IMG/VR virus record: IMGVR_UViG_3300017963_000225
Span: 1-64,000 of that record
Origin: a virus
Length of the DNA stretch: 64,000 bases
Reading direction: 5' to 3' (one strand)
In this document: one piece after another, positions 1-64,000 of the stretch
Numbering within the stretch: the stretch's first letter is position 1
Layout: each line of letters starts with the position of its first letter
The notes under the pieces: model-generated
What the model was told of the DNA's origin: nothing
Databases searched by the model: none
Seen by the model: only the letters and a program-made list of their open reading frames with translations
Position numbers and translations under genes: made by a program

Positions 1-533
1 AGCTCCTCGTCGTCCAGCTTGTATTTGCCGGCGTCGTCAGCGGGCTCCTCTAGGATGAGGTTGGCCCAAGCGTCGAAGTCGGAAAACTCCTCGGACGACA
101 TGATTTCGGCGGTGAGCGTTTTCAGGTCCTCGTCCGACGTGGCGCCCTTCACCTGATTGCTTTCGAGCATCAAGTATTTCGCCAAATCCTCCGACATTTC
201 GCCGAGGTTGACGACCGGGATCTCGTCGTAGCCTAGCTCGCTCGCTGCTCGCCAACGGTGCTCGCCATCGACAATCATATACGGCGCCGCTTGCGGATCG
301 CTGGCGCGTTCCGGGTTTGGCCGCACTAAAATCGGAATGGTAAACCCTACTTTCGGATCAGCCATATTGGCCTTGAGCGCCGAAAAATAGGCATTGCCCA
401 TCTTGTTTTTATTGTATGGATTGGGGACAACCTCGCGCACCGAAACGAGACGACTCGTGCGGGCGCGAAGTATGTCCATGAGCTTGTTGCGATCGACCTT
501 TGCGAGGTCAACCTTTGCAATTCGTTTGACCAT
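1..533 (-). CDS. ParB/Sulfiredoxin-like N-terminal domain protein (3' end beyond window edge)
   Basis: Not in ORF track. Manual translation from ATG at 533 gives MVKRIAK...VVPNPYNKNKM...GFTIPILVR...YMIVDGEHRWRAASELGYDEIPV, with ParB-N motifs (NPxN, IVDGEHRxRA). The frame stays open to position 1. Confidence 0.85.
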   Translation of the reverse strand, partial: MVKRIAKVDLAKVDRNKLMDILRARTSRLVSVREVVPNPYNKNKMGNAYFSALKANMADPKVGFTIPILVRPNPERASDPQAAPYMIVDGEHRWRAASELGYDEIPVVNLGEMSEDLAKYLMLESNQVKGATSDEDLKTLTAEIMSSEEFSDFDAWANLILEEPADDAGKYKLDDEE

Positions 534-572
534 TGTGTCCTAACTCGCTTACTCGCTGACGGTTGATGGCTT

Positions 573-899
573 TTAGAGCTGACGAGTCATTTTGCCTTTG
601 ACGCTGCCAGCCTTCTTGGCGCCAGCCTTCTTGCTGGTAGCCTTCATTTTGCTGGTCGGCTTGCCCTTGGGCTTGCCGCCACGAGCCGCGATCGAGCTGA
701 CGCCGCCGCCCTTCTCAAAGGCGTGCTTGATCTTGTTCTTCTTCAGGTGAGCGGCAAGGTTTTGGGCCTTCTGGCGACCGGCTGCCGTGTCGCCTTTGTG
801 CCCGACCTTGCGAATCCAGGACGCTCCCGCCCTGGTGCGCGCCTTACCGTACTTCTTGTGATGCCCGGCCGTTCCGCCCCATTGAAAAATCAGATCCAT
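573..899 (-). CDS. Small highly basic Lys/Gly/Ala-rich protein (histone-like or DNA-binding, hypothetical)
   Basis: 108 aa, KKAGAKKAG-type C-terminal tail; starts 3 nt after the radical SAM stop, SD AGGAGG upstream. Confidence 0.6.
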   Translation of the reverse strand: MDLIFQWGGTAGHHKKYGKARTRAGASWIRKVGHKGDTAAGRQKAQNLAAHLKKNKIKHAFEKGGGVSSIAARGGKPKGKPTSKMKATSKKAGAKKAGSVKGKMTRQL

Positions 900-902
900 C
901 TC

Positions 903-2267
903 TCAGTCCTCCTTGCAATAGGCCCAAGGCATGACGCCGTTGCCCGGCTCCGGCGCCGACCACTCGACCATGCCGTTAGGTGCGTTCTCTTCATTGTCCT
1001 CGAAAACATCGCTTTCGACAAAGGGCGCCAAAACGCGCACCACGTCGCCATTGTCATCGACCGCGACTGTTTCCACCTTGTTTTCGTGATCCACATCTTC
1101 GAGCATGAGCTTCACGTCGGCGTAGTTGGCAATGCCGCGTGTGTAGTCCATGTCATTCCACAGGTAGTGCATCACGTTGAGCAGGCTTGTGCGCTTGCCG
1201 AGTGCGTGCTTGGCATGGTGATAGCGGTCGTTGTCACGAGCGATTACTTGCAGGATTTCTTCCGTGCGAAAGACGTGCTTTAGGATGCTGAACTGGCCGT
1301 AAAACTTCTCGACCTCTGGCCAGGTGACAATCACCGGCTTTTGACCGTACTCGTCGAAGCAGTCCACGAGGTTGTCGTGCAGCCAGTGCGCGTCGCCCTC
1401 GAACTGCGGAAGCCGGCCGGTGTTGCCCTTGACGAACTCGTCGCCGAGCTTGCGGCCGTAGGTGAGCTTGAGCCCGTACTTGGCAGCCGCCTGCTCCATC
1501 AGATCCTTGTCGGCGTCGAAGCCCTCGTAGTCGTTGGCTTTGGCGATGTAGGGCTTAAACTTCTCGGCAATCGAGCGCGACTGGAGCTTGGTGAGGTGCA
1601 GGGTCTGCGTGCAGACACCCTTGGCGCCAGCGTCAGCGCACGCCTTGAAGAAGCCTTGAATGTCTGGCACCCAATCGCGCAGGTAGGGGTTGAGGCCCAC
1701 CACGCAATCGACGCCAGCCTTGCTGAGAGATTCGATGCGGCGCAGGCGCTCAGCCGGCGGCGGCGCGTACTTCTCGGTTTCCTTGGCCACCTCGTCAAGC
1801 AGCGTCGTGATGGTGACGTAAACGACGATGTGCTCCTTGCAGGCGACTAGCAGGTCAAACAGCTCGGGCGTATAGACCTCCTTGGTCTGGATAAACACCG
1901 GCTGCTTGACCAGCGCCCACTCGCGCAGAAGCCGCTCGCTCACCTTATGCTTCTGCTCGGCGGCCGGATAGAACGGATCGACGTTGTTGCTGTAGATGGT
2001 GACATACCGATTGCGAATGAATGTCTCGACCATGCTAGTCGGATCGTAGCCCTGGCCGTGCGCCTTCTGGAGCTTGCGAATATAGGCATCGGTCGGGTCA
2101 TCCTGCGATCCAACCGCCGTACCAAGCCCGACCTTGTTGAGATTGGCGAAGCAGTAAAAGCAGCTCTGAAAGCAGTAGCTGAACATCGACAAGTCGAGAA
2201 CATAAGAATCGTTAAAGATGTCTCCAAAAAGTTTCAAAGGTGTGGAAACAAAAGTCACTCTTGCCAC
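903..2267 (-). CDS. Radical SAM enzyme, spore-photoproduct-lyase-like
   Basis: CFQSCFYC (CxxxCxxC) near the N-terminus; later DPFYP, IQTK, TITT and E..APPP.ERL motifs typical of SPL-like radical SAM proteins; GTG start with AGGAG. Confidence 0.85.
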   Translation of the reverse strand: MARVTFVSTPLKLFGDIFNDSYVLDLSMFSYCFQSCFYCFANLNKVGLGTAVGSQDDPTDAYIRKLQKAHGQGYDPTSMVETFIRNRYVTIYSNNVDPFYPAAEQKHKVSERLLREWALVKQPVFIQTKEVYTPELFDLLVACKEHIVVYVTITTLLDEVAKETEKYAPPPAERLRRIESLSKAGVDCVVGLNPYLRDWVPDIQGFFKACADAGAKGVCTQTLHLTKLQSRSIAEKFKPYIAKANDYEGFDADKDLMEQAAAKYGLKLTYGRKLGDEFVKGNTGRLPQFEGDAHWLHDNLVDCFDEYGQKPVIVTWPEVEKFYGQFSILKHVFRTEEILQVIARDNDRYHHAKHALGKRTSLLNVMHYLWNDMDYTRGIANYADVKLMLEDVDHENKVETVAVDDNGDVVRVLAPFVESDVFEDNEENAPNGMVEWSAPEPGNGVMPWAYCKED

Positions 2268-2318
2268 GTCTACTGCTCCTGTCTAACATCGCCGCCATGA
2301 ATGCCGACGCAAGTAAGA

Positions 2319-2672
2319 TCATCCATTGAAAATATACCTTATGCGGTTGCTGCACATGACGGCGCACGCGCCAATCACGTTCATCTTGCGGCACAGTGCC
2401 TCGAAGTGCTCGGCAGCCTCCAGGTCGGCTGGGCTTGCTTGTGGATGGCCTGCGGGGTGATTGTGGATAAGCAAACACTTCGCCGCGTTTCCAATCAGAG
2501 CCTCTAGCTTCTCGGTCGAAACCTTTGTCTTGTTCTCCACGTTCGCGTCGAGCACATGCACATAGGCGCGCCCGTCGTGGTCCTCGGTGACGAGAACGAG
2601 CCCTTCCTCGCCGTGCTCGGCAGCGCCGCGCATCATGAATCGCATAATGTTGATTGCTTGTTTCCACTTCAT
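2319..2672 (-). CDS. Stand-alone JAB/MPN (RadC-like) domain protein
   Basis: E...LLIHNHPAGHPQASPAD matches the HxH-x7-S-x2-D JAMM motif. Confidence 0.75.
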   Translation of the reverse strand: MKWKQAINIMRFMMRGAAEHGEEGLVLVTEDHDGRAYVHVLDANVENKTKVSTEKLEALIGNAAKCLLIHNHPAGHPQASPADLEAAEHFEALCRKMNVIGACAVMCSNRIRYIFNG

Positions 2673-2735
2673 ACCTCAAGAGTCTCCTGCAAATGCTTGC
2701 GCCGCTGCATTGGATTGAGTAAAACGAATAGCGAA

Positions 2736-3038
2736 ATGTCTGATGATATAAAAAATGTCGTGCTCAGTGGAAGCGTTCACCCTGGGCTCTTGGAGCTGGC
2801 GCGGCGAGAAGCTTTCTGGCGAGGCATGACGTTCTCCCAGCTCCTAGACGAGCTGCTGCGCGGGCGCTATAGCTCATCCGAGCACCGCTATGCACCTAAG
2901 CCGCTTTTGCCAGGCGAGGAGCCCGATAATGATTGGAGCCAAGCCGAAATCGTCTACCGAAAAGAAGATGCCGCTCAGCATTCGAGTGACGCCGGCTGTG
3001 TACGAAGCTGTCAAGCTCCTAGCGGCTCATCGACATAG
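2736..3038 (+). CDS. Putative ribbon-helix-helix DNA-binding protein
   Basis: Start reassigned to ATG 2736; VVLSGSVHPGLLELARREAFWRGMTFSQLLDELL fits a beta-alpha-alpha pattern. Overlaps the next ORF, so the 3' part is uncertain. Confidence 0.4.
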   Translation: MSDDIKNVVLSGSVHPGLLELARREAFWRGMTFSQLLDELLRGRYSSSEHRYAPKPLLPGEEPDNDWSQAEIVYRKEDAAQHSSDAGCVRSCQAPSGSST

Positions 3039-3147
3039 CGCCAGCGAGCTTGTAGACATGGCGCTGCGGCGCCTTTTTACAGAGGATCAAGACTTTGTTG
3101 AAGAACTCGCAGGACTTAGGGAGCGATACAAGGATCGAACTGGATGA
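2890..3147 (+). CDS. Ribbon-helix-helix (CopG/Arc-like) protein
   Basis: PLSIRVTPAVYEAVKLLAAHRHSASELVDMALRRLF; true start probably downstream of 2890. Confidence 0.55.
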   Translation: MHLSRFCQARSPIMIGAKPKSSTEKKMPLSIRVTPAVYEAVKLLAAHRHSASELVDMALRRLFTEDQDFVEELAGLRERYKDRTG

Positions 3148-3394
3148 CCGTCGGGTCCTCAACCTTGAGCGAGGTTTGTTGCCCGCTGAAGCGCTGACCA
3201 AAAGGGATCGGCCGAAGAAGATGCGAGCCTACTCATTATCGAAGCGCAGCTACGCGATTCTCGCTCGATTGGTTGGGGATGATCGGCGAAAAACAGCGTT
3301 TTCTGACCAGTTGGAAATACTAGTGGCGAAATACGGCCCGATGGAGCTGGCGGCGAGAATTGAAGAGGCTGAGTCAAAAAAAACGGCGCCCTAA
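3095..3394 (+). CDS. Putative RHH-like small DNA-binding protein
   Basis: KKMRAYSLSKRSYAILARL...FSDQLEILV; start uncertain. Confidence 0.4.
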   Translation: MLKNSQDLGSDTRIELDDRRVLNLERGLLPAEALTKRDRPKKMRAYSLSKRSYAILARLVGDDRRKTAFSDQLEILVAKYGPMELAARIEEAESKKTAP

Positions 3395-3436
3395 GCGCCG
3401 CTGCACGACGCCCTTATTCGGGCGCCGCCGCTATTG

Positions 3437-3781
3437 TTAGCGCTCGGTCAATCCAAGCTTCTCGGCAAGCCCTTGCTCGATGTACGCCGCTCGCGCCTTG
3501 ACGTTGAAAATCCGCGCCGCTGCCTCGTCAGTGATTACCCACGAGCGCCCGGTCAGCACCGTGCGCCCTTCGTCGTCCTTCGTCGCTTCGACCAGTAGCA
3601 CGCCGCCCTGCTTCATTGCGTCAGCGCAATCGTCGCAGGGGCTACGATCAGGCATGTGCCTTGGTGCTTGCTCATCGCTGGGGAGTTTGCCGAGTAGCCC
3701 TACTCCAGTTTCCCTGCCGCACAGCACGCACTGGAGAATGCTCGGATTTAAGCCGTGCTTCGGACTGATTTTGATGTTCAT
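3437..3781 (-). CDS. Zn-binding phage hypothetical protein
   Basis: CVLC...CDDC pairs; ATGA overlap with the upstream gene. Confidence 0.6.
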   Translation of the reverse strand: MNIKISPKHGLNPSILQCVLCGRETGVGLLGKLPSDEQAPRHMPDRSPCDDCADAMKQGGVLLVEATKDDEGRTVLTGRSWVITDEAAARIFNVKARAAYIEQGLAEKLGLTER

Positions 3782-4158
3782 TTCTGCTCCGCTCGTTTAG
3801 GTCGTTTATTCCATGCAGCCCGCGCCTGCGTTATTTCGTCCATGGGACGGAGGTGATCGGCCCGTGAATCGCCCACCCAGGTTATGATTATGATCGGTCG
3901 CACAATACAATCATCATTCTGGCAGCCGATCCTCAGTACATTGCGGGCATTCGATCGCGTTCCGCCGCGCTCGACGTCGCCATACGCCTTTCCGCCGCAA
4001 AAAGGACACGGTGACAGCTTATCCGCCGCCCGACGCAAATCAGCCGAGGTCATGGCGCAAGGCTGGCATTTACCGCCCTTCATGCTCCGACCGCATTTTT
4101 TGCATGTGTTTTTGTGGAATTTGTCATACAGCCGTTCTCGGTTTTTGATCGCTGACAT
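3778..4158 (-). CDS. Lar-family restriction alleviation-like protein with extra N-terminal Zn finger
   Basis: LSPCPFCGGKA...C....C...AAWNKR is the Lar-family pattern; N-terminal CKKC/CQPC. Confidence 0.7.
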   Translation of the reverse strand: MSAIKNRERLYDKFHKNTCKKCGRSMKGGKCQPCAMTSADLRRAADKLSPCPFCGGKAYGDVERGGTRSNARNVLRIGCQNDDCIVRPIIIITWVGDSRADHLRPMDEITQARAAWNKRPKRAEQK

Positions 4159-4271
4159 TTATTCCTCTCCGTTTTTATGATGACTACGCCGGTCAGGTGT
4201 TCGACTAGGTGCGTCATATTGATCGCTAAATACTGCTCAAAATAAGCTTCAAATTTTTCCTCATCACTCAT
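4080..4271 (-). CDS. Small hypothetical protein
   Basis: ATG preceded by AGGAG; 63 aa, overlaps the Lar-like gene. Confidence 0.4.
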   Translation of the reverse strand: MSDEEKFEAYFEQYLAINMTHLVEHLTGVVIIKTERNKCQRSKTENGCMTNSTKTHAKNAVGA

Positions 4272-4295
4272 AAGTAAAGGCTCCTGTTAGTGAAA

Positions 4296-4316
4296 GGCGC
4301 GCCCTTCGGGCGCGCC
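4296..4316 (-). terminator. GC-rich hairpin, possible weak terminator after the pentapeptide gene
   Basis: GGCGCGCCC-GAA-GGGCGCGCC followed by a short TTT on the minus strand. Confidence 0.45.
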
Positions 4317-4328
4317 GCCTGGCTGGTG

Positions 4329-5114
4329 TTAGGCTCGTTTTGCGAACGCGCCGGGCTCGACAGGTCCTCGTTTCAACGCTGCACGCACGCGCCCTAGCGT
4401 GGCCGCGCCTTTCACGATGGGCCTCCCCGCAGCGACTTGTGCGCGCTGCCAAGCGATGAATTCAGCCCACGTCGTAATAGTGCTTCTTCCTTTCGGTGTG
4501 GCTTTCATTTTCGCCACCGGCCGAGCCACCGGCCGAGCCTTCGGCCGAGCCTTCGGCCGAGCCTTCGGCCGAGCCTTCGGCCGAGCCTTCGGCCGAGCCT
4601 TCGGCCGAGCCTTGGTCGCCTTCGGCCGCAGGCGAATCACTTCGGCGATCGATCCGTCCGGCAATTTCGCTCCACGTATATCCGTGTCAGGCATACCAGC
4701 GCGAGCTAAGCGTGCGATTGAGCCTGTGAGCGCTGCGGTGAGGTCAGCGCCGCGCAGGTCGGCGCAATATAGGCGAGCGCATCGCAAATCCGCCGTGTCG
4801 ATCCGTGCGCCGCGCAAGTCCGCGCCGCTGAAATCGACGCCGGTAAGGTCGGCACCGCGGAAATCGGCACCGCGTAAGTCGGCACCCTTGAAGCTAGCGC
4901 ATGACAAGTAAGCACCCGCAAAATAAGCGCTTTTCAGTGAAGCATAAGAAAAATCAATCCCGCGCATATCCTGTCCGTGCAGCCACCCGTCGTCCAAGTA
5001 ATTGAAATTATTGAATTTTTGACCCCTGAAGCTTGCTTTCGTGCAAGCAAAACCCGACAATTTTGACACGTAACCGCTTGAAAGTACTGACATTTTCGCT
5101 GGTGTGGCGTTCAT
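4329..5114 (-). CDS. Pentapeptide-repeat protein with basic (KARP)n tail
   Basis: A(D/S)(L/F)xG pentapeptide series (ADLRG ADFRG ADLTG VDFSG ADLRG); start reassigned to ATG 5114 with GGGGGA SD. Confidence 0.8.
   Translation of the reverse strand: MNATPAKMSVLSSGYVSKLSGFACTKASFRGQKFNNFNYLDDGWLHGQDMRGIDFSYASLKSAYFAGAYLSCASFKGADLRGADFRGADLTGVDFSGADLRGARIDTADLRCARLYCADLRGADLTAALTGSIARLARAGMPDTDIRGAKLPDGSIAEVIRLRPKATKARPKARPKARPKARPKARPKARPKARPVARPVAKMKATPKGRSTITTWAEFIAWQRAQVAAGRPIVKGAATLGRVRAALKRGPVEPGAFAKRA
4519..4613. repeat. 12-bp tandem repeat GGCCGAGCCTTC (6 perfect copies, 1 partial, 1 variant) encoding KARP
   Basis: Directly visible at 4531-4613; variant GGCCGAGCCACC at 4519. Confidence 0.95.
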
Positions 5115-5343
5115 AAATCCCCCCGGTTGGTGGTTGTGTGGTCGTATATTCTTATCGGCACGAGCGCAAATCAACTTGAGCAATATTTTTAGTCCATTGT
5201 AATCATTGGGTTTTTTGGCCACAATTTTTTCTGTTGACGAAACCCTCGCGGTCCTGCACTGTCACGACTCAACAAACCGACCAAGAAAATGACAAAAAAC
5301 TTGACAAGCTAATTCCGCTTTTGCGGCGCTGGCTTCCGAAGAT
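5115..5343. promoter_or_regulatory. AT-rich divergent intergenic region (probable early promoters)
   Basis: Strand switch point; locally AT-rich; TTGACA and TTGACG hexamers on the plus strand, but no clean -10 assigned. Confidence 0.4.
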
Positions 5344-5550
5344 GTGGGTTCAAGGATGGACTTAGCGGTGACGCTTGCCGTAGCGCGGCAAGCTGTGGAC
5401 GAGCACGCGCAGCGCGATGGCGTGACAACGCTGCTCGCGCATTACTGGCAAGCTCGGCACGCCGGCCAGCCTGAGCCCTATCCCAACGCTGACGACGAAG
5501 CGTCTTTTCTAGGTGATCGACTGCGCCACGAATACGAGCCACACGAATAA
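5344..5550 (+). CDS. Hypothetical protein
   Basis: First ORF of the plus-strand operon; probable start at MDLAV. Confidence 0.4.
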   Translation: MGSRMDLAVTLAVARQAVDEHAQRDGVTTLLAHYWQARHAGQPEPYPNADDEASFLGDRLRHEYEPHE

Positions 5551-5563
5551 TAAGGAGCAGAAA

Positions 5564-5836
5564 GTGACACGATTCTACGCAAGCATAGATAGTGACATCG
5601 GAAAGACAACGCCAACACGGCGCGGAAAAGCAAGCATCTCCGCCCATGTGCGAGGCTGGGACATTGGCGGACGGGTGACTGTCTACGCTGATAAGGGTGG
5701 ACGCGATCGAGTGGTGCTTACGCTCACGCACGGCAGCAACGGCGGCGGCAGTGAAATTTTTGTGGACGAGTTCATCCTGACACCAACCGGCATTGAGCGC
5801 GCCGCTGATATGCAGGACCAGCCAAGGTTGCCATGA
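5564..5836 (+). CDS. Hypothetical phage protein
   Basis: GTG at 5564 with TAAGGAG SD. Confidence 0.6.
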   Translation: MTRFYASIDSDIGKTTPTRRGKASISAHVRGWDIGGRVTVYADKGGRDRVVLTLTHGSNGGGSEIFVDEFILTPTGIERAADMQDQPRLP

Positions 5837-5849
5837 TTGGAGGAGTGAA

Positions 5850-6011
5850 ATGTTTGCGATCATTGGATTTTATTGTGGCGAAAGCGAAGTAATCGATTTT
5901 GCCGACGACATGCCGACAGCTCGATATCTGGCTGCGGAATATCGAGTGGCGTTCGGCACCGGCTGGACTATTCGCATTCGTCGCAAGCGACCAGGTGACG
6001 ACCTAATATGA
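5850..6011 (+). CDS. Small hypothetical phage protein
   Basis: ATG at 5850 with GGAGGAG SD; ATGA coupling to the next gene. Confidence 0.6.
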   Translation: MFAIIGFYCGESEVIDFADDMPTARYLAAEYRVAFGTGWTIRIRRKRPGDDLI

Positions 6012-6331
6012 AAATGAGTTTGCGCGCTCCATGCACTAATTGCCCCTTTCGCTCCGATAGGCCCGGATATTTGACGAAAGCTCGCATTCGCAAGCTACGA
6101 AGAGAGCTTGTCGATCTACAGCTATCGTTCTCGTGTCACAAAACCGACCGGGGTAAAGGGGCTGACCCCCAGCATTGCGCTGGAGCATTGATTCTGCTCG
6201 AAAAGCTCAACCGACCGAATCAATGGATGAGGATAGCCGAGCGGATCGGCATATACGACAGAACGAAAATAAACATGAACGCGCCGATTTTTGATTCGTT
6301 CGACGAAATGATCGAAGCGCAGATGAGGTGA
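6008..6331 (+). CDS. Cys/His-motif phage protein (DUF6283-like)
   Basis: PCTNCPFR...FSCHK...HCAGAL pattern. Confidence 0.55.
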   Translation: MKMSLRAPCTNCPFRSDRPGYLTKARIRKLRRELVDLQLSFSCHKTDRGKGADPQHCAGALILLEKLNRPNQWMRIAERIGIYDRTKINMNAPIFDSFDEMIEAQMR

Positions 6332-6540
6332 TTATGTCCGTTTATGAAGGTATCCCACTCAAGGGTCGCGCTTACCTGCTGTGGAAAGAGCTGTCGAAAG
6401 AAAAAACCTTTCCCGACTTGAGAGAGGCTTATAAGCACGCAATATTTCTCGCATCGAAGTGCCTTGAATACGGCAATTTCAAGGTGGATGAGTACGGCAA
6501 TGTTATTGATGAGGAGCAGAAAAATGAAAGTCAAGGTTGA
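6328..6540 (+). CDS. Hypothetical protein
   Basis: Overlap-coupled ORF in the operon. Confidence 0.5.
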   Translation: MIMSVYEGIPLKGRAYLLWKELSKEKTFPDLREAYKHAIFLASKCLEYGNFKVDEYGNVIDEEQKNESQG

Positions 6541-7879
6541 TAAGAGCTGCTTGGCAAAATTGTCAGCGCTGGCTAAATCCGGAGCTGCAAAGGGGCTGGA
6601 TTTTCTGTGGTTTGATGGACAGTGGCTTGTCGCAAGCAACGGCTACGCTTTATATGCGACGCGCAAGCATACGCTCGGCAGTGTGCTTGAGTCACCATCG
6701 GTGCTTGTCGCGTCGGCGCTCAAGGAAGGCAAGGTCGCGCTCGCTGTCGTCGAGAAAAACCTGCTAAAAAAATGGCGCGGGCTAGTGCCGTCGCTCGACG
6801 TGCGTGCTCGCGTAGCGATCCCGAGCTTCTTTGCTAAACGGGAGTATCAGCATTCGCCCGTCGCGATGGAGCTGGGCGACCGACGGCTTGTCTGGGAGCA
6901 CGCAAGCAATCTGGCCCACGTAGCAGGCGAGACACTGACCCTTGGGCTCGACCTCGTAAACGATGGGGCTTTGATCGTCGCGGCCGACGAAGCCGACGAC
7001 CCCTCTATCCTCGCATTGATTCAGGGTGGCTTGTGGGGCGAAGGGAATGTGGTAATGAGCTTTAAGGCTCAGGAAGCCAGCGGGCGGATCTGCCCCTTGG
7101 GCGAAGCGCCAGCGCAGCCAGTGACCAAGCCAGCTCCTCCCGAAAAACCTAGGCTAGTGGCGCCGACGCCCGAGCCTAAACCCAAGGCCGAGCCTAAACC
7201 CAAGCCCGAGCCTAAACCCAAGGCTGAGCCTAAACAGCTTGACGAAACACAGCCGAAGTTGAGCCCAAGAGAGGCCAAGGAAGCTCGTAGCTTGAAAGCT
7301 AAGGAGCGTGTCGCCAAGGCCAAGCGCAGCCAAGTGATTAATTTGCATCAATACCGCGCCAAGCGCCTCAGAGATGGCATTGACCGATCGACCTGCTGTG
7401 AGTGTGAACACAAGGTAAAGTGGCAGGAATGGATCGTAGCAGTGGACGTGCCATACCACCCTAAATGGCCGATGGGCTCGTGCGTGAGCGGATATCACAT
7501 TTGTCCGAAGTGCGACGCCTTCCAAGAGCACACGATGTTCGATGGATTTATATACGTCGAGAACGGTGTTCTGAAATGCGAGCTGTCGATCGAAATGATG
7601 CGGCAAATGCTCGACAACATGAACGTACCGCCTGGTGGAACATTCAAGCTCGGGAACGCGATATTCAACGCTGTTCGCAATGAGATTGTCGCTGCGCTCG
7701 ATGATTTTGCCGAGTGCCTGATTCCCGAAGACGTGTTCACGCTAGAACAACAGCGCCAAATTATGCGTGATGAGTTGCGCGAAGTGCAGGCCATGCTTGA
7801 CGAGGATAAGAAGAATCAGCAGAAAATGCGGGCCGTCGCTGTAGGGGCTACCGTCAAAAAAATGATTGGAGAACAATAA
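6524..7879 (+). CDS. Multidomain protein: sliding-clamp-like N-terminus, PKPE linker, Zn-finger C-terminal region
   Basis: ATG at 6524 with GAGGAG SD; LWFDGQWLVASNGYAL resembles the beta-clamp 'lvAtDghrL' strand; CCEC and CPKC motifs. Confidence 0.5.
   Translation: MKVKVDKSCLAKLSALAKSGAAKGLDFLWFDGQWLVASNGYALYATRKHTLGSVLESPSVLVASALKEGKVALAVVEKNLLKKWRGLVPSLDVRARVAIPSFFAKREYQHSPVAMELGDRRLVWEHASNLAHVAGETLTLGLDLVNDGALIVAADEADDPSILALIQGGLWGEGNVVMSFKAQEASGRICPLGEAPAQPVTKPAPPEKPRLVAPTPEPKPKAEPKPKPEPKPKAEPKQLDETQPKLSPREAKEARSLKAKERVAKAKRSQVINLHQYRAKRLRDGIDRSTCCECEHKVKWQEWIVAVDVPYHPKWPMGSCVSGYHICPKCDAFQEHTMFDGFIYVENGVLKCELSIEMMRQMLDNMNVPPGGTFKLGNAIFNAVRNEIVAALDDFAECLIPEDVFTLEQQRQIMRDELREVQAMLDEDKKNQQKMRAVAVGATVKKMIGEQ
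7172..7235 (+). repeat. 18-bp tandem repeat GAGCCTAAACCCAAG(G/C)C(C/T), 3.5 copies, encoding EPKPK(A/P)
   Basis: Directly visible. Confidence 0.9.
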
Positions 7880-7881
7880 AA

Positions 7882-8787
7882 ATGAACAAAGAAATCGACC
7901 TGGCCAAGCTAGAGAGCCTTGTGGGCGGTTACGCAACCAAACCCGTCAACACCCTAATCGACGGAGTGCCTGACGTGATTTACCACGGCGGACCCGGAAT
8001 ATCGAATAGTGGCCTAAACGTGTTGGCACGTTCGCCGGCCCACTATCAGGAAGCACTGAGGCGCCAGCGCGAGCAGGCCGAGAAGAAGGCCAGCCGAGCG
8101 CTCGACCTCGGCACCGTCATGCACCTTGGCATCCTCCAACCCGAGCTTATGGACACCATGGTCGCCAAGCGCAAGAAAGTGGACGGCCGGACTAAGGAGG
8201 GAAAGGAGTACAACGCTGAATGGGAAGCCGAGCACGCAGGCAAAATAGGAATAACCAAGGATGAGCACGACAACATGATGTTTTGCGTCGATGCCGTGCG
8301 CTCACATCCGGTTGCAGGACCGCTTCTGCAAGATGGCTGGGCCGAGCAGTCAGCTTATTGGACTTGGAACGTGGACGTTGGTGAGGAGATTCCCGTGCTT
8401 GCGCGCGGGCGGCTCGACTGGCTGAGAAAGGACGGAACGATTGTAGACGTAAAAACCACCATTGATGCCGATCCTTCCGAATGGTCCAAGTCGGCTGCGA
8501 AGTTTGGATATCATCGCCAAAATGCCTGGTACAAGGGCGGGCTCAGCCAGATCCTCGGAGCCCCGGTGCCTGGATTCTTCTTTGTTTGCATCGAGAACAA
8601 GGAGCGACCGTTCGGTATTCGCGTCCTCCAGCTCGACGAACAAGCACTCATGACAGGACAGCAAGAACTTATGAGCTATTTAAGCGCATATGCACGTTGC
8701 GTCAAAAACAACGAGTGGCCAAATTATCCATCCGAGCCAAAGAGAATCAGCCTTCCACACTGGTATAAAGCCAAGATCACGTTCTAA
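7882..8787 (+). CDS. RecE/exonuclease VIII-like PD-(D/E)XK exonuclease (DUF3799-like)
   Basis: YH...ISNSGL..L.RSPAHY, GT.MH..IL.P, E.S.YW, RGRLD, IVDVKTT, YHRQ.AWY; adjacent to the recombinase. Confidence 0.9.
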   Translation: MNKEIDLAKLESLVGGYATKPVNTLIDGVPDVIYHGGPGISNSGLNVLARSPAHYQEALRRQREQAEKKASRALDLGTVMHLGILQPELMDTMVAKRKKVDGRTKEGKEYNAEWEAEHAGKIGITKDEHDNMMFCVDAVRSHPVAGPLLQDGWAEQSAYWTWNVDVGEEIPVLARGRLDWLRKDGTIVDVKTTIDADPSEWSKSAAKFGYHRQNAWYKGGLSQILGAPVPGFFFVCIENKERPFGIRVLQLDEQALMTGQQELMSYLSAYARCVKNNEWPNYPSEPKRISLPHWYKAKITF

Positions 8788-8799
8788 AGGAGAGTGCAA

Positions 8800-9744
8800 A
8801 TGAACAACTGGAACAATGCCCCGCAAGGTCAGAACGCACCAAGGCAACAGCCGCCGCCACCGCAAGCACCATTTGCCGGCGCTCAGCCAGCACCGCAGCC
8901 GACACGCTCGCTGGTCGGCTCGCTGACGGAGCAGCACCTTGCCAACATCCTTATCAAGGATGCCAAGATCGCCTTCGAGCTGAATTTTTTGAAGCTCCTG
9001 GCGAGAAAGCACGCCAACGTCGAGACGGCATTCTTTGTGGACTTTCTCTACAAGGCGCAGCTTTACGGCGCCGATCCGCGCCGCGACCAAATTTACCTTG
9101 TCACCTATAAGAAGAAGGAGAGGGGACCAGACGGCAGATGGGGCGAGCGTGAAGTCGCCAACGTCGTGTTCAGCTATCACTTCTATATGGCTAAAGCGGC
9201 TGCCAGCGGCTACCTGGCATCGACTCCGACCGTTCACACCGAAGTGATTGACTACTTCGACGTGAAGTCAGGGAGCTTTATTAAAACCATTGCGGCTTGC
9301 GCTCGCGTGAAGCGCCATGGCGCGACAAACGAGGCCGTCTATTGGGCACGCTTTCCAGAGTTTGCTAAAACCCGCCATGGCGAGAATGGACCTATCCTTG
9401 TCGGCCAATGGGCGGAAAAACCATACCTCATGCTTGAGAAGTGCGCGCTCGCCTGCGTGATGCGCCTGGCCTTCCCTGACGTGCTTGCCGGCATGTATGT
9501 GCAGGAGGAAATTACCGGCGAGGAGAGCCGCGACGGCGACGAGGGCATCGAGCTGGAGGCTAAGGAAGAACTCAGCATCGATGCGCCTCCGACCGGCCGT
9601 CAGCTTGCGCTCGATTCGGCGCCGGAATCGATCGACGTAATTGTCCAAGAGCCACGGTACGAGCCGGTTCGCCAAATCAGGAATGCCGCCGACATTCGGC
9701 AAGCCTTTAACGACATTCCGCCACCTGACAGCGGAGGGCGTTAA
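8800..9744 (+). CDS. RecT/Bet-family single-strand annealing protein
   Basis: GADPRRDQIYLV, W.EKPYLML.KCA...MRLAFP..LAGMY..EE; follows the exonuclease. Confidence 0.9.
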   Translation: MNNWNNAPQGQNAPRQQPPPPQAPFAGAQPAPQPTRSLVGSLTEQHLANILIKDAKIAFELNFLKLLARKHANVETAFFVDFLYKAQLYGADPRRDQIYLVTYKKKERGPDGRWGEREVANVVFSYHFYMAKAAASGYLASTPTVHTEVIDYFDVKSGSFIKTIAACARVKRHGATNEAVYWARFPEFAKTRHGENGPILVGQWAEKPYLMLEKCALACVMRLAFPDVLAGMYVQEEITGEESRDGDEGIELEAKEELSIDAPPTGRQLALDSAPESIDVIVQEPRYEPVRQIRNAADIRQAFNDIPPPDSGGR

Positions 9745-10133
9745 TGGGCAAGTGCATACGATGCGGCAGGCACTTAAAAAATCCAGACAGATTGGTCGGG
9801 AGACTGTGCGGTATGGTGCTGGGCTTATCGGTCAAGAATCAGTTTCGATCAGAAAAAACTGACGTTCCGGAGCACTGGAAGGTTATGACCAACCTCGCCA
9901 TGCGAGACATGCTCATGAAAGGCGAGGCGATCGACGTAAGCCAGTTCGATCGTACTCGACCCGAAGGCTTCTACGTGCTGCCGGACTTCAACGGCGACAA
10001 GGACTACTGCGACGCGCAGCGCGAGCTGTGGATCATGTCGATTGGACAGCACAAGAAAACTCGCCAGATCCTAGCCTCACCGACGACTGTCTTATTCCGA
10101 CACCCTGACTACGAGTGTTTGTTTCTCCGCTAA
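9744..10133 (+). CDS. Hypothetical protein with N-terminal CxxCGRxL Zn-finger-like motif
   Basis: MGKCIRCGRHLKNP; TAATG coupling. Confidence 0.55.
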   Translation: MGKCIRCGRHLKNPDRLVGRLCGMVLGLSVKNQFRSEKTDVPEHWKVMTNLAMRDMLMKGEAIDVSQFDRTRPEGFYVLPDFNGDKDYCDAQRELWIMSIGQHKKTRQILASPTTVLFRHPDYECLFLR

Positions 10134-10160
10134 ACATTCCCGCCACACTTCCCACCGCCG

Positions 10161-10190
10161 AGGGCGTCCAGAAATGGGCGCCCTTTCTGT
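10161..10190 (+). terminator. Intrinsic terminator at the convergence of early and late regions
   Basis: AGGGCGTCCA-GAAA-TGGGCGCCCT followed by TTCTGT. Confidence 0.6.
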
Positions 10191-10196
10191 CAACTG

Positions 10197-10460
10197 TCAC
10201 TGCTGACACCTGACGCACTCGTCAACTGACGGCTTGCCGCTATCGCTGCGATAGCGCCACCACTGCACCGATTCGATGCAGATCAAGACGAGCCAGTTTG
10301 CCATGAGTGGCCACAATGAGTAATGCCATGTGTAAACCAGCTTAACCACGCATCCGATCAGCCCAAGCAAATGCAGAAGCCCCCTATCCTTCACGAGAAA
10401 ACTCGTGATGAAGATAGAGGTCCCCAGCCACCCCAAGGTTGTCCACATGGCCTCGGTCAT
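10197..10460 (-). CDS. Small inner-membrane protein (about 3 TM, YgjV-like)
   Basis: Hydrophobic LGWLGTSIFITSFL, LHLLGLIGC and WPLMANWLVLIC segments; ATGA coupling. Confidence 0.6.
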   Translation of the reverse strand: MTEAMWTTLGWLGTSIFITSFLVKDRGLLHLLGLIGCVVKLVYTWHYSLWPLMANWLVLICIESVQWWRYRSDSGKPSVDECVRCQQ

Positions 10461-11020
10461 TTTGAAAACACCACAACCCAATAGTTGTTTACGACCGCAG
10501 CGCCCATCGACCGATTTTGTGCGTCTAGCATGGCTGCGCGATGCCCTGGACTAGCAAGCCATCCGTTTACGGCTTCCCGAGGGTTTCTGTGACCACACGC
10601 AATGATTTCGCTGCCGCTCACCATCTGAAAGCCGCATGCCTCGACGCGATCGACGAAGCTGGAGCTGTCGCCGCCAGCATGGGAACACATCCTTCGAGGG
10701 CCTATGTCATCGGCATGTCTTTGAGACGCGCACGAGAGAGCTTCCTCGGTCGAAAGAATGGGGAGGCTTCTGGACGCTCGCTCGCCATTAATGAGGAGGT
10801 AAAGCTTTGCTATTTCCTCCGTTGGGATCGGTGGAAAGTCAGGAATGTCTGGCGGGATCTCAGGCGGCAGGTCTGGCTCCTGAGGCAGTTCTGGTGGAAC
10901 GGGCCACACTGGCGGTGACTCGTCGGGAGTAGTTGGCTGCGGCGGCTGCGGCTCGTCCGAGTCGTCAGATGCACATCCGACTGTGGCCAATAGCAGTGAA
11001 AACAAGATTTTTTTCACCAT
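10457..11020 (-). CDS. CAP/SCP-domain lipoprotein
   Basis: Lipobox TVGC; Pro-rich linker; LINGER...A.RHA.D...SH.G.D...R...EIIA...AVNGWLASPGHRAAML. Confidence 0.88.
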   Translation of the reverse strand: MVKKILFSLLLATVGCASDDSDEPQPPQPTTPDESPPVWPVPPELPQEPDLPPEIPPDIPDFPPIPTEEIAKLYLLINGERASRSLPILSTEEALSCASQRHADDIGPRRMCSHAGGDSSSFVDRVEACGFQMVSGSEIIACGHRNPREAVNGWLASPGHRAAMLDAQNRSMGAAVVNNYWVVVFSK

Positions 11021-11391
11021 GACTGTTCAAACTCCCTTAGCTTAGAGACAAACTCGTCGAGCGAATACACCACGGCCACCTTGCATCCAGCCGAAATCAA
11101 TCGCTTATGCCAGTCCTTTTGATGCTTCTCGACACGGCCAGCAGGCAGGCTTTTGAACATGGTTTTTTGAGCGGGCGCCTTCAGCTCAAAGCCGTAGAGA
11201 GTTCCGGGACGGCTCCTCGAAATCACTACGATGTCGGGAAATCCGCGCATTGGATTGGCTGAAAACGACACCTTGGTTTTTCCACCACCCCTAACGATCG
11301 GCGACAGCGGCACGCGCCAATGCTCGAAACCGCTGTGCTCAAGCCAACCGAGCACTGCTTCGAGAACATAACCTTCACGAGTTTTTGCCAT
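11014..11391 (-). CDS. VRR-NUC family nuclease / resolvase-like
   Basis: E..V, GFPDI, FELKAP, Q..WH..L...G..VAVVYS. Confidence 0.8.
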   Translation of the reverse strand: MAKTREGYVLEAVLGWLEHSGFEHWRVPLSPIVRGGGKTKVSFSANPMRGFPDIVVISRSRPGTLYGFELKAPAQKTMFKSLPAGRVEKHQKDWHKRLISAGCKVAVVYSLDEFVSKLREFEQSW

Positions 11392-11605
11392 CTGCTTTCT
11401 CGTCTAGCCAAAGGACGACCGTTCGGCCGCCGTGCTCGTGAATGGCGATCAGGGTTTCAATGTCATCGTAGACGGCAACGCTGGTAAACCGCGTCAGCCA
11501 GTTGAGGGCGCATTTGCCGTTGGCGAATTGAACACCCTCGGCCACGATGCCAGTCCCGCTGACGCCGCTCACGTCCTCTTTGCGAGCCAGGTGAAACAAC
11601 CTCAC
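11375..11605 (-). CDS. Conserved phage hypothetical protein
   Basis: F.L.R.EDVSGVSGTG.VAEGVQF..G...L.W...HGG.T pattern recognised from phage proteins; GGAGGAG SD. Confidence 0.7.
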   Translation of the reverse strand: MRLFHLARKEDVSGVSGTGIVAEGVQFANGKCALNWLTRFTSVAVYDDIETLIAIHEHGGRTVVLWLDEKADGKNS

Positions 11606-11748
11606 GTTGTCTCCTCCGCCTTACGGTTAGGACACTCAGGCTTCTCGCACGGCGGCTTGCCGGCGCAGCGGTTGCGTTTCCCGAGTTTCCCGACAACCCA
11701 AGGAAGGACAAAACCAACAATACGAATTATGTCCCAAAATTTGCCCAT
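11602..11748 (-). CDS. 48-aa amphipathic/cationic peptide, candidate lysis accessory
   Basis: Below the ORF-track cutoff; MGKFWDIIRIVGFVLPWVVGKLGKRNRCAGKPPCEKPECPNRKAEETT; TAATG overlap with the amidase stop and GTGA overlap with the next gene. Confidence 0.65.
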   Translation of the reverse strand: MGKFWDIIRIVGFVLPWVVGKLGKRNRCAGKPPCEKPECPNRKAEETT

Positions 11749-12398
11749 TAGAGGCTCCCGAACATCGCTGATTTTTCTTCAAGTTTCTTACGAAACTCTC
11801 GCATGCTTGTTGGCAGAACGCCACCCGGATCGTACTTTCGACCGAGTGGAAGCGCTGCCTCGTCGTGACCAGCGATATTCTGCGGATCAATCCCGAGGGC
11901 GATAAACCACAAGCAGACATGCTCAAGCATGGTCACTTGTTTATCGGTCGCTTTGTCCCACCACCACATCTTCCCGTCGATGTTGTCTTTACGATATTCG
12001 GCATCCAATGAATCGACAGGCTCGCCTGACCACGACGACAACGACCCGTCTTCTTTTGATTCGGTCAGCCACCCCCAGCTAACCAACGCGATAGCCACAT
12101 GCCGTCGGTTTGGCGACACGCCGAGCCATGAAGCATTGCCGGCATGAGAAACTGCATTGTTTAGGTAAGCCGTCTGCGTGACCATCCCATCTCTGTCGAT
12201 AATGAGGTGATACCGCAAGTTGTTTTTTTTCAACTCGCGGAACACCCTGGAAATGTCTCGGTCGGCTGTATAATGAATCGTGATGCCTTGCGGACCACTG
12301 CTACCGAAAGAGTTCTTGAGGCCGAGGCCCGGCTCCTCGATTCGACCAACGAATGGGTAAATTGGTGGGATCAATCCATTTTTGGTTTTCGCAGTCAA
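11748..12398 (-). CDS. N-acetylmuramoyl-L-alanine amidase (Amidase_2), putative endolysin
   Basis: ITIHYTA, YHLIIDRDG...Q, SHAG, IAGHDE...RKYDPG. Confidence 0.9.
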   Translation of the reverse strand: MTAKTKNGLIPPIYPFVGRIEEPGLGLKNSFGSSGPQGITIHYTADRDISRVFRELKKNNLRYHLIIDRDGMVTQTAYLNNAVSHAGNASWLGVSPNRRHVAIALVSWGWLTESKEDGSLSSWSGEPVDSLDAEYRKDNIDGKMWWWDKATDKQVTMLEHVCLWFIALGIDPQNIAGHDEAALPLGRKYDPGGVLPTSMREFRKKLEEKSAMFGSL

Positions 12399-12703
12399 CT
12401 TCCCTCCAAATACGCCAAGAGCTTCGTTTTGTATTCAACCGGCAGTGTTGCAGGCGACGGTGGCATGCGTCCACTTTCGATAGCCGCCTTCACCTTCGGC
12501 GTCTTAAACGACGATTTTTTTGATAGGTCGAGCGGTTGTTTGACTCCGTTGTGACATTTAACACACGATTCTTTGACAATTGGCTTGATCGCGTCCCATT
12601 CTGGATCGCCCATCTGTTGGGGGGACGGCTCGCTCGATTCGTCATGGCCGCAACCAGTCGCCAAAAACAAAGCCATAAATAACCAGCCAACAAGCCTGAA
12701 CAT
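12395..12703 (-). CDS. Monohaem c-type cytochrome lipoprotein
   Basis: Start reassigned to ATG 12703 (AGGAG SD); lipobox LATGC; IKPIVKESCVKCH; distal GRMPP Met ligand. Confidence 0.8.
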   Translation of the reverse strand: MFRLVGWLFMALFLATGCGHDESSEPSPQQMGDPEWDAIKPIVKESCVKCHNGVKQPLDLSKKSSFKTPKVKAAIESGRMPPSPATLPVEYKTKLLAYLEGS

Positions 12704-12722
12704 CGTTTTTTTTCTCCTGTAT

Positions 12723-14609
12723 TCATCGTGGATCTTCAAACAGTCTTAGGTCGGCGATCACCGCCTGCAACGCCGTTGCGAACGTCTCGAATGGAATTGT
12801 CCCACCTGCAAAAAGCTGACCCCATTGGCTTCTCGCTGTCTGACTCTGATTGAGAATGATCTGGCACTCGCTCTTTCGTAGCCACAAGGTCCCGCATACC
12901 TTCGCCATATCCCATGGCAGAAGGTGTGAATCAGAAGCTGCCGTCACGGGCTCGGTTTGCGCCGACGTGTCAAGAGTCGTAAACCCGAGTCCTTTGAGCG
13001 ATTCAAAATAGTTGTCGTTCTCCAGTTTGATAAGCTCATTCACAACCGGCTGACTGTCGTACACGGCAAGAATCAGGTCGCGGTCATCCTTAAACTCCGA
13101 GCCATTCGCTGTGACGATAGCTCGTATTTGATCGGTGACTGGAAGGATGCCGGAAGCGTGACAACGGAAGCATGAGATGCCGGCCTGGATCTCTGACGAC
13201 ACAGGACTAACGAAATCACGCACGACGTTGACAGGAGCAACGTTCTGGAGCTGGTCGAGGTCGCTCCTGACAAAAACACCGTTGTTCACTGTCTGGCGAG
13301 CGTTGAACAAAGTGTAGCCTTGCAGTCCGTTCGGCAGCGTGTGGATGCACTCTCCCGCGATAAACTGCGCGTTGAGTTTGCCTCCAACGTCACCCAGTAA
13401 TGGAAAGTTGGAAAATGTTTTTTCTGGCGTGTCTATCGGGCCGGTGTCGTAAGTACACCACAGGCTTCCGTCTCGTGAGTCGTGAACGCTCAACATGCGG
13501 TTGTGAGGCGACAGCGGTGAGCCGACAAAAGCAGCGAGCGTAGCCTCGCGCTGCTGAAGGTCCTTAGCGTAGTCCACGCCGATCTGCTGAATGAACTGAT
13601 CGAAGTTGGCGGCCGTTTCCGTCAGGTTGTAGTAGACGGCAGCATTCCGAAACCCAGCGTCGATTAGTGAGCCGACGTGAAGCCACGGCTTCCGCGTGCC
13701 GGTGAGCAGCTTCAAAAGGTCGCCTTTTGAGGTCCTGCTCTCGATGTTCACCACGTCCGCGTTCTCGACCGCCTGCCATTCGCCGGCGTCGATCGCCACG
13801 TCGTCAAGGTCGAAGCGCCAAATGCCAGGGGCCACCTCGACCAGCTCGGCAAGCTCACGCTCAGTGCTCAGGCTATTGATGGCCTTCAGCGCCGCCTTCT
13901 CGTACAGCTCTAGCTGCTCGTCGGTGCCGCCGCTGTTGATAACGTCAGTCGCGACGAGGTATCGAGTCGTCACCCGGTTTTCAATACTTACCTTTGTCGT
14001 GTCCGTGATGTCCGCGATAATGGCCGCTTCCGACTCCTCGAAGGACTGAAAATCGAAGTCCCCCTCTCCATCACCCGGCTCAGCAGGCGACGGGCAAAGG
14101 CCGTCGATAATCCAATTCTCAAATGCCGAAATCTCATCGTCGGTGAGAGACGAATTTTTCGGCATGTGCTGCGGATCAGAAGGCGCGAGCCTGAAGCGCC
14201 TCAGGTACTCATCTGAGGAATTTTTGGCCTTCTCGAAGCTGTCGTAACCTCGATGGCACGAGCCAGTACAACTGCGCGTCAAAATCGGCTGCACGGTCGC
14301 AAAGGTCGTGTCGCCCGGAGCGCAATCTGGCGGTGGTTGTGTCTCGCAAGAATTCACCGCTTCTTTGTAGCCATCTGCCGTGCATACCAAAACAATGGTG
14401 CCGTCCTCACCCTCGCCGCAATCAAGCTCCTTGGTGCTGCCGATAGGATCGCTGTCGCACGACAACAAAGGCGCGGCGACCTGTACTTGCTCTTTCTCCG
14501 TCGAGCAGCCGGTCAACCTGTCGAGAAACACGGTCAATATCGAGGCGGTGATGAGAATTGTGGACAGTTTAAGCAAACGCCGAGCATCGCGAAGCTGTTG
14601 CTCTGTCAT
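12723..14609 (-). CDS. Large membrane-anchored/lipoprotein c-type cytochrome (two putative haem sites)
   Basis: N-terminal hydrophobic segment ending LTGC; VQPIL..SCTGSCH...HMP...L...EI..F..WI.DG cytochrome domain; second motif SCFRCH. Confidence 0.72.
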   Translation of the reverse strand: MTEQQLRDARRLLKLSTILITASILTVFLDRLTGCSTEKEQVQVAAPLLSCDSDPIGSTKELDCGEGEDGTIVLVCTADGYKEAVNSCETQPPPDCAPGDTTFATVQPILTRSCTGSCHRGYDSFEKAKNSSDEYLRRFRLAPSDPQHMPKNSSLTDDEISAFENWIIDGLCPSPAEPGDGEGDFDFQSFEESEAAIIADITDTTKVSIENRVTTRYLVATDVINSGGTDEQLELYEKAALKAINSLSTERELAELVEVAPGIWRFDLDDVAIDAGEWQAVENADVVNIESRTSKGDLLKLLTGTRKPWLHVGSLIDAGFRNAAVYYNLTETAANFDQFIQQIGVDYAKDLQQREATLAAFVGSPLSPHNRMLSVHDSRDGSLWCTYDTGPIDTPEKTFSNFPLLGDVGGKLNAQFIAGECIHTLPNGLQGYTLFNARQTVNNGVFVRSDLDQLQNVAPVNVVRDFVSPVSSEIQAGISCFRCHASGILPVTDQIRAIVTANGSEFKDDRDLILAVYDSQPVVNELIKLENDNYFESLKGLGFTTLDTSAQTEPVTAASDSHLLPWDMAKVCGTLWLRKSECQIILNQSQTARSQWGQLFAGGTIPFETFATALQAVIADLRLFEDPR

Positions 14610-14650
14610 GGGGCACCTATTGTGTTGTTTATGAGAGAATTATACTGCAC

Positions 14651-15688
14651 TTACAGGAAATAGTGAAACATCAGCGCGCCGCTGTTGGACGCTTCACCTT
14701 GCGAAAAGCTTCGCTTAGCTTGAGCGAGAAGCTCAAAGTGAGGGCGGGGAAACCATGAAGAAAATATTCCGAAACCGTAAAGATCGCCGTTCCTGTCCAA
14801 TGTTGGGCCGAAGTGAACGCCTCGATAATACTCCCAACCTAACTTAGCAACCGCGAGGTCTGTCGCCTCTCCGAATTCAAAATTTCGATCGTACTCAGCC
14901 AAAAAATAAAGGCTTTCGTCGGCGGCGGTAATCACATGCGCTCCGAGCGCCGTCTGCTCCCCGAGCTTGAGAAGGCTGAAACCGACCTGTGTCCTGTCTC
15001 CGAGGTAAAACGCCGACCGCACGGTGCCGCCGCTGCGCTCGCCGGACACAACCACAAATCCGTCGCCATCCGTCCCGACAACCGAGGCTCTCTTCCCGTA
15101 AACGCCGGAAACGAGCACCTCACCCCATTTGGTGACGAGGGCCGCTTCTGCGTTGTATGTCTCGCTGCCCTGCCCGAGCCCTAGCCCAAAGCGCGTTGGC
15201 AGCGTGTGGTCGGGAAAGTTGACGCCATACGCCGGAATGAAACGACCAAACCTAAAGTAAACATTTTCAATCGGTTGCACTTTTAGGTAAGTACGGCGAA
15301 ACTCCGAGTGACTGTCCCGCCCATAGAGGCCGACGGATCCAACCAGGGTAATCCCTTCAAATGGCATCACGGCGGCTTCGAGGTCCTTGTGCATCCAGAA
15401 CGGCCGCCCTTCGTCAGGGACGATCCAGCGGCTGTCGCCGCCGACCTCTACCCACCCGGGCAAGCTGGCGCCGTGGATGACGTTCTCCTCGCCCTTGCGC
15501 GACCAAGTGGTCATGGTCCGGCTCGCGCCGCGTCCATAGGTCGTCAGGACGTTGCCGCCGACCGCGCCAGACACATGGCAGGAAATGCACGACGGATATC
15601 CGTGGCGCACGAACTCTGGAAACGCCACGGATATCGTCGAAAACATCGCGCCGCAAATCAGCGCCGCTATTTGAAGCAAAATCCTCAC
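14651..15688 (-). CDS. Outer-membrane beta-barrel protein with N-terminal haem c motif
   Basis: Signal peptide; FPEFVRHGYPSCISCH...LTTYGR; alternating beta-strand pattern; aromatic C-terminus MFHYFL. Confidence 0.72.
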   Translation of the reverse strand: MRILLQIAALICGAMFSTISVAFPEFVRHGYPSCISCHVSGAVGGNVLTTYGRGASRTMTTWSRKGEENVIHGASLPGWVEVGGDSRWIVPDEGRPFWMHKDLEAAVMPFEGITLVGSVGLYGRDSHSEFRRTYLKVQPIENVYFRFGRFIPAYGVNFPDHTLPTRFGLGLGQGSETYNAEAALVTKWGEVLVSGVYGKRASVVGTDGDGFVVVSGERSGGTVRSAFYLGDRTQVGFSLLKLGEQTALGAHVITAADESLYFLAEYDRNFEFGEATDLAVAKLGWEYYRGVHFGPTLDRNGDLYGFGIFSSWFPRPHFELLAQAKRSFSQGEASNSGALMFHYFL

Positions 15689-16209
15689 TTTGAGATGATC
15701 CCTCTGACGATCACCGTAACATCCTTGGCGACAGTGATTTTCCCGTATTGGGGGATGCCAATCGCCGGATAATCAGTCAACGACACGACAAACTCAGCCC
15801 ACAGCTTGTTTCCCGACAAGCTCGCCAGTCCGCTGATTGGCTTCGTTTGTCCTTTCAGCGTCAGCTTCCCGGTCCAGGCAAATTTGTCTTTTGACACCTT
15901 CACCGGATCAAGAGCCAAGACCGCCTTCGGGTGAGCGGTCGTGTCAAGGTACTTGACCTTCATGTGGTCGTTTCGCAGCTCGTTTCCGGTGTCGAAGTCA
16001 GACAAATCGCACTCGAATGTTCCGCTGACCATTCCCTTCTCGTCAATTTTCCCGACCCCGGTCGCCTTGCCTCCTTTGCCGAATATTTTCACGACGCCAA
16101 GAGTGCTCTCGGCGCGCCATTCAACCTCGGCCCCTAGCTTCGCATCCGTTGCCGTCGCGAAGCTGGCTGAAAACCACGAGCACAGAATGAGAAGAATAAA
16201 ACGAGACAT
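15685..16209 (-). CDS. YceI-family periplasmic lipid/quinone-binding protein
   Basis: Signal peptide; DTGNELRNDHMK..YLD...HP, G.LTLKG.TKP, L.DY..IG.P. Confidence 0.88.
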   Translation of the reverse strand: MSRFILLILCSWFSASFATATDAKLGAEVEWRAESTLGVVKIFGKGGKATGVGKIDEKGMVSGTFECDLSDFDTGNELRNDHMKVKYLDTTAHPKAVLALDPVKVSKDKFAWTGKLTLKGQTKPISGLASLSGNKLWAEFVVSLTDYPAIGIPQYGKITVAKDVTVIVRGIISK

Positions 16210-16217
16210 TCGTCCCC

Positions 16218-16475
16218 TCACTTTTCGATGATTGCGCTGACAAGGGCCAGCACCGATTGCAAGGAACGCTCAGCCACTGCCGTCATCTCTTCGGGAGCGG
16301 CCGACCTAAACTCATCGTCGATTTTATCGCTTCCTTCAATCGCTAGACGAGCCGAAGCAATCAATGGAGCAAACTTCGGAATGTCCATCCAATTAATCAC
16401 GCCGTCGGCCTTGGCAGCCTTGATGGACTTCGCCAGCTCATCCACGAGCGCCAGCATTTCCAGTGTCTCTTTCAT
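16218..16475 (-). CDS. Helical hypothetical protein
   Basis: AGGAGG SD; ADGVINWMD motif; 85 aa. Confidence 0.6.
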   Translation of the reverse strand: MKETLEMLALVDELAKSIKAAKADGVINWMDIPKFAPLIASARLAIEGSDKIDDEFRSAAPEEMTAVAERSLQSVLALVSAIIEK

Positions 16476-16487
16476 CGCATACCCTCC

Positions 16488-17465
16488 TTAGAAAATTTGA
16501 TGAGTAGCCAGACCTCTCAGAAGCAAATAATCAAGCGCCGGCCCGATCCTTGGGCGTTCATCGCTCTCCCATTTGCAACGCTGATGCCGATAAGAATATC
16601 CAGACGATTCAGGGGAATATTCAGCCAGCCACCTCTGCGCTGGCTCTCTTTCGCACCAGTATTCTATCATAGGAACGCCCGTTCCTCGTGTCGCCTGACA
16701 CCAAGACAACCGCGAAAAACTTGAGACGGGCGAGTTGATGGCGTAGGCTGTAATCATCTGTAGCATGTTCAAATGCAGTGGATAGCACGGCTGTTTCGCA
16801 GCGACCGTTCCGCTTGCCGTTGCAATCATGTCTGTTTCAAACCTGTCTTTGGAAACTCGCGGCGCATCGCCAGTGATTCCGAAGAAATTGGCCACGCGAT
16901 CCCAAAGCCACCACAGGCCGCCGTTGATCTGTTTGTCCTCGCCAGCTCCCGGATAAAGACGGCCATTGCCCAATCCAGTCACATAGTCGCGATGCAGGGA
17001 CCACAACGCTGCAATCGCTTCCCTGTCCTCGGGGCATCGCCGCCAGCGCATCACCAGGCCGAAGGCGGTCCCAATCATGGCGTCACGGCTCGTGTCTACT
17101 CGATCAAGAGCTGGGTGGCGGTGAATCCGCCCGTCGTGGCTCGTGATGTTGTCGGCGACCGCTCGGAAAATACTGGCGCCGTCCTCGCACGACAGAACGC
17201 CAATTGCCAGGCCGCTGAATAGTGCGCTGTCGCCGCGCTCGTCTATTTCGTCGCCGTTCCTGGAGATGGGCATGCCTTCGTCGAGAAAGTCGCTGAGCAG
17301 CCTGGACACGAGGGCTTCATACTGATCGGGGACTGGAGCGTTCTCGGACGGCGGCAGGTCCGCTAGTGGGCTTGAAGGGGCGTCCTCATTTTTTCCTTGG
17401 CATCCAGCCAGAAGTAGAGCCGTTAGGAGCGCGCTTCCGATTCTTTTGTTCGCCGCCATAGCCAT
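16488..17465 (-). CDS. Lipoprotein of unknown function (helical enzyme-like)
   Basis: Start reassigned to 17465; lipobox LLAGC; GDSALFSG, GRIHRHP, SRDAMIG motifs. Confidence 0.65.
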   Translation of the reverse strand: MAMAANKRIGSALLTALLLAGCQGKNEDAPSSPLADLPPSENAPVPDQYEALVSRLLSDFLDEGMPISRNGDEIDERGDSALFSGLAIGVLSCEDGASIFRAVADNITSHDGRIHRHPALDRVDTSRDAMIGTAFGLVMRWRRCPEDREAIAALWSLHRDYVTGLGNGRLYPGAGEDKQINGGLWWLWDRVANFFGITGDAPRVSKDRFETDMIATASGTVAAKQPCYPLHLNMLQMITAYAINSPVSSFSRLSWCQATRGTGVPMIEYWCEREPAQRWLAEYSPESSGYSYRHQRCKWESDERPRIGPALDYLLLRGLATHQIF

Positions 17466-17694
17466 AAAGGCTTCTCCCCTCGATGATTTGAAGTCGATGG
17501 TCGTGTTCGTCGATTTCGTCCCGATTGGTCTGAAGCTGAGACACAACCTCAACCATTTTCAAATTCAAATCGTGAAGGCTGGCGCTCATGTCAGACAAGA
17601 ATTTGACGCCGAAACTGCAAAGTCCGATTATGGCCGCGAGAAACAACTGGTAAACGTACTGCGACACGTCTTGAGGAGATGAAGACAATGGCAA
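17386..17694 (-). CDS. Single-TM coiled-coil protein, putative holin/XhlA-like
   Basis: TTG start after GAGGAGG; TM LFLAAIIGLCSFGVKFL followed by a heptad coiled coil ending HDHRLQIIE. Confidence 0.45.
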   Translation of the reverse strand: MPLSSSPQDVSQYVYQLFLAAIIGLCSFGVKFLSDMSASLHDLNLKMVEVVSQLQTNRDEIDEHDHRLQIIEGRSLYGYGGEQKNRKRAPNGSTSGWMPRKK

Positions 17695-17701
17695 ACCCTC
17701 C

Positions 17702-18052
17702 TCATAAGTCCCTTCTTCTCTTTTCAAATCCCGATTTGAAAGGGACCGCCTCGTCGTAAAAAACCGGCTCAGGATCTTGGCTAGGAACGTCAATAATAAG
17801 CGGCTCAAGGTAATCGCCTTGCCCAAGGTAAACCGCCTCACTCAAGCATGAGTATTCAACGCTTTTGTCGTCGCCGCACTCTTTCAAGGAAAGACCGCAA
17901 TCCTCTTGGAGGTATTTGTCGCAAATGATTACGTCACCTCCAATGGACCATATTTCCCTTTGCTTTACCGGCTTCCCAGAAGCCGAGCATGCGCCGATCC
18001 ATGACGCGGCGCATACGACTAGGAAGTAAATGAGTGTATGGTGCATCGTCAC
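17702..18052 (-). CDS. Small Cys-containing lipoprotein
   Basis: Lipobox-like WIGAC; four further Cys residues. Confidence 0.55.
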   Translation of the reverse strand: MTMHHTLIYFLVVCAASWIGACSASGKPVKQREIWSIGGDVIICDKYLQEDCGLSLKECGDDKSVEYSCLSEAVYLGQGDYLEPLIIDVPSQDPEPVFYDEAVPFKSGFEKRRRDL

Positions 18053-18059
18053 ACTCCTA

Positions 18060-19253
18060 TTAGAACCGTCCCATCAAAATCCAACGGCTAAGCGTGCCGT
18101 TGTAGATAGCCATGACTGACCCGCGAATTCCGAACGCAATAGAGTTATTTTGTGTGCAGGCACTGCCGGCAGTTGTTGACCATTCGATCCTTGAAGACGA
18201 GCTGCCCTCGGATGACGAATTGCATACAATGCTCATCGTTTGCCCCGAGGCATTGTTGATGACCATCATGTGCCCATCCGACACGAAAGTGCCGATTCCG
18301 TGGACCGCGAATGGAGATGTCGCTGTTATGAAATTTATGTAACCAGTCGTCGGGTTTAAGTTGTTATGGTCCCAGTTTCCGGTTGAGGCTACGTTAACGT
18401 TGTAATTTTCTAGCCTCGTAGTTCCCAGACTTAGATAGGCTGTCCCCCTAATGACATGCTGAACTCCTCCGCCAGATGGCCCTAAAGTCCAAGCACCGGC
18501 CGGACTTGTTTCCCCGATATTTACGCCGTTTCCAGAGAAGGCGATCTGGTCAGCGCCAGGGCTGAAAATGCCTGTATTCAAGTCTCCTAGGATCGAGAAA
18601 GCCGGAGCTGATACCGAACCTCCAGCTGCTGCTACTTGCCCGTTGCCGTAGATGATGAACTTGTCAGTAGATGTGTTCGTCCTTACCTTCAACACCTCTT
18701 GAGAGACGCTGTTGGAGGCACTTGTTACTTGAAGACCGAAGCCTGTAGCTGAGGTGTTGAAGATCCGAGCGATCCAGTTGCCTGGTACGGACGAGCTTGC
18801 CTCTAACAAATAGGTTGGCGAGGTTGTCCCGATTCCGACATTCCCGCCACTGTCTATTCGCATGCGCTCAGTGTCGTTCGACCGAAGAACAAATGGGTGA
18901 TTTGTTGTCGTTCCGACATACATCGTGGTGTCGGTGCCGTTGTAGCCAAACACCCCTTGAACGGTCGCATCTCCGCGTCTGACAATCAGGTTGTCATTGT
19001 CGCCGGCTGCTCCTGTCCCGGTAACGACCATCGTCGTTGTGGTGGACTGTCCCGTAATGTCAAGTCCAAGCAAGGCGTTGAGAGAGCCGGTCGCTCCATC
19101 AATCGACATCGCCTTCGTCGGCGTGCCGCTCGGTGACACGTAGAAATCCATATCCTGATCGGTCTTGGTTTCCTTGATCGTCCAAGCGCCGGCAAGCGAA
19201 GCAAGTCCAACCAAAAAACATGAAGCCACGATGGCGCGGCTTAACCTCTTCAT
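18060..19253 (-). CDS. Tail-fibre-like adhesin with signal peptide
   Basis: MKRLSRAIVASCFLVGLASLAGA signal; ERMRIDSGGNVGIGTTSP and GSVSAPAFS..GDLNTGIFSPGADQIAF fibre shaft motifs. Confidence 0.75.
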   Translation of the reverse strand: MKRLSRAIVASCFLVGLASLAGAWTIKETKTDQDMDFYVSPSGTPTKAMSIDGATGSLNALLGLDITGQSTTTTMVVTGTGAAGDNDNLIVRRGDATVQGVFGYNGTDTTMYVGTTTNHPFVLRSNDTERMRIDSGGNVGIGTTSPTYLLEASSSVPGNWIARIFNTSATGFGLQVTSASNSVSQEVLKVRTNTSTDKFIIYGNGQVAAAGGSVSAPAFSILGDLNTGIFSPGADQIAFSGNGVNIGETSPAGAWTLGPSGGGVQHVIRGTAYLSLGTTRLENYNVNVASTGNWDHNNLNPTTGYINFITATSPFAVHGIGTFVSDGHMMVINNASGQTMSIVCNSSSEGSSSSRIEWSTTAGSACTQNNSIAFGIRGSVMAIYNGTLSRWILMGRF

Positions 19254-19277
19254 AAAAACACCTCCATTCGCTTCGGA

Positions 19278-19499
19278 TTATTCTTTGTCGCAGTCGATAA
19301 TCATGTTGCTGTGATTGGCTCGATCGCCGTCTACGTCCCACAATACGACAACGCACTTGTGTCCAAGATAGTTTGTTCCGTACACCTGACTGGAAAAATT
19401 ATTCCCATCGATTTTTCCAAGATGCTCTACGCCGCTTGGCTGCATTGTTGCACAACCGGAAGCGAGCATAATGCCAATGCTGAATACAACAAGTTTCAT
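19278..19499 (-). CDS. Small lipoprotein
   Basis: MKLVVFSIGIMLASGC lipobox. Confidence 0.65.
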   Translation of the reverse strand: MKLVVFSIGIMLASGCATMQPSGVEHLGKIDGNNFSSQVYGTNYLGHKCVVVLWDVDGDRANHSNMIIDCDKE

Positions 19500-19509
19500 A
19501 GCGCCCTCG

Positions 19510-19578
19510 TCACGTTTTGATGATGTAGTTCACGGTCAGGAACGGGTACGGCCGTTCACGCTCGCTTGCACTGGTCAT
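19510..19578 (-). pseudogene. 22-aa minigene or remnant encoding a second tail-collar C-terminal motif
   Basis: MTSASERERPYPFLTVNYIIKT*, paralogous to the GPAVVVNYIVKY* end of the upstream gene. Confidence 0.6.
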
Positions 19579-19585
19579 GCCGACC

Positions 19586-20509
19586 TCAATACTTGACGAT
19601 ATAGTTCACGACGACGGCTGGACCGACGTTGCTGAATGCAGTGCCACTTCCGGTTGTCCCGGTAACGCCTGTGTAATTTGGTAGGTCAACGCTATGCAGA
19701 TGCGACGAACCTGGCCCGGAAGTCCCGCTGAAATTTGGCGGATCGATGCTGTGGCTGTGCGATCCGTCTGCTTCGGTCTGCTCGGTTGAGTCAGCGCCGA
19801 CGCCAGTCACGCCTCGGATCAGAGATTGACTGCCGCCAGTTGAACGGCTTGTCGTAATGATGTGAGCATGAGGACCGTCGTTAGCTGATGAGAATGCTCC
19901 GTGGTCGTGACTAATGCTATGATTATGCCCACTCTCGGACGAAGAGTTCTGCGCAGCATGGTTGTGATCGTTCGTATGGTTGTGCGACGGCAAATTAGCT
20001 GTAGCGAGAGACGATGATTGCGATCCGCCTGACGCCCCGAGAGTCACACCGTCGACTCCAGATCCACCAGATGTGAGGCGATTCGCCGCAACGCCTCCCA
20101 TATTGTCCTTTCCGAATGCAGCGCGCCCGCGCATATCGGGGATATTAAACGTAGTCGTTCCGTTCCCGGCACCGTAGGATGTCCCGATGGCAGCGAACAG
20201 AGCCGCGTAGGTCGTGCGTGACACGGCCGTGCCATCGGCCAGAAGCCATCCAGTCGGAGCAGACGAGCCCGCAAAGGGCATCAAGGCCCCAGGAGGGACG
20301 CCGCCTGATGACGCTGGAAGCGGCTCGGTCAACGAAACGACGCCGCTCGCGCCAGAGATGCTCATCACATCCTTGACGGTGCCGCCGCTGTTGACCCGGA
20401 TGACGACGTTTCCGTTGTTGTCTGGATTGTAGATAACCCTGTCGCCTGCGAAGGCGGGTAGTGAGGAAACTCCAAGTCCGAAAAGTAGAGAAATGAGAAA
20501 ACTTTTCAT
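19586..20509 (-). CDS. Phage tail-collar domain fibre protein with signal peptide
   Basis: MKSFLISLLFGLGVSSLPAFA signal; PPGALMPFAG..APTGWLLADG.AVSRTTYAALFAAIGT.YG.G.G.TTFN.PD.RGR collar; HxH metal-binding needle repeats; VNYIVK end. Confidence 0.9.
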   Translation of the reverse strand: MKSFLISLLFGLGVSSLPAFAGDRVIYNPDNNGNVVIRVNSGGTVKDVMSISGASGVVSLTEPLPASSGGVPPGALMPFAGSSAPTGWLLADGTAVSRTTYAALFAAIGTSYGAGNGTTTFNIPDMRGRAAFGKDNMGGVAANRLTSGGSGVDGVTLGASGGSQSSSLATANLPSHNHTNDHNHAAQNSSSESGHNHSISHDHGAFSSANDGPHAHIITTSRSTGGSQSLIRGVTGVGADSTEQTEADGSHSHSIDPPNFSGTSGPGSSHLHSVDLPNYTGVTGTTGSGTAFSNVGPAVVVNYIVKY

Positions 20510-20525
20510 TACTTGCCTCTATGTA

Positions 20526-21413
20526 TTACTGATAATTTGCACAAAGACACGCCCTGGTTCCAGAAGTCGTGGCGCAGCTCACACTGGTTGATGTGATTCT
20601 GACGGCGGCTATACAGATTACGCCGCTGCCAGAGTTCAAACATGCAGTGTCACAGGTGTCCCCTCCATTCGAGGCAGTAACTGCGAACATACTGACGGCT
20701 CCGATGGCCACTCCTGTCGTCACTCCGTAAGCGGGCACATAAAACTTTCCAGTCGTTCTGACCTCTTGTGAGCCAAAATCAGGAGATATTTTTGTACCGG
20801 CGATTGCTGCCGAAGCACTGACGTGAGTATTACTCACCGCGCTTGATGCCAATTCAGACGAGGTAATGGCGTTCGCGCCAATCTGTGTAGACGTCAAAGT
20901 GTCGTTAACGAGCTTGCCGCCAGTAATCGTGGTGTTGGCGATCTTGCCACCTGTGATCGTGGTGTTAGCGATATCACCGTCAGCGATCGTGCCGTCCAAA
21001 ATGTTCGTACTGTTTATGATGCCCGTACCACCGATGGCGGACGAGAATGTCTTCGCTCCGCTGATCGTCTGCGTTCCCTGCTTCATTACGAAGTCTTGAT
21101 CGGCTGTCGCCGAGCTTGGGAAGTTGACTGTGGTGCTTATTCCGGTGCCGCCGAGCGTCTTGGACAGAGGAGTCGTGAGGCCGGTGACTGTCGTGGTGCT
21201 CAGTCCATACGGTGCGGATATTGCGCCAGTCGATCCAGTGACCGTCAAGGCGTCCGTCTTTACTCCGTTGTCGTTGACGCGCAGAACTAGATCGCCGTCT
21301 ACTGCCGGATTTTCGATAACCCGGCGTGTTCCAGTGTTGCTATCCGCGAGCGCGATGCTCGTCAAAAAAAACGCCAAAAAACAGACAAAATAAACTAGGC
21401 AAAACTTACGCAT
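20526..21413 (-). CDS. Fibre-like protein with signal peptide and Cys-rich tip
   Basis: Start reassigned to 21413 (TGATG coupling); MRKFCLVYFVCFLAFFLTSIALA signal; QTISGAKTFS and ITGGKIANTT shaft repeats; six-Cys C-terminus. Confidence 0.7.
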   Translation of the reverse strand: MRKFCLVYFVCFLAFFLTSIALADSNTGTRRVIENPAVDGDLVLRVNDNGVKTDALTVTGSTGAISAPYGLSTTTVTGLTTPLSKTLGGTGISTTVNFPSSATADQDFVMKQGTQTISGAKTFSSAIGGTGIINSTNILDGTIADGDIANTTITGGKIANTTITGGKLVNDTLTSTQIGANAITSSELASSAVSNTHVSASAAIAGTKISPDFGSQEVRTTGKFYVPAYGVTTGVAIGAVSMFAVTASNGGDTCDTACLNSGSGVICIAAVRITSTSVSCATTSGTRACLCANYQ

Positions 21414-23575
21414 CAAATCGTACCTCCCCATACTTCGACGCTCCCCGCGACACCATCGTTGTCCACCAGATCGATATTCGTAATCGCCGCTGATCCGTTG
21501 GTTTTGTGAACATTCACCCTCACAAAAGCACGGTTGGCCGCAGCATCCACATAAACTGGGTCTGTGAACGTCTGCGCTGCATTCAGCTCAAGCAAGCACT
21601 GCTCAACCACACAGTTGACAGCCTCGACGCTGAGCCCGCGAGCCTGCGTGCCTGACGGTGTGAGCTGGAAGCGTGAGCGACCGAGCACCGCCACCCGCGC
21701 AGCCGTCAACCGCACGCCATTGGTGAGTGCTCCCGATAGCCGCACCTGCGCGTCCCTGGCAAAGACGATCTGGAGGCCGGCGACATTGATGTCGAGGTCC
21801 CCAGCCGGCTCATCGGTGTCCCGCTGTACGAGGATTTGGTCATTGATGCCGCTGGCCGCGATTGCATCCGTCAGCGTAGTGTAGGTTCCTGGACCTCTGC
21901 CGACCACCCGCGTCATGCCGCCCTGGTCGTATGGCACCGCCTGAAGCAGCGGACGGCCGCCGACGCAAATGCGATATGCTAGGGCATCACCCGAGCCCGC
22001 CTCGACGAATGGCACGCCCACCCAATCGAAATTGAAGTTGGTGTCGTCGAAGCTCTCGACGATCGCGCTGCGGTCGATGTTGCGAATGGCGCCCGTGACG
22101 AGGTTTTTCTCCTGCACCTCGTAGGAACGCACCAGCTCGTAGTCGGCAACCCCGTGAGCGACCGAAGCAGGGCCAGCAGCCGTGTACCAGCCGAATGGCC
22201 CGGTGTCTGTCGCGGGCGAGGCCACCGTCTTTAGATCCGGGTAGTAGTAGGCGACGACATACAGTGTGCGCCCACCGCCATATCCAGGTGAAGGCACGCT
22301 GTCAGGATTGATTTTGACCTGCGTCAAGCTTTTGGCGACGACGAAGTTGAGCCAGTCCTGTGGCTTGTTCTCCGTGCCGTCATACCAGTACGCTTCAAAC
22401 CACTGCGGCTGCCCTGAGAGGTTGTGGCCAAGCGTCTGCTCGCCACCGGCTGCCGTGAAGCTGAACACCTTGCGCTCGACATAAGGGAAGAAGGACGCCA
22501 CGGTGTCGTGAACGCGGCCAGGCTTTTGATAAACCTCGCTTCCAGTCCAGTCCACCCCGCCGACCGCCGTCTTGATCTGGTCAATATAGACGTAGCGGCG
22601 AGGATCAAGGTTTTCCGGGTCGTGCGTGGTGTGCGGGAAAAGGCGCAGGTTAGCCTCTCCCCACTGAAGGATTTTGCGCTTGGTGTCCGTCATGCGGACG
22701 GGATCGCTCAAGGTCGCGAGGTCGATCGCCAGCGTATAAAGCGTGTCAGCCGCAAAAACCAATCCGCTATTGGTAAGAATAGTCGCTGCGCTCACCGAGA
22801 GGTTGACGCCGGTTAGCGTCTTGGTGAGGCCCGCCGTGCCACTGGCAAGCACCCGGCTGTCGTCGAGCGGATAGAAGCCGCCTTTGATGGCCAGTGTGGT
22901 GCCGGCCGCGTTCGTCACCTTGTAGGTGCGGTCACTGCCGCCACCGCCGCCGCCGCCAGCGCCGAAGCGGTAGATGCGGATATCGCTTCCGACCTTGTTC
23001 TGGATCACCGACGAAGCCGAGCCCGCTGTCTTGAAGGCATTTGCAGCCGTCGCTTCAAGGTCGATCCATCCAAGCGGCAAGCCCTCCAACGCGCTGAAAA
23101 GGGCGCCTGGGTTTGCCGTCGTGTCAGCGTTGAGCGTGGTCATGTCGGCAAACGCCGAGCTAAATTTTGCAGCGAGGCTGCCGTCGCTCTGGAGCGCAAA
23201 GCAGCAGCGCCGCACCTGGCCGACGGTGGTCGTCGGCAAGGCAAAGGCTACGCCGTCCACCGTGACGACAACACCACCAGACACGACGCCGGTTTGAAAA
23301 TTGATGGTGAAGCCGACCGGCGTGAATGGAACGATGTCGTCAACCGGAGGAACGGCCTTCCCGCTGCCGTCGCCAGCTTCGATGAGGGCCGAGGCGAAGT
23401 TGAGCAGGGCATCTGGAGTCGCACTCGCGAACATCCTGAGGGGTGACTCAAAATGTTTGTCAAGTCGCGGCAAAAACCCAGTTTCCAGGTTTTCGCCGGC
23501 TACAGCCCCTATCACCGACCTCGCCGCAAGCAGTTTAAGCTCGTCGGTGAAGCCTTTCTGAAGGTTGATTGTCAT
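21413..23575 (-). CDS. Virion structural / tail appendage protein with C-terminal beta-helix-like region
   Basis: Position after the baseplate genes; poly-Gly hinge; GTYTTLTDAIAA..NDQILV motif typical of the start of a beta-helix. Confidence 0.55.
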   Translation of the reverse strand: MTINLQKGFTDELKLLAARSVIGAVAGENLETGFLPRLDKHFESPLRMFASATPDALLNFASALIEAGDGSGKAVPPVDDIVPFTPVGFTINFQTGVVSGGVVVTVDGVAFALPTTTVGQVRRCCFALQSDGSLAAKFSSAFADMTTLNADTTANPGALFSALEGLPLGWIDLEATAANAFKTAGSASSVIQNKVGSDIRIYRFGAGGGGGGGSDRTYKVTNAAGTTLAIKGGFYPLDDSRVLASGTAGLTKTLTGVNLSVSAATILTNSGLVFAADTLYTLAIDLATLSDPVRMTDTKRKILQWGEANLRLFPHTTHDPENLDPRRYVYIDQIKTAVGGVDWTGSEVYQKPGRVHDTVASFFPYVERKVFSFTAAGGEQTLGHNLSGQPQWFEAYWYDGTENKPQDWLNFVVAKSLTQVKINPDSVPSPGYGGGRTLYVVAYYYPDLKTVASPATDTGPFGWYTAAGPASVAHGVADYELVRSYEVQEKNLVTGAIRNIDRSAIVESFDDTNFNFDWVGVPFVEAGSGDALAYRICVGGRPLLQAVPYDQGGMTRVVGRGPGTYTTLTDAIAASGINDQILVQRDTDEPAGDLDINVAGLQIVFARDAQVRLSGALTNGVRLTAARVAVLGRSRFQLTPSGTQARGLSVEAVNCVVEQCLLELNAAQTFTDPVYVDAAANRAFVRVNVHKTNGSAAITNIDLVDNDGVAGSVEVWGGTI

Positions 23576-23606
23576 GAACTAACTCCTTGAGAAATCTTAT
23601 GATACC

Positions 23607-25274
23607 TCAGACGTTCACCACGAGCACTTCGATACGAGAGGTGTTGTTCGGGACACTCGTAAAATCAACGCGAGCCGGTGACAAATTGCGGTTCCAAGCA
23701 ACCGTTTCTGGTTGTTTGCGACCGTCCACCCACACCATCACCTTTGTGGTCGCGGTGATAGGCTGAGCCAGGGCAAACTGCGATGCAACGCCATCTGCGA
23801 CAAAGGACTCCTCAGACAGCGGCACAAATCGGCGCCGATAAGCTGGCGCAAGGGCCAGGCTGTCCGTTGGGACGATTCGCCCGACAATAATCACCGGCTC
23901 ATTGGTAAGGAAGCCCGCAAGGCTCTGAGTCACCCCACCAGGAGACGATCGGCTTAGGTAAGCATCTTCGCCGGTCGTGAGCGAAGAAAAACCAGGGACG
24001 ATGGCACCGCGCCTGAACGTGACCCGCCCAGGATCGCCGTCGGCAATCGACTCCGCGGTTACTCCTAGTTCCTTCTTCTCGATGTCGGCTATTTGGGCGT
24101 GCGCCAGCTTGAAACTGCCATCGGTATGAATGTAGACAATCTTGCCGGCAGGCACCGTCTCACCTTCACTATTGATGAGCACAAGGTCGTCGTCACGTTG
24201 CACCTGGGTGCCGCCACCGCCCTTGATGCCACCGCCAGTGAGAAAAGTCGCCGTCGCGATCTTCTGCTCGGTAACGGCATTGTTTGCAAGCTTGCCGTTG
24301 TCAACGGCACCTGCTTGGATCGTCGCGGTGCCGCCAATAGCGATGAAAACGTCGCCGCTGATTGTGATTGCAACGGCATCGCCGCTACCGTTGCCCTGAA
24401 TGAACTGACCAGCCGGAACGAAGGCGAGCGTAATATCGTTCAGAGTGCGTGTCAGAAAACCCGATGCGGTCACGTTCTCGAAGTTTTTCTTCGTCCATGT
24501 CGCGCCGCCGAAGAAATAAAATCCATCACTTTCGTCATCGGCGCTGACATACGTTCCGACGCGATTTGGCGTCCCAGGAAAGTCAGTGAATACCCACTGT
24601 GCGCCATCCCATTCGGCGATATCTCCGTCGTGACCGGCCCAATCGCCAACGGCGACAGCCGCGCCAGTGTCGAGGCCAATCAAGTAGCGGTCGCCGGTAG
24701 CTGGCGCGAGCGGTGATGGATCGGTCAGCCCCGTGTCGATCACGGAATCTTGCCACTCCGACGCATCGCCGGCCGCCGCCACGAGGTTGACGACAAAATC
24801 GCGCGTTGCGGCGTGATGCCCGAGAGTTGGTGCCCCGAGATTCGATATGACATAGCCGCCCATCGACAGGGCGCCTTCCATGGGCTCGGAGCCGTCCCTG
24901 GCAAGCCGCGTGTCGGCGTTCGCTTGCGCCGTGTTCGCTTGCGTCATGGCTTCGGCGAGCGCCGTCTCGACGTTCGCGCCGGCAAACAACGCGCCACTGT
25001 CGTCGATGAAAATTTGAACAGCGCGATGCTTTTCTAGGATATCGTTGGCAAGATGCAAGTCGAGGGAGTCGCCGTCGCCATCAGGATCACGACCATTGAT
25101 GGTCGTGACGTTGACGAATGCTGACCCTAGAAAATCGAAGTCGCTTCCGGTTTCCTTGATGCGAAGACCGGTCCCGATGCCGATTTCAAGAAACCTTGGC
25201 TGAGTTTGGTCGGATCGCCTCTGGACGACTTGTACGCCTTCCAGGAGTGCTAAAATTACGTTTGCCGCTGCCAT
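23607..25274 (-). CDS. Virion structural / fibre protein
   Basis: L.RDGS..M.G.L.MG...I.NL..P....AAT..FV fibre motif; GDRYLIG...WAGHDGDIAEW (DUF2793-like); DUF2190-like region. Confidence 0.65.
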   Translation of the reverse strand: MAAANVILALLEGVQVVQRRSDQTQPRFLEIGIGTGLRIKETGSDFDFLGSAFVNVTTINGRDPDGDGDSLDLHLANDILEKHRAVQIFIDDSGALFAGANVETALAEAMTQANTAQANADTRLARDGSEPMEGALSMGGYVISNLGAPTLGHHAATRDFVVNLVAAAGDASEWQDSVIDTGLTDPSPLAPATGDRYLIGLDTGAAVAVGDWAGHDGDIAEWDGAQWVFTDFPGTPNRVGTYVSADDESDGFYFFGGATWTKKNFENVTASGFLTRTLNDITLAFVPAGQFIQGNGSGDAVAITISGDVFIAIGGTATIQAGAVDNGKLANNAVTEQKIATATFLTGGGIKGGGGTQVQRDDDLVLINSEGETVPAGKIVYIHTDGSFKLAHAQIADIEKKELGVTAESIADGDPGRVTFRRGAIVPGFSSLTTGEDAYLSRSSPGGVTQSLAGFLTNEPVIIVGRIVPTDSLALAPAYRRRFVPLSEESFVADGVASQFALAQPITATTKVMVWVDGRKQPETVAWNRNLSPARVDFTSVPNNTSRIEVLVVNV

Positions 25275-25284
25275 TAGTGCCTCC

Positions 25285-27330
25285 TTACGGCGCTGCCAAG
25301 ATGATCTGATGCTTCATGATGAGGTCGGTCACTATCGTGCTCGCGATCCCCTCCGTGCAATCAGCCCAGCCAACGAAAACTATCTCGTCGTCGCCACCAG
25401 TAAATCCGGCAGAGTTGTTGACGTAGTTTCCGTTTTCGTCGATGTAAACCTTGTCTCCTGGAGCAAAACCGCTGCCAACAAGTACTCCTGGTATGTTCCG
25501 GCCGAACATCATGACTCGGCCACTTCCCGCTGATGCGATAGCTTCGAGCGCGATGCCAAACATGTTCTTGCCAGTCGAAGCGTCCGAATCGGCCGGGAAG
25601 ATGCCGCCAGTGAGCTTGTCGATAGAAACGACCTTGCCAGCCGGAATCACGGCAACGTGGCCGTTAACCTTGATCTTGATATCGCTCAGGTTAGCCAGCG
25701 TTTCCCTGTAGACGAGTTTTCCAACCGTGAGCGTGTCGATGTGACCTTCGTTGAATCGATTCAGGGACGATCCGAGATTAAATCCAAGATCAGGTGGCAG
25801 GATGTTGCTGTCCACGGGATCGGACCACAAATTTCCAGCGCTCGGAGCAGCCGGTCCACCATAGGTGGTCCCTTCTTTGCGGATTTTTACAACGCTGCCA
25901 ATACCTGGCGGACTAAAAAAATCGACCGTCGAAATGCTGATTTTTCGATAGTGCCGATCAGCAGCGAGCGCGCCTGTTTCTGATTGATTTTGACCACGCC
26001 CATCTACACTGACAATGTTGTCTTTCTTTGTGTTATCCGTGCTGAACGTGAAGCTGGACACCGTAAACTGCGTCGTCACGCCGTCGCCAGAAAAATATTC
26101 TTCTTTTGGCTCGTTGTTTTGTAGGGCGCCGACCTCGTTGTCGAGCTTGCTTATGGCTTCAGGGTACGTGTCCGCCGAGTCAATCACAGCGGTTGACGTG
26201 TATGCCTGATAGCTGTTTTCGCCGGTGATGCCGAGACGTGTCCGCAGAGCGCTTGGCAGGTCCTGGCCGATAACCGCTGTCTCACCGCTGTCCAGCTCGG
26301 GAATATCCATCGCACCGGCAATGCGGGTGCCCTTGCGGTAGAAGAGGACGACAATACGAGGCGAGTGGCCAACATCAGTTGGATTGACGGGAACGCTCGT
26401 CAACGGCGACACGACCGGCGCTAGCGGGCCAGGACCAGTCTCGGGGATATCGACGTAGACGCACTCGCCATCGAGCAGCGTCAGGCTGTCGGCCGGCACG
26501 AGGTAGTTCTGCGCTCGGCCTGCCATGGCGATTTCAATGTCAGAGGTCCACTCTAACGTGTCCGCTCCAGCCGTCCCTTCCCACTGCACAGGCGATCCTG
26601 GCAGGAACATCAGGTTTTGATATTCCCGAAGCAGCTTCAAGCTCGACCAGGGCATGCTTTCGATAGCCTGCCCCGTCCCCTTCACCTCGCCGACGATCGC
26701 GCCGAGAAAGTCGATAAAGAGCCGCAGGTCCTTTAGGTCGTCGAAAATATCGACCCGTGAGCTGGCGGCAGGCAGGGCGATTGCACGATTCTTCCACAGA
26801 AGGTCATCAGCAGGCGTGACGCTATCGATTGATCCGGCCGACGTGACGACAATAAACAGAGGGACAGCGCCTGGCGTAAACCCGGAGGTGTTCGATTGAA
26901 CTGCGTCATCGAGACGACGACGAACATTGATGTCGTCGAAGTATTCTTCGCCGGTCAGTCCAATGTCAGTGTCCCAAAAAGCCCTTGTCTGTAAATCATC
27001 GGTAAATGAATCAACACGCACTTCGACGTAGTTGGTTGTGTTGTCGGCGAGCGTGGTGTCAAGCGTCGATCCCGGAGAATCGGGCGACTTGATGATCCAC
27101 TCTTGGTTGCTGTCGTGGAATGCGCGATTTTCGTCCTTCTTTAGCTTGAAGACGAGGCCGGCATGTGTCCCCTGCTGGTAGCGTTTGACTACTCGGCGGG
27201 CGCCATTGTCGATGTATGTTTTGACAAGAAAACGAAAATCATCGAAAGCACGGTCGAGCATCGCCCGAAAATCAGGAATATCGACGCGAATATTGCCTTC
27301 AAAATTTCCCCGCTGCCGGTCAACAGTCAT
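25285..27330 (-). CDS. Baseplate-associated structural protein
   Basis: Follows the wedge genes; GDGVTTQF module and C-terminal DUF2190-like region. Confidence 0.6.
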   Translation of the reverse strand: MTVDRQRGNFEGNIRVDIPDFRAMLDRAFDDFRFLVKTYIDNGARRVVKRYQQGTHAGLVFKLKKDENRAFHDSNQEWIIKSPDSPGSTLDTTLADNTTNYVEVRVDSFTDDLQTRAFWDTDIGLTGEEYFDDINVRRRLDDAVQSNTSGFTPGAVPLFIVVTSAGSIDSVTPADDLLWKNRAIALPAASSRVDIFDDLKDLRLFIDFLGAIVGEVKGTGQAIESMPWSSLKLLREYQNLMFLPGSPVQWEGTAGADTLEWTSDIEIAMAGRAQNYLVPADSLTLLDGECVYVDIPETGPGPLAPVVSPLTSVPVNPTDVGHSPRIVVLFYRKGTRIAGAMDIPELDSGETAVIGQDLPSALRTRLGITGENSYQAYTSTAVIDSADTYPEAISKLDNEVGALQNNEPKEEYFSGDGVTTQFTVSSFTFSTDNTKKDNIVSVDGRGQNQSETGALAADRHYRKISISTVDFFSPPGIGSVVKIRKEGTTYGGPAAPSAGNLWSDPVDSNILPPDLGFNLGSSLNRFNEGHIDTLTVGKLVYRETLANLSDIKIKVNGHVAVIPAGKVVSIDKLTGGIFPADSDASTGKNMFGIALEAIASAGSGRVMMFGRNIPGVLVGSGFAPGDKVYIDENGNYVNNSAGFTGGDDEIVFVGWADCTEGIASTIVTDLIMKHQIILAAP

Positions 27331-27345
27331 GTTCTACCTCTTGCC

Positions 27346-28707
27346 CTAAATGATGCTAAAGGTGATTCTTACGCCAGTGACCTTGACGCGCCGCAGCAGG
27401 TTGAAGAATTGATTTCTGAGCGAATCTGTATCGTTCAGAAAAAAGGCCCAATCCGTGCCATCAACATTTGGAGTTGTCTTGCGCGCCATAAGCTGAACTT
27501 TCTCGCCAACGGCGTGGTCTTCTTTGAAAACGTAATCAGGATCAATGACAATCTTAGTGTTGTCACCAAATTTACGCGAGCGAAACGGTATATCCTCGGC
27601 GTTGCCGAACGACACGTTGAGCTTAGCGGCGGCTTGATAGTCAAGCGGAAAATCAGCCGAGTTTGCCACAGTTAGCTCGGCAAACGAGCCGCCAGCGGCG
27701 ATGTTCTGCCCGAGAGTAGTCATGGTCTTTCGAGTCATATTAGGAATCGACACCGACTCCCCTGACGAATGCGGATAGACGGTCACACCTTCCAGCGTGA
27801 CGGTCGATCCAACGCGAGAAAACCCCTTCGTCTCGAAGGTCGCCCCTTCTGGATCGCCGATATACATGATTCCAATCTCTGGCACGTTCTCGTATGTCGA
27901 GCCCAAATCAAAAGACGACACCCCTGCCGCGTAGCTCCCCAGGATTTCCGATTTTTTCTGCGGGTAATACAAATATCCTGAAGGATAGTCGTCTGGATCT
28001 TGTGGACCCTCGACGGCCGCTCCAGCGGCATAGTCGTTTTTTGTTGGGCTAAAGAACGTGAGAATCGATCCGACCCTAGAAAACCCCTTAATCTCCGTCG
28101 GAGACAAAGTGATAAGCCCGCTTATTGGGACGTTCGTCGTGTCCGACAACGCGACCGACAGCGACCCCGCTAAAGCCGGTGCTGCCAGTGTGGTTGACCA
28201 CGTTAGCGCGCCGAAGCCATCGAAGTGGCCAGTGTTCTCTTGGTGAAGGTAGGTTGTCCCGTAAAGCGAGCGGGACGAAGCGATAATCAATGCGTTCGAT
28301 TTTATCTCAAGGACGATTTCATTTTTGCGGTACGAGTAAATATCGACCAGGCCAGAATCGAAAGCAGAGTCGCCAAAGAACAACTTGATGAGACGCTCGA
28401 AAATGTACTCGATGTTCTTTTGCGTGTTTGTGACGATTTTTATGAGTTCGCGATATTTCGCGTCACTCATGTTGTATCCACGCAGCCGGAATAAATCGAC
28501 GTTTACTCCGTGGACCTGGAGGTATTTCCCGGCTGCCGTGGCGAGCAGGAACTGCTTCCGGTACTCCTTTACGTCGTCAGAGGCTTGATTCATTTCGTCG
28601 CCCGTTGTCTCCAACAGGATCGAAATGCCCTGGCCGCTTTTCAGTTGATAGAAAGGTCGCGGGAAATACCGCTCTAACGCTTTCTTCTTGTCGATAAAGT
28701 CAACCAC
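27346..28707 (-). CDS. Baseplate wedge protein (gpI/gp7-like)
   Basis: FLLATAAGKYL..HG...R...MSDAKYRELI motif; immediately after the baseplate J-like gene. Confidence 0.7.
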   Translation of the reverse strand: MVDFIDKKKALERYFPRPFYQLKSGQGISILLETTGDEMNQASDDVKEYRKQFLLATAAGKYLQVHGVNVDLFRLRGYNMSDAKYRELIKIVTNTQKNIEYIFERLIKLFFGDSAFDSGLVDIYSYRKNEIVLEIKSNALIIASSRSLYGTTYLHQENTGHFDGFGALTWSTTLAAPALAGSLSVALSDTTNVPISGLITLSPTEIKGFSRVGSILTFFSPTKNDYAAGAAVEGPQDPDDYPSGYLYYPQKKSEILGSYAAGVSSFDLGSTYENVPEIGIMYIGDPEGATFETKGFSRVGSTVTLEGVTVYPHSSGESVSIPNMTRKTMTTLGQNIAAGGSFAELTVANSADFPLDYQAAAKLNVSFGNAEDIPFRSRKFGDNTKIVIDPDYVFKEDHAVGEKVQLMARKTTPNVDGTDWAFFLNDTDSLRNQFFNLLRRVKVTGVRITFSII

Positions 28708-28716
28708 GGATCACCT

Positions 28717-30351
28717 TCAGCTCAGGGTGATGTTAGCCAGCGAGGTCTTCGGAAGTATGCCGTCTGGAATAACAATGTCAGCCGCTGGCGTTGTCAATTG
28801 GAAGTCCTTGACGCCCCTTACGAACCCTAGAGCTACGATGCGGTTTTTGATGATAGAAACGCCAATGCCGAGGTTGTTAATGTAGTCGAGAATAGCCTGT
28901 TTGACTTCCGTCACAATTTCAGACAACGGCCTTGTGGTGTCGAGAATGAAGTTTCCAGCCACAGACACGTTCTGAATGGGCGGAACGCGAAGCTGCACCC
29001 AACTACCAAGCCCAACTACTCCACGGTATGTTTCGCGATCGAATCGGTCCCCGTAGAGATTATTGTTGGCTTCATGGATTAATCCAGTGTAGTAGGTCGC
29101 CTGCTCCAAAGTTATGGTGTCGCCTGCGGTCAGTGGCGAATTGAATTTTACAAGACCGTTGTCTGGCTGAACTCGGCATTGGGACAATCCGGTGCCTTGC
29201 GACATTACAACTGCGTTTTTCCGTATTTCGACGTTCGCATACACCATCGCGACATTTTCACCTGGCGACACAACGATTGGCAGGTATTGGAGAGGTATCC
29301 TCGCCTTTACTTCCCCGCCGTTGGCCGAAGCGATGAGCGTTACTGGTGCCGCCAGCGATTCTTGAGTCGGAGTGAAGCCCGATCCATCGTCAACGTAGAG
29401 GATTGACGGCAACGTAGGGTCATTGTCCTCGAAAAGCTGGACGAAGCGGATTCTTTGCCCTTCAAAACTTGTTCCGAGCAGTGACCGCACGATGGCGTCA
29501 ATGTTTGCCGAGCTTAACGACTGGCGCTCGCGACGAATTCTTGCGCGATAGTCGGCGTCCGATTCCCTGTCGATGCCGTTGGAAATCTTGACGTTGTTGA
29601 GAACCTCGGCGTCGAGGAATGGCTTCGAGCCAATAAATTTGACGATCGATGCCGAGGCGGTGTTTCCGATCGACCCCAAGGCATCAGCCTTGATATCGAC
29701 GATGCCGCTCTCTTCTCCGTCATAAATGACAATCGGCGACGTTGTTTGATATGTCTTAGCCGACTCAGTAGCGGTGGCCTGCGTGCTGACGGTGAATGGA
29801 CCAGGAAACGATCGGTCGCCAACCGTCGAGAGAACGACATCCTCGCCAGCTCCGTGGTCGAACAAGATGTTGTCCGTCAGGCTTTGGAGCTGGTTTCCGA
29901 CCTTGCTCGTGTAATCGAATGTCTCGAATACCGAACTGCCACGCAAGCCAACCAGGACCGATCCGGCGCTGGGAAAGCTGGTCGCATCGACCAAATTAAG
30001 AAAGTTGTCTCCGTTGTTAGATCCACCACCGGCAACGAAGTCCGCCACCTTAGTGATATTGGGATCGGTTACGGTGACGTTTCCAGTAGCTCGCTCAGCC
30101 GCGAAGCGTCCTTCTAGATCAGGAAATTCTGATCCCGCTTCGTCAAGGTCAGCTCCAATGGTCGTGTCAAGGCTCAACAGACCGAGAGCATTTTCCATCT
30201 CGACGTACAGCTCAAAAATTTGATCGGAAACCGCAAACAAGAAATTGTCTACGACTTCTCCGAGTGACGAGCTGGTCACAGGAGCCAATGCGAGGACATT
30301 CGCCGACATTTCGGCGTAAATTTGGCTTCTTTGCCTCGGATTGAAAACCAT
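28717..30351 (-). CDS. Baseplate J-like wedge protein
   Basis: G.DLD, ATGNVT, G..GN, NGIDRESDADYRARI, I.DYIN.LGIG. Confidence 0.9.
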   Translation of the reverse strand: MVFNPRQRSQIYAEMSANVLALAPVTSSSLGEVVDNFLFAVSDQIFELYVEMENALGLLSLDTTIGADLDEAGSEFPDLEGRFAAERATGNVTVTDPNITKVADFVAGGGSNNGDNFLNLVDATSFPSAGSVLVGLRGSSVFETFDYTSKVGNQLQSLTDNILFDHGAGEDVVLSTVGDRSFPGPFTVSTQATATESAKTYQTTSPIVIYDGEESGIVDIKADALGSIGNTASASIVKFIGSKPFLDAEVLNNVKISNGIDRESDADYRARIRRERQSLSSANIDAIVRSLLGTSFEGQRIRFVQLFEDNDPTLPSILYVDDGSGFTPTQESLAAPVTLIASANGGEVKARIPLQYLPIVVSPGENVAMVYANVEIRKNAVVMSQGTGLSQCRVQPDNGLVKFNSPLTAGDTITLEQATYYTGLIHEANNNLYGDRFDRETYRGVVGLGSWVQLRVPPIQNVSVAGNFILDTTRPLSEIVTEVKQAILDYINNLGIGVSIIKNRIVALGFVRGVKDFQLTTPAADIVIPDGILPKTSLANITLS

Positions 30352-30356
30352 GGCGT

Positions 30357-32441
30357 TTAACCTACCTTTTGTGTCTGGATGATCGGATCTTGGAGATTTT
30401 TCACAAAAACAGCCATAGTCACAAGGAGTGCTCCCTCGGATTGTTGGGCCGAAATCACCTGGCTTGCAACAATGCGACCGTCTCCAATAAACAACCCGCG
30501 TCCTTCCGCTTTTATGACCGCCTCTGTCACACCATCAGAAAGACCAATGTAATTTGAAAACCCAATACGCCTTGACCTACGATAGGTCCCCTTCTTAGAA
30601 ACCATCCGAAACCGAATGAACTGGCCGAGATTGAGTATCGAGTAGACGAGACGAATGTCGTCAGAAGTCCATTCGATATCGCCAGTTTGTTCGTTGATTA
30701 AGATGTCGTTGCCGAGCGAACGTTCAAATGGAGTCAGCGAAACAGACACGCCTGTCTCATTTCTGAAACGACGCTGCCCATCCTCGCCTGGAGGAGTGTC
30801 CTTCGGCACCGGATAGACAATCGGCTTGCCGTAAGCAATAACCGTGTCTTTTAACTCCGGGTGCGCGTCAATGTACGCCTGGTCAGCGACATACGGATAT
30901 CGCAAGTTGTTAAGCAGCACCAGCTCGACCCAGCGACCAGGATCTCCGAGAAGCTTGGCTGCGATCGTTTGGATATCATCGTTCAAACCGACGACAGCCG
31001 TCCTGAAGTCGCTGTTAGCAGGATCGATATTTGCGAGCGTGATGCCTGCGCTGACCTCCCAATTGAACTGGCTAAGTGCCGTCGAAAACTCGGGCGCAAT
31101 CAAGACAGCCGGATCAAAACTGCTCGACGGCGTAATGGCCACGGACGAGTTTGGATTTTCCTCGATGCTCGTTGCAGAGCCAACGCTGGTGTCAGACGTT
31201 TCCTGTGCTTTTGGCTTGTCGTCAGCAGCGGCGGCTTCCGAAGGCTTCGTGGTCGTGAGGCCGCCAGCGGCCTGTGCTTCGGTTGGATCGACCGGCCTGC
31301 CATCAGGCAAGCTCCACGCACTTTGTTGCCTTCGCCTTTTTTTGCGGATTTTCTTGGCGTAGTCGGAAGGCTGAATGTTGTAGAGCTTGTCCAGCTTCAG
31401 CGTAAAGACAACCGCCCGCTCAGCCTTTATGATTGCATTGACGAGGGCGCTTCCTGCTCCTGCTGCTTCCAGTGCAGCAGCAGTCGAACGCAGGTTGGCG
31501 ATGATTGACTTAGTACTATCACGCTTGAAGTTGACAAGGTTCGGCAGGCGCCTGGCTTTAAGGTCAGCGTAGGATTGTGCCAACGAGTTAAGAGGTGCCA
31601 GTGTGTTATTGGCAAATCCATCGATAACGGCACTAATTTGACCAGCGACAAGGTTGACCCTATCCACTGTTTCCGAAAGTCGTTGAGTCACCGTGTCGAA
31701 AAGTTCAAATCCAGGAATTGACCCCATGATTTGTTCAACAAGGCTCTTTGAATCACTTCCATCGTATGGGTAGAGCGTTTCAAGAACAATTGTGTAAGAA
31801 AAACTGTTGTTGTGCTCGATAGCGTCTTCTCGCACAAACTGCTTGGGCTCGACCACCCAAGCATCCTCGGTGCGACGATTGACATACACAAGAGAAAGAC
31901 CCTTCGACAAATTTCCGAATCGCTTCAGAAATTTGTATCGACGGAACAGCGTTTCGAGAAACTTGATGCTTTCTAATCCAGATCCGATGCCGCTGTCCGG
32001 CAGCCTTTCGCGCTTATTGTTTGGATAAAGCCCGCACTGTCCTTGAATCACGATGTCGTTCATGACACCGCCTTCCGAGTTAACGAGCTTGCCGCCACCC
32101 TGCGTCACATTAGTTGTGCTCGCATGAGGCTCCGTCACCGTCTCCCTCTGCGGGTTTATGTTGAACGGTATTTGCACAACGGTGTCGTTGTATTTCAGAA
32201 GGAAGAAGTAGTCGCGAGTGGACTTGTCGCGAGTGCCTTTCCACAAGCGCCGATCGGTCGGCGTCTCGCCATACTGCTTAAAGGTACTTTCCGTCTGCTT
32301 AAAGAGCTGGCTGAAGCGGTCCTGACCGAAAAGGCCGAGCACAGCGTCGGCCGTCTCGGGACTAAGGATGGCGCCGGCAGCTCCAACCGCCGTAGCGACG
32401 CCAGCCAATGCTTGAGTCGGTGTTCCTACTCCAATTGCCAT
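30357..32441 (-). CDS. Baseplate protein: tube-initiator-like N-terminus, LysM-like motif, gp25-like C-terminus
   Basis: INPQ.E...EP...T.GG...I.IQG..G; DDIQTIAAKLLGDPGRWVELVLLNNL.YPY (LysM-like); GDI....L...NL.Q....R...KG.Y...DGRI (gp25-like). Confidence 0.65.
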   Translation of the reverse strand: MAIGVGTPTQALAGVATAVGAAGAILSPETADAVLGLFGQDRFSQLFKQTESTFKQYGETPTDRRLWKGTRDKSTRDYFFLLKYNDTVVQIPFNINPQRETVTEPHASTTNVTQGGGKLVNSEGGVMNDIVIQGQCGLYPNNKRERLPDSGIGSGLESIKFLETLFRRYKFLKRFGNLSKGLSLVYVNRRTEDAWVVEPKQFVREDAIEHNNSFSYTIVLETLYPYDGSDSKSLVEQIMGSIPGFELFDTVTQRLSETVDRVNLVAGQISAVIDGFANNTLAPLNSLAQSYADLKARRLPNLVNFKRDSTKSIIANLRSTAAALEAAGAGSALVNAIIKAERAVVFTLKLDKLYNIQPSDYAKKIRKKRRRQQSAWSLPDGRPVDPTEAQAAGGLTTTKPSEAAAADDKPKAQETSDTSVGSATSIEENPNSSVAITPSSSFDPAVLIAPEFSTALSQFNWEVSAGITLANIDPANSDFRTAVVGLNDDIQTIAAKLLGDPGRWVELVLLNNLRYPYVADQAYIDAHPELKDTVIAYGKPIVYPVPKDTPPGEDGQRRFRNETGVSVSLTPFERSLGNDILINEQTGDIEWTSDDIRLVYSILNLGQFIRFRMVSKKGTYRRSRRIGFSNYIGLSDGVTEAVIKAEGRGLFIGDGRIVASQVISAQQSEGALLVTMAVFVKNLQDPIIQTQKVG

Positions 32442-32492
32442 TTCGCCATCTCCTCACACTGATTCTATATCAAGCTGTCACATTAACGAGCA

Positions 32493-32909
32493 TCATTCGA
32501 TGCTTGTTTCGATCACAATTTCTGGAAGCGGTAATCCTGGTATTTCCGGCAGCGTTGGCAGCGCGACTGAAGGCAAAGACGGGAGACTTGGAATCTCGAT
32601 GCCGAGTGGAGGAGGAAAACCAATCGACGGCAACGCCAGGGTCGGAAGCGTCACGCCAGGTATGCTTGGAAGTGACGGCAGTGATGGCAGTTGAATGCCA
32701 ATCGGAGGAGGAAATCCTATGCTCGGAAGCGCCAAGGTCGGCAACGTCACTCCGGGAATACTCGGCAAGCTTGGAAGAGATGGCAATTCGATGCCGAGCG
32801 GTGGCGGAAATGCGATGCCAGGAAGCGTCGGAATAGGTATGCGCTGCTCTAGCGAAAAGACAACGCGAGTAGCGTATTTGCCGGTAACTTTTGTGACGAG
32901 AACGCTCAT
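32493..32909 (-). CDS. Proline-rich repeat protein
   Basis: About 2.7 copies of a 32-aa unit I(A/G)FPPP(L/I)GI(E/Q)LPSLPSLPSIPGVTLPTLALPS; ATGA coupling. Confidence 0.65.
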   Translation of the reverse strand: MSVLVTKVTGKYATRVVFSLEQRIPIPTLPGIAFPPPLGIELPSLPSLPSIPGVTLPTLALPSIGFPPPIGIQLPSLPSLPSIPGVTLPTLALPSIGFPPPLGIEIPSLPSLPSVALPTLPEIPGLPLPEIVIETSIE

Positions 32910-33547
32910 TGAACGTCCGTTGTAAACATGAGCGGCGCTGGTGTTGGCGCAGAAGAATCGACGCCATCCAAATCAAACTTTAGCGCCAGGAATGCCTCGT
33001 ACAGAAGGATTGGCATTTGCGGTGGGACGCGCACAATCGGTGGAACTGCTGTCGCGAATGGATCAGGCACTGGAGGCGTCAAAATATCGCCGTATGAGCT
33101 ATTGGCAAGCGGAGCACTAAGCAATCCACTGAGAAGGTCCGCGTAAGCCGAATCAAGAGCGGCAGGATTGACGACCACTGCCGGCGGCGCCGAATAAAGG
33201 CTCGTCGGTGGGCTCGGCGGCGTCGTGATTGACGTGCCGGCAGGAATAACGAGGGTCCCGGCAAGGATGCCGGCCTTCCAGGCATCGGCCAGCTTAGTCC
33301 GGCCAGGCACTGGATCGCTCGATGCAGGAAAACCCGAGGATAGCACTGCTAGAGCTGCGGCCGTGCCAAACGTGAATATGGCCGTCCCTGGACCCGGCAA
33401 AAGGATTGGTGGCTGCTTGGGCTCAAGCTTGCCGGTCGAGTGGTCGCCCATGAAGTTGGCAATCGCCGCGCCGGCCGCCGTGCCGGTCGGATCAAGCGGC
33501 AGGTCGTCCCAATCAAGCTGGAAGGTGTCTTGAGGATCTAAGCTCAT
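32906..33547 (-). CDS. Pro-rich hypothetical baseplate-region protein
   Basis: ATGA-coupled to the spike gene. Confidence 0.55.
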   Translation of the reverse strand: MSLDPQDTFQLDWDDLPLDPTGTAAGAAIANFMGDHSTGKLEPKQPPILLPGPGTAIFTFGTAAALAVLSSGFPASSDPVPGRTKLADAWKAGILAGTLVIPAGTSITTPPSPPTSLYSAPPAVVVNPAALDSAYADLLSGLLSAPLANSSYGDILTPPVPDPFATAVPPIVRVPPQMPILLYEAFLALKFDLDGVDSSAPTPAPLMFTTDVQ

Positions 33548-34674
33548 ACGTTAGCCCTTAACAGCACGTACTCGGCCTTGACGGACGTTGCCGGCGATGC
33601 CTCGGCAAGCGCCAGCGTGCTAGGCGGCAGCGGCGGTCCGCTCGGTCCAACACCCGTAGCATGCGTGTGGCCGTCGAATACCGTCTTCAGATTCTCGTAA
33701 ACTGTCGCATGAAAAACTGCTGCCGTGCCGAGGTTGACGGTGCCGCATTCGAGCGTGCAGCTCGGTGCTGAGACGATCACATTTTTACCGGCTGTGAGCT
33801 GAAGCGTGTCGTCCTTCAGGTTGATGATGTTGGCGCCAGTCTTATCGACCAGAACGATGTCGTCTTTGAGCGTGATGAGCGATCCCTGGCTTGACGCCAC
33901 CGAAGCGGTTTTGTTGGCCGCGTCGAGGTAAACCGTGTCGCCTTCGCTGTCGGCAATCAGCACGTTGCCGTCCTTGTCCATCTTGACAAGCGACCCTTTA
34001 AGGTGAGTTATCGTCACTTCCTCGGCGCCATCGGTCATGTCAAAGACGAACAGGTGCCCGGCTTCGTCCTTATTGGTGAAGTTGAGCGCAAATTTCTTCG
34101 ACCGCTTGACCTCGGATTTGTCCTGGCCGATCACGTCGGTCGTGTCAAAGATGACATTGCCGTCTTTGTCGATTGTGAGGTTGGTGCCGTTAATTCTGAG
34201 CTTGAATTGTTTTTTATCGTCCTTCTTAGGACGCGGTGATGGACACACCCCGGCGACACCGGCCTGAAAATGAGGATAAATCGCCGTGATGATGGGACGC
34301 GCAACGTCGCCCATAAGAAACTGCACCACTGCCGTGTCGCCGTTTGTGAGCTTCCGATCCTGAATCAACTCATCGAACTCTGAATCATCGACGTTTTTAG
34401 TGCCGTCGTGTATGGGGAAATGGATGTAGTTGTCGGCGCCGCCACACGCGACCATTACCGGCACGCGCTGAAGCGTGATTCCCATTTCCTCGACAAGTAG
34501 GTCACATAAAACACGCGACCCTTCGCGATTCTCCTCATCGTCGGTGTCGTAGACTTTTACTACTTGCGCCAGTACCGGATAATGAATGCGATAGGCGCCT
34601 TCACCAGAAGTGTCACGCGGCCTGAAAACCAGCCCATCTTGTCGGATTGTTCCATCGTTAAGAATATCATTCAT
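33544..34674 (-). CDS. Baseplate central spike (gpV/gp5-like)
   Basis: N-terminal OB-fold-like region (GD..VVQF..GD..RPII), beta-helix repeats, apex FDGHTHATGVGPSGPP. Confidence 0.82.
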   Translation of the reverse strand: MNDILNDGTIRQDGLVFRPRDTSGEGAYRIHYPVLAQVVKVYDTDDEENREGSRVLCDLLVEEMGITLQRVPVMVACGGADNYIHFPIHDGTKNVDDSEFDELIQDRKLTNGDTAVVQFLMGDVARPIITAIYPHFQAGVAGVCPSPRPKKDDKKQFKLRINGTNLTIDKDGNVIFDTTDVIGQDKSEVKRSKKFALNFTNKDEAGHLFVFDMTDGAEEVTITHLKGSLVKMDKDGNVLIADSEGDTVYLDAANKTASVASSQGSLITLKDDIVLVDKTGANIINLKDDTLQLTAGKNVIVSAPSCTLECGTVNLGTAAVFHATVYENLKTVFDGHTHATGVGPSGPPLPPSTLALAEASPATSVKAEYVLLRANV

Positions 34675-36656
34675 GCGATTGTTCCAAATTGAGCGGAAAT
34701 ATCAGCAGCCGATTGCGCACTCGTGATTTCTTCCTCGTTAGACACCCCGGTGAGTTTGTACCTAATGCCGCGTACTACAGTCAGAGTAGTTCTGATCGGT
34801 TGTCCAATCGACCAATCATCGGCAACACCCTGCACGTAAAACAGCTCCAATTTTGGGTAAGGATTTTCTGGAGTGATGCGGGTTTCAAGGTACTTGCAGA
34901 CTATTCCGAGCCGCGCCTCTTTCAAAAAGCGACAAACCAAGCGTCCGTTTAGAAACGCCGGATTCATGAAATACCAGTTGGCCAATGTCTTCCCGAACTC
35001 AACCGCGAAACGATCGGCACTTTCCGGTTGTTCTTTGTTAGGTGAAGGCTCGACGTAATTTGTAGACAGCTCGACCATGCGGAAACCGTAGGTTTTGGCG
35101 CTATCAACGTCGATATGGAAACCACCGAGAGAGGTTACAAGTAGTCGCCTGTCGTCGTTGGCGTCGTACTTTCCAATGACCATCCAGCCGTTCTGACGGT
35201 CAGCATTAGAAAGACCGACCTCATAATCAAGCAGCATCGGAGTGGCTTCGGTTTCGATGTACTTGTCGATATCAGATCCCGTGTCTGACTCAAACGTAGG
35301 AAAGGCCATGGGGCCGTACACCATAATGTCGTTGCCATCATCCATCAGCTCGAAATAGTCGGCGCCGAATTCTTCCTGCATTTCAGCCGATCCAGAAAAA
35401 TCCGACAGTTTCGCGGCGTATGGCTTCACGTAGTCAGCGACGTTGAACATCATCTCTGAGGTGATGTCGAGTGGACGCTGGCGCATACAGAAACTCGGCG
35501 CTGGCAATCCGTCTCTTCCGTTTCTTCCGCCTTCAACATCGCCATTAGGGCAAAGGTCGAAGAAGAACTCGTTAAAGCCTGGATTTTGCAAGTTTCGGAT
35601 CATATCGAACAGGCCGGATGTGGAGCTGTTCAGGAAATTTTTGAAAAAGTTTCCGCCGTATGTTTGGTAGAGGCTTCTTAAGGAAATGACTGACAACGGC
35701 GATTGATCGCTAATGCTGCCTGACTCCGCAGCCAATGCTTGAAGTTTTGAAAACGCACTGCCAGAAGGTGGCGTTTTGTTTCCGCGAGAACTGGCGATTT
35801 TCTTGTTAAACTCATCAAGCCTCTCTTGAGCCAGCTCAGTATTTTCTTGAAGCACTCCATCAAGGTCGAGGTCGTCGATGAGTTTTTGCGGCAGCTTCCA
35901 TTGCGGGAATGGCACCGAGGTCAAGCAAATTACCAAAATTTGCTTCACGAGGTCGGTGGCTGATCCGATGAGTTTAAGGTCCGTGCCGGCGAAGATGCTG
36001 ATTGCGTTCATGCCGTCAATGTATGGGTTATAGTAAAGCGAAATGTCTTGAATGATGGCTCCGAGGGAACGCCCGCTAACCTGGAAGCTGGCTGTATAGC
36101 CCTGGTCCTTGTTGCCGGGGGACTTCGTTCGAGAAATGCGATCGACCTTGCCGATGAAACGCTCCTGCATGACAAGGACGTTCATCTTGCGCCCCTGTCC
36201 AGGAATGGTGACGTTCCCACTCACTAACGGACCAAGGTTTGGCAACGGCACGAAGACTTTCCCGACATCGCCAGCGGGCTCTGTTGCGGCGATATCGCCA
36301 CTTTCATTGGCCGATTGTTTCAGCGAACTGGTGGCGAAGTTGTATGCAAGCTCGCCGTCAGCGGACAACGTGGCGATTTGATCTCCCATGAATATCCGAA
36401 CGAAGTCGTCCGGCTGTATTAGCTCGTCCCACGGCTCGCTGGCATTGAGGGTGAAGTTGAAGCTGCCGCCGACCTCGGTGATAGTGCGATCAGTCGTGCA
36501 TGCGGTGACTTCCCAAAAGAGGTCGCGCACCTCGCGGCCGTCATTGCCGTTTGGGTAAAGGCGAATACCAACGCCAGCCTGCTGCTGGTAAACGTGTTTT
36601 GCGTGCGTGTTAGTTGGTTTTCCTGAAACACTAAACAGGCTACTGATGCCAGCCAT
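34671..36656 (-). CDS. Baseplate hub protein (gp27-like)
   Basis: GSFNFTL, I.PDD.VRI.M, F.GKVD.I, VSGR..G, FYVQGV...W...TT.TV.RG; directly after the tape measure gene. Confidence 0.7.
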   Translation of the reverse strand: MAGISSLFSVSGKPTNTHAKHVYQQQAGVGIRLYPNGNDGREVRDLFWEVTACTTDRTITEVGGSFNFTLNASEPWDELIQPDDFVRIFMGDQIATLSADGELAYNFATSSLKQSANESGDIAATEPAGDVGKVFVPLPNLGPLVSGNVTIPGQGRKMNVLVMQERFIGKVDRISRTKSPGNKDQGYTASFQVSGRSLGAIIQDISLYYNPYIDGMNAISIFAGTDLKLIGSATDLVKQILVICLTSVPFPQWKLPQKLIDDLDLDGVLQENTELAQERLDEFNKKIASSRGNKTPPSGSAFSKLQALAAESGSISDQSPLSVISLRSLYQTYGGNFFKNFLNSSTSGLFDMIRNLQNPGFNEFFFDLCPNGDVEGGRNGRDGLPAPSFCMRQRPLDITSEMMFNVADYVKPYAAKLSDFSGSAEMQEEFGADYFELMDDGNDIMVYGPMAFPTFESDTGSDIDKYIETEATPMLLDYEVGLSNADRQNGWMVIGKYDANDDRRLLVTSLGGFHIDVDSAKTYGFRMVELSTNYVEPSPNKEQPESADRFAVEFGKTLANWYFMNPAFLNGRLVCRFLKEARLGIVCKYLETRITPENPYPKLELFYVQGVADDWSIGQPIRTTLTVVRGIRYKLTGVSNEEEITSAQSAADISAQFGTIA

Positions 36657-39448
36657 TATCGAAGACTCCCTCCAGCATTCCCGCCGCGAGCAACCCTATT
36701 GCCGAGTGCTCCAGTGTTCCGATCGGTCGCCTCAGTGTTCACACGGATCGCTTCTGCCAAAGCCTTTAGAGCTTCTTCCGACATAAACGGACTTTCGCTA
36801 GCCTTCTTGTCCGCAGCGTCACCTTTTGACGCTGATTCTAGCGGTGCAATGCCGAGTTTTTTCATCGACGGAATTTGACCCGTCTCCTGGTATGCCTTTA
36901 GATATTTCTCGGCATCACTTCCGCGTCCTGATTCGTACAATTTGTCGGCAACATCACTAACGCGGGATTGTTCCATCGCTTTAGTCTTGCGAGCCCGTTT
37001 TTCTTCCTCGCTCCCGCCAACATCGAACGCTTGACCGACCATGGAGCCTAGTCCACCGCCCATCGCTTCGATCGCTTCTCCTGGGTGGGCCGCCCACTCT
37101 GCCCAACCCCTGTCGCCTGTCTTCTCAGACAAGCGCTCGAAGAACGCGGTCGGGTCCTTCTGCATCTCGGCCATATCCATGCCGGCGCCGGCTACAGCGC
37201 TTGCCAGGTAAGCGGCCGGTATGCGCCCGGCCATGCCGCCGCCAGCAGCCGCCGCGCCACCGCCAGCGCCAGCGGCACCAGCGGCGCCTGCCGCGCCGCG
37301 ACCAAGCACCATCTTGAGAACGCCGGCTGCTCCGAGGCCAGCAGCGCCGATGCCGGCAGCGCCTGCCGCGATACCGCCCCAATCAGCATCGGTTTCCTTT
37401 GCGACACTCCCCTTGCCGAGGCCGAAAGTTTCAAGAGCCTTGGAAAGGGCAATAGCGGCACCTTTGGTGGCTTCTAGCATGGCGTTGTCGATGCCGGTGA
37501 TAGCCTTGATGCCGTCTTTTGCTAGGCCAGCTAAAATCGCATTCGTTTGCCCCTGGATTTCGACAAGCTGCATCAAGGGATCTTTGTTTTCCTTGAGGAT
37601 GTCTTTGATTTCCTTTTGGGCTCGCGTCTGGTCAACATCGCCTGATTGCATGCGGCGCATGATTTCAATCAGGTCCTTTGATTGCCCAGGACCAATGCCG
37701 GCCTCCTGGTAAAGGCGCATTTGCACTTCTTGCTTCGAGCGATCGAACTGCGCCTGCTCCTCTTCGGTTAGCTTGCCTTTCTTCTCAAACAGCCCTCGCG
37801 TGCCACCCGACTCCTGGAAAAGCTGACCGAGAATTTTTTGAATGTTCTCGACGCCGCCTTCTTTGCCGCCAAAGATGCCGCCTTCAGTTTTCTCCAGAAA
37901 CTTGAGGTATCCGCCGATTCCTTCCTGCTCACCTTCGTTGCCGCCAAAAGCTCGGAACATGGTGCCGAGCATCGGACCTTGCAGCTTGCCGGCGCCTTTC
38001 ATCATGCGGTCGAGCCCGCCGACGGCCTGCATCGCTGGCCCTCGGAAAAACTCCTCGCCGCGTCCGCTGGCACGCATGAGCTGGGAGAGGGCCTTGCTGA
38101 TCGCTTGCGCGTTGTTCTCGCCGGTGGCCTGAAGAAGTTGACCCTGAATGTCAACCACGCGCGAAGTAAACTCAGTGATGCGGGCGCGGTCCATACCGCC
38201 CTTGACGCCTTCCATCATGATTTCTTCGAGCTTCTTACCGGCCTGCTCGGGCGCGGCTCCTCCAGCATGCTTCAGTGCGCCGGCCTGTGCTGCCACCTCT
38301 TCGCGGCCGAGCCCGAAGCGGAAGCTCGTGCGCGTCACGTCACGTAGGTTGTCGATGCCTGCCTTGCCGCCCACCTGCCGATTGAGCTGGCTAAGGAACT
38401 CCAGGTTTTCAGCGCCGCCGTAGCCGTACATATTGGCGGTCGCTGATCCGGCACGACCGACCGCGCCGCCCATCTGGCCAGAGAGCGTACGCGCCGTGGG
38501 AGCCATCCTGTGGGCCGTGTCGTAGGCGTCCTTTCCGACGCTGGCAGTGTAGCCGAGCCCGAGTGCTCCGACCCCGAGGGCTGCGCCGCCAAGCAATCCA
38601 GCGCCCCGTAAGAGTCCGCCACCGAGCCCGCCGAGTACGCCACCCGCTGCACCACCGCCACCGCCACCGCCCGACGGCATTAGGTCGCTCGTCATGCTGG
38701 CGTACTGCGCGACTCGCGACATTTGCGAGACGCCTGGAATATTCATGTCCGACAGCATCATGAGGCCGAGGTTGCCGCGACCCCCAAATCGACGGCCGCC
38801 GCGCTCGCCATCGGCAGCATCTTCTTCTGGAAACGCCCCTTTAACGCCCTTGCGTGACTGTTGCAGCGTCTTGAGGTTGGCTTGCGCCTCTTCCCGCTGT
38901 TTCCGAGTCGTTTTAAGGATTTCCTGACGAAGCCTTAGCTCCTTCTCAAGCTCGGGCAACGCGGCCTTGCCTAGCTGACGCAGCTCCTTGGCTGTCTTGA
39001 GCGGCTGATCCTTGAAACCAAGGGCCGATTGCATTTGTTCGCGAGCGCCGCGTTTTCTGAGCCCTGGTCCTTGTGGATCAAGGGCTTGCTCGATGGCCGA
39101 CTTCTTCTTCGTCATCTCGCGAACTTCGCCGCGCTGCTGCTCCTCACGCGCCATCAATTCACCGGCGACATTCTCGCTGGCTTTTTCAAGACGGCTCGGC
39201 ACCGACATGCCGCGCATGCTGTCCTTCACGTCAGCGGTGCGCTCAAAGGCACGAGCTGCCTGCTCGGCTTCAATACGCATCTGCTGAATAGCCAGCTTCT
39301 CGTCCTGGGTGAGGTCGCGCCCCTTTTGCAGAAGCTCATTGATGCTGCCAACGGCGTCCTTGGCGCGACTAAGCTCGCCCACAACGCGGGCGATTTCGTT
39401 GGCATCCATCACCGACAGCTTCTGAGCTAGGTCTTCTTCTTTAGCCAT
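36656..39448 (-). CDS. Tail tape measure protein
   Basis: 930 aa, helical and Ala/Gly/Gln-rich with Gly-rich hydrophobic segments; canonical position after tube and chaperones. Confidence 0.8.
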   Translation of the reverse strand: MAKEEDLAQKLSVMDANEIARVVGELSRAKDAVGSINELLQKGRDLTQDEKLAIQQMRIEAEQAARAFERTADVKDSMRGMSVPSRLEKASENVAGELMAREEQQRGEVREMTKKKSAIEQALDPQGPGLRKRGAREQMQSALGFKDQPLKTAKELRQLGKAALPELEKELRLRQEILKTTRKQREEAQANLKTLQQSRKGVKGAFPEEDAADGERGGRRFGGRGNLGLMMLSDMNIPGVSQMSRVAQYASMTSDLMPSGGGGGGGAAGGVLGGLGGGLLRGAGLLGGAALGVGALGLGYTASVGKDAYDTAHRMAPTARTLSGQMGGAVGRAGSATANMYGYGGAENLEFLSQLNRQVGGKAGIDNLRDVTRTSFRFGLGREEVAAQAGALKHAGGAAPEQAGKKLEEIMMEGVKGGMDRARITEFTSRVVDIQGQLLQATGENNAQAISKALSQLMRASGRGEEFFRGPAMQAVGGLDRMMKGAGKLQGPMLGTMFRAFGGNEGEQEGIGGYLKFLEKTEGGIFGGKEGGVENIQKILGQLFQESGGTRGLFEKKGKLTEEEQAQFDRSKQEVQMRLYQEAGIGPGQSKDLIEIMRRMQSGDVDQTRAQKEIKDILKENKDPLMQLVEIQGQTNAILAGLAKDGIKAITGIDNAMLEATKGAAIALSKALETFGLGKGSVAKETDADWGGIAAGAAGIGAAGLGAAGVLKMVLGRGAAGAAGAAGAGGGAAAAGGGMAGRIPAAYLASAVAGAGMDMAEMQKDPTAFFERLSEKTGDRGWAEWAAHPGEAIEAMGGGLGSMVGQAFDVGGSEEEKRARKTKAMEQSRVSDVADKLYESGRGSDAEKYLKAYQETGQIPSMKKLGIAPLESASKGDAADKKASESPFMSEEALKALAEAIRVNTEATDRNTGALGNRVARGGNAGGSLR

Positions 39449-40109
39449 CTTGAGTCAGCCCCTGCTTGGTCGCAAACTTCTTCAGAAACTCGTCTTCCTC
39501 GAAGTTCTTGAGCCAGTCGTCGGAAGTAAAATCGGTGCCGTGGATTTTGCCGCCAGTCACCGGATTTATTTTCTCGCCTTTCTCATTCTCTTTCACCCCC
39601 TGAAAACCAACAACCGGCGCGACAGTGCTTCCCTCAGGCGCTGCAATGTTTTTCTTGTCATGCACAAAGACAGGGCGGCGCCAAATATCCGCTCCGTCCG
39701 GGCAAGCAAGAACGTCCATGTCTGGAAACTCACCTCTGCCAAAGGCTTCTTCGAGCTGGTCAAGCTCGGGATCGCCGGTGCGGTAGTATGTGAGGCCAGT
39801 TTTAGGATTTTTGCGCTTGAAAATGCCCGCAAGCTCGACGCTTTTGGGGTTTTCAAAATAGAACTGCTCCCAAAGTTCAAGAGCGGCCTCTTCTGGCGTG
39901 TAGTCGTCAAAACGATCGTAGCGTGGCTTCTTCCACCTGTGTTGCCACGCTACGCGAACGCTCGAATAGCCCCCTTGGACGTTTTCTCGCGCCTGTCTTT
40001 TGATTGACTCAAGCCATGCCGCTCCATCTTCTTCGCTGGTATCTGGCTTCGAGAATGGAAGCCGAGCACACTCAGGCGGAAGCGGCACCCTGGGCTTGAG
40101 GCTGAGCAT
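39441..40109 (-). CDS. Putative tail assembly chaperone 2
   Basis: Position before the tape measure gene; W...W.KP.YD.F..YT.EE motif. Confidence 0.55.
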   Translation of the reverse strand: MLSLKPRVPLPPECARLPFSKPDTSEEDGAAWLESIKRQARENVQGGYSSVRVAWQHRWKKPRYDRFDDYTPEEAALELWEQFYFENPKSVELAGIFKRKNPKTGLTYYRTGDPELDQLEEAFGRGEFPDMDVLACPDGADIWRRPVFVHDKKNIAAPEGSTVAPVVGFQGVKENEKGEKINPVTGGKIHGTDFTSDDWLKNFEEDEFLKKFATKQGLTQDG

Positions 40110-40449
40110 CGGGGTTTAGCGTCCTCTTGAAGCTGTTTTGGTATGCAATCCAGCGGTTGTAGACGGCAAAGACCGCCTCCCGGCACTGGAGCACGTTTTC
40201 GATCCAGTTAGGATCGGTCAGCCCGACCGGCTCAACGGCGTTAGCCAGTGTGGCGACAGCTTCAAACCAAAGGTCGTCTTTGTCGCTGGCTGCTTTGAAG
40301 CCGGCAAGTAGCTGCGCCTTTGATTGCGCGATCATTGTCTCGATGTTGGGTGTTCTTCGTTTCACGGTGAGGCTCAATCGGATGGTCCCGATGTCCTCTG
40401 TGCCGGTATCAAACTCGAAGGGAATGACTTTCTCACGTTCCATTTTCAT
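40072..40449 (-). CDS. Putative tail assembly chaperone 1
   Basis: Position after the tail tube gene; small acidic/helical protein. Confidence 0.6.
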   Translation of the reverse strand: MKMEREKVIPFEFDTGTEDIGTIRLSLTVKRRTPNIETMIAQSKAQLLAGFKAASDKDDLWFEAVATLANAVEPVGLTDPNWIENVLQCREAVFAVYNRWIAYQNSFKRTLNPDAQPQAQGAASA

Positions 40450-40467
40450 TCTCTCTAACTCCCTTAC

Positions 40468-40495
40468 AAAACAGCCGGGAAAATTCCCGGCTTTT
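40468..40495 (-). terminator. Intrinsic terminator-like hairpin downstream of the tube gene and tRNA-like element
   Basis: AGCCGGGAA-TT-TTCCCGGCT-GTTTT on the minus strand; T-runs on both sides. Confidence 0.7.
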
Positions 40496-40498
40496 GAG

Positions 40499-40572
40499 TG
40501 GTCCAGGCCGGGCGCAAACCGGCATACTATCGCTTAGTAGGCGACTGCTCTATGCAATTGAGCTACTAGACC
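40499..40572 (-). tRNA. tRNA-like cloverleaf, anticodon ACT, Arg-like body, non-canonical D and T loops
   Basis: GGTCTAG-TA-GCTC-AATTGCATA-GAGC-A-GTCGC-CTACTAA-GCGAT-AGTAT-GCCGG-TTTGCGC-CCGGC-CTGGACC-A; all four stems pair; 74 nt; no encoded CCA. Confidence 0.72.
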
Positions 40573-40580
40573 GTGGAAAA

Positions 40581-41090
40581 TCATGCAGCATCTGCGATGA
40601 CGCCGGTATTCTCACCTTCCTCGGCCATAATACGAGCGACGAAGTTGCAGTTTTCCGACACCATTGCTCCAGCGGCGATTTCCCACGCCTTCTGAGCGCA
40701 CTTGACGCCAGAAATCGTGTAAAGGCTGCCTTTGGTGATTCGATCCTGAATCACCGCTGTTAATTCGCCAGACTGAAGGATTGGCGAACCGTCGTCAGCG
40801 AATGCCGGCATGATTTGCGCGCTCTCCGTGCCGCCTTCGATGTTCGCCGAAAGTGACGGGAAGGTGGCGGCCGTGTTGAGACGGGAAGCCGTCGCGACAC
40901 GAGCCAACGATGCCGTAAACTCGACCGTGTAAGCCACCGGGACGTGCTCGACCACTTCCAGATGACCCAGCACGTTCAACGGCTGGTAGTTAATTCCGGT
41001 CGTGCCGGAACAGTTGATTGCGTAGCCGACTGGCTTGTTGCCGACCTTGAGGACGGCACGCGCACCAGTGAACACCGAAGAAGCTGACAT
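40581..41090 (-). CDS. Tail tube protein
   Basis: FTGARA.LKV....VG.A......G....P..VLG....EHVP..Y; directly after the sheath gene. Confidence 0.85.
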   Translation of the reverse strand: MSASSVFTGARAVLKVGNKPVGYAINCSGTTGINYQPLNVLGHLEVVEHVPVAYTVEFTASLARVATASRLNTAATFPSLSANIEGGTESAQIMPAFADDGSPILQSGELTAVIQDRITKGSLYTISGVKCAQKAWEIAAGAMVSENCNFVARIMAEEGENTGVIADAA

Positions 41091-41125
41091 GATCTACCCC
41101 CTTTATATCGTCAATGGTGCGTTAA

Positions 41126-42886
41126 TTACGCTGCCTGACCTTCGCGAATGCCTACGACGATCGGCAGAATGAAACGAATACCTTCCCAGCCGATCACGGC
41201 GACCTCGTAGCGCAGCTCGCCGGCAGAGGTCTGGATCAGCTTAGTGAGCTTCTTGTCGAAGCCCTTGATCGACTTGATGGTGTCCTTCTCGGCTTGGACC
41301 GACTCGTCGATGGCGTCGAGAACGTCCTGTGGCGTAAAGACGCTGCGTCCCTGGAAGCGCGACTTCATGAAGGCGCGGTGGTTGAAGGCAAAGACGGCGA
41401 ACGACTCCACCATCTCAATGTAAATGTTGGCATTGTTGGTGTCTGCCAACCAGCAGGTGTAGCCGCCTTTGATGCGGATCACGTTGTTCTCATCGGGTTG
41501 CGAGAACAAGGCACCGCCTTTGAGCATTTCTGCGGCGTCGGCCACGCTGTCCCAGCTCACGTCGGTTTCCGAGCCGCTCGACTGGATCTGGCGGTACTCA
41601 AGCGGCGTGCCGATCGGCGAGCCGGCCTGTGTCTGCGCGCAAACGACCGCAAAACCCCACTCGTCGTAAGTGATGTTTTCGCCGGCAATGTCCAGGTCGG
41701 TGATGCGCTCGCTCGTCACTGACAGCCAGCGCGACGAAAGGCGCGAGCACTCGTCGAGAAAAGCCTGCTTGTTGCCCTTGATCGAAACGAAGCCCTGACA
41801 CTCACTTCGTCCGAGCAGAGAGCTGCGGTTTTCCAGGTGGTCTTTCACCTGGCTGTTGATCGAAGCGATCGAGACGGTCGAGCCATCCTGGTTGTCGGAG
41901 CTGAACAGCGGCACGAGGATGTTTGCACGCACCTTGAGCAGCGCATTGAGCGCCGCCTGGTGGTCCGAGTTAGAAGTGGTCCCGCGAGTGCCGCCCGTAA
42001 AGAGTGCGGTCGCGACAGAAGCCGGCAGCGCATCGCCAGCATTACCAGCGGCACGGGCGAAGGTGACGAGCCGGCTGGTCGATTCAGCCCACGAGGTAAG
42101 CTCATAAAGGCCGGCTCTGAAAGCCTTCGGACCGGCCGCCACAAGCTCAACCGAGCCGGCAGTCAAAATCAGGTCGAGATCCTTGGCCTTGACGCCGCCC
42201 TTGTTGTTTTTGATGGAAGCAGTGTAGCCGGTGCTTGCTGCGACGAGCTGCACGAGCTGGGCGATCGTCAACTCGCCAACGGTGATGTCGAGGCTTGCCG
42301 ATCCGTCGGTCTGACCGACAAGGGCAACCTTCAGCTTGAGCACGCCAGTGTCGTACTCAAACGTCAAGGTCGCTGTCGCCGCGTCTCCCGTGTAGTCCAT
42401 CTCGAAATAATCCGTCGATCCGAGGTTGGGGGACTTCTCGGCGATTCCAAGCTCGTCAGTGACGGTGACGACTTGCGAGCCAAGCACAGTGGCCAAGGCG
42501 CCGGTGTACTGCGCCGTGAATGCGCCGTATTGCTTGGTGGTCAGCGTGCCCTTGGTGGACAGCGGCAACGTCGATTGGGTGCTGTTGTTGGTCTTGTAGA
42601 AGAGGACGGTGCTAGCGCCGGCCTGCACGAGGTTGTCGCTGCCCGAGCGCAAGGCTAGGCGGCAAGCGTTTGCTCCGGGACCTGCCTTCAAGGATTGCTT
42701 GACGACTTCCGGCGACGTGCCGCCAGCAAAGAGGTGCAAGCCAGGCTTCCCGCCGTCCGCTTCGCCGGTCAAGGCGACAATGCCGATGCCTTGCGACGTT
42801 GGGGTGAGGAGACGATAAAGGTCGAGGTAGCTGTACGCATCGGGCGTAATGATTTCGACGCCCGCAAAGATGGTGCTACGTCCCAT
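41126..42886 (-). CDS. Contractile tail sheath protein
   Basis: P.AYS..D, IVAL.GEADGG.PG, F.GG..GT, C-terminal RFI; 586 aa, upstream of the tube gene. Confidence 0.9.
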   Translation of the reverse strand: MGRSTIFAGVEIITPDAYSYLDLYRLLTPTSQGIGIVALTGEADGGKPGLHLFAGGTSPEVVKQSLKAGPGANACRLALRSGSDNLVQAGASTVLFYKTNNSTQSTLPLSTKGTLTTKQYGAFTAQYTGALATVLGSQVVTVTDELGIAEKSPNLGSTDYFEMDYTGDAATATLTFEYDTGVLKLKVALVGQTDGSASLDITVGELTIAQLVQLVAASTGYTASIKNNKGGVKAKDLDLILTAGSVELVAAGPKAFRAGLYELTSWAESTSRLVTFARAAGNAGDALPASVATALFTGGTRGTTSNSDHQAALNALLKVRANILVPLFSSDNQDGSTVSIASINSQVKDHLENRSSLLGRSECQGFVSIKGNKQAFLDECSRLSSRWLSVTSERITDLDIAGENITYDEWGFAVVCAQTQAGSPIGTPLEYRQIQSSGSETDVSWDSVADAAEMLKGGALFSQPDENNVIRIKGGYTCWLADTNNANIYIEMVESFAVFAFNHRAFMKSRFQGRSVFTPQDVLDAIDESVQAEKDTIKSIKGFDKKLTKLIQTSAGELRYEVAVIGWEGIRFILPIVVGIREGQAA

Positions 42887-42939
42887 GGTTCAAAACTCCT
42901 TCTTTGGGGCCTCGTTTCCAAGACCTTAGTGTTTGAATA

Positions 42940-43173
42940 TCAATAGCTTTTGAAAAGCTCTTGAAACTGTTTGTCGGTTGCAAACTCAAGCCCCTTCGCT
43001 TTTGCGAAGGCGCGCTTGCCGCCGCGTTCCCACAAAGGACACCCTGTCGAGTGCAGAAACAGCTCGACATGGATTTTCGACGGATCAGGAGAAACGGGAA
43101 TCTGTTTCGGCGCTTCCAGTTTGGTTTCTGGAATTTTGACAACCTTGATTTCTTCTTTTTTCGGATCAACCAT
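42940..43173 (-). CDS. Small hypothetical protein (pre-sheath)
   Basis: Start reassigned to ATG 43173; overlap-coupled. Confidence 0.55.
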   Translation of the reverse strand: MVDPKKEEIKVVKIPETKLEAPKQIPVSPDPSKIHVELFLHSTGCPLWERGGKRAFAKAKGLEFATDKQFQELFKSY

Positions 43174-43585
43174 TTGCGTGCTCCCTTGCAAGCGTGTCTG
43201 TGGCGAGATACATTCCAATCAACTCTTTAGCACCAGTCTGAACAAGCCCCGCCGCAAACTTCTTCATGTCGTCATTCCCAAACCTTTGAACAAATGTTCG
43301 CATGTGTGGGTTGTCGGCCGACACAAAGCGCTTGGTCACTCGGTCGAATGTGATTTTACCGCGATCTTGCGCCGAGACGCCATATTTGCGACACAGCTCA
43401 TCAACAAATGTGTTCCGATATTCTATGAACTGCTCCTGAAGCAGGGTTAGCTGCTCAGCCAAAGCATTGTGGGCCGTTTCTATGGCATAAAGTTTATCCC
43501 AAGCTCTGACCTCACCAGGAGTCAGCTCGAAATCATAAATTTTCTCGCTCCACTTCTCGTCAGACTGAGAATCGAGCTTCATCAC
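43166..43585 (-). CDS. Hypothetical protein
   Basis: Overlap-coupled ORF in the neck/tail cluster. Confidence 0.6.
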   Translation of the reverse strand: MMKLDSQSDEKWSEKIYDFELTPGEVRAWDKLYAIETAHNALAEQLTLLQEQFIEYRNTFVDELCRKYGVSAQDRGKITFDRVTKRFVSADNPHMRTFVQRFGNDDMKKFAAGLVQTGAKELIGMYLATDTLAREHANG

Positions 43586-44361
43586 AGCACCTCGTCGGGA
43601 TCGACGACAGCCGCACCGTCCGCGACCGATCCGGGCAGCCCAACGATGCCGCCCATGACGAGGGTATCGAATCCACTTTCCTCAATCGGTACAGATTCCT
43701 GCTTGGTGCAGTCGATAATGCACACGCGGGTGTACGCAAAAATGCCTGCCTGAATCAAGGCTTCGTCCGGCTCAACGTCCATCCACGACACCTTTTGCTC
43801 AGCTATTCCGTAGCCCTCAAGATGAGGTCGATAGCGCAGCATGGCGTACTTGACTATGTAGTGCCAAAGGACCGTTTCGTCGAGGTTAGTGGTCACTATT
43901 GCGATGCGATATTGTGCTTGATTTTCAGTCCCAAGGTGAATGTACGACTTGCCTGTTTCTGTGTTTATAGTGCGATCTTTTATGTCGCCGAGGTATTGCC
44001 GCTCCGATTCACCGCCAAGCGTGATCGAAATGCAGGGCAAGTCCTGAGAGCTGCGCGGAAATCCATGCACAATGTGCATGTTGGCCGACTCCATTAGGCG
44101 CTGAATGTCCTCAATGGTTGGCACGGTGAGGCGAAAAATGCTGGTGTTTCCGGCCTCAGATTCTCGCCTTGGAATAGCATTCAGCCTGTCTTGAAACTCC
44201 TCAAAAACAAGCCGTTCGGTTGGTCCGCCGAGGTCACGACCGAGCCCGAGTCCTGGGTCGATGTTAAAAACCCTCGACAGAAGCTCGGGGTCCTTCTGGA
44301 GGTCGTCAAATCCTATGCGAATCGCAAACTCTAGCAATCTTTCCGCGTAGATGAAGCTCAT
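43582..44361 (-). CDS. Putative tail terminator/completion protein
   Basis: GFPR....LPCISI.LG.E.E...LG motif; position before the sheath gene. Confidence 0.6.
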   Translation of the reverse strand: MSFIYAERLLEFAIRIGFDDLQKDPELLSRVFNIDPGLGLGRDLGGPTERLVFEEFQDRLNAIPRRESEAGNTSIFRLTVPTIEDIQRLMESANMHIVHGFPRSSQDLPCISITLGGESERQYLGDIKDRTINTETGKSYIHLGTENQAQYRIAIVTTNLDETVLWHYIVKYAMLRYRPHLEGYGIAEQKVSWMDVEPDEALIQAGIFAYTRVCIIDCTKQESVPIEESGFDTLVMGGIVGLPGSVADGAAVVDPDEVL

Positions 44362-44367
44362 TGCGTT

Positions 44368-45084
44368 CTACCTTGATAACGTGGTGCGTTTTTTTACCCC
44401 GACCGAGGACTTGCGCTGGTTCTCGGCCTTTGTCGCCTCGGCAATCGCCGCCTTGATGATGGGACCGGCCTCTTTCTGGATGCGCTTGGCCAAATACCGG
44501 CCAGGCACGGAAGGCGACATCCAGCGGCTCGGGTCCTCTCGGATGGACTTCTCGGAAATGACGAAAAACCCGCGCATAGCCTGGGCGCTGATGCGCCCCG
44601 GTCGAGCTGGGCGACTGAGGCGTCGATGGGCCTCATACTTCTTCATGCCGCCGTAGCGGGCGAGCGCCGACTTCACCATGCGCGGAACGCCCTTCTCGAA
44701 GGCTCTGGTGACGCTGGCGCCGACGCTCGGAGGTCGGAAGGTCGCCTTGGCCTTGGGCTCGACGTGGATCACCTTGTACTTGAAGCCGGCCTTGGAGCGC
44801 TTCACCTTGGCGCCCGACAGGATGGCCAGCCCGAGGTTGAAGGCGCGGTGGCCGTTTTCGACGTACTCGGCGTGCTTGGCGTAGTTGACGATCTTGATCT
44901 TGCCGCCCTGTACGCGCACGCTGCCGGCGGCGTAAAGCCCCCGCACGTAGGCGCCGCTGCCGGTTGGTGCGCGAGCTACCCACAGGTCACGGACGAAGAG
45001 GGCCAGATTCCACAGCATGCGTCGCGTGTTGTGGTTTCTGGCCAGCTCGGGGGCAAAATCAAACTCGACCGAAACCGGCATCAC
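44368..45084 (-). CDS. Basic neck/tail-completion protein (HK97 gp10-like position)
   Basis: W...APT.SG.Y..G, N.A.HA.YVE.G, W..P...G motifs. Confidence 0.6.
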   Translation of the reverse strand: MMPVSVEFDFAPELARNHNTRRMLWNLALFVRDLWVARAPTGSGAYVRGLYAAGSVRVQGGKIKIVNYAKHAEYVENGHRAFNLGLAILSGAKVKRSKAGFKYKVIHVEPKAKATFRPPSVGASVTRAFEKGVPRMVKSALARYGGMKKYEAHRRLSRPARPGRISAQAMRGFFVISEKSIREDPSRWMSPSVPGRYLAKRIQKEAGPIIKAAIAEATKAENQRKSSVGVKKRTTLSR

Positions 45085-45289
45085 GCCGCTCCTGGAATGC
45101 CGCCTCGGCCAGGGCGACAGCCTTTTGCAGCGTGGTGCCCTTCTGGTTGGTCGGCTCCAGGCCGAACTTCATCTTGGGGTAGGTCTTCTTGAGCGCGACA
45201 AGGTGCTCCCTGGCGTCCGACGGATCGTCGTACACCTGATAGCGGATTTTCTTGCCGTGCGCGTCGATGCCGACGACCGTTACCGCCAT
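45059..45289 (-). CDS. Small hypothetical protein
   Basis: AGAGG SD; operon context. Confidence 0.5.
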   Translation of the reverse strand: MAVTVVGIDAHGKKIRYQVYDDPSDAREHLVALKKTYPKMKFGLEPTNQKGTTLQKAVALAEAAFQERRDAGFGRV

Positions 45290-45292
45290 GGA

Positions 45293-45784
45293 TCACCTCT
45301 TGTTCTTCGCGAGCCACGCCTGCGTCTTCTTGAGCGCAGAAGAAGTGTCGGCTCGGCCGTCGTCGAGCGACTTCTTCATGTCCGGCCCGTCGTCGTCGGC
45401 GTAGCCCTCTTTGAAGGACTTGTCAGCCTTGTGGCCGGCAAAACCCTTCTTCTCCTTGTGGTGCTTCACCTTCGGATTGCCGTCGGTCGCCGCATCGCCA
45501 GCGTAGCTGATTTCGTCGTCGGCCTCGGAGCGGTAGTGGTCGATGTTGCGGCGCATCTTGTCGGCCATCGAGCCGTAGCGGCTTTTGTTCTTGCGGGCAT
45601 GCTCCAAGGCATGGCGCAAAAACATAAACTCGTGCTGGCGCTCGGCCTTCTGATCGCCGGCCACCCGCGCCGCCTTAGCATGACATGCGTGGTGGTACAT
45701 AGCATCTTGACACGACTTGATGAGCGGATCGGCATCGCCGAGCAGGTCGCCCACCCGTCCCATTGCTTTTGCAAGCCTGCTCAT
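45293..45784 (-). CDS. His/Lys-rich putative internal head protein
   Basis: LAKA, LIKS and MKKS motifs; hydrophilic. Confidence 0.5.
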   Translation of the reverse strand: MSRLAKAMGRVGDLLGDADPLIKSCQDAMYHHACHAKAARVAGDQKAERQHEFMFLRHALEHARKNKSRYGSMADKMRRNIDHYRSEADDEISYAGDAATDGNPKVKHHKEKKGFAGHKADKSFKEGYADDDGPDMKKSLDDGRADTSSALKKTQAWLAKNKR

Positions 45785-45794
45785 AGCATTCCTT

Positions 45795-46085
45795 TCAGGT
45801 AAAACGATTGCGGACGGTTTCGACGCGCTGGATGCGGACTAGGGTATTTCCGCCTCCGGTCGTTTCCTCAATGCCAGTTGTCTGATAGACGCCTGGCTCA
45901 AACTCCGCTGCCTCATCGAACACCTGAACGAAGCCGGCATCGACGCCTTGCTTGTGGTAGTCCTGGTAAGGCATCTTCATGAACTTCTCGGTGTTGACGA
46001 CGGTGTGATTCACGCCGCGTCCTTCAAGAATGATGTTCTTCTCGCTGGGAAACGGCGACAGAATACGAATAAATGGCGTAGACAT
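45795..46085 (-). CDS. Hypothetical virion-cluster protein
   Basis: AAGGAGG SD. Confidence 0.6.
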   Translation of the reverse strand: MSTPFIRILSPFPSEKNIILEGRGVNHTVVNTEKFMKMPYQDYHKQGVDAGFVQVFDEAAEFEPGVYQTTGIEETTGGGNTLVRIQRVETVRNRFT

Positions 46086-46096
46086 AGTAAACCTCC

Positions 46097-46303
46097 TTAC
46101 GGGTTTGTCTCATTTTGACGAATATTCGAGAGAAGCTCGACGATGAGGAGTAGAAGCGCAATCACCGTTCGCTGTGGCGTGGTGGTCGATCCGTCAGCTT
46201 CGATGTCAGTAGCGCCGGAATGCTCGCCGGACTTCAATTGCACATACGGCCGCGCAATCCGCCTGGCTTCAGCAACGATCTCTGTCTTGGTCCTGGCTGC
46301 CAT
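46097..46303 (-). CDS. Small hypothetical protein
   Basis: AGGAG SD; hydrophobic C-terminal helix. Confidence 0.55.
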   Translation of the reverse strand: MAARTKTEIVAEARRIARPYVQLKSGEHSGATDIEADGSTTTPQRTVIALLLLIVELLSNIRQNETNP

Positions 46304-46315
46304 GGATAGCTCCTA

Positions 46316-46711
46316 TCAGTCGCCCACAACAACAATCTTGCCCTTGGCGACCGTCGAAACGCTAGGGTTAGTGACTAACAGACCCGTAAATTCCATGTGC
46401 ATGATCGACGGACGACCGCCGAGAAACTTCAGGGCCTGAGACGTGCCAGCATCATTGACTACTTTTAGCTCGATGTCTTGGTCCATATCGACGACAAGCA
46501 TCTTGCCAAGAGCGACGGTCCCCATGGAGACGGCTACGTCAGCCGCTGCGGCTGCCAAGTTGATTCGGCCAGCCTCGTTCTCATTCATGGCGGTGTTTTC
46601 GTACTGGACGTTGAGCTTCTCGTAGTCCTTCTCGACGATCGCAGCGCCGGTGACGGTCGGGTTTTTTGCGACCGTGACGGAAGTGATTTGCTTGATAATC
46701 ACGTCACCCAT
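46316..46711 (-). CDS. Beta-rich putative virion decoration protein
   Basis: GAGG SD; beta-sandwich-like composition. Confidence 0.55.
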   Translation of the reverse strand: MGDVIIKQITSVTVAKNPTVTGAAIVEKDYEKLNVQYENTAMNENEAGRINLAAAAADVAVSMGTVALGKMLVVDMDQDIELKVVNDAGTSQALKFLGGRPSIMHMEFTGLLVTNPSVSTVAKGKIVVVGD

Positions 46712-46714
46712 ATC

Positions 46715-47572
46715 TCACCTCTTGGCATGATGTTTTGTGTGGTGGAAGTGAGCAGCATCGGCATGATCGGCCGCCAGCTTGGCGAACGCCCCAACGTGCT
46801 TACCCTTGCGCGACAAATGCTCCATCAAACTCAACACAGCACTTGCCCGTTTGTGGTGAGCGTGCATGGCGTCAGCATGATCCTCGCGGCTAAAGCCCTT
46901 GTGGTGCTCGGCGTGCTTGTGGCTGTGGCGGTGGATTTTCTTGCCGCTCTTTGTCTTGCCGACGTGTTCACGCGCCTTCTTCAGCTTAGCGCCAACGGCC
47001 AGGCCGAAGTGGTGATTCATTGCCTCGCGATGATGCGCGATGACATTTGGGTGCGTCTCGGAGCCAAGCTTGGAGATATGAGCAGCATGGGCGCGGTATG
47101 CGTCCATGTGGTCGTGGGTTGAAAAACCCACGTGAGCCGAGCTGGATGGGTGCGACATGATTCGCTTGCCCGAGCGTGTCTGCCCGAGCGCGTGCTCGCC
47201 CTGGCTTTTGCGAGGCCGCATGACGCTGGTGCCGAGAGCTTTTTTGAAGTGGTCGCCAGACATGATGTGAAACTGACGCTTGGCTTCTCTGTCTTGCGAG
47301 CTTTTGCTTGGCGACGACCCCAGCTTTATCCCATGCTCGTTGATGTGAGCCTTTATGCCGTTATTATGCGATTCAATCCCGCCAAGATCGGCGTGACTCC
47401 TTGCATGCGGCATGTTCTTGCCGTGAAGCAAATGCAAGCCAGCGGCATCAGCATGATCTTCTTTTGAAAACCCGGAGTATTCCCCCGGAGATTTTGCGCT
47501 GTAAACGTCCTTGCCGCTCCTGGTTGTCCCAAGTTTTTTTCCTAGACTTGATTTGCGAAGGAAAAATTTCAC
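46715..47572 (-). CDS. His-rich triple-repeat putative internal head protein
   Basis: Three units (L/V)GxT(R/K)SGKx(V/I)...GFSxxDHxDA...H separated by K-K-A sites; N-terminus MKFFLRKS. Confidence 0.65.
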   Translation of the reverse strand: MKFFLRKSSLGKKLGTTRSGKDVYSAKSPGEYSGFSKEDHADAAGLHLLHGKNMPHARSHADLGGIESHNNGIKAHINEHGIKLGSSPSKSSQDREAKRQFHIMSGDHFKKALGTSVMRPRKSQGEHALGQTRSGKRIMSHPSSSAHVGFSTHDHMDAYRAHAAHISKLGSETHPNVIAHHREAMNHHFGLAVGAKLKKAREHVGKTKSGKKIHRHSHKHAEHHKGFSREDHADAMHAHHKRASAVLSLMEHLSRKGKHVGAFAKLAADHADAAHFHHTKHHAKR

Positions 47573-48411
47573 CGAAAAGGCCCTCGTCCCTGTGGGGAGT
47601 TGAACGTGGATTGCGTCGTGTGATCGACCGCGCCGCGCTGGCGCTGGACAATCGCCCGGTCAAGCCGCGTGGCAATCACATTGTAGGGAAACACAAGGTC
47701 AAGTCCAGTGCGCTGCGGATCTGGCAGATTGTCGTCATGACCAGTGCGATGCAATGGCTTTGCGGTTTCTCCGACAATCACGTACTCGGGACGGGCAAGG
47801 TAACGAACGCTGTACTTGGTGCCCTTTTGTAGCTTGGTTTCAATACGCCGAGCCGCCGCATTGAAGCTCCAGTCGTCGCTTCCAAGCTTCAGGATGGCTT
47901 GTGTCGTGGCGTCTTGGTAGAGTACCGTCTCAACGCAGCTTACATCGCGAAATCGCAGTGTTTCAGCGGTTGACCCGTCGGTCAACGTCGCTCCAGCCGT
48001 GTGATATTCGTTGTTAACGACTTCCACGTCAGCGCACATTTGAACGATATCACCGTCGGCCGGTATTACGCCCGGAAAGAGCGTCACCGACACCGATCCA
48101 GTGATTGCGCGCCCACCATCCTTGCGCTCGCTCCTGCCGCTGCGGCTATGGACCATGGCTCGCGCATACATGGGGTCGGTTTCTGCTTCGAGGTGAAACC
48201 AACCAAGGCCACGGCACTGGTGGCAAGAAATGCTCGGCTGACCAGACAAAGCATTGGTGCATGGGCATGAAACGGCCTTCCAATACTTGATCGCAACGGA
48301 GTAGTCAGAGATGAACTCCTTGACGCCGCTTAGGTCAAGTTGAGGGAATCGCGTAGCCCCCGGAGCGGGAGCTACGCCAATAGCCGCTGGCCTTAAAGAG
48401 AAGCCACCCAT
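47569..48411 (-). CDS. Head closure / neck protein
   Basis: W.KA..CPC......P...C..C.G.GW and YSVRY...PEY.. motifs typical of large-myovirus neck proteins. Confidence 0.7.
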   Translation of the reverse strand: MGGFSLRPAAIGVAPAPGATRFPQLDLSGVKEFISDYSVAIKYWKAVSCPCTNALSGQPSISCHQCRGLGWFHLEAETDPMYARAMVHSRSGRSERKDGGRAITGSVSVTLFPGVIPADGDIVQMCADVEVVNNEYHTAGATLTDGSTAETLRFRDVSCVETVLYQDATTQAILKLGSDDWSFNAAARRIETKLQKGTKYSVRYLARPEYVIVGETAKPLHRTGHDDNLPDPQRTGLDLVFPYNVIATRLDRAIVQRQRGAVDHTTQSTFNSPQGRGPFR

Positions 48412-48423
48412 GAGGTCCCTTCT

Positions 48424-48807
48424 TTACACGCTCGCCTGAATGCCGGCCGTCTTCAATGCGGCAATTTCAGCATCGATCTTCGCTTGGAGATCGAGCAGAC
48501 GGGCATCAACGTCAGTGGCGAGCGCCGCATCGCCGGCGCCGCCCGATCCATCGGTCGTGCCGACGGCCGCAAGCGCTCCGAGCGCGGCGACGTTAGCCGC
48601 TTGCGAGGCGGTCAATTTGGCGGCGAGCGCAGAAACAAGGCCCGACACCTTGCTTTGAGCGATCGAGGAGTCAGGCAGTCGCTGAGCTGCGAGAGCCTGA
48701 TCGAGTGCTTTTGCCAGCTCGTCGTTCCCGGTGATGCTTCCTTGAGCGATTCGGAGAACTCGAACTTCGTCGTCCGTCAGAACGCTGTATCCCTTAGCTG
48801 CCGACAT
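48424..48807 (-). CDS. Head fibre/decoration-like protein
   Basis: IAQSKVSGL.SALAAK; QAANVAAL...KID..IAALKTAGI C-terminal pattern. Confidence 0.55.
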   Translation of the reverse strand: MSAAKGYSVLTDDEVRVLRIAQGSITGNDELAKALDQALAAQRLPDSSIAQSKVSGLVSALAAKLTASQAANVAALGALAAVGTTDGSGGAGDAALATDVDARLLDLQAKIDAEIAALKTAGIQASV

Positions 48808-48866
48808 CTCTTTTCCTCCTTGGACTTGCGATATTTATTATCGCTCGTTCATTGCAAAAAAACCAC

Positions 48867-50027
48867 TTAGGCAATCCAGGTCGGAAGTCCTCGATAGTTT
48901 GCCCGCATCGACGCGATGTTGTCTGGATCGAGGTCAACTTCGTAGCGCCGCGCCAAGGCTCCAAACTGAGTCATCTCCGCTGTCGCCAGCAGGTTAACCG
49001 AGCTGGATAGCCCGTCAACCCCGAACGAACGTGAGGCGATCCCGCGAGAAATCGCGATGCCAATTTCGTCAAGCAACACAACTGCGGCTTTTTTCATTAC
49101 GATGTCGCAAACCTCTTTGGCGATTGCTCCATCCTCGGGGCCATAATCGTAATCGATCGCCCAAAAGCCTGGGACCATGTGATTGCCGACCGCTTCTAGC
49201 AGCGTCACGTCAAGAAACTGGCCGTTATTGTCGATGATAATATTGATTGCGCCGGCCGTTGTGGGACGAATATAAACCCATCCCATTTTCATTTCGTTGC
49301 CGACAACCCATTCGTTTGGAATGCGATAAACCGTCTTGCCGGCGTAAACCCCGCGCACATTTCTGACGCGAACAATGTTTGAGTGCGGCAAGCGAATAGC
49401 CGACCACATGAAGCTCTGTTGTTGCTGCCACGGCAACAAATGCCCGTCTTCGTCGTAGTCAACGCCTTTGACTGGCGGCGGTGCCTGGGTGTCAGCATAC
49501 GGTTTGGTTAGAACGCGACGGCCGCGTAATGGCGTCCCAATCTGCCGCTCCATCCAAGTGATCGCTACATCAACATGATGCTGTATGGTGTTGTCTGGAA
49601 GGTAATACCCGTTCGCGAGAGCCTGCCATACAGGCCACAAGTAAAACTTTTTCAGCGTGCATGCTGTAAGGTCGCCGATCGTACAAGTGAGCAGCTCGTT
49701 GTAATTCGGAACACCGCCAGTGAGCATCGTCACGACATTGATGTCGAAGACGAGGTTGCGCTGCGAAGCGCCATTCAGCGGAATGATCTGCCACTGATCG
49801 TGATAAGTGCCACGCGCAGGGAAAAGCGATCCAGGCACCGTCACTTGATAGGTGCCAGTGCCAACATGCTCAACGCTTCCGCCAGGAATAACGGCGATTT
49901 GTTGGTACTGCTCATTCAGAATGATGACGTTCACAATCTGATAAGCATCCATCAGAATGCCATTGTAAACATGGCGCAAACCAAGCGTCACATCCTGCCC
50001 GACGAGCGTTTCTGCGCGTGTCCCCAT
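48867..50027 (-). CDS. Head-tail adaptor with N-terminal Ig-like domain
   Basis: I.HH.D.AI...E..I, P....IDY.YG, GIAS.S.GVDGLSSS motifs. Confidence 0.72.
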   Translation of the reverse strand: MGTRAETLVGQDVTLGLRHVYNGILMDAYQIVNVIILNEQYQQIAVIPGGSVEHVGTGTYQVTVPGSLFPARGTYHDQWQIIPLNGASQRNLVFDINVVTMLTGGVPNYNELLTCTIGDLTACTLKKFYLWPVWQALANGYYLPDNTIQHHVDVAITWMERQIGTPLRGRRVLTKPYADTQAPPPVKGVDYDEDGHLLPWQQQQSFMWSAIRLPHSNIVRVRNVRGVYAGKTVYRIPNEWVVGNEMKMGWVYIRPTTAGAINIIIDNNGQFLDVTLLEAVGNHMVPGFWAIDYDYGPEDGAIAKEVCDIVMKKAAVVLLDEIGIAISRGIASRSFGVDGLSSSVNLLATAEMTQFGALARRYEVDLDPDNIASMRANYRGLPTWIA

Positions 50028-53000
50028 CAGAACGGCTCCCCGCTGCTAAGCAGCGCAGCAGTGTCGGCCTTGATGGTCGCACGCTCCGCTTTTGCTGTGT
50101 CGTTGGCTGGCTTGAGGGCATCGGCTGTGTCCGTGAAGCCCACGCCCTTGATCTGATCCAGCGCAGCCAGGATTGGCGTCAGGTCGAGGTCGGCAGCGTC
50201 GATGGCGTCTTTGATCGCCTTCAAGCTGTCGGCCACCGACGTGAATCCCGAGCCCTTAATATCAGTCAGCGAGGCTTCCGTGGCGCGGCTGGAAATCGTC
50301 GCGTCCAGGTTGTTCAACCGCACGTCCGTCGCAAGCAGCGTATTGAGCGGGATCGCCGCAACCGCCGACGCCAAGCTGGAGAGGCCGGCCGCCGTAGCCA
50401 GCGTACCGACGACCGCCTGAACGGCAAGCAGCGTCGTTTGCTGAGCGCCACCAGAGATCGGGATCGCAGCGGCGAGGTCGGCAATGGCCTTGAGGCTGTG
50501 AAGGCTCGGGTTGTAGCCCACGCCGAACACATCAGCCAGCACCGCAGCCGCTGCTCGGCTTGAGACGCTGGCGTCGAGATAGGCCAGACGCGGGTCGCTC
50601 GCGAGCGCCGGATTGGTTGGAATGGCATTGACGCTTGTCTGAAGTGTGTTGACGCTCGCCTGGCTCGCACGGCTAGCGGCCGTGGCAGCGGCCGTAGCCG
50701 CCGAAGATGCCGCTGCATCAGCGCTTGTCTTGGCGGCATCCACCTTCGGCCTGAGGGCCGCGAGGCTGTCGGTGCCCGTGGCGAAGCCGGCGCCCTTGAT
50801 GTCGGAGAGCTGCGCGAGCACCGGCGACAGGTCGGTGGGCGCTACGCTGTCTCGGATGGCCTCCAAGCTGTCGGTGACGGCATTGAAGCCGGCGCCTTTG
50901 ATCGTCGTCAAGGTGGCTTCCTGAGCCCGACTCGACACCGTTGCGTCGAGGTTGGTCAGACGAGGATCTGTCGTGAGCACCGGGTTGGTCGGGACGGCGG
51001 ATACCTGAGCCGAAAGGGACGTGACGCTCGCCTGGCTTGCCTTGGTGCCGATCGACGCCAGGATCGTCGCCTGATTGGCTGCCGTCGCATCGCCGGCCGA
51101 GGTTGGCAACGTGTTGATCTTGTCTCGGATGGCCTCCAGCGTGTCAGTGGCACCGCTGAAACCGCCGCCTTTGATGCTGTCGAGGCTTGCCTGAGTGGCG
51201 CGCTCGCTCACCTTGGCATCGAGCACCTCACCGAAGCTGCCCACGGCGACGTGACCCGCACGAGCCTCGTCCCACACCGCATCGGCAATCTGACCGGCTG
51301 TAGGCGCCGATGTCACGCCGTCGCTGATAGCCTTGCCGACCGTGCCAGCCGCCAGGTGGGCGGCGATCGGCTCGTCAAGCACGGCGTTTTTGATCTGAGC
51401 GGCGGTTGGCAGGGCCGCTATCGAGGCGGCCGATGCACGCGAGCTGATAGAAGCGTCAAGCAGGTCGAGCGCCGCTAGACGCGCTGGCGTCAATCCTGAT
51501 TCTAGGTAGTTGGTGTCGGACAGAATATCGCCCGCCTGAGTCGAGCTGGCGCGGGTGCTGACCACCACGTCAAGTCGCGAAAGGTTGTCGATCAATGCCG
51601 CCCGGGCAGTCGAGATGACCCCCTGATTGGACTCGCCAAAGGTTCCGGCCGTGTTCTGGCCGGCACGAGCGGCGCCCCATATTGCATTTTGAAGGCTGCT
51701 TGGCGCTGTTTGAGCCACCGCCAACGAGGCGTCGGCCTCTGCCATGTCAACTTTTATCTCAACCACGGAAAGTTGAGCGGTCGTTGCAAGCGTGCTCAAC
51801 GGCGTGTCAATGGCTTCACCAAAAGTGCCGACAACTACGTGCAAAGCTCTTGGCTCGTCCCACACGGCCGCAGCGATTGCTTCCGGCGACGAACCAGCAC
51901 TCGCATCATTCAGGCGTTTTCCGGTCGTTCCGACGGTCAAGTGACCCGCGATAGGCTCGTTCCACACCTTGTCTGTGATGGCGTCCTCTTGAGAGGAAGC
52001 GATTACAGAATCGACACGACCGCCCGTAAAGACAAGCTGATCGGTTTTCACCTTGATTGCGGTTGTCTGAACAGCGATTCCATCGACAACGGTGTCAACC
52101 GTGTCAACGCTTGTCTGGCTAGCGCGGCTTGCCACCGTTGTCTGGAGAGCTTCGCCGAAAGACCCGCCCAATGCGCTCGCCGCTCGTGTGCGGTCCCAAA
52201 CAGCCACAGCGACCTCGACAGCAGCGTCGTTGGCTAAAGCAGCCGCGTCGATTGCGTTGGCGGCAAATTTCGATGACGTGATTGCCGCAGTGTCAATTTT
52301 TGCGGCTGTTATGGTGTTCGACTGGACTTTTGCGGCACTAATTGCGCCGTCGGCAAGCTTGGCATTTGTGATCGCCGCATCGACGATCTTTGCTGCGCTG
52401 ATAGCACTATCAGCCAGGCCAGTGTTGGTCACGCGCACCGTTTCGCCAAAGCTTCCGGCGACAACGTGCCCAGCTCGAAGCTCGTCCCACACCTTGTCTG
52501 CGATTGTGTCTTCGTTACCAGATGTGATGCTGTACCCGGTTTTGTCGCTGACGACTTGAGCGTTAGCGTTGACATTTCCTGCCGTAAAGGCGAGCTGGTC
52601 GGTCTTGGCCTTGATAGCGGAGCTGTCGGATTTTACCGAAGCGATATCGGCCGACACGCTCACGCCGGCTGGCGTTCCGAGCTTGGTGTCAATAGCCGTC
52701 ACGCTTGCCTGCGTGGCTCGGCTCGCCACGGTGGCGTCGAGGTTGTCAAGATTGGCAGCACGGCCATTGGTCCACTGTACCGTGGACAGCGCCGTGGAAG
52801 CCGGCGCCCTGGAAGAAACCGTCGCGTCGAGGTTGTCGAGATTGGCCGCGCGCCCGTTCGTCCACACGGCCGTCGAAAGGGCCGTTGCCGATGGAGCGCG
52901 ACTAGACACCGTTGCGTCAAGGTTGTCGAGGTTTCCTGCGCGCAGCGTTGTGTAATCCGTCCGCAATCCACTCGTGTCGGACTTGACTGATGCAACGTCG

Positions 53001-53521
53001 GCAGAAAGTGAGGCGCCGGTTGGCGTGCCGATCTTTGCTTGAATGTCATCAGTATCGGCGTTGACGAGCGCGATTGCCGCCTGTGTGGCGTCATGCTCGG
53101 CCTGGTTGGTAGCAGCACGGCTAGCGGCCGAAGCCTCCGATTGCCGACTTGACACCGTCGCGTCAAGGTTGTCGAGATTGGCGGCGCGAGTGTTCGTCAA
53201 ACGAGTAAGCAACGTCGCCAAATCCTGATCGAGAGAACGAACCTCGATAATTTCGGCGTCTCGTTCGTACCTATTGTCTACTGAGGCAAATGTCCCATCA
53301 GTGTAAATCTCATAGCTAACGCTATACTGCCCTTCGACAGTCGGATTCCATCCCGTTCCAGAATAGTGTCCGCCTGTTCTGTGCGTCAGCGTAAATGGCG
53401 ACCCTGAAACCTCCGCTCCAGCGCTGTTGAACACGCGAGCACGCACTCCGCGAGTAGCGTTTCCATCCCACAATGTAATCGACAGAAGGACGTTTCCGTT
53501 TACCTCTGTAGTGCGGCTCAT
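50027..53521 (-). CDS. 1164-aa repetitive fibre-like virion protein
   Basis: Repeats RAANLDNLDATVSSR, I(A/T)DxVW(D/N)E..A.H...G(S/T)FG, ITxAKI and IKGxGFxxxxDSL. Confidence 0.7.
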   Translation of the reverse strand: MSRTTEVNGNVLLSITLWDGNATRGVRARVFNSAGAEVSGSPFTLTHRTGGHYSGTGWNPTVEGQYSVSYEIYTDGTFASVDNRYERDAEIIEVRSLDQDLATLLTRLTNTRAANLDNLDATVSSRQSEASAASRAATNQAEHDATQAAIALVNADTDDIQAKIGTPTGASLSADVASVKSDTSGLRTDYTTLRAGNLDNLDATVSSRAPSATALSTAVWTNGRAANLDNLDATVSSRAPASTALSTVQWTNGRAANLDNLDATVASRATQASVTAIDTKLGTPAGVSVSADIASVKSDSSAIKAKTDQLAFTAGNVNANAQVVSDKTGYSITSGNEDTIADKVWDELRAGHVVAGSFGETVRVTNTGLADSAISAAKIVDAAITNAKLADGAISAAKVQSNTITAAKIDTAAITSSKFAANAIDAAALANDAAVEVAVAVWDRTRAASALGGSFGEALQTTVASRASQTSVDTVDTVVDGIAVQTTAIKVKTDQLVFTGGRVDSVIASSQEDAITDKVWNEPIAGHLTVGTTGKRLNDASAGSSPEAIAAAVWDEPRALHVVVGTFGEAIDTPLSTLATTAQLSVVEIKVDMAEADASLAVAQTAPSSLQNAIWGAARAGQNTAGTFGESNQGVISTARAALIDNLSRLDVVVSTRASSTQAGDILSDTNYLESGLTPARLAALDLLDASISSRASAASIAALPTAAQIKNAVLDEPIAAHLAAGTVGKAISDGVTSAPTAGQIADAVWDEARAGHVAVGSFGEVLDAKVSERATQASLDSIKGGGFSGATDTLEAIRDKINTLPTSAGDATAANQATILASIGTKASQASVTSLSAQVSAVPTNPVLTTDPRLTNLDATVSSRAQEATLTTIKGAGFNAVTDSLEAIRDSVAPTDLSPVLAQLSDIKGAGFATGTDSLAALRPKVDAAKTSADAAASSAATAAATAASRASQASVNTLQTSVNAIPTNPALASDPRLAYLDASVSSRAAAAVLADVFGVGYNPSLHSLKAIADLAAAIPISGGAQQTTLLAVQAVVGTLATAAGLSSLASAVAAIPLNTLLATDVRLNNLDATISSRATEASLTDIKGSGFTSVADSLKAIKDAIDAADLDLTPILAALDQIKGVGFTDTADALKPANDTAKAERATIKADTAALLSSGEPF

Positions 53522-53525
53522 GGTC

Positions 53526-53993
53526 TTACCTCAACCGAATTAGTTCAACTAACAGGATCGTCATGTCTGGAACAAACGATACAGTAGAGCCTTCAAGTGG
53601 AGATGCTTGAAGCTCAAAATAATCATTCGCGTTCATGTTCATGATAAACAATGCGTGCAGGTTGTTGTTTTCAGCATCGTTAGCGCGGTTTGATCCATCC
53701 TGTGAATGACTTCTTCCAACGTCGCCAGATCCGTTCAGTAGAATTCTCGTGGAAACTCCGCTGTTGTTCGCGGAGGGATCGATGCGACAACGGTAATAAA
53801 CCCTGACCGAGCAATCCACTAAAGCACGAAATTGACTACTAGTTGGCTTGTCGAGATATCCGTTGTAAAAACTGTCCACATCAGAAGAAAAATCAACAGT
53901 CGTCCAAACCCCTGGTGTGTTCCCCAAATTCAATGGGGCCGTCATCTCGTGCTGTACCCATGCTACCGGATGTGGATTGCTTGCTTTTGGCAT
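53526..53993 (-). CDS. C1q/TNF-like beta-sandwich protein (putative fibre head)
   Basis: WTTVDF...F.A......V.Y...MNANDYFEL pattern. Confidence 0.5.
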   Translation of the reverse strand: MPKASNPHPVAWVQHEMTAPLNLGNTPGVWTTVDFSSDVDSFYNGYLDKPTSSQFRALVDCSVRVYYRCRIDPSANNSGVSTRILLNGSGDVGRSHSQDGSNRANDAENNNLHALFIMNMNANDYFELQASPLEGSTVSFVPDMTILLVELIRLR

Positions 53994-54016
53994 CGACCCC
54001 TCCTTTCAGAAACTCT

Positions 54017-54346
54017 TTACAGCATAGCTGAAAGCGCGGCGAAACCTTCGTCCAGAGACAATTCCTCGCCGTTAATGAGCATCAGCGTCGAATCGGCTCC
54101 ATTGTTGACTGGAGCAGCAAAAATGATGCCTTTCTTGTTGACAAGAACGGGAGCATCGTCGGCCGTTAATTCGATGAATGGCTCTGCCGCCAGCGCCAGC
54201 TTAACATCCTCGTAAGACTCATCTGCCTGATAGCTGTTTCCGTCAATCATGGTGACGACTGAATCGTTGTCTTGAGCGGCGACTTTCAAAATCAAATCGC
54301 TGTTAAATTTGAGGGAATCGCCCTGAACGAAAAGACTGAAAAACAT
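54017..54346 (-). CDS. Tandem FlbD-like domain protein
   Basis: Two copies of N.(D/K).I......(D)S...(M/L)I(D/N)G.....DES/DEG. Confidence 0.5.
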   Translation of the reverse strand: MFFSLFVQGDSLKFNSDLILKVAAQDNDSVVTMIDGNSYQADESYEDVKLALAAEPFIELTADDAPVLVNKKGIIFAAPVNNGADSTLMLINGEELSLDEGFAALSAML

Positions 54347-54362
54347 TTTTCACTCCTTTGAT

Positions 54363-54812
54363 TTATTTCGAGCCGAGAATCGCACTTACTAGCTTGTCTT
54401 TTGGTTGATCGACGTTTGCGATGCCCAGGCTGGCAGCCAGCTTCTTCAACTCTTCCGGCTTCGCCGCGTCGAGCTGCTCCTTCGTAAATTTCTCACTAGT
54501 AGCCACCTGCTTGCCTTGGGCTGTCGATTGAGGTTGAGCTTGCTGAGTGACAACCGGAGCGACCGGCGCCTTGACAATTGGCGGCTGTCCAACTTCTGCT
54601 CGCCGCATTTGTAGCGATGGCGCATCAGGCGGAAGGGATGAGAGGTTCGGACCACCGGACGACGTATTTGAAAAAGCATCCTGGACTTCCGAAGGAGGAA
54701 GCTCCTCCCCAGCGAAACGCCACAAATGTCCCTTGAGGGCATGCGTGGCGGTCGTCTTATCACCACGAAGCAAATCTTCTGACTTCAGTCCGAGGGCTGG
54801 GAACGCAAACAT
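54363..54812 (-). CDS. Post-capsid protein with C-terminal Rho-N/HeH-like motif
   Basis: LDAAKPEELKKLAASLGI......KDKLVSAIL. Confidence 0.6.
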   Translation of the reverse strand: MFAFPALGLKSEDLLRGDKTTATHALKGHLWRFAGEELPPSEVQDAFSNTSSGGPNLSSLPPDAPSLQMRRAEVGQPPIVKAPVAPVVTQQAQPQSTAQGKQVATSEKFTKEQLDAAKPEELKKLAASLGIANVDQPKDKLVSAILGSK

Positions 54813-54830
54813 GGGTGCTCTCCTAAGATG

Positions 54831-54860
54831 AAAGGCCGGGGGATCGTAGTCCCCCGGCCT
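54831..54860 (-). terminator. Intrinsic terminator after the major capsid gene
   Basis: AGGCCGGGGGA-CTACGA-TCCCCCGGCCT-TT. Confidence 0.7.
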
Positions 54861-54890
54861 GGTCTACCTAAATTACGACGTTAGGCCAGG

Positions 54891-56489
54891 TCAGGCTGGT
54901 CGATCAAGAAGAGGCTTCTTGATTTCGGTGCCGCCGACGTTGAGCCAAACCACGTTCACCCACGGACGCGGCACTTGCGGTGCCAGAACATGAGCGAACA
55001 GCTTGTTGGTATGCAGCCAACCAAGCTTGGCAAGGTCGAACTCGAAGAGGCCGGTGAGCTGGGCGAGCGCGACCGACGAGCGACCAACGGTGTACTCGTT
55101 GGTTGCCGAGGTCGGGACGCCGCCATCATCAATCGCTTGCGCGTTCGGCGAGTGGACATCAGATCCCCAAGCCCACGTCGTTCCCGGAATGTAGTCATCG
55201 CGATCGATGACGACGACCGGAGTCGTGTTGCCTGGAGCAATGCCGTTCGGGACCTCAAAAATGAAGACGGGATCGCGCAGGACCGGCTCCATAAAGGTGT
55301 CCGGCTGTGCAGGATCAGCAACGTATCCGCGATAGATGCGGAACGACTGCTCATCACCACGCGGGGTGATCGTGAACTCGATCGTCTTCCCTGCCTGCGC
55401 GTTGACGGCAGCGGACAGGTTGGAGGCGACCGATTCGCCGACTTCATTGACGGCGGTCATGTAATAGACCATGCCGGTCAAGCGCTCGCCAGAAGAGGCG
55501 AACTTGCCGGTGCCGGCGACGTTGACGGCCGGTTGAGTGACCGAGCCGGCGCCAGCGCCGCCAAAGGTGAATGCCGACGGTGCGCCCGGAATGGCGACCG
55601 TGTTCGGACCGCCCGTCCGCACGAGAGACGACAGAGCGTTCTCACGGCGGAAATAGACGATGTTTCCGTTGACCTTCACGCCATCGACCGATTGGCCGAT
55701 GATGAGGCCCTTGGTATTCGCCGCCGCAATGTTGCCCATCAGCGTGAAGCGCGCTGCGGGATCGAGGTTGGCCTCGATGTTCTCGGTCACTTCAGGAGCG
55801 CAATAGATGCGCTTCAGAACGCCGTGGCGCTTGTTGAAGGCGGTCGCCTGCGAGCGAATGCCCTTGGTGCCGTCCATCAGAAGCGGCTTGCCGCGCATGT
55901 CGATGAAAATGTCCGTGTTCGCAAATGGCACGGTGGCCAGCGGCGAGCGCGTCAATTCGTCGATGAGCTGCCAAACGCCTTTGAAGATGTTCGGGTCGGT
56001 CGAGAAGCGAGTGTCCGACTGGAAAAGCTCGACGTTGAGCTGGTACATCATGAGCAGGCGAACGACGAGATCGTTCGATGCCGCGATGTCCGGCTGTCCG
56101 AGCAGCTTCACCGTGTTTTGCAGCACGGTGAGGCCCTGGACGGCCGTCGTCTTGCCGTAGAGCTTGAGCTGGACTTGCTTCTTGGTTCCCTCGATGTTCG
56201 CCGAAGGCGGCAGCGAGTTTGGCGCGAACGCCAGCTTCGTCTTGTGGTTGCCGTAGCGATCAACCTGAGTGAACTCGTGGTTGACCTGCTGCGCTTGCTG
56301 CTTCGGAAGATCCTTGAGCAGCGTCATTTCTTGCCGGTCAGTCTCGGAATAAAGCTGGAGGTACGCTTCGTCCTCCAGGTCTTCCTTCATGAACGGCTGG
56401 ATGCTGGTGCCGGTCGCCGAATCGACCGACAGTGCTTTACGCACGAGGTCGAGAATCTGCGCGTCGGCCATGTTTGAAGAATTCAACAT
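54891..56489 (-). CDS. Major capsid protein (SPO1/Herelleviridae-like architecture with Ig-like insertion)
   Basis: Start reassigned to ATG 56489 (AGGAGG); protease-scaffold-MCP order; LVRKA near the N-terminus; E.LE, L.KDLPK..A....HEF, F.G..QLI, ID.RGK.L, YY.TAVN..GES. Confidence 0.88.
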   Translation of the reverse strand: MLNSSNMADAQILDLVRKALSVDSATGTSIQPFMKEDLEDEAYLQLYSETDRQEMTLLKDLPKQQAQQVNHEFTQVDRYGNHKTKLAFAPNSLPPSANIEGTKKQVQLKLYGKTTAVQGLTVLQNTVKLLGQPDIAASNDLVVRLLMMYQLNVELFQSDTRFSTDPNIFKGVWQLIDELTRSPLATVPFANTDIFIDMRGKPLLMDGTKGIRSQATAFNKRHGVLKRIYCAPEVTENIEANLDPAARFTLMGNIAAANTKGLIIGQSVDGVKVNGNIVYFRRENALSSLVRTGGPNTVAIPGAPSAFTFGGAGAGSVTQPAVNVAGTGKFASSGERLTGMVYYMTAVNEVGESVASNLSAAVNAQAGKTIEFTITPRGDEQSFRIYRGYVADPAQPDTFMEPVLRDPVFIFEVPNGIAPGNTTPVVVIDRDDYIPGTTWAWGSDVHSPNAQAIDDGGVPTSATNEYTVGRSSVALAQLTGLFEFDLAKLGWLHTNKLFAHVLAPQVPRPWVNVVWLNVGGTEIKKPLLDRPA

Positions 56490-56503
56490 CGTAACCTTCC
56501 TCC

Positions 56504-57445
56504 TTACGCCATGGCTTTCGCGAGGACCGTTGCGTCGCCAGCACGGCCACGCTTCCACTCCTCGTGAGTGATTTTTCCTTCTGCCTTCGCCTTCATGAGT
56601 GCATTGCGCTGATCGCCAGTCACAATGCGCCCGAGTGCATCAGGCTGAGCAGAAACCTGGACTTGATCTTGCGACACCGCAGCGATTGCGGGCGCCATGC
56701 CGGCAACCTTCGGCATGCCAGGAAGTTGAGAAATCGACTTCATCAGAGAGGTGTGCTCTCCGAGCGACTTCTCAAGGCGGTTTTGCTTCTCGATGACCGC
56801 CGTCAGCCCCTTTTGCAGGGAAATCAGCAGACGATCGCGACGAGGATCGGCCAGCTCCGCGAGCAGCTCGCCGAAGGTGGCAACGCCAGAACGAAGCTCT
56901 CTGACGGACTTGCCGAGGTATTCCACGGCATCGCCCATGCCTTCGAGGAATTCGGTGGCATCGACGCCACCTTCGTCCGCATCGTCGTCATCGACGACCT
57001 GCTCGCTTTTCTTCATCTTCTTCTTGCCCTTGGACTTGCCACGGCTGAAGAAGGCCGGCATGCCATCATCATCATCATCGTCGTCGTCGTCATCGGCGTC
57101 ATCGTCGCCCTTATTGACGATTTTCGAGGAGTCCTGATAGCCCTGTCCCGACTTCTTCGGGCTCTTGGCCGGGTCGTCCTCGGTGGCAATCACCTGGGAG
57201 CCGCTTCGTCCTTTGGCATCCAAGGTGTTGTCACTGCGCGGAGCGCCGTTGGCCTTGAAAAGAGCGCCGAGGCCCTCTTTCACGCCATCAACGATCGACT
57301 TGCGGATCAGGTCGGGAGTGACTTGCGCTCCAGCCTGATTTGCGTCCTGGCCGCCTTCGCCGCCAGTGTCACCTGCGGACTGATCCGCCGCAACTGCGGC
57401 GTCCATGTCCCGAATGGCTTTTTCAAGCAGATCCTCGTGGTCCAT
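56504..57445 (-). CDS. Capsid scaffolding protein
   Basis: Between protease and MCP; poly-Asp tract, coiled coil, many (L/M/I)xK(S/A) sites. Confidence 0.75.
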   Translation of the reverse strand: MDHEDLLEKAIRDMDAAVAADQSAGDTGGEGGQDANQAGAQVTPDLIRKSIVDGVKEGLGALFKANGAPRSDNTLDAKGRSGSQVIATEDDPAKSPKKSGQGYQDSSKIVNKGDDDADDDDDDDDDDGMPAFFSRGKSKGKKKMKKSEQVVDDDDADEGGVDATEFLEGMGDAVEYLGKSVRELRSGVATFGELLAELADPRRDRLLISLQKGLTAVIEKQNRLEKSLGEHTSLMKSISQLPGMPKVAGMAPAIAAVSQDQVQVSAQPDALGRIVTGDQRNALMKAKAEGKITHEEWKRGRAGDATVLAKAMA

Positions 57446-57478
57446 TTCTATAACCTCCTTGGGATATGGACGCTTATA

Positions 57479-58207
57479 TCAGCCAAACTTGGAAGCGAGG
57501 TAATTTTGTACCCGCAACCGAGCTTGGTCATGATTGTCTCCGTACTTACTCATCGCGTGCTCGACAAGCCCGTCCTCAAGGCTTGTCGATGTCACCGAAG
57601 CGAGTGGCGAGAAGGCTTTCTCGTAAAACTCATCGCGACAAAGAACTGGCATCTGTTTCATGAGGGATTTGGCGAGAACTGACACGGTGCAATTTGGATT
57701 TACGGGCCGGAAGGTAAGAGCGATGTTGTAAACGACGGCCTTTTGAACGTAGCGCCCGCATGGACTACGCTCCATGACCTTTCCCTCGATGGACTGACAC
57801 AATCCGCGATTCGTCCCTGCTTTTCTGAGCTGGGTGTGCTGCTGAATCACCATGTCTGTCGAGTAGCCTTCCCAGATCGGGAGGCCCTTGATGATTCGGC
57901 CTTCACTAAACCACTTGCCATCCTGAAACCAAGCCTTCTTTCCCCACGGAACACCAACGGTGGCGTGTGGAATATGGTTCCAGTTGAAATCGCCGTGCTC
58001 CATAAACGGCGAGAAGTCCAACCCCTTCTGGAGTATGACCTCTTTGTCCCGGTCTTTGTCTGGCGTCGAAGCAATACCCGTAAACGGATAGTATTTCGTG
58101 TCGCCTTGCTTTTGTTCGGACTTCAACATGAGCCCGTCGGGACAGAACGCAATGAAGGTCCCGTCACTCCTAACGTAAAGCCCATTGTCTTCGCCAACGT
58201 CGAACAT
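57479..58207 (-). CDS. Prohead protease
   Basis: FTGIASTPDKDRDKEVILQKGLDFS.F...G.FNWNH; SIEGKV..R; IALT.RPVNP. Confidence 0.9.
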   Translation of the reverse strand: MFDVGEDNGLYVRSDGTFIAFCPDGLMLKSEQKQGDTKYYPFTGIASTPDKDRDKEVILQKGLDFSPFMEHGDFNWNHIPHATVGVPWGKKAWFQDGKWFSEGRIIKGLPIWEGYSTDMVIQQHTQLRKAGTNRGLCQSIEGKVMERSPCGRYVQKAVVYNIALTFRPVNPNCTVSVLAKSLMKQMPVLCRDEFYEKAFSPLASVTSTSLEDGLVEHAMSKYGDNHDQARLRVQNYLASKFG

Positions 58208-58235
58208 TCAGTACCTACCTCTTGACCGGGACGAG

Positions 58236-58256
58236 CGATGCTTGATTCTAGCATCG
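58236..58256 (-). promoter_or_regulatory. Putative extended -10 promoter (TGCTAGAAT) within an inverted repeat, upstream of the head operon
   Basis: CGATGCT-N7-AGCATCG palindrome; lies just downstream of a terminator. Confidence 0.4.
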
Positions 58257-58280
58257 AAATGCTCAAATAAATCCAAGCAT

Positions 58281-58319
58281 AAAAAAAGAAATGCCCCCGA
58301 ATTCATAATTCGAGGGCAC
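58281..58319 (-). terminator. Intrinsic terminator ending the polyvalent-protein operon
   Basis: TGCCCTCGAATT-AT-GAATTCGGGGGCA-TTTCTTTTTTT. Confidence 0.8.
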
Positions 58320-58384
58320 TGGAGCAGAAAACTTATCCGCTTTCTTTAGAGCAATTTAGCCTTACCAAACCATCGGCGGCGTTG

Positions 58385-58621
58385 TCAAGCCCCGTGATAT
58401 CGCGCAAGCATCTCGAAGTTTTTTTTGATTTGCTTTAATCGACTGTTTTGAAGCCACGAGGGCTGGTTAAGCGTCCCGCCTTCAGAGAAATACTGGTTCC
58501 AACTCTCCAGAGTGATGTCGGCCACGCTCATCGGCCCCCGGTAGCCGACACTGATGGATTTGAGCAGTGAGCTTGGTGTGGGAAACTTGATCTTGAAGCG
58601 CATAGACAAGGCCCTCCTCAT
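58385..58621 (-). CDS. Small hypothetical protein
   Basis: ATGA coupling to the upstream gene; LLKS motif. Confidence 0.5.
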   Translation of the reverse strand: MRRALSMRFKIKFPTPSSLLKSISVGYRGPMSVADITLESWNQYFSEGGTLNQPSWLQNSRLKQIKKNFEMLARYHGA

Positions 58622-59433
58622 TCGTCGTAGTCGATGGACGGTGGCTTTTTGTGAACGCGCATAGCATTTCGCATGTAGGACTCGACGCCAGCCATGTTGA
58701 CCTCGCCATCGTTTTTAAGCGCCATGCGCCGCACGCAATAGTCAAACCACTTGGGGTGGTCACGGAAAAACGGCCGCGTGTGAGCCATCGATAGAGCTTT
58801 CCTGAGCGGCACCGTTGCGCCCTGCTTCTGCTCCATCATGGTGCGGAATGCCTGATTGAAGCGGTCTAGCGCCTCATGCTCCATGCCGGACGGGCCGTGC
58901 TCATAAGCCTTCTCAATGATCGCTCGGCAAAGGCCCTTAAAGCCAGTGCGCGGCACTTCATGCAACCTCTCGACATTGCCGAGGATTTTGCGACAAGCGT
59001 AAAGCAGGTGAGCGATGGGTTTTTTGGCGCGGCGAAACTGCTCGCCCACCCAAGCATCGCGATCGGTTTGCGACAGCCCCTTCGTCTCATTCCTGAGACG
59101 AGCCGCCCAAACCTCTCCAGCCTCGTGTTCCTTCTTGACCTTCTCCCACTTGCCCTTGCCGCGCTTGATATAAGTGCCGTCGGCGCGCTTTCTGACCGTG
59201 CCGACCGGCAGCGCCCTGGCCTTCTCGATCAGGTCGAGCTTCGAGTAGTAGTCAGGGTCCTCGGCAAGATGGTCCATGGCGATTTCGCGCGCCAACGCCC
59301 GATCCTTCGTGTGCTCCAGCTCGTGCTTGGTCCCTCGCGCAAGCTGGCCAGCGTCAAAGTCGCTCGGCTTACGCTTGTCGGCCTTGCCGCCTGGCAGGCG
59401 ATCTTTATAGCCGGCCTTGAGTAAAAACCGCAT
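58618..59433 (-). CDS. DUF5661-like putative internal head protein
   Basis: MRFLLKA start; QL.RG..HE.EHT.D...A.EIA.DHL.EDPDYY.KL; PVGT.R.RADG.Y.K motif. Confidence 0.7.
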   Translation of the reverse strand: MRFLLKAGYKDRLPGGKADKRKPSDFDAGQLARGTKHELEHTKDRALAREIAMDHLAEDPDYYSKLDLIEKARALPVGTVRKRADGTYIKRGKGKWEKVKKEHEAGEVWAARLRNETKGLSQTDRDAWVGEQFRRAKKPIAHLLYACRKILGNVERLHEVPRTGFKGLCRAIIEKAYEHGPSGMEHEALDRFNQAFRTMMEQKQGATVPLRKALSMAHTRPFFRDHPKWFDYCVRRMALKNDGEVNMAGVESYMRNAMRVHKKPPSIDYDE

Positions 59434-62400
59434 TCAGTCCTCCTCGTCCAGGCCGAGCGCCTTCTTGAGTTTTTTTCCGCCAACCGCTGTCTCAATAAAG
59501 ACAAGCTCGTCCATTGCGCGAGTGTAGGCGACGTACATAAGATTCTTCTCTTGCACTATCTCCCACGGCTTCTTTGCCATGCTAGACGGCATCAGGTGGT
59601 GGTTGAGGATAAACACACGCGGCGCCTCAAGCCCCTTGGCCTTATGCACCGAGGACAGGCGCAAAATGCTATCGCGTTTCTTGCCTTCGTCATCCTTGAA
59701 CATCGATTCGATTTCACGCACGAGCCCGTCAACGTCCTTGGCCTGACTTTCCGCCATGAACACCGAAAGGGTTTCAAACTTGTCCTCAATCGCCGTTGTG
59801 TCGGCGTCGGGATCTTTGAGTTTGAGCTTGTTGATTTCCCGCTTACTCCACTCGACCAGCTTACCTCCGAGGTCGTCGAGGCTCTTTGGCTTGAGCTTCT
59901 TAATGAGTGAGGTCATGCCCAAACCGATGTCACGCCCCATCACCTTGCACGGCACGCGCTCGCGCAGCAGCTTGTAGGCCATGCTGACCAGCGGCGCGTT
60001 GTTGCGGCAGACAATCATATCGGTCTGCTTGAAGTCCTCGATCTTGAACTTGGTGCCGAGGTCTTTGATCTCGCCTGGCTGAGCATCGGGACGCGGCTTG
60101 ATGCCTGGAACGATTGTCTGAGCCAGCTCGATGATTTTCTTGCCGCAGCGGTAGGAAATCGGCAGCTCGAACACCTTAGCGTTGAACTGCTTGCGGATCA
60201 GGTCGAGGCTCTCGGGGTTGGCACCACGGAAGCCGTAAATGGCCTGATGCGGGTCGCCGACCGCCACGACGCGCGTTTTGGTGTCGGTCGAACGCCGGAT
60301 CGCCTCGCGCTGAATGTCGGACACGTCCTGCGCCTCGTCAACGAACAGAAAGTCGTACTTGGCCCAAGGCGTGTTGTAGATGATCGGCATATAGAACTGG
60401 TCGTCGAAGTCGATCACGTCCTTTTGCATAATGGACTTCTCAAGCGCCAGGCGCGACAGGCGGATAGCATGCTCGACCGTCTGCGGGTAGTCGATTTCAA
60501 TCGAGAAGTGCTCGATGAGATTTTCCCACTGCTCCCTGGTGTCGGGCACGAGCCCCTTGATGCCGTGTGCGGCAAGCGAGGCTGGCGCCAGGCCCATCTG
60601 CTTGGCCTTGGATACCATGCTTTTCACCGTCCCGAAGTATGTCTTGTCCTCGGGACCTTGCAGCATGTCGCGTAGGATAGCGCTGGTCTTGGTGCCCTTC
60701 TCGACCTTGACCCGGTTGTAGCCGCCCATGAAACGCGCCCATGAGGCAAAGCCAAGCGCGTTGAGTGTCCGCACCGCCTTCTGATCGACAGCCCACTGCG
60801 GGACACGGCCGAGCAGCTCGTCGCGAGCCGAGGTGTTGAAGGCCAGGAAGATGATCGACTTGTCGCGTGGGATAACGTCGAGCGCCCGCACGATCGTGGC
60901 CGTCTTACCAGATCCGGCCTTAGCATCAATCATCGCGTTGCCGCTGCCCTTCTCGATCCAATCGAAAATCGCCTGCTGATATGGCGACGGCTTGAACGGT
61001 TTTTTTGGCTCATGTCCCGGAGCGTCTTTGGGCTCAGGATCGACCGGAACCTTGGGCTCGGGTTCTTGAGATGGCGGCGGCAAAACAACGGCGGGTTGCA
61101 TGGTGGGAGCCTCCTGCTTAGGCGGCTCCTTCTTCGGAGCCGGTGGTTTTTCTGCGGGTTGTTTTACCGTGCCGGCCTCCTGTTGTCTACGCTTGGCCTT
61201 GGCCTTCAAAGCTTGCGTAACGAGGTCGTCAGGTTGTTTCTTCTTATCAAGCCTCTTGTCATCCCAAGCGACAGCTTCCTCGAACGTGACCTCGCGGCCG
61301 GCTTGTTTCATAAGCTTGGCCAGGTGACGCTTGGCCATCGCGATATTTTGCTGCTCCTCGCGCGGCGACGCCTCGCCGTCTCGTGACGTGCGCTCGGGCT
61401 CCAGCTCCAGGTGAGCGTGCCAAATTTTCTCCATCAGCTCATCGCTGATCTCTTCCTTCTTTGACTTAGCCTTTTTTGGCTCAGCCTTCTTCTTCGGCTC
61501 GGGCTTGGCGGTGGCCTCGACGCGCTTCTTACCCTGCTCGTGCAGCAGGTCGTGGTAGCGCATCACCGTTTCATGGATCTTGCCGGCGGTCTTTTCCCAG
61601 CCGCTGTTCTTCCAGTCGTCGTCGCCGAACATTTCCGAAAAATACTCATGGTGATCGTCGGGGGAGGTCGAGTGCGGGTGAATGTCTTTCTTGTGAAGGT
61701 GATTGGCCCAATGCTTGACACCGGCTGTGAACTCTTTCTTGATCGCAGCGTAGTCCTTGCGTTTCTTGTAGCCACCGGCCTCAAGCGTCTTCTCGGCAAG
61801 GCGCGGCAGGTGCTCTTTCTGCCACTTGTGGTCGTCCACCTTGACGTAGGTGCCGTCTGCCCACTTGCGGCGGGTGCCGACCGGCGCCTTCCTGGCCTTG
61901 AAGAAAAACCGCACGAGCCCGCCTCGCGGCTCGATAGCTGGCGGATCGACAAGCTTGATGCCGATCCGTGCGACGACAGCCTTCCTGATCTTGTCGTGCT
62001 TCAAAATGTACTCCATCAGCTCCGCGATGCGTTCTTTGTACTTCCAATCGGGAGCGTCCGCGTGTTTGGGGTCGTCCTTGGTGTAATAAAGCGCATGCGG
62101 CACGAAGTTGTCGATGTAGCTCTTGTCGATCTTGCCAGCGGCAATCAACTCCTCGGCCTTCACCAAGCCATACACCTCAAAGGCTCGCGCAAATACCTCG
62201 GTCGGCTTGTTCAAGTAAGCACTGAACGACTGTCCCATCATTTTGCCTTTGTGCGACCACTGGTAGTAGGGCGTCGAGCGCACTAGCTCCAGCATCTCTT
62301 TGTACTTGGCCTTCAGCTCAGGATCGCTGGCAATGGCGGCCGAGCGCGGCGTGCTGTCAGTTCCCTCGTGCATGGCATAGTCGATGGCGTGTCCAAGCTC

Positions 62401-64000
62401 ATGGATCATCGACTTGGAGTCGCTCGTGAAGTCGTGGATCTCCACCGACAGCTTGCCATGCCAGTAGGTGGCAGCCGCACGGGAGGCGCGCTTGCCCAGC
62501 CGGGCGTTCACCCGGAAGTGCAGCGGCCGGATGAAACGCACCCCCATGTGATCCATGATGATGTTGGTCTGCTTAATCATTTGCAGGATGCGGAAGCGCT
62601 GATCCTTGTTCGTCTTGGCCAGATCAACGCTACGGATCATGTTGGTGCGCGCCTGCACGGCGTCGTTGACCTCGGGCGGTATTTCGCCCGACAGCAGCGG
62701 GTAGTCCTTCTTGGTGCCCTCTCCCAGCTCGTAGCCGGCCTGGTGCGCGGAGTAGGCCAGCGCTTGGTGGCGCAGCGCGTACTCCTTCTTGAGCCGCAAC
62801 ATCGCCTTGCGGCGGCGCTCATGCTCCTGCAAGGATGCGCCGCTTTCCGCCTGATCGCGCTCGAAGTGATCTCCGGCGCTCCTGGGCTGATCGTCGAGCC
62901 CGAAGGCGGCACGCACGTACCACTGATCCTTCTCGATGTGACGGATGACCGCCAGCATCTCGTCCACCCATTTTTTCTTGGGCATCAGGTGGGCGTTTAC
63001 TTCGAGCTGGTTGTGCTTCAGCCACCACTTCTTGGCTTCCTTCGCCTCGGCCTCACTGCCGAACGAGCCGACCGTGTTTTTGCGGTCCCTGCCGATCGAA
63101 ACCAAGTCGAAAATGCCAGGACGATCCTCGCCGCCGAGGCCGACGCCGCTATGGATTTCATACGTGCGCTCGCGCTCGGCCATGCCACCTCGCTTGAGGC
63201 CCTTGGCCCTCTTGTGGCCCTCGTGCTTCAAAAACCCGTAATAGTTTTTGACGATGGTATGCACGGTGTCGGCGGTCTTCTGCCAGCCGCTCTTATGCCA
63301 CTCGGGGTCGTCGAACACCTCGGCCCAATGCTCATGGTGCTCATTTGGCTTGGTGTGCTCTGGGTGCTGGTCGTTGGCGTGCAGGTAGTCGGCCCAATCG
63401 GATGCTGCCCGCACAACTTCCTTTTGGATCTCTTTGAAATCCTCGCGCTTGGCGTGACCGTGGTCCTTGAGCGCCTTCACCGCTAGTTTCTTTACCGTCT
63501 CGCGATGCCAGTTGTGGTCATCGACCTTGACGTAAACCCCATCAGCCCAGGTGTGGCGCGTGCCGACCGGAACTTTCTTTGCTTTGAAGAGGAAGCGCAC
63601 CGAGGCTTCTCCTTTCTTGAGGCTGCCTCGATGCTCCAGCTCGGCCTTGAGCGAAGCAAGCATAGCCTCGTGTGACTTAATGGCAAATTCGCTTTGCATG
63701 CCCTCGATCTTGGTGATCCGCTCCTTAATCGCCTGCTCGTCGAGGTGAGCATACTTGCGGCCGACGCCGCGCACGTCGAACAGCGTGCCGATCTCGATCT
63801 CAAAGTCTTCCTGGGCGTGCTTCTTGCCGTTGAGCGACTTGTCGTTGTATTTGCGGAAGCCGCCCATGTCGAGCAGCTTGAGGTTTCCATCGCCGTCGCG
63901 GGCAAATTGCAGCTTGTCCCACGGGTAATAGCCCTCCTTGCGGAAGATGCGCCACAGCTCGTCGCGCACCGCCTCGGGCTCGCCGCGCTTGAGGTCGCTC
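59434..64000 (-). CDS. Large polyvalent protein: kinase-like fragment, zincin (HELGH)/LPD1-like region and UvrD-like SF1 helicase (5' end beyond window)
   Basis: Frame open to the window edge; AKAGSGKT, FVDEAQD, VGDPHQAIYGFRGA, SYRC, SSVHKAKGLE, YVAYTRA helicase motifs; IHELGHAID; Y...PTEVFARAFE. Confidence 0.88.
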   Translation of the reverse strand, partial: SDLKRGEPEAVRDELWRIFRKEGYYPWDKLQFARDGDGNLKLLDMGGFRKYNDKSLNGKKHAQEDFEIEIGTLFDVRGVGRKYAHLDEQAIKERITKIEGMQSEFAIKSHEAMLASLKAELEHRGSLKKGEASVRFLFKAKKVPVGTRHTWADGVYVKVDDHNWHRETVKKLAVKALKDHGHAKREDFKEIQKEVVRAASDWADYLHANDQHPEHTKPNEHHEHWAEVFDDPEWHKSGWQKTADTVHTIVKNYYGFLKHEGHKRAKGLKRGGMAERERTYEIHSGVGLGGEDRPGIFDLVSIGRDRKNTVGSFGSEAEAKEAKKWWLKHNQLEVNAHLMPKKKWVDEMLAVIRHIEKDQWYVRAAFGLDDQPRSAGDHFERDQAESGASLQEHERRRKAMLRLKKEYALRHQALAYSAHQAGYELGEGTKKDYPLLSGEIPPEVNDAVQARTNMIRSVDLAKTNKDQRFRILQMIKQTNIIMDHMGVRFIRPLHFRVNARLGKRASRAAATYWHGKLSVEIHDFTSDSKSMIHELGHAIDYAMHEGTDSTPRSAAIASDPELKAKYKEMLELVRSTPYYQWSHKGKMMGQSFSAYLNKPTEVFARAFEVYGLVKAEELIAAGKIDKSYIDNFVPHALYYTKDDPKHADAPDWKYKERIAELMEYILKHDKIRKAVVARIGIKLVDPPAIEPRGGLVRFFFKARKAPVGTRRKWADGTYVKVDDHKWQKEHLPRLAEKTLEAGGYKKRKDYAAIKKEFTAGVKHWANHLHKKDIHPHSTSPDDHHEYFSEMFGDDDWKNSGWEKTAGKIHETVMRYHDLLHEQGKKRVEATAKPEPKKKAEPKKAKSKKEEISDELMEKIWHAHLELEPERTSRDGEASPREEQQNIAMAKRHLAKLMKQAGREVTFEEAVAWDDKRLDKKKQPDDLVTQALKAKAKRRQQEAGTVKQPAEKPPAPKKEPPKQEAPTMQPAVVLPPPSQEPEPKVPVDPEPKDAPGHEPKKPFKPSPYQQAIFDWIEKGSGNAMIDAKAGSGKTATIVRALDVIPRDKSIIFLAFNTSARDELLGRVPQWAVDQKAVRTLNALGFASWARFMGGYNRVKVEKGTKTSAILRDMLQGPEDKTYFGTVKSMVSKAKQMGLAPASLAAHGIKGLVPDTREQWENLIEHFSIEIDYPQTVEHAIRLSRLALEKSIMQKDVIDFDDQFYMPIIYNTPWAKYDFLFVDEAQDVSDIQREAIRRSTDTKTRVVAVGDPHQAIYGFRGANPESLDLIRKQFNAKVFELPISYRCGKKIIELAQTIVPGIKPRPDAQPGEIKDLGTKFKIEDFKQTDMIVCRNNAPLVSMAYKLLRERVPCKVMGRDIGLGMTSLIKKLKPKSLDDLGGKLVEWSKREINKLKLKDPDADTTAIEDKFETLSVFMAESQAKDVDGLVREIESMFKDDEGKKRDSILRLSSVHKAKGLEAPRVFILNHHLMPSSMAKKPWEIVQEKNLMYVAYTRAMDELVFIETAVGGKKLKKALGLDEED

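Follow-up and report, generated by a model that had tools for sequence, protein, structure and literature searches.

Why would a phage keep four contiguous genes for exported proteins, three of them with haem c motifs, among its lysis genes? The question is raised by a window of 64,000 nt (positions 1 to 64,000 of IMG/VR record IMGVR_UViG_3300017963_000225). Phages are known to carry accessory electron-transport genes that serve photosynthesis and sulfur oxidation. The original prediction for this locus was a trans-envelope redox or uptake module carried by a virus. The bona fide virus and the envelope haem module have held up; a complex of the Mtr/Pio type has not. We propose, at a probability of roughly 0.45, that all four belong to one conserved phage operon, which is mobile and equips a Gram-negative outer envelope with a short haem electron-transfer chain.

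Genomic context of the cassette

The phage genome is 91.6 kb long, carries a 123-bp direct terminal repeat and is 100% complete according to CheckV. Two Logan contigs of 86.9 and 52.5 kb (two studies) cover positions 9000-20000, flanks included, with 0 differences and even depth; both runs are possible sources of the same DNA and hence do not confirm the assembly independently. The phage occurs in data from sediment and seawater studies. The G+C content of the cassette resembles that of the remainder of the phage genome, and gene relatedness and G+C content suggest a possible host among the Oligoflexia. No integrase was found in the phage genome, so cassette expression must fall in lytic infection; a temperate lifestyle with lysogenic conversion is rejected as far as integrases go.

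The cassette consists of four co-oriented genes for exported proteins (12395-16221, minus strand) inside the lysis gene block, and all four ORFs of the original prediction are present (Table 1). CxxCH occurs four times in the whole phage proteome against 0.11 expected by chance, and three of these four motifs fall in adjacent exported cassette proteins. Three junctions overlap, as had been predicted: p85/YceI and YceI/barrel share GTGA, and small cytochrome/amidase share TTGA behind a GGAGG. The 4-nt overlap of the YceI and barrel genes is also found in two other phages, L052 and L057. The TATAAT between the barrel and large lipoprotein genes is only a hint of a promoter, and promoter-like and terminator-like sites in the region show no excess over shuffled sequence.

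Table 1. Features of the cassette and its immediate neighbours in the window.
Feature	Coordinates	Strand	Evidence
Amidase_2 endolysin	11748..12398	-	PF01510, E 1.4e-14; PHROG amidase/endolysin; start overlaps small-cytochrome stop
Small monohaem cytochrome c lipoprotein, 114 aa from TTG	12395..12739	-	CVKCH...MPP; lipobox LATGC
Large lipoprotein, 628 aa, two haem c motifs	12723..14609	-	Lipobox LTGC; alignment; AlphaFold
Barrel/large spacer, 41 nt	14610..14650	-	Promoter-like TATAAT; AGGTG ribosome-binding site
Monohaem cytochrome fused to outer-membrane porin-fold barrel, 345 aa	14651..15688	-	Alignment; AlphaFold; Foldseek
Exported YceI-family lipocalin, 178 aa	15685..16221	-	PF04264; signal peptide
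p85, soluble protein, 85 aa	16218..16475	-	Lysis-block associated; stop overlaps YceI start (GTGA)

The cassette had been placed between a putative holin and the amidase. The position is correct, but the supposed holin, p85, has no hydrophobic segment and was rejected as a holin, being without a transmembrane segment. It has no Pfam and no PHROG match. Homologues of p85 adjoin the cassette in L052, L076, L077, L078 and L079. In L077 and L078 the cassette is flanked by homologous amidases, and the p85 homologue lies directly upstream of the amidase, which is why we assign p85 to the lysis block.

Upstream of the cassette, p151 (17386-17841; a transmembrane segment and a coiled coil) is overlapped by p354 (16488-17552; a lipoprotein), and the two form a candidate spanin-like pair. 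The cassette is directly downstream of three tail-fibre genes (18060-21431).

The YceI lipocalin and the haem barrel

The YceI identity was confirmed with PF04264, which aligned over profile positions 10-146 of 150 with 61.4 bits (cut-off 23.7; E 1.7e-16). The next gene had been read as a β-barrel with an N-terminal CISCH. A porin fold is indeed modelled, and the CISCH follows a signal peptide cleaved between SVA and FPEF, the N-terminus being MRILLQIAALICGAMFSTISVA followed by FPEF...CISCH, with a single CXXCH near the N-terminus. Gene callers place the start of this gene at an internal ATG, and the resulting 287-aa form (P0040) loses both the signal peptide and the haem motif. The AlphaFold model (mean pLDDT 80.6) has about 18 strands, and its best Foldseek matches are OmpU, OmpF and OprP (E 1e-11 to 1e-8; OprP 2o4v, E 1.9e-8). 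Residues 17-36, which form the N-terminal haem peptide, have pLDDT < 50, and the position of this peptide in the pore is therefore assumed.

No Pfam or NCBIfam profile matches the barrel. Its family is large, with 2,569 matching representative clusters among 1.8 billion proteins. The alignment shows a conserved AFPExVRHGYxxCxxCHVSPxGGGxLTxYGR, and M99 and H161 are invariant. CxxCH, whose conservation was at issue, is present in 164 of the 168 full-length family members examined.

The two haem lipoproteins

The 628-aa product had been described as an anchored protein with CTGSCH and CFRCH. Its size and motifs are as described; in place of a transmembrane anchor it has a lipobox (LTGC) with an invariant C35. 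A Cys-rich region (~50-95) and a monohaem cytochrome c domain (~99-173) are followed by a helical domain, a β-rich second haem domain (CFRCH, 480-484) and, at the C-terminus, another helical domain (AlphaFold pLDDT 88.8). C114/C118/H119, M149-P150 and C480/C483/H484 do not vary among 34 homologues. Across 52 phage and cellular sequences, C480/C483/H484 are found in 52/52 and C114/C118/H119 in 47-49/52; M149-P150, which belong to haem 1, are found in 47/52 and 51/52. The first motif is CX3CH in the window and CxxCH in most homologues. For haem 2, no second His or Met is conserved among the 52 homologues.

Relatives of known structure are distant at best. Foldseek with the model retrieved nothing significant from PDB or BFVD, a profile run against the PDB sequences returned nothing below E 0.2, and no Pfam profile, including PF07635 and PF16694, matched at E <= 0.01. 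Weak VIA matches were obtained to PccH and FoxE for the N-terminal domain (Z 5.4-5.7) and to cytochrome c' 8brk and cytochrome P460 6hiu for the second haem domain (residues 330-498; Z 5.5-5.8); over residues 322-529, Z was 4.2-5.8 to 8brk, 6hiu, 7s5o and 6amg. An hhalign comparison with a P460 alignment gave a probability of 48% (P 2e-4) over only 36 columns, comprising the last hairpin and the CxxCH. Cellular homologues of the large protein score 28-32 bits with PSCyt1 (PF07635; cut-off 22), a profile also found on distant database matches.

The large lipoprotein belongs to a virus-associated clade apart from its cellular paralogues (SH-aLRT 100), which are stand-alone genes, and the Protein Atlas clusters of its C-terminal domain are 56-80% viral. 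A profile search of genome contigs for the large protein found one distant cellular locus only, a homologue in a MAG from Lake Pavin sediment.

The smallest product is a monohaem lipoprotein, as predicted from CVKCH...MP; it matches Cytochrome_CBB3 (PF13442) weakly, below the cut-off (E 6e-5). Judging by an AGGAG 9 nt upstream, translation probably starts at the ATG at 12703, giving a 102-aa lipoprotein precursor; from this start, a 19-nt spacer instead of an overlap would follow the large gene. The small gene follows the large one in the window, L051, L052, L002/3, L058, L059, L074, L076, L077, L078 and L080.

Recurrence in uncultured phages and cellular counterparts

The cassette is a real, mobile viral module that recurs in more than 12 otherwise unrelated uncultured phages. 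In the >12 viral contigs with cassette genes, the ORFs are intact and the motifs conserved at 25-59% identity; the nearest phage relatives are 53-59% identical, with synonymous sites saturated. The four-gene synteny was retrieved from viral databases, the order YceI-barrel-large-small being found in the window, L052, L076 and L077, with partial or rearranged sets in L074, L078, L058, L057, L051, L002/3, L075, L079, L080 and L059. A first pattern scan of IMG/VR for the barrel gave no match; a DNA pattern for the barrel haem motif found L057 and L058. L002 additionally carries another dihaem cytochrome. Beyond the cassette, p85 and the amidase, these phages have nothing in common with the window. 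Cassette genes abut an SLT endolysin in L051 and an Amidase_2 in the window, L077 and L078, and they adjoin packaging genes in L002/3, L075 and L057. The conserved order, together with the genes common to unrelated phages alongside lysis genes, argues that selection acts on the operon in the virus. The eight phage barrels group in one subfamily, and the phage label requires one change on the tree, which 0 of 500 label shuffles equalled.

An outer-membrane haem pore with carriers is not described in any virus and is absent from 50,697 deposited phage genomes. The original prediction knew of no phage equivalent, in agreement with tblastn searches of the 50,697 GenBank phage records, in which neither the barrel nor YceI had a match; the large protein had one weak match, in an uncultured 595-kb phage. 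Literature searches on YceI with cytochrome c and porin, and on phage-borne Cyc2 or CxxCH proteins, turned up no account of the module.

The cassette proteins descend from cellular families. In the phylum to which Oligoflexus belongs, 68 of the 131 genomes encode the barrel. In all ten long cellular loci (10/10) a cytochrome c gene, mostly for a PSCyt1-type lipoprotein, adjoins the barrel gene, and YceI, often coupled in translation, is present in five of them as well; a cytochrome P460-family lipoprotein is additionally encoded in one cellular locus. Barrel, YceI and small cytochrome correspond to a widespread, undescribed cellular module.

Comparison with known systems

MtrCAB, MtoAB and PioAB consist of a 26-strand barrel that sheathes a decahaem cytochrome. 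The cassette resembles them in combining an outer-membrane barrel with c-type cytochromes, but its small barrel carries one fused haem, and a multihaem protein is missing. A porin-cytochrome complex in the Mtr/Pio sense, which the original prediction had invoked, is therefore discarded: no phage protein has more than two CxxCH/CX3CH motifs, and the barrel has only 345 aa.

The barrel has the design of Cyc2, yet it lacks the published Cyc2 motifs, AxPxFAR[QK][TY] and a PxL 4 residues after CXXCH; Cyc2 is further defined by a length of at least 365 aa and a 16-strand OprO/OprP-like porin (Keffer et al. 2021, PMC8406198). The comparison with Cyc2 (A. ferrooxidans Cyc2 and Mariprofundus Cyc2PV-1) was made by these motifs, the length and the barrel fold. 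Both proteins have a signal peptide, a single CxxCH a few residues past the cleavage site, an A-x-P-x-F-x-R-like stretch before it, a fused outer-membrane barrel structurally like OprP/OprO and a small cytochrome partner. However, AFPEFVRHG of the barrel agrees with AXPXFAR[Q/K][T/Y] at 4/7 positions (A, P, F and R match; A, Q/K and T/Y differ), the family consensus at this site being [AS][FY]PE[MF][VI]RHGY. The PXL after CXXCH is absent; the window has CHVSGAVGGNVL and the family CHVSPxGGGxL (VSPxGGGxLTxYGR). The barrel is also shorter than the Cyc2 minimum (345 against 365 aa) and has ~18 predicted strands against 16. Unlike Cyc2, it is phage-borne and partnered by YceI and a dihaem lipoprotein.

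In BcnA-LcoA (E. coli YceI-YceJ), a YceI lipocalin and a cytochrome b561 detoxify lipid peroxyl radicals of the envelope (Naguib et al. 2022, PMC9113575). Here, too, a periplasmic YceI lipocalin is genetically coupled to a haem protein and redox action on envelope lipophiles is proposed. The predicted haem partners in the cassette are instead c-type and located in the outer membrane or lipid-anchored, and an inner-membrane b561 is missing: PF01292 found no cytochrome b561 in the complete phage genome, while the same search was positive in control genomes. The second haem domain of the large lipoprotein may resemble cytochrome P460 and c'-beta (PF16694; 6hiu, 6amg, 7s5o, 8brk) in being a β-sheet haem c domain with a C-terminal CxxCH and no protein sixth ligand, but the similarity is weak and the domain sits between two helical domains without known relatives.

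Cyanophage psbA, petE and PTOX are auxiliary electron-transport genes of phages. Another phage electron-transport gene is soxD, which encodes a cytochrome c (PMC8190135). Like these, the cassette encodes host-derived redox proteins that phages carry under selection. Each known case, however, supplies one component of a named host pathway, located in the cytoplasm, thylakoid or periplasm, whereas the cassette brings a set of four genes from unnamed families for the outer envelope and lies within a lysis block. In two-component spanins, the gene of a small outer-membrane lipoprotein overlaps, or is embedded in, that of a type II coiled-coil protein of the inner membrane, beside the endolysin gene. 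Neither cassette lipoprotein fits this pattern: both contain haem domains, and no coiled-coil protein with a membrane anchor is paired with either.

Proposed function and rival explanations

The most likely function of the cassette is a late-expressed envelope electron-transfer unit that ends in a haem with open coordination. The gene structure, export signals, conservation, fold class, recurrence in phages and descent from cellular families rest on the results above; how the haems are attached, in what order electrons flow, what the substrate is and how the phage benefits we infer as follows. The cassette would be transcribed late, along with the lysis genes, its four products exported and the haems attached by the cytochrome c maturation system of the host. 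The barrel would insert in the outer membrane and keep its N-terminal haem peptide within or at the pore, in a Cyc2-like manner, and the invariant M99 or H161 is a candidate sixth ligand of its haem. Two relays would carry the electrons, the small cytochrome and the His/Met haem domain in the large lipoprotein. Haem 2 of the large lipoprotein, for which no sixth ligand is conserved, would lie in a conserved polar pocket (K242, Y326, S364, R371, D493) and may be the site where a small molecule reacts; candidates are peroxide, NO and hydroxylamine, or else a radical of a lipid or quinone brought in by the YceI lipocalin. BcnA-LcoA may serve as a precedent for YceI and a haem protein acting as an envelope antioxidant (PMC9113575). 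The unit would be self-sufficient in the outer membrane and periplasm, and the lack of need for an inner-membrane partner would explain its movement between phages. Its benefit could be that the redox state of the envelope is kept or reset in the last phase of infection. Against an electron-transfer unit stand the weak VIA matches of the haem domains (Z < 6) and the mere 36 columns of the hhalign match, the little time that a lytic phage has to gain from newly matured outer-membrane cytochromes, and the close company of endolysin genes of two unrelated types, which a role in lysis fits at least as well.

Such a role in lysis is the main rival, though an unlikely one. As a lysis accessory, the cassette might breach or weaken the outer membrane, haem-catalysed oxidation of envelope lipids handled by YceI being one possible route, or might tie lysis timing to the envelope's redox or energy state. 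This would fit its insertion in the window between p85 and the amidase, which are neighbours in L077 and L078, and its contact with both Amidase_2 (window, L077, L078) and SLT (L051) endolysins, as well as the restriction of the genes common to otherwise unrelated phages to cassette, p85 and amidase. The large lipoprotein forms a virus-associated clade and is not a recent host copy, and two of the four products are outer-membrane lipoproteins, like o-spanins. However, the barrel/YceI/cytochrome trio is common in cells without a link to lysis, the cellular paralogues of the large protein stand alone, the genes adjoin packaging genes in L002/3, L075 and L057, a spanin-like pair (p151/p354) may already exist upstream, and the ends of late operons often host accessory genes anyway. 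A narrower version, in which the operon, above all the virus-associated dihaem lipoprotein and the small cytochrome, is a redox-driven lysis component that weakens the outer membrane or makes the moment of lysis depend on the envelope's redox or energy state, is very doubtful; if true, it would be a lysis function without known precedent. It is quite unlikely that the cassette is an energy-yielding auxiliary metabolic module, with Cyc2-like uptake from extracellular Fe(II) or a soluble donor, or outward delivery, feeding the host respiratory chain for virion production. The Cyc2 architecture (signal peptide, one N-terminal CxxCH, OprP-like porin), the small cytochrome partner, which recalls the Cyc2-Cyc1 pathway, the N-terminal VIA matches of the large protein to the iron oxidase FoxE and to PccH (Z 5.4-5.7) and its distant homologue in the Lake Pavin sediment MAG all point that way; but the Cyc2 motifs do not match (4/7, no PxL), the barrel falls short of 365 aa at 345 aa, the phage encodes no inner-membrane oxidase or bc1 link, heterotrophic or predatory lineages that are not known iron oxidisers commonly have the cellular module, and a simple relay does not need the open-coordination haem of the large protein.

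Receptor masking by phage proteins is known from T5, whose Llp masks the receptor FhuA. Superinfection exclusion or receptor remodelling, in which the phage versions replace or mask an outer-membrane receptor of the host, would be consistent with the location directly downstream of the three tail-fibre genes (18060-21431), with products that are outer-membrane proteins and lipoproteins and with phage barrels forming their own branches within the host family. We regard it as highly improbable, given that masking needs neither three strictly conserved haem motifs nor an electron-carrier partner and that four coupled genes far exceed the known exclusion lipoproteins. That the genes are passengers, or an assembly artefact, with no function in the phage is largely refuted and barely credible: both runs with this DNA may be its source, but intact ORFs and conserved motifs at 25-59% identity in >12 viral contigs, contigs continuous at even depth, a complete genome with a direct terminal repeat and a G+C content like that of the remaining phage all speak against it.

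Significance

Two undescribed families gain a testable setting here. One comprises haem porins of the Cyc2 type, a large, sister-like family travelling with YceI and a small carrier; the other is defined by a haem domain of 435 residues that uncultured phages commonly encode. Should the module carry electrons through or inside the outer envelope, phages would be able to rewire the redox chemistry of the host surface; should it belong to lysis, it would represent a new lysis principle. In either case the module amounts to four small genes, open to direct assay.

Layout and integrity of the cassette

The four contiguous exported proteins that the original prediction had placed between a putative holin (p85, an 85-aa protein) and the amidase endolysin are indeed encoded there. 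They comprise one YceI lipocalin, one haem protein with an outer membrane porin fold (the barrel) and two lipoproteins, a large dihaem protein and a small monohaem cytochrome. Three of the four carry haem c attachment motifs, and the set has been under long-term constraint. Three junctions are overlap-coupled as predicted, with 4-nt start–stop overlaps at p85/YceI, YceI/barrel and small/amidase, while barrel and large are separated by a 41-nt spacer containing TATAAT and a ribosome-binding site. From amino-acid composition, 0.11 CxxCH motifs are expected in the whole phage proteome; four were observed, three of them in neighbouring exported cassette proteins. CxxCH motifs of exported proteins are substrates for cytochrome c maturation systems. 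With neither CcmF nor CcsA in the phage genome, maturation must come from the host.

The 91,634-bp IMG/VR virus record, of which the window covers bases 1–64000, is flanked by direct terminal repeats of 123 bp and is 100% complete according to CheckV. This complete genome contains no tyrosine or serine recombinase gene, which makes a strictly lytic lifestyle probable. Continuity across the flanks was checked in two public runs of separate studies, one a sediment and one a seawater metagenome. Positions 9000–20000 lie within one contig in each (86.9 kb and 52.5 kb), with 0 differences and even depth, which demonstrates contiguity and not independent occurrence, since both runs are possible sources of the window DNA. 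The G+C content of the cassette (0.54–0.56) is like that of the remainder of the genome.

Features of the window and of related phage and cellular loci
Locus	Coordinates	Strand	Gene or gene order	Features
Window	18060-19253, 19586-20509	minus	Tail-fibre genes	Operon around cassette; PHROG tail families
Window	17386-17841		Putative i-spanin	One transmembrane segment, then coiled coil
Window	16488-17552		p354 (putative o-spanin)	Lipoprotein, 354 aa; proline-rich N-terminus
Window	16218-16475		p85	
Window	15685-16221	minus	YceI	PF04264, 61.4 bits; signal peptide
Window	14651-15688	minus	Barrel	Signal peptide cleaved between SVA and FPEF, then directly FPEFVRHGYPSCISCH
Window	12723-14609	minus	Large	Lipoprotein, 628 aa
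Window	12395-12739	minus	Small	Lipobox LATGC; CVKCH...MPP; likelier start ATG 12703 behind AGGAG
Window	11748-12398	minus	Amidase_2 endolysin	Same long operon
Window	10197-11020		94-aa protein and CAP-domain (PF00188) lipoprotein	Downstream of amidase
L052 (JGI contig)	385-972 (p85)		p354 - p85 - YceI - barrel - large - small	
L076 (IMG/VR)	5013-5309 (p85)		YceI - barrel - large - small	
L077 (IMG/VR)	5036-5296 (p85)		YceI - barrel - large - small	
L078 (IMG/VR)	5059-5337 (p85); 5891-6527 (gap)		barrel - large - small	
L074 (IMG/VR)			barrel - large - small	
L058 (IMG/VR)			large - small	YceI - barrel ~2.5 kb further on
L057 (IMG/VR)			YceI - barrel	At start of contig
L051 (Hainich groundwater contig)			SLT transglycosylase - large - small	
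L002/L003 (IMG/VR)			large - small - further cytochrome - terminase	
L075, L079 (IMG/VR)			large only	
L080 (IMG/VR)			large - small	
L059 (uncultured phage LR756511.1, 595 kb)	482984-485560		large - small	Small: exported CxxCH protein
L021 (G069:C31)	10179-10799		P460 lipoprotein	Cellular
L042	1432-2607		Two-haem-motif barrel	Cellular
L045 (G074)	1578-2807		Two-haem-motif barrel	Cellular
L024	5824-7035		Two-haem-motif barrel	Cellular

YceI and the haem porin

Isoprenoid quinones and lipids are ligands of YceI proteins. Public gene calls start the barrel at an internal ATG, giving a 287-aa form (database homologue P0040) without signal peptide and haem motif, and automated annotation thereby hides its cytochrome nature. 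The longer N-terminus is kept in twenty homologues. As the original prediction required of a true haem site, the motif is conserved: [AS][FY]PE[MF][VI]RHGYxxCxxCHVSPxGGGxLTxYGR was found in 164 of the 168 full-length barrel-family proteins read. From 1.8 billion proteins, the family profile retrieved 2,569 representative clusters at E <= 1e-3, of which 811 also pass E <= 1e-30; none has a Pfam, NCBIfam or PHROG name. The AlphaFold model (pLDDT 80.6) has about 18 strands and an internal loop bearing a helix, and it matches the general and phosphate porins OmpU, OmpF and OprP (Foldseek, E 1e-11 to 1e-8). M99 and H161, invariant in the barrel body, are candidate distal ligands that would place the haem within the pore, a position that we only infer because the haem peptide is poorly modelled.

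The large lipoprotein

The 628-aa protein had been described as anchored; it is instead a lipoprotein, whose hydrophobic stretch ends in LTGC with an invariant lipobox cysteine, C35. Both haem motifs are invariant among 34 homologues: C114-x3-C118-H119 with M149-P150, the former being CxxCH in most relatives, and C480-F-R-C483-H484. In 52 phage and cellular sequences, K242, Y326, S364, R371, C480, C483, H484, G487 and D493 never vary, and haem 2 lacks a conserved second His or Met. Going by these residues, haem 1 would be an electron-transfer haem with His/Met ligation; haem 2, for want of such a ligand, may be open-coordination, or Lys- or Tyr-ligated.

Foldseek matched the AlphaFold model of large (pLDDT 88.8; >95 over residues 190–628) to nothing in PDB or BFVD. 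VIA, which is independent of Foldseek, gave weak but mutually consistent matches of residues 99–173 to the monohaem protein PccH and to FoxE, an iron oxidase (Z 5.4–5.7), and of residues ~330–500 to four cytochrome P460/c'-beta members (Z 4.2–5.8). In an hhalign comparison of the latter region with 15 P460-family proteins from cellular genomes, the last hairpin and CxxCH were aligned (P 2e-4, probability 48%). We take the P460 likeness of the second haem region as a lead. The N-terminal haem domain of cellular homologues scores above the Pfam PSCyt1 cut-off.

Recurrence in phages and relation to the lysis block

A search for the four-gene synteny in other phages proved positive: the complete order recurs in L052, L076 and L077, and parts of it in further phage loci. 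PHROG hallmarks on the cassette-bearing contigs (terminase, portal, major head, baseplate, endolysin, RecE and Sak4) confirm that they are viral. L052 carries a homologue of the window phage's head-cargo protein and is therefore its relative, and L059 shows that the large–small pair reaches very large phages ('huge phage'). Outside the cassette, all-against-all comparison at E <= 1e-6 found nothing shared with the window except the amidase (L077 and L078; E 1e-38 and 1e-44), p85 (L052 and L076–L079) and one tail-fibre-like protein of L076. L076 and L077 carry a YceI ORF; at that place their relative L078 has a 636-bp gap with no intact one, and the gene may have been lost or broken. The late operon of L074 and L076–L078 ends with the cassette, downstream of small, and converges on an opposite-strand RecE/YqaJ-type exonuclease and a Sak4-like annealing protein.

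As a holin, p85 was rejected, having no hydrophobic segment; its link to the lysis block stood, as a homologue directly precedes the amidase in L077 and L078. There the order is p85–amidase–cassette, whereas in the window the cassette lies between the two. In L051, the large–small pair adjoins an endolysin of a different kind (SLT). From these adjacencies, several lineages have the module within the lysis block or joined to it. Phages that are otherwise unrelated keep p85, an unnamed soluble protein of ~85 aa, beside an amidase endolysin or beside the cassette; it is a candidate lysis-associated factor, such as a holin or endolysin regulator. A better holin candidate is the 94-aa protein downstream of the amidase, which has about three hydrophobic helices; a CAP-domain lipoprotein is also encoded there. 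Upstream, the gene for p354 overlaps the 3' end of the coiled-coil gene, and a p354 homologue precedes p85 in L052. In layout, these two resemble an i-spanin/o-spanin pair, with an unusually long lipoprotein.

Cellular counterparts and descent

Among the database relatives of the barrel, one bears the label Oligoflexus sp. Of the 131 species genomes of the phylum to which a distant cellular locus (L004) belongs, 68 contain the barrel family, often in several copies. A cytochrome c gene adjoins the barrel in 10/10 long cellular loci and mostly encodes a lipoprotein that has one or two domains of the PSCyt1 type; YceI is also adjacent in five of these loci, often overlapping the barrel gene. Together, the YceI, barrel and small cytochrome of the phage thus reproduce a module common among cells, of which we found no description in the literature. 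In genome G069, a lipoprotein above the Pfam P460 cut-off is encoded directly upstream of the cytochrome c–YceI–barrel set, a position paralleling that of large in the phage operon. Cellular relatives of large in this phylum are stand-alone lipoproteins (630–675 aa) that share its two haem sites and have no conserved neighbours; O. tunisiensis has five or more paralogues. These genomes also contain a second barrel family (390–535 aa) with two N-terminal haem motifs (..NCxGCHxPGR....CTLxCQGCHxxPSGGG..), at L037–L050 and at L024, where it lies beside a four-haem c3/c7-type cytochrome and a monohaem barrel cassette.

The maximum-likelihood tree of the large family has two clades (SH-aLRT 100), one with all cellular loci and the other with P0001–P0035 and the viral L002. 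Members of the second clade with readable context (window, L051, L052 and L002) are all on phage contigs. In the Protein Atlas, clusters of the 435-residue C-terminal domain are 56–80% viral (Uroviricota), and the same fold (TM 0.85–0.90) occurs in bacterial proteins fused to PSCyt1, WD40 or DUF4384. All eight phage barrels fall within one supported subfamily of the cellular barrel tree, a single change of label that was matched by 0/500 label shuffles.

Proposed function

We give a probability of roughly 45% to the operon forming a short envelope electron path that ends at the open haem of large. The haem porin would hand electrons to the small cytochrome, which would relay them to the His/Met haem of large and then to its open haem. 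The reaction partner at this last site would be a small oxidant or reductant, or else a lipophilic radical that YceI presents. Such a unit would require no inner membrane partner, which fits its portability between phages. In a cellular system, BcnA (YceI) and the cytochrome b561 LcoA protect the envelope against lipid peroxyl radicals (PMC9113575); the YceI–haem pairing is alike, but the phage lacks a b561.

A true lysis function is less likely. The endolysin neighbourhoods are consistent with it; in L002/L003, L075 and L057 the cassette genes adjoin packaging genes instead. Somewhat less credible still is an energy-yielding function like that of Cyc2. With its single haem, the porin Cyc2 oxidises Fe(II) at the cell surface and hands the electrons on to cytochromes of the periplasm (PMC8406198, PMC7029218). 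The barrel is alike in design on paper, but departs from the published Cyc2 motif and PxL element and is, at 345 aa, shorter than the published minimum of 365 aa. Nor is the cassette a porin–cytochrome complex of the Mtr/Pio type. Exclusion or receptor masking by these envelope proteins is improbable, and the recurrence of the gene order and the unbroken contigs leave very little room for passenger genes or an artefact.

Phage-borne redox genes are already known, including a soxD cytochrome c (PMC8190135). The claim that no phage equivalent has been described was borne out for a four-gene outer-envelope haem operon tied to lysis genes, and GenBank's 50,697 phage records contain no barrel or YceI homologues. 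What is new is such an operon with its order conserved in several phages: a virus-carried, host-type redox module from unnamed families, one of them largely viral.

Follow-up and report, generated by a model that had tools for sequence, protein, structure and literature searches.

Tailed-phage assembly is, in the textbook account, wholly cytoplasmic. The fiber of T4 is joined end to end from gp34 to gp37, its attachment being the last assembly step and one that works in lysates in vitro, and the tailspikes of CBA120 and G7C share N-terminal adaptors. To our knowledge, the multipart and branched receptor-binding systems of tailed phages all lack leaders, and both their folding and their assembly are cytoplasmic. 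In the filamentous phage Ff, the receptor-binding protein pIII carries a Sec leader and is oxidized by host Dsb before joining the particle. The genes for T5 Llp and for lambda Lom and Bor, whose products are exported, lie next to receptor-binding genes. In the predatory bacterium Bdellovibrio bacteriovorus, the MAT fibers combine a Sec leader, a conserved N-domain, a phage-like trimeric shaft, and swappable tips, some with an S74 domain; they are chromosomal proteins displayed on the cell surface, and their N-domain is beta-rich and about 130 aa long (PMC10769870).

The window analyzed here (64,000 nt, positions 1 to 64,000 of IMG/VR record IMGVR_UViG_3300017963_000225) is part of a complete 91.6-kb contractile-tailed phage (myovirus) with terminal repeats. 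Three fiber genes on the minus strand, P3 (20526-21413, 295 aa), P2 (19586-20509, 307 aa), and P1 (18060-19253, 397 aa), close its baseplate/fiber operon. Each begins with a signal peptide (residues 1 to 23 in P3, 21345-21413; 1 to 21 in P2, 20447-20509; 1 to 23 in P1, 19185-19253), directly followed by a shared module of about 40 aa (residues 24 to 69, 21207-21344; 22 to 61, 20327-20446; and, in a divergent form, 24 to 63, 19065-19184), beyond which shafts and tips are unrelated. P3 continues into a repeat shaft and a tip with six Cys within its last 45 residues. P2, which has no Cys, contains a tail collar domain (PF07484, 1e-23, 83.4 bits against a cutoff of 24; no match in P1 and P3) and an HxH-rich needle, and matches PHROG tail families and the long tail fiber of PDB 8kec at 1e-5. 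P1 has a GNVGIGT-type shaft and a C-terminal domain with a fold of unknown type and two Cys. Peptidase_S74 (PF13884) is absent from all three. An earlier note, made from the letters alone, had described signal peptides, a homologous N-terminal segment, and unrelated tips in these three ORFs. All of this holds: the starts are backed by ribosome-binding sites (RBS), the leaders are canonical, the tips differ as described, and the module, which scores 72 to 74 bits against its profile in each fiber, extends to a large family. The whole genome contains exactly these three copies, none of them leaderless.

P3 starts at ATG 21413, with GGAGG 9 nt upstream; this ATG overlaps the stop codon of the preceding 720-aa gene (TGATG), an arrangement indicative of translational coupling. 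ATG 21431 was considered as a start and rejected in favor of ATG 21413 because of the RBS and the stop overlap. P2 starts at ATG 20509 with AGAGG and P1 at ATG 19253 with GGAGGTG, at a spacing of 6 to 7 nt. True starts downstream of the hydrophobic segments, which the earlier note had named as an objection, find no candidates, as no in-frame ATG, GTG, or TTG backed by an RBS lies there before the shared module. The leaders, called by reading the sequence and by a heuristic score of our own rather than by SignalP, carry 1 to 3 basic residues, a hydrophobic core of 14 to 17 residues, and the sites ALA↓D, AFA↓G, and AGA↓W in P3, P2, and P1, respectively. They display the features of Sec substrates cleaved by signal peptidase I (SPase I), namely, a basic n-region, a core within 7 to 17 residues, small residues at -3 and -1, no lipobox Cys at +1, and no twin arginine. 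Such cores and AXA sites are typical of cleaved signals, not of membrane anchors. An apparent lipobox in P1 was rejected since its preceding core lacks the necessary length and the orthologue does not conserve the site. Against the sister-phage orthologue, the P1 leader shows 13 synonymous and 6 nonsynonymous changes over codons 1 to 23; within the hydrophobic core, 13 changes are synonymous and 2 are conservative replacements. This codon pattern marks the leader as a translated segment shaped by purifying selection.

The profile of the mature module matches 357 protein clusters (50% identity), which form a family without a Pfam name. Among the 154 best of these 357 matches, 111 place the module at residue 16 to 43 behind a hydrophobic leader. 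P3 and a sister-phage fiber align across leader plus module (BLASTP, 2e-10), and intermediate sequences of the wider family link the divergent P1-type module to the P2 and P3 types. An S74 chaperone domain is found at the C terminus of 12 of 110 family members. The motif of the module is found, too, as a repeat inside the shafts of long leaderless phage fibers, so that the module could be just the first shaft unit, not a dedicated adaptor. A word-based search with the module profile added one member. Scans of viral contigs with the three fibers, the 720-aa protein, and two family alignments returned only L038/L041 and L047 as true relatives, the remaining matches being ordinary leaderless fibers with common shaft repeats. 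The ESM Atlas yielded only weak viral fiber look-alikes of P3, and isolated phages gave nothing beyond short shaft matches to the fibers.

The cysteines point to the compartment in which these proteins fold. Among 110 leader-bearing family members, the mature proteins contain no Cys in 26 cases, an even number in 75, and an odd number in 9 (binomial p 4e-14), whereas leaderless fiber homologues have even counts in 60 cases and odd counts in 142 (Fisher p 2e-21 versus the leader class). This even-Cys bias, a mark of disulfide-bonded exported proteins, argues for oxidative folding outside the cytoplasm. Export is not required for the folding of every tip, since P2 lacks Cys and its collar/HxH tip class occurs without a leader too. 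A phage-encoded DsbA or thioredoxin-like gene was searched for in the genome, and none was found. Judged from the sequences, export of the three fibers through Sec leaders is well supported, and the periplasm, rather than the cytoplasm in which tailed-phage particles arise, is very probably the place where their tips fold.

Immediately upstream of P3, the leaderless 720-aa structural protein (21413-23575, minus strand) is our proposed proximal fiber stub; its conserved C-terminal end comprises residues 698 to 719, approximately, and terminates in VWGG. Two further phage contigs carry homologues ahead of a module-bearing fiber gene (L038:5543-7615 and L047:325-1005), so that this order is seen in three phages. 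In the same slot of the sister phage, L038, the module is borne by a leaderless protein with a P2-like collar/HxH-type tip. A complex model of the 720-aa protein with P3, run as 3+3 chains with alignments of our own and hence unlike the calibration set of the tool, scored 0.84 (runs 0.92, 0.00, and 0.84), against 0.00 for the best of three controls; of 80 solved complexes, 58 attain that mark, as do 2 of 110 mismatched pairs. At least 2% of contacts recur between runs, which is a small share, and the partner pLDDT is at least 71. The predicted interface brings stub residues 676, 698, and 701 to 719 together with P3 residues 28 to 38 and 43, and the C-terminal 175 residues of the stub have a pLDDT of 80 to 92 in the complex. 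Modeled as a monomer, the C-terminal domain of the stub has a mean pLDDT of 66 and found nothing at E ≤ 0.001 in a fold search, only a weak right-handed beta-helix likeness, to beta-helix enzymes. By the complex model, the conserved module core would sit on the conserved C terminus of the 720-aa protein, and the mature fibers are predicted to join the particle. The earlier note had proposed docking to the products of 21413-27330; the model places it on the first of these, the product of 21413-23575.

The surroundings bear a probable trace of tip exchange and encode further exported proteins. Just past the P2 stop, 19510-19584 (minus strand) holds the fossil 3' end of a displaced tail collar tip, which ends in PYPFLTVNYIIKT and a stop codon, the C terminus of P2 itself being VVVNYIVKY; the fossil may be the trace of a tip replacement by recombination. 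Between P2 and P1, a 73-aa lipoprotein (19278-19499, minus strand; lipobox LASGC, two further Cys) is a candidate periplasmic fiber chaperone or receptor blocker. A 116-aa lipoprotein with four conserved Cys follows P1 (17702-18052, minus strand) and has homologues between the two exported fiber genes of the sister phage (L038:9747-10004) and at L047:2719-2970. Nine of the ten leader-bearing ORFs of the whole genome lie within 10457-21431, adjoining the amidase gene and other putative lysis genes. A promoter and terminator scan gave no signals above chance; translational coupling and gene spacing suggest that the fibers are cotranscribed with the tail operon. Sheath and capsid share 25 to 28% identity with their counterparts in myoviruses of roughly 90 kb that infect several different hosts, and they permit no host call. 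A neighboring cytochrome gene is most like Myxococcota genes and less so like Bdellovibrionota genes, which is a lead only. Among sequencing runs, a sediment metagenome and a seawater metagenome each contain the whole stretch and could each be its source; no RNA run is listed.

We propose, as a reading that could hold or fail with equal chance, that exported, periplasm-matured distal fibers join a cytoplasm-built stub at lysis. The three genes would encode alternative distal tail-fiber tips made as Sec precursors. In well-supported steps, each precursor would cross the inner membrane of a diderm host unfolded, SPase I would cleave past ALA, AFA, or AGA to leave the module as the new N terminus, and the fibers would trimerize in the periplasm, forming disulfides where Cys are present. 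The small disulfide lipoproteins encoded after the fiber genes may serve there as fiber chaperones. Meanwhile, the leaderless stub would be built into the baseplate in the cytoplasm, and the module would act as an adaptor, with the P3 core R-V-I-E-N-P inserted end to end at the conserved C terminus of the stub. Stub and tips may meet only after the holin breaches the inner membrane, or in the lysate. Since they would be separated until holin opening, fiber attachment would be the last step and would be coupled to lysis. Attachment after lysis would face a falling concentration. With one adaptor in common, the three tips would compete for one stub, yielding particles of mixed specificities. A slightly smaller chance attaches to the general statement that some tailed phages route their tips via Sec and that these snap onto tipless particles at holin opening, which become infectious at lysis with mixed host specificity.

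It is rather unlikely, in our view, that the exported fibers stay outside the particle, whether to mask receptors against superinfection, to coat the receptors of debris and thereby spare the progeny, or to act as adhesins. Such roles would suit the adjoining 11-kb block of other exported proteins (YceI, c-type cytochromes, and a CAP-domain lipoprotein), which are clearly not virion parts, and the precedent of Llp and Lom; other leaderless fiber-like genes of the same phage could, moreover, provide its receptor binders. However, a decoy or an adhesin needs no N-terminal module, yet this one is kept at the exact mature N terminus in more than 100 clusters, is present in the leaderless fiber in the same slot of the sister phage, and, in the complex model, docks on the structural protein encoded upstream. 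The translational coupling of P3 to that structural gene also speaks against an envelope function, and Sec export alone leaves a protein of a diderm cell in the periplasm, not on the surface. The earlier note had weighed host surface adhesins or decoys against periplasmic maturation with docking onto virions; Cys parity, the leaderless copy in the same slot, and the complex model favor the latter, and the former appears less probable.

We give little credence to the idea that the hydrophobic N termini are unused for export and that the fibers, folded in the cytoplasm or on the membrane's inner face, are built into the particle whether or not they keep this segment. Although this would be the sole known route for tailed-phage fibers, and P2-type collar/HxH tips do fold in the cytoplasm in other phages, the leaders resemble cleaved signals, not anchors, and the ratio of even to odd Cys counts (75:9 versus 60:142 in leaderless fibers) is hard to explain without an oxidizing compartment. 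A retained hydrophobic extension of 23 residues would, in addition, sit on the predicted docking residues 28 to 38. Just as improbable is an origin from host surface-fiber genes, similar to the MAT adhesins of predatory bacteria, that the phage gained to remodel the host surface: the leader, conserved N-domain, fiber, and swappable tip with or without S74, the match of P1 residues 120 to 237 to MAT structures 8ond (6.6e-6), 8ojn, and 8oml, and the cytochrome lead would fit it, but the shaft repeat is common in ordinary phage fibers, the module is about 40 and not about 130 aa long, two pattern sets run against 185,579 prokaryote species genomes found no relative of it, and gene order and coupling bind the fiber genes to the tail operon. 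The alignment of 32 module members was too diverse for such a pattern scan. The parallel with Bdellovibrio drawn in the earlier note stands for architecture and shaft sequence; as far as the two pattern sets reach, the fibers do not belong to a borrowed chromosomal adhesin family.

Should periplasmic maturation followed by docking at lysis be correct, phage morphogenesis would gain an additional compartment as well as a step timed by holin opening, and Cys-rich fiber tips would be explained. Host Sec, signal peptidase, and Dsb functions would become phage dependency factors, and engineering or production of such fibers would require periplasmic expression. The annotation of leader-bearing "hypothetical proteins" at the ends of tail operons would change as well. 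One stub domain and three short adaptors offer a compact test system. In the literature searched, we found no paper describing a Sec-exported route for tailed-phage fibers, in line with the suggestion that the strategy is undescribed.

Each of the known systems shares some features with this locus. As with T5 Llp and lambda Lom/Bor, exported proteins adjoin receptor-binding genes here, in the form of the two lipoproteins (19278-19499 and 17702-18052); the T5 and lambda proteins, however, are not fiber-like and lack an adaptor common to virion fibers. The Sec leader and the oxidation before particle entry that we propose are reminiscent of Ff pIII, but filamentous phages assemble at the membrane on extrusion, whereas particles with contractile tails arise in the cytoplasm, and there is no sequence relation. 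A stub followed by exchangeable distal parts with a common N-terminal adaptor, together with traces of tip swapping, recalls T4, CBA120, and G7C, from which the locus differs by the leader on every distal part. The likeness to the MAT fibers lies in the succession of leader, N-terminal domain, shaft, and exchangeable tips, in the shaft sequence of P1, and in the S74 domains of some relatives. Compared by description, the N-domain behind the MAT signal peptide is about three times as long as the module, whose patterns were absent from the prokaryote genomes scanned. Unlike the MATs, the fibers described here are encoded by late-operon genes in a complete virus record, and their short module is predicted to dock on a structural protein of the phage itself.

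Three neighbouring minus-strand genes, P3 (20526-21413, 295 aa), P2 (19586-20509, 307 aa) and P1 (18060-19253, 397 aa), encode fibre proteins with predicted signal peptides, and we propose that such distal fibres would be exported, matured in the periplasm and then attached to the particle at lysis. Each leader consists of 1 to 3 basic residues, a hydrophobic core of 14 to 17 residues and then ALA/D, AFA/G or AGA/W. P3 starts at the ATG at 21413, which overlaps the stop of the preceding gene (TGATG) and follows a GGAGG 9 nt upstream; the starts of P2 and P1 are likewise ATGs, each with a good ribosome-binding site. By our heuristic, the signal peptides that an earlier note had read on all three fibres hold up, as n- and h-regions with AXA-type sites at these starts. 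The same note had allowed that the true starts might lie downstream; this objection fails, since between leader and module none of P1, P2 and P3 has another start codon backed by a ribosome-binding site. Compared with its sister-phage orthologue (L038:10001-11080), P1 differs in codons 1 to 23 by 13 synonymous and 6 non-synonymous changes, with only two replacements in the hydrophobic core, both conservative. Judged by these substitutions, the P1 leader is translated and constrained.

The window covers the first 64 kb of the virus record, which is complete at 91,634 bp, has direct terminal repeats and is only distantly related to isolated myoviruses of about 90 kb. The phage is contractile-tailed, its minus-strand genes in the window encoding a major head protein, tail sheath, tube, baseplate hub and baseplate-J wedge protein. 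Directly behind the tail-tube gene, ARAGORN predicts a tRNA-Ser whose anticodon, ACU, is unusual (40498-40572, minus strand). After baseplate J come four leaderless fibre-like genes (27346-28707, 25285-27330, 23607-25274 and 21413-23575, all minus strand), then P3, P2 and P1. Beyond these lies a run of about 8 kb encoding other exported proteins, c-type cytochromes among them. The accessory block inside the late/lysis region (10457-17552, minus strand) has genes for a YceI member (PF04264), for an exported protein of 345 aa whose N-terminus bears a CxxCH, for a membrane-anchored cytochrome of 628 aa and for two lipoproteins, one monohaem and one with a CAP domain; the amidase gene stands in their midst. 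Our heuristic found leaders in 10 of the 109 ORFs in the genome, 9 of them within 10457-21431. Two overlapping minus-strand genes, at 17386-17841 and 16488-17468, encode a coiled-coil protein with a single membrane helix at its N-terminus and a lipoprotein of about 325 aa (LLLAGC lipobox), respectively; the first gene runs into the start of the second. This overlap is kept in the sister phage (L038:14330-14704 and 14628 onward) and has the layout of a possible i-spanin/o-spanin pair, though the lipoprotein is unusually large.

The mature N-termini of P1, P2 and P3 align with those of three sister-phage fibres, and the shared N-terminal module reported in the earlier note proved real: a profile of 41 positions, built from the mature module with the leaders left out, matched 357 proteins at E ≤ 0.001 (42 at E ≤ 1e-10) among 1.84 billion representative proteins. 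In the 154 proteins analysed (the matches listed plus a few added family members), the module lay directly behind a hydrophobic leader, starting between residues 16 and 43, in 111, was N-terminal without a leader in 13, and formed an internal, often repeated shaft motif in 30, all long fibres. The three recurrent N-terminal subtypes AFA/GDRVIINP, AD...TGG.RVIENP and GA/WTIKETK correspond to P2, P3 and P1, respectively, and the phage genome holds exactly three copies, every one with a leader. The median leader-bearing member is 264 aa long, and the C-terminal parts vary greatly; 12 of 110 end in S74, a chaperone domain characteristic of phage fibres and spikes. An 8-Cys tip domain (...GGNVPHAC...GGGC...CC[DR]Y as the last residues) recurs at the C-termini of the family members P0131, P0261 and P0273 and is common to leader-bearing fibres with different N-terminal subtypes; P3, L038 fibre B and P0296 have a second tip type, with 6 Cys, in common, and Pfam contains no family for either type. 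A 22-codon remnant (19510-19584, minus strand) follows immediately on the P2 stop (P2 ends in VVVNYIVKY). Ending in PYPFLTVNYIIKT and a stop, it copies the canonical C-terminal end of tail-collar fibres, and it has the look of a 3' end left behind when recombination replaced a tip.

The exported proteins could also never join the particle, acting instead as receptor maskers, debris decoys or adhesins, as the adjoining block of non-virion exported proteins would suggest. Against this stand the conserved adaptor exactly at the mature N-terminus, a leaderless twin in the same slot of the sister phage and a docking model. A homologue of the 720-aa protein (21413-23575) followed by a module-bearing fibre gene is an order kept in three phages (the present one, L038 and L047). 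In L038 the first slot encodes a fibre whose module begins at residue 9 without a leader, from an ORF that begins 2 nt past the upstream stop and allows no extension; its tip is of the collar/HxH kind, as in P2, and the next two fibres bear leaders. Leaderless and leader-bearing versions are therefore interchangeable in their position, their adaptor and their class of tip. The earlier note had suggested docking to the 21413-27330 products, and this was run for the 720-aa protein, the proposed proximal stub, whose extreme C-terminus is conserved among homologues (...DG.A....VWGG). Three copies of stub residues 545-719 modelled with three of P3 residues 24-110 scored 0.84 (runs 0.92, 0.00 and 0.84), against 0.00 for the best of three controls; in calibration, from which this job differs, 58 of 80 solved complexes came up to 0.84, as did 2 of 110 mismatched pairs. 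At least 2% of contacts agree between the runs, with a partner pLDDT of at least 71. The contacts predicted with confidence lie between stub residues 676, 698 and 701-719 and P3 residues 28-38 and 43, the most conserved stretches on both sides. The last 29 residues are disordered in the stub monomer model, which would fit a segment folding upon binding. The model speaks for binding, with inconsistent runs of which one failed, and we lean slightly towards binding of the module to the stub end; an adaptor role is inferred for a module that also serves as an ordinary shaft repeat.

That the leaders are unused is hard to reconcile with the AXA sites and with cysteine parity. An even-number bias is a classic mark of disulfide formation in an oxidising compartment. 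The mature parts of 110 leader-bearing members contain no Cys in 26 cases, an even number in 75 and an odd number in 9 (binomial p 4e-14), whereas leaderless fibre homologues from the same searches are even in 60 and odd in 142 (Fisher p 2e-21). The window fibres follow the rule: P3 carries 6 Cys within the final 45 residues, P1 carries 2 and P2 none. Export of P1, P2 and P3 is thus very probable, whereas the whole chain of export, periplasmic maturation and attachment at lysis is an even call. The phage encodes no DsbA-like protein and would therefore rely on its host. Small lipoprotein genes (19278-19499 and 17702-18052, minus strand; counterparts L038:9747-10004 and L047:2719-2970) are interleaved with the fibre genes, where cytoplasmic fibres have assembly chaperones; their products carry 2 and 4 conserved Cys besides the lipid-modified one and may serve as fibre chaperones in the periplasm or as Llp-like receptor blockers.

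Host-derived, MAT-like accessory genes are supported neither by the operon structure nor by two pattern scans covering 185,579 prokaryote species at one genome each, which gave no module relatives (subtypes A and B). IMG/VR and JGI metagenomes gave relatives only in sister phages, and the complete stretch was found in two metagenome runs, one from sediment and one from seawater. Because the 628-aa cytochrome gene is most like Myxococcota genes (Atlas score 0.93), and lipoproteins and a beta-barrel-like exported protein are encoded, the host may be a diderm, as a lead only.

A full-text literature search found no papers on tailed phages whose fibres are exported by Sec. A 64-kb viral contig that is P2-like and unrelated to the present phage (L033; also L034) is an independent example of this theme: between upstream gpV/W/J/I-type baseplate genes and downstream endolysin and holin-like genes, L033:7599-8657 and 8936-10285 encode a tail-collar protein and another protein of 449 aa, both of which have a clear Sec-type leader and a different N-terminus. 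The nearest described exported fibres are the mosaic adhesive trimer (MAT) adhesins of Bdellovibrio, in which a leader and a conserved N-domain of some 130 aa precede a phage-like trimeric shaft and a swappable tip that may or may not include S74; three MAT crystal structures (8ond, 8ojn and 8oml) are matched by the sequence of the P1 shaft. However, MAT are chromosomal surface proteins, with an N-domain three times longer than the present module. Multi-part phage fibres with shared adaptors, as in T4 and CBA120, match the stub-plus-tip logic proposed here but are wholly cytoplasmic. In filamentous phages the receptor binder pIII is exported and disulfide-bonded, but these phages assemble at the membrane.
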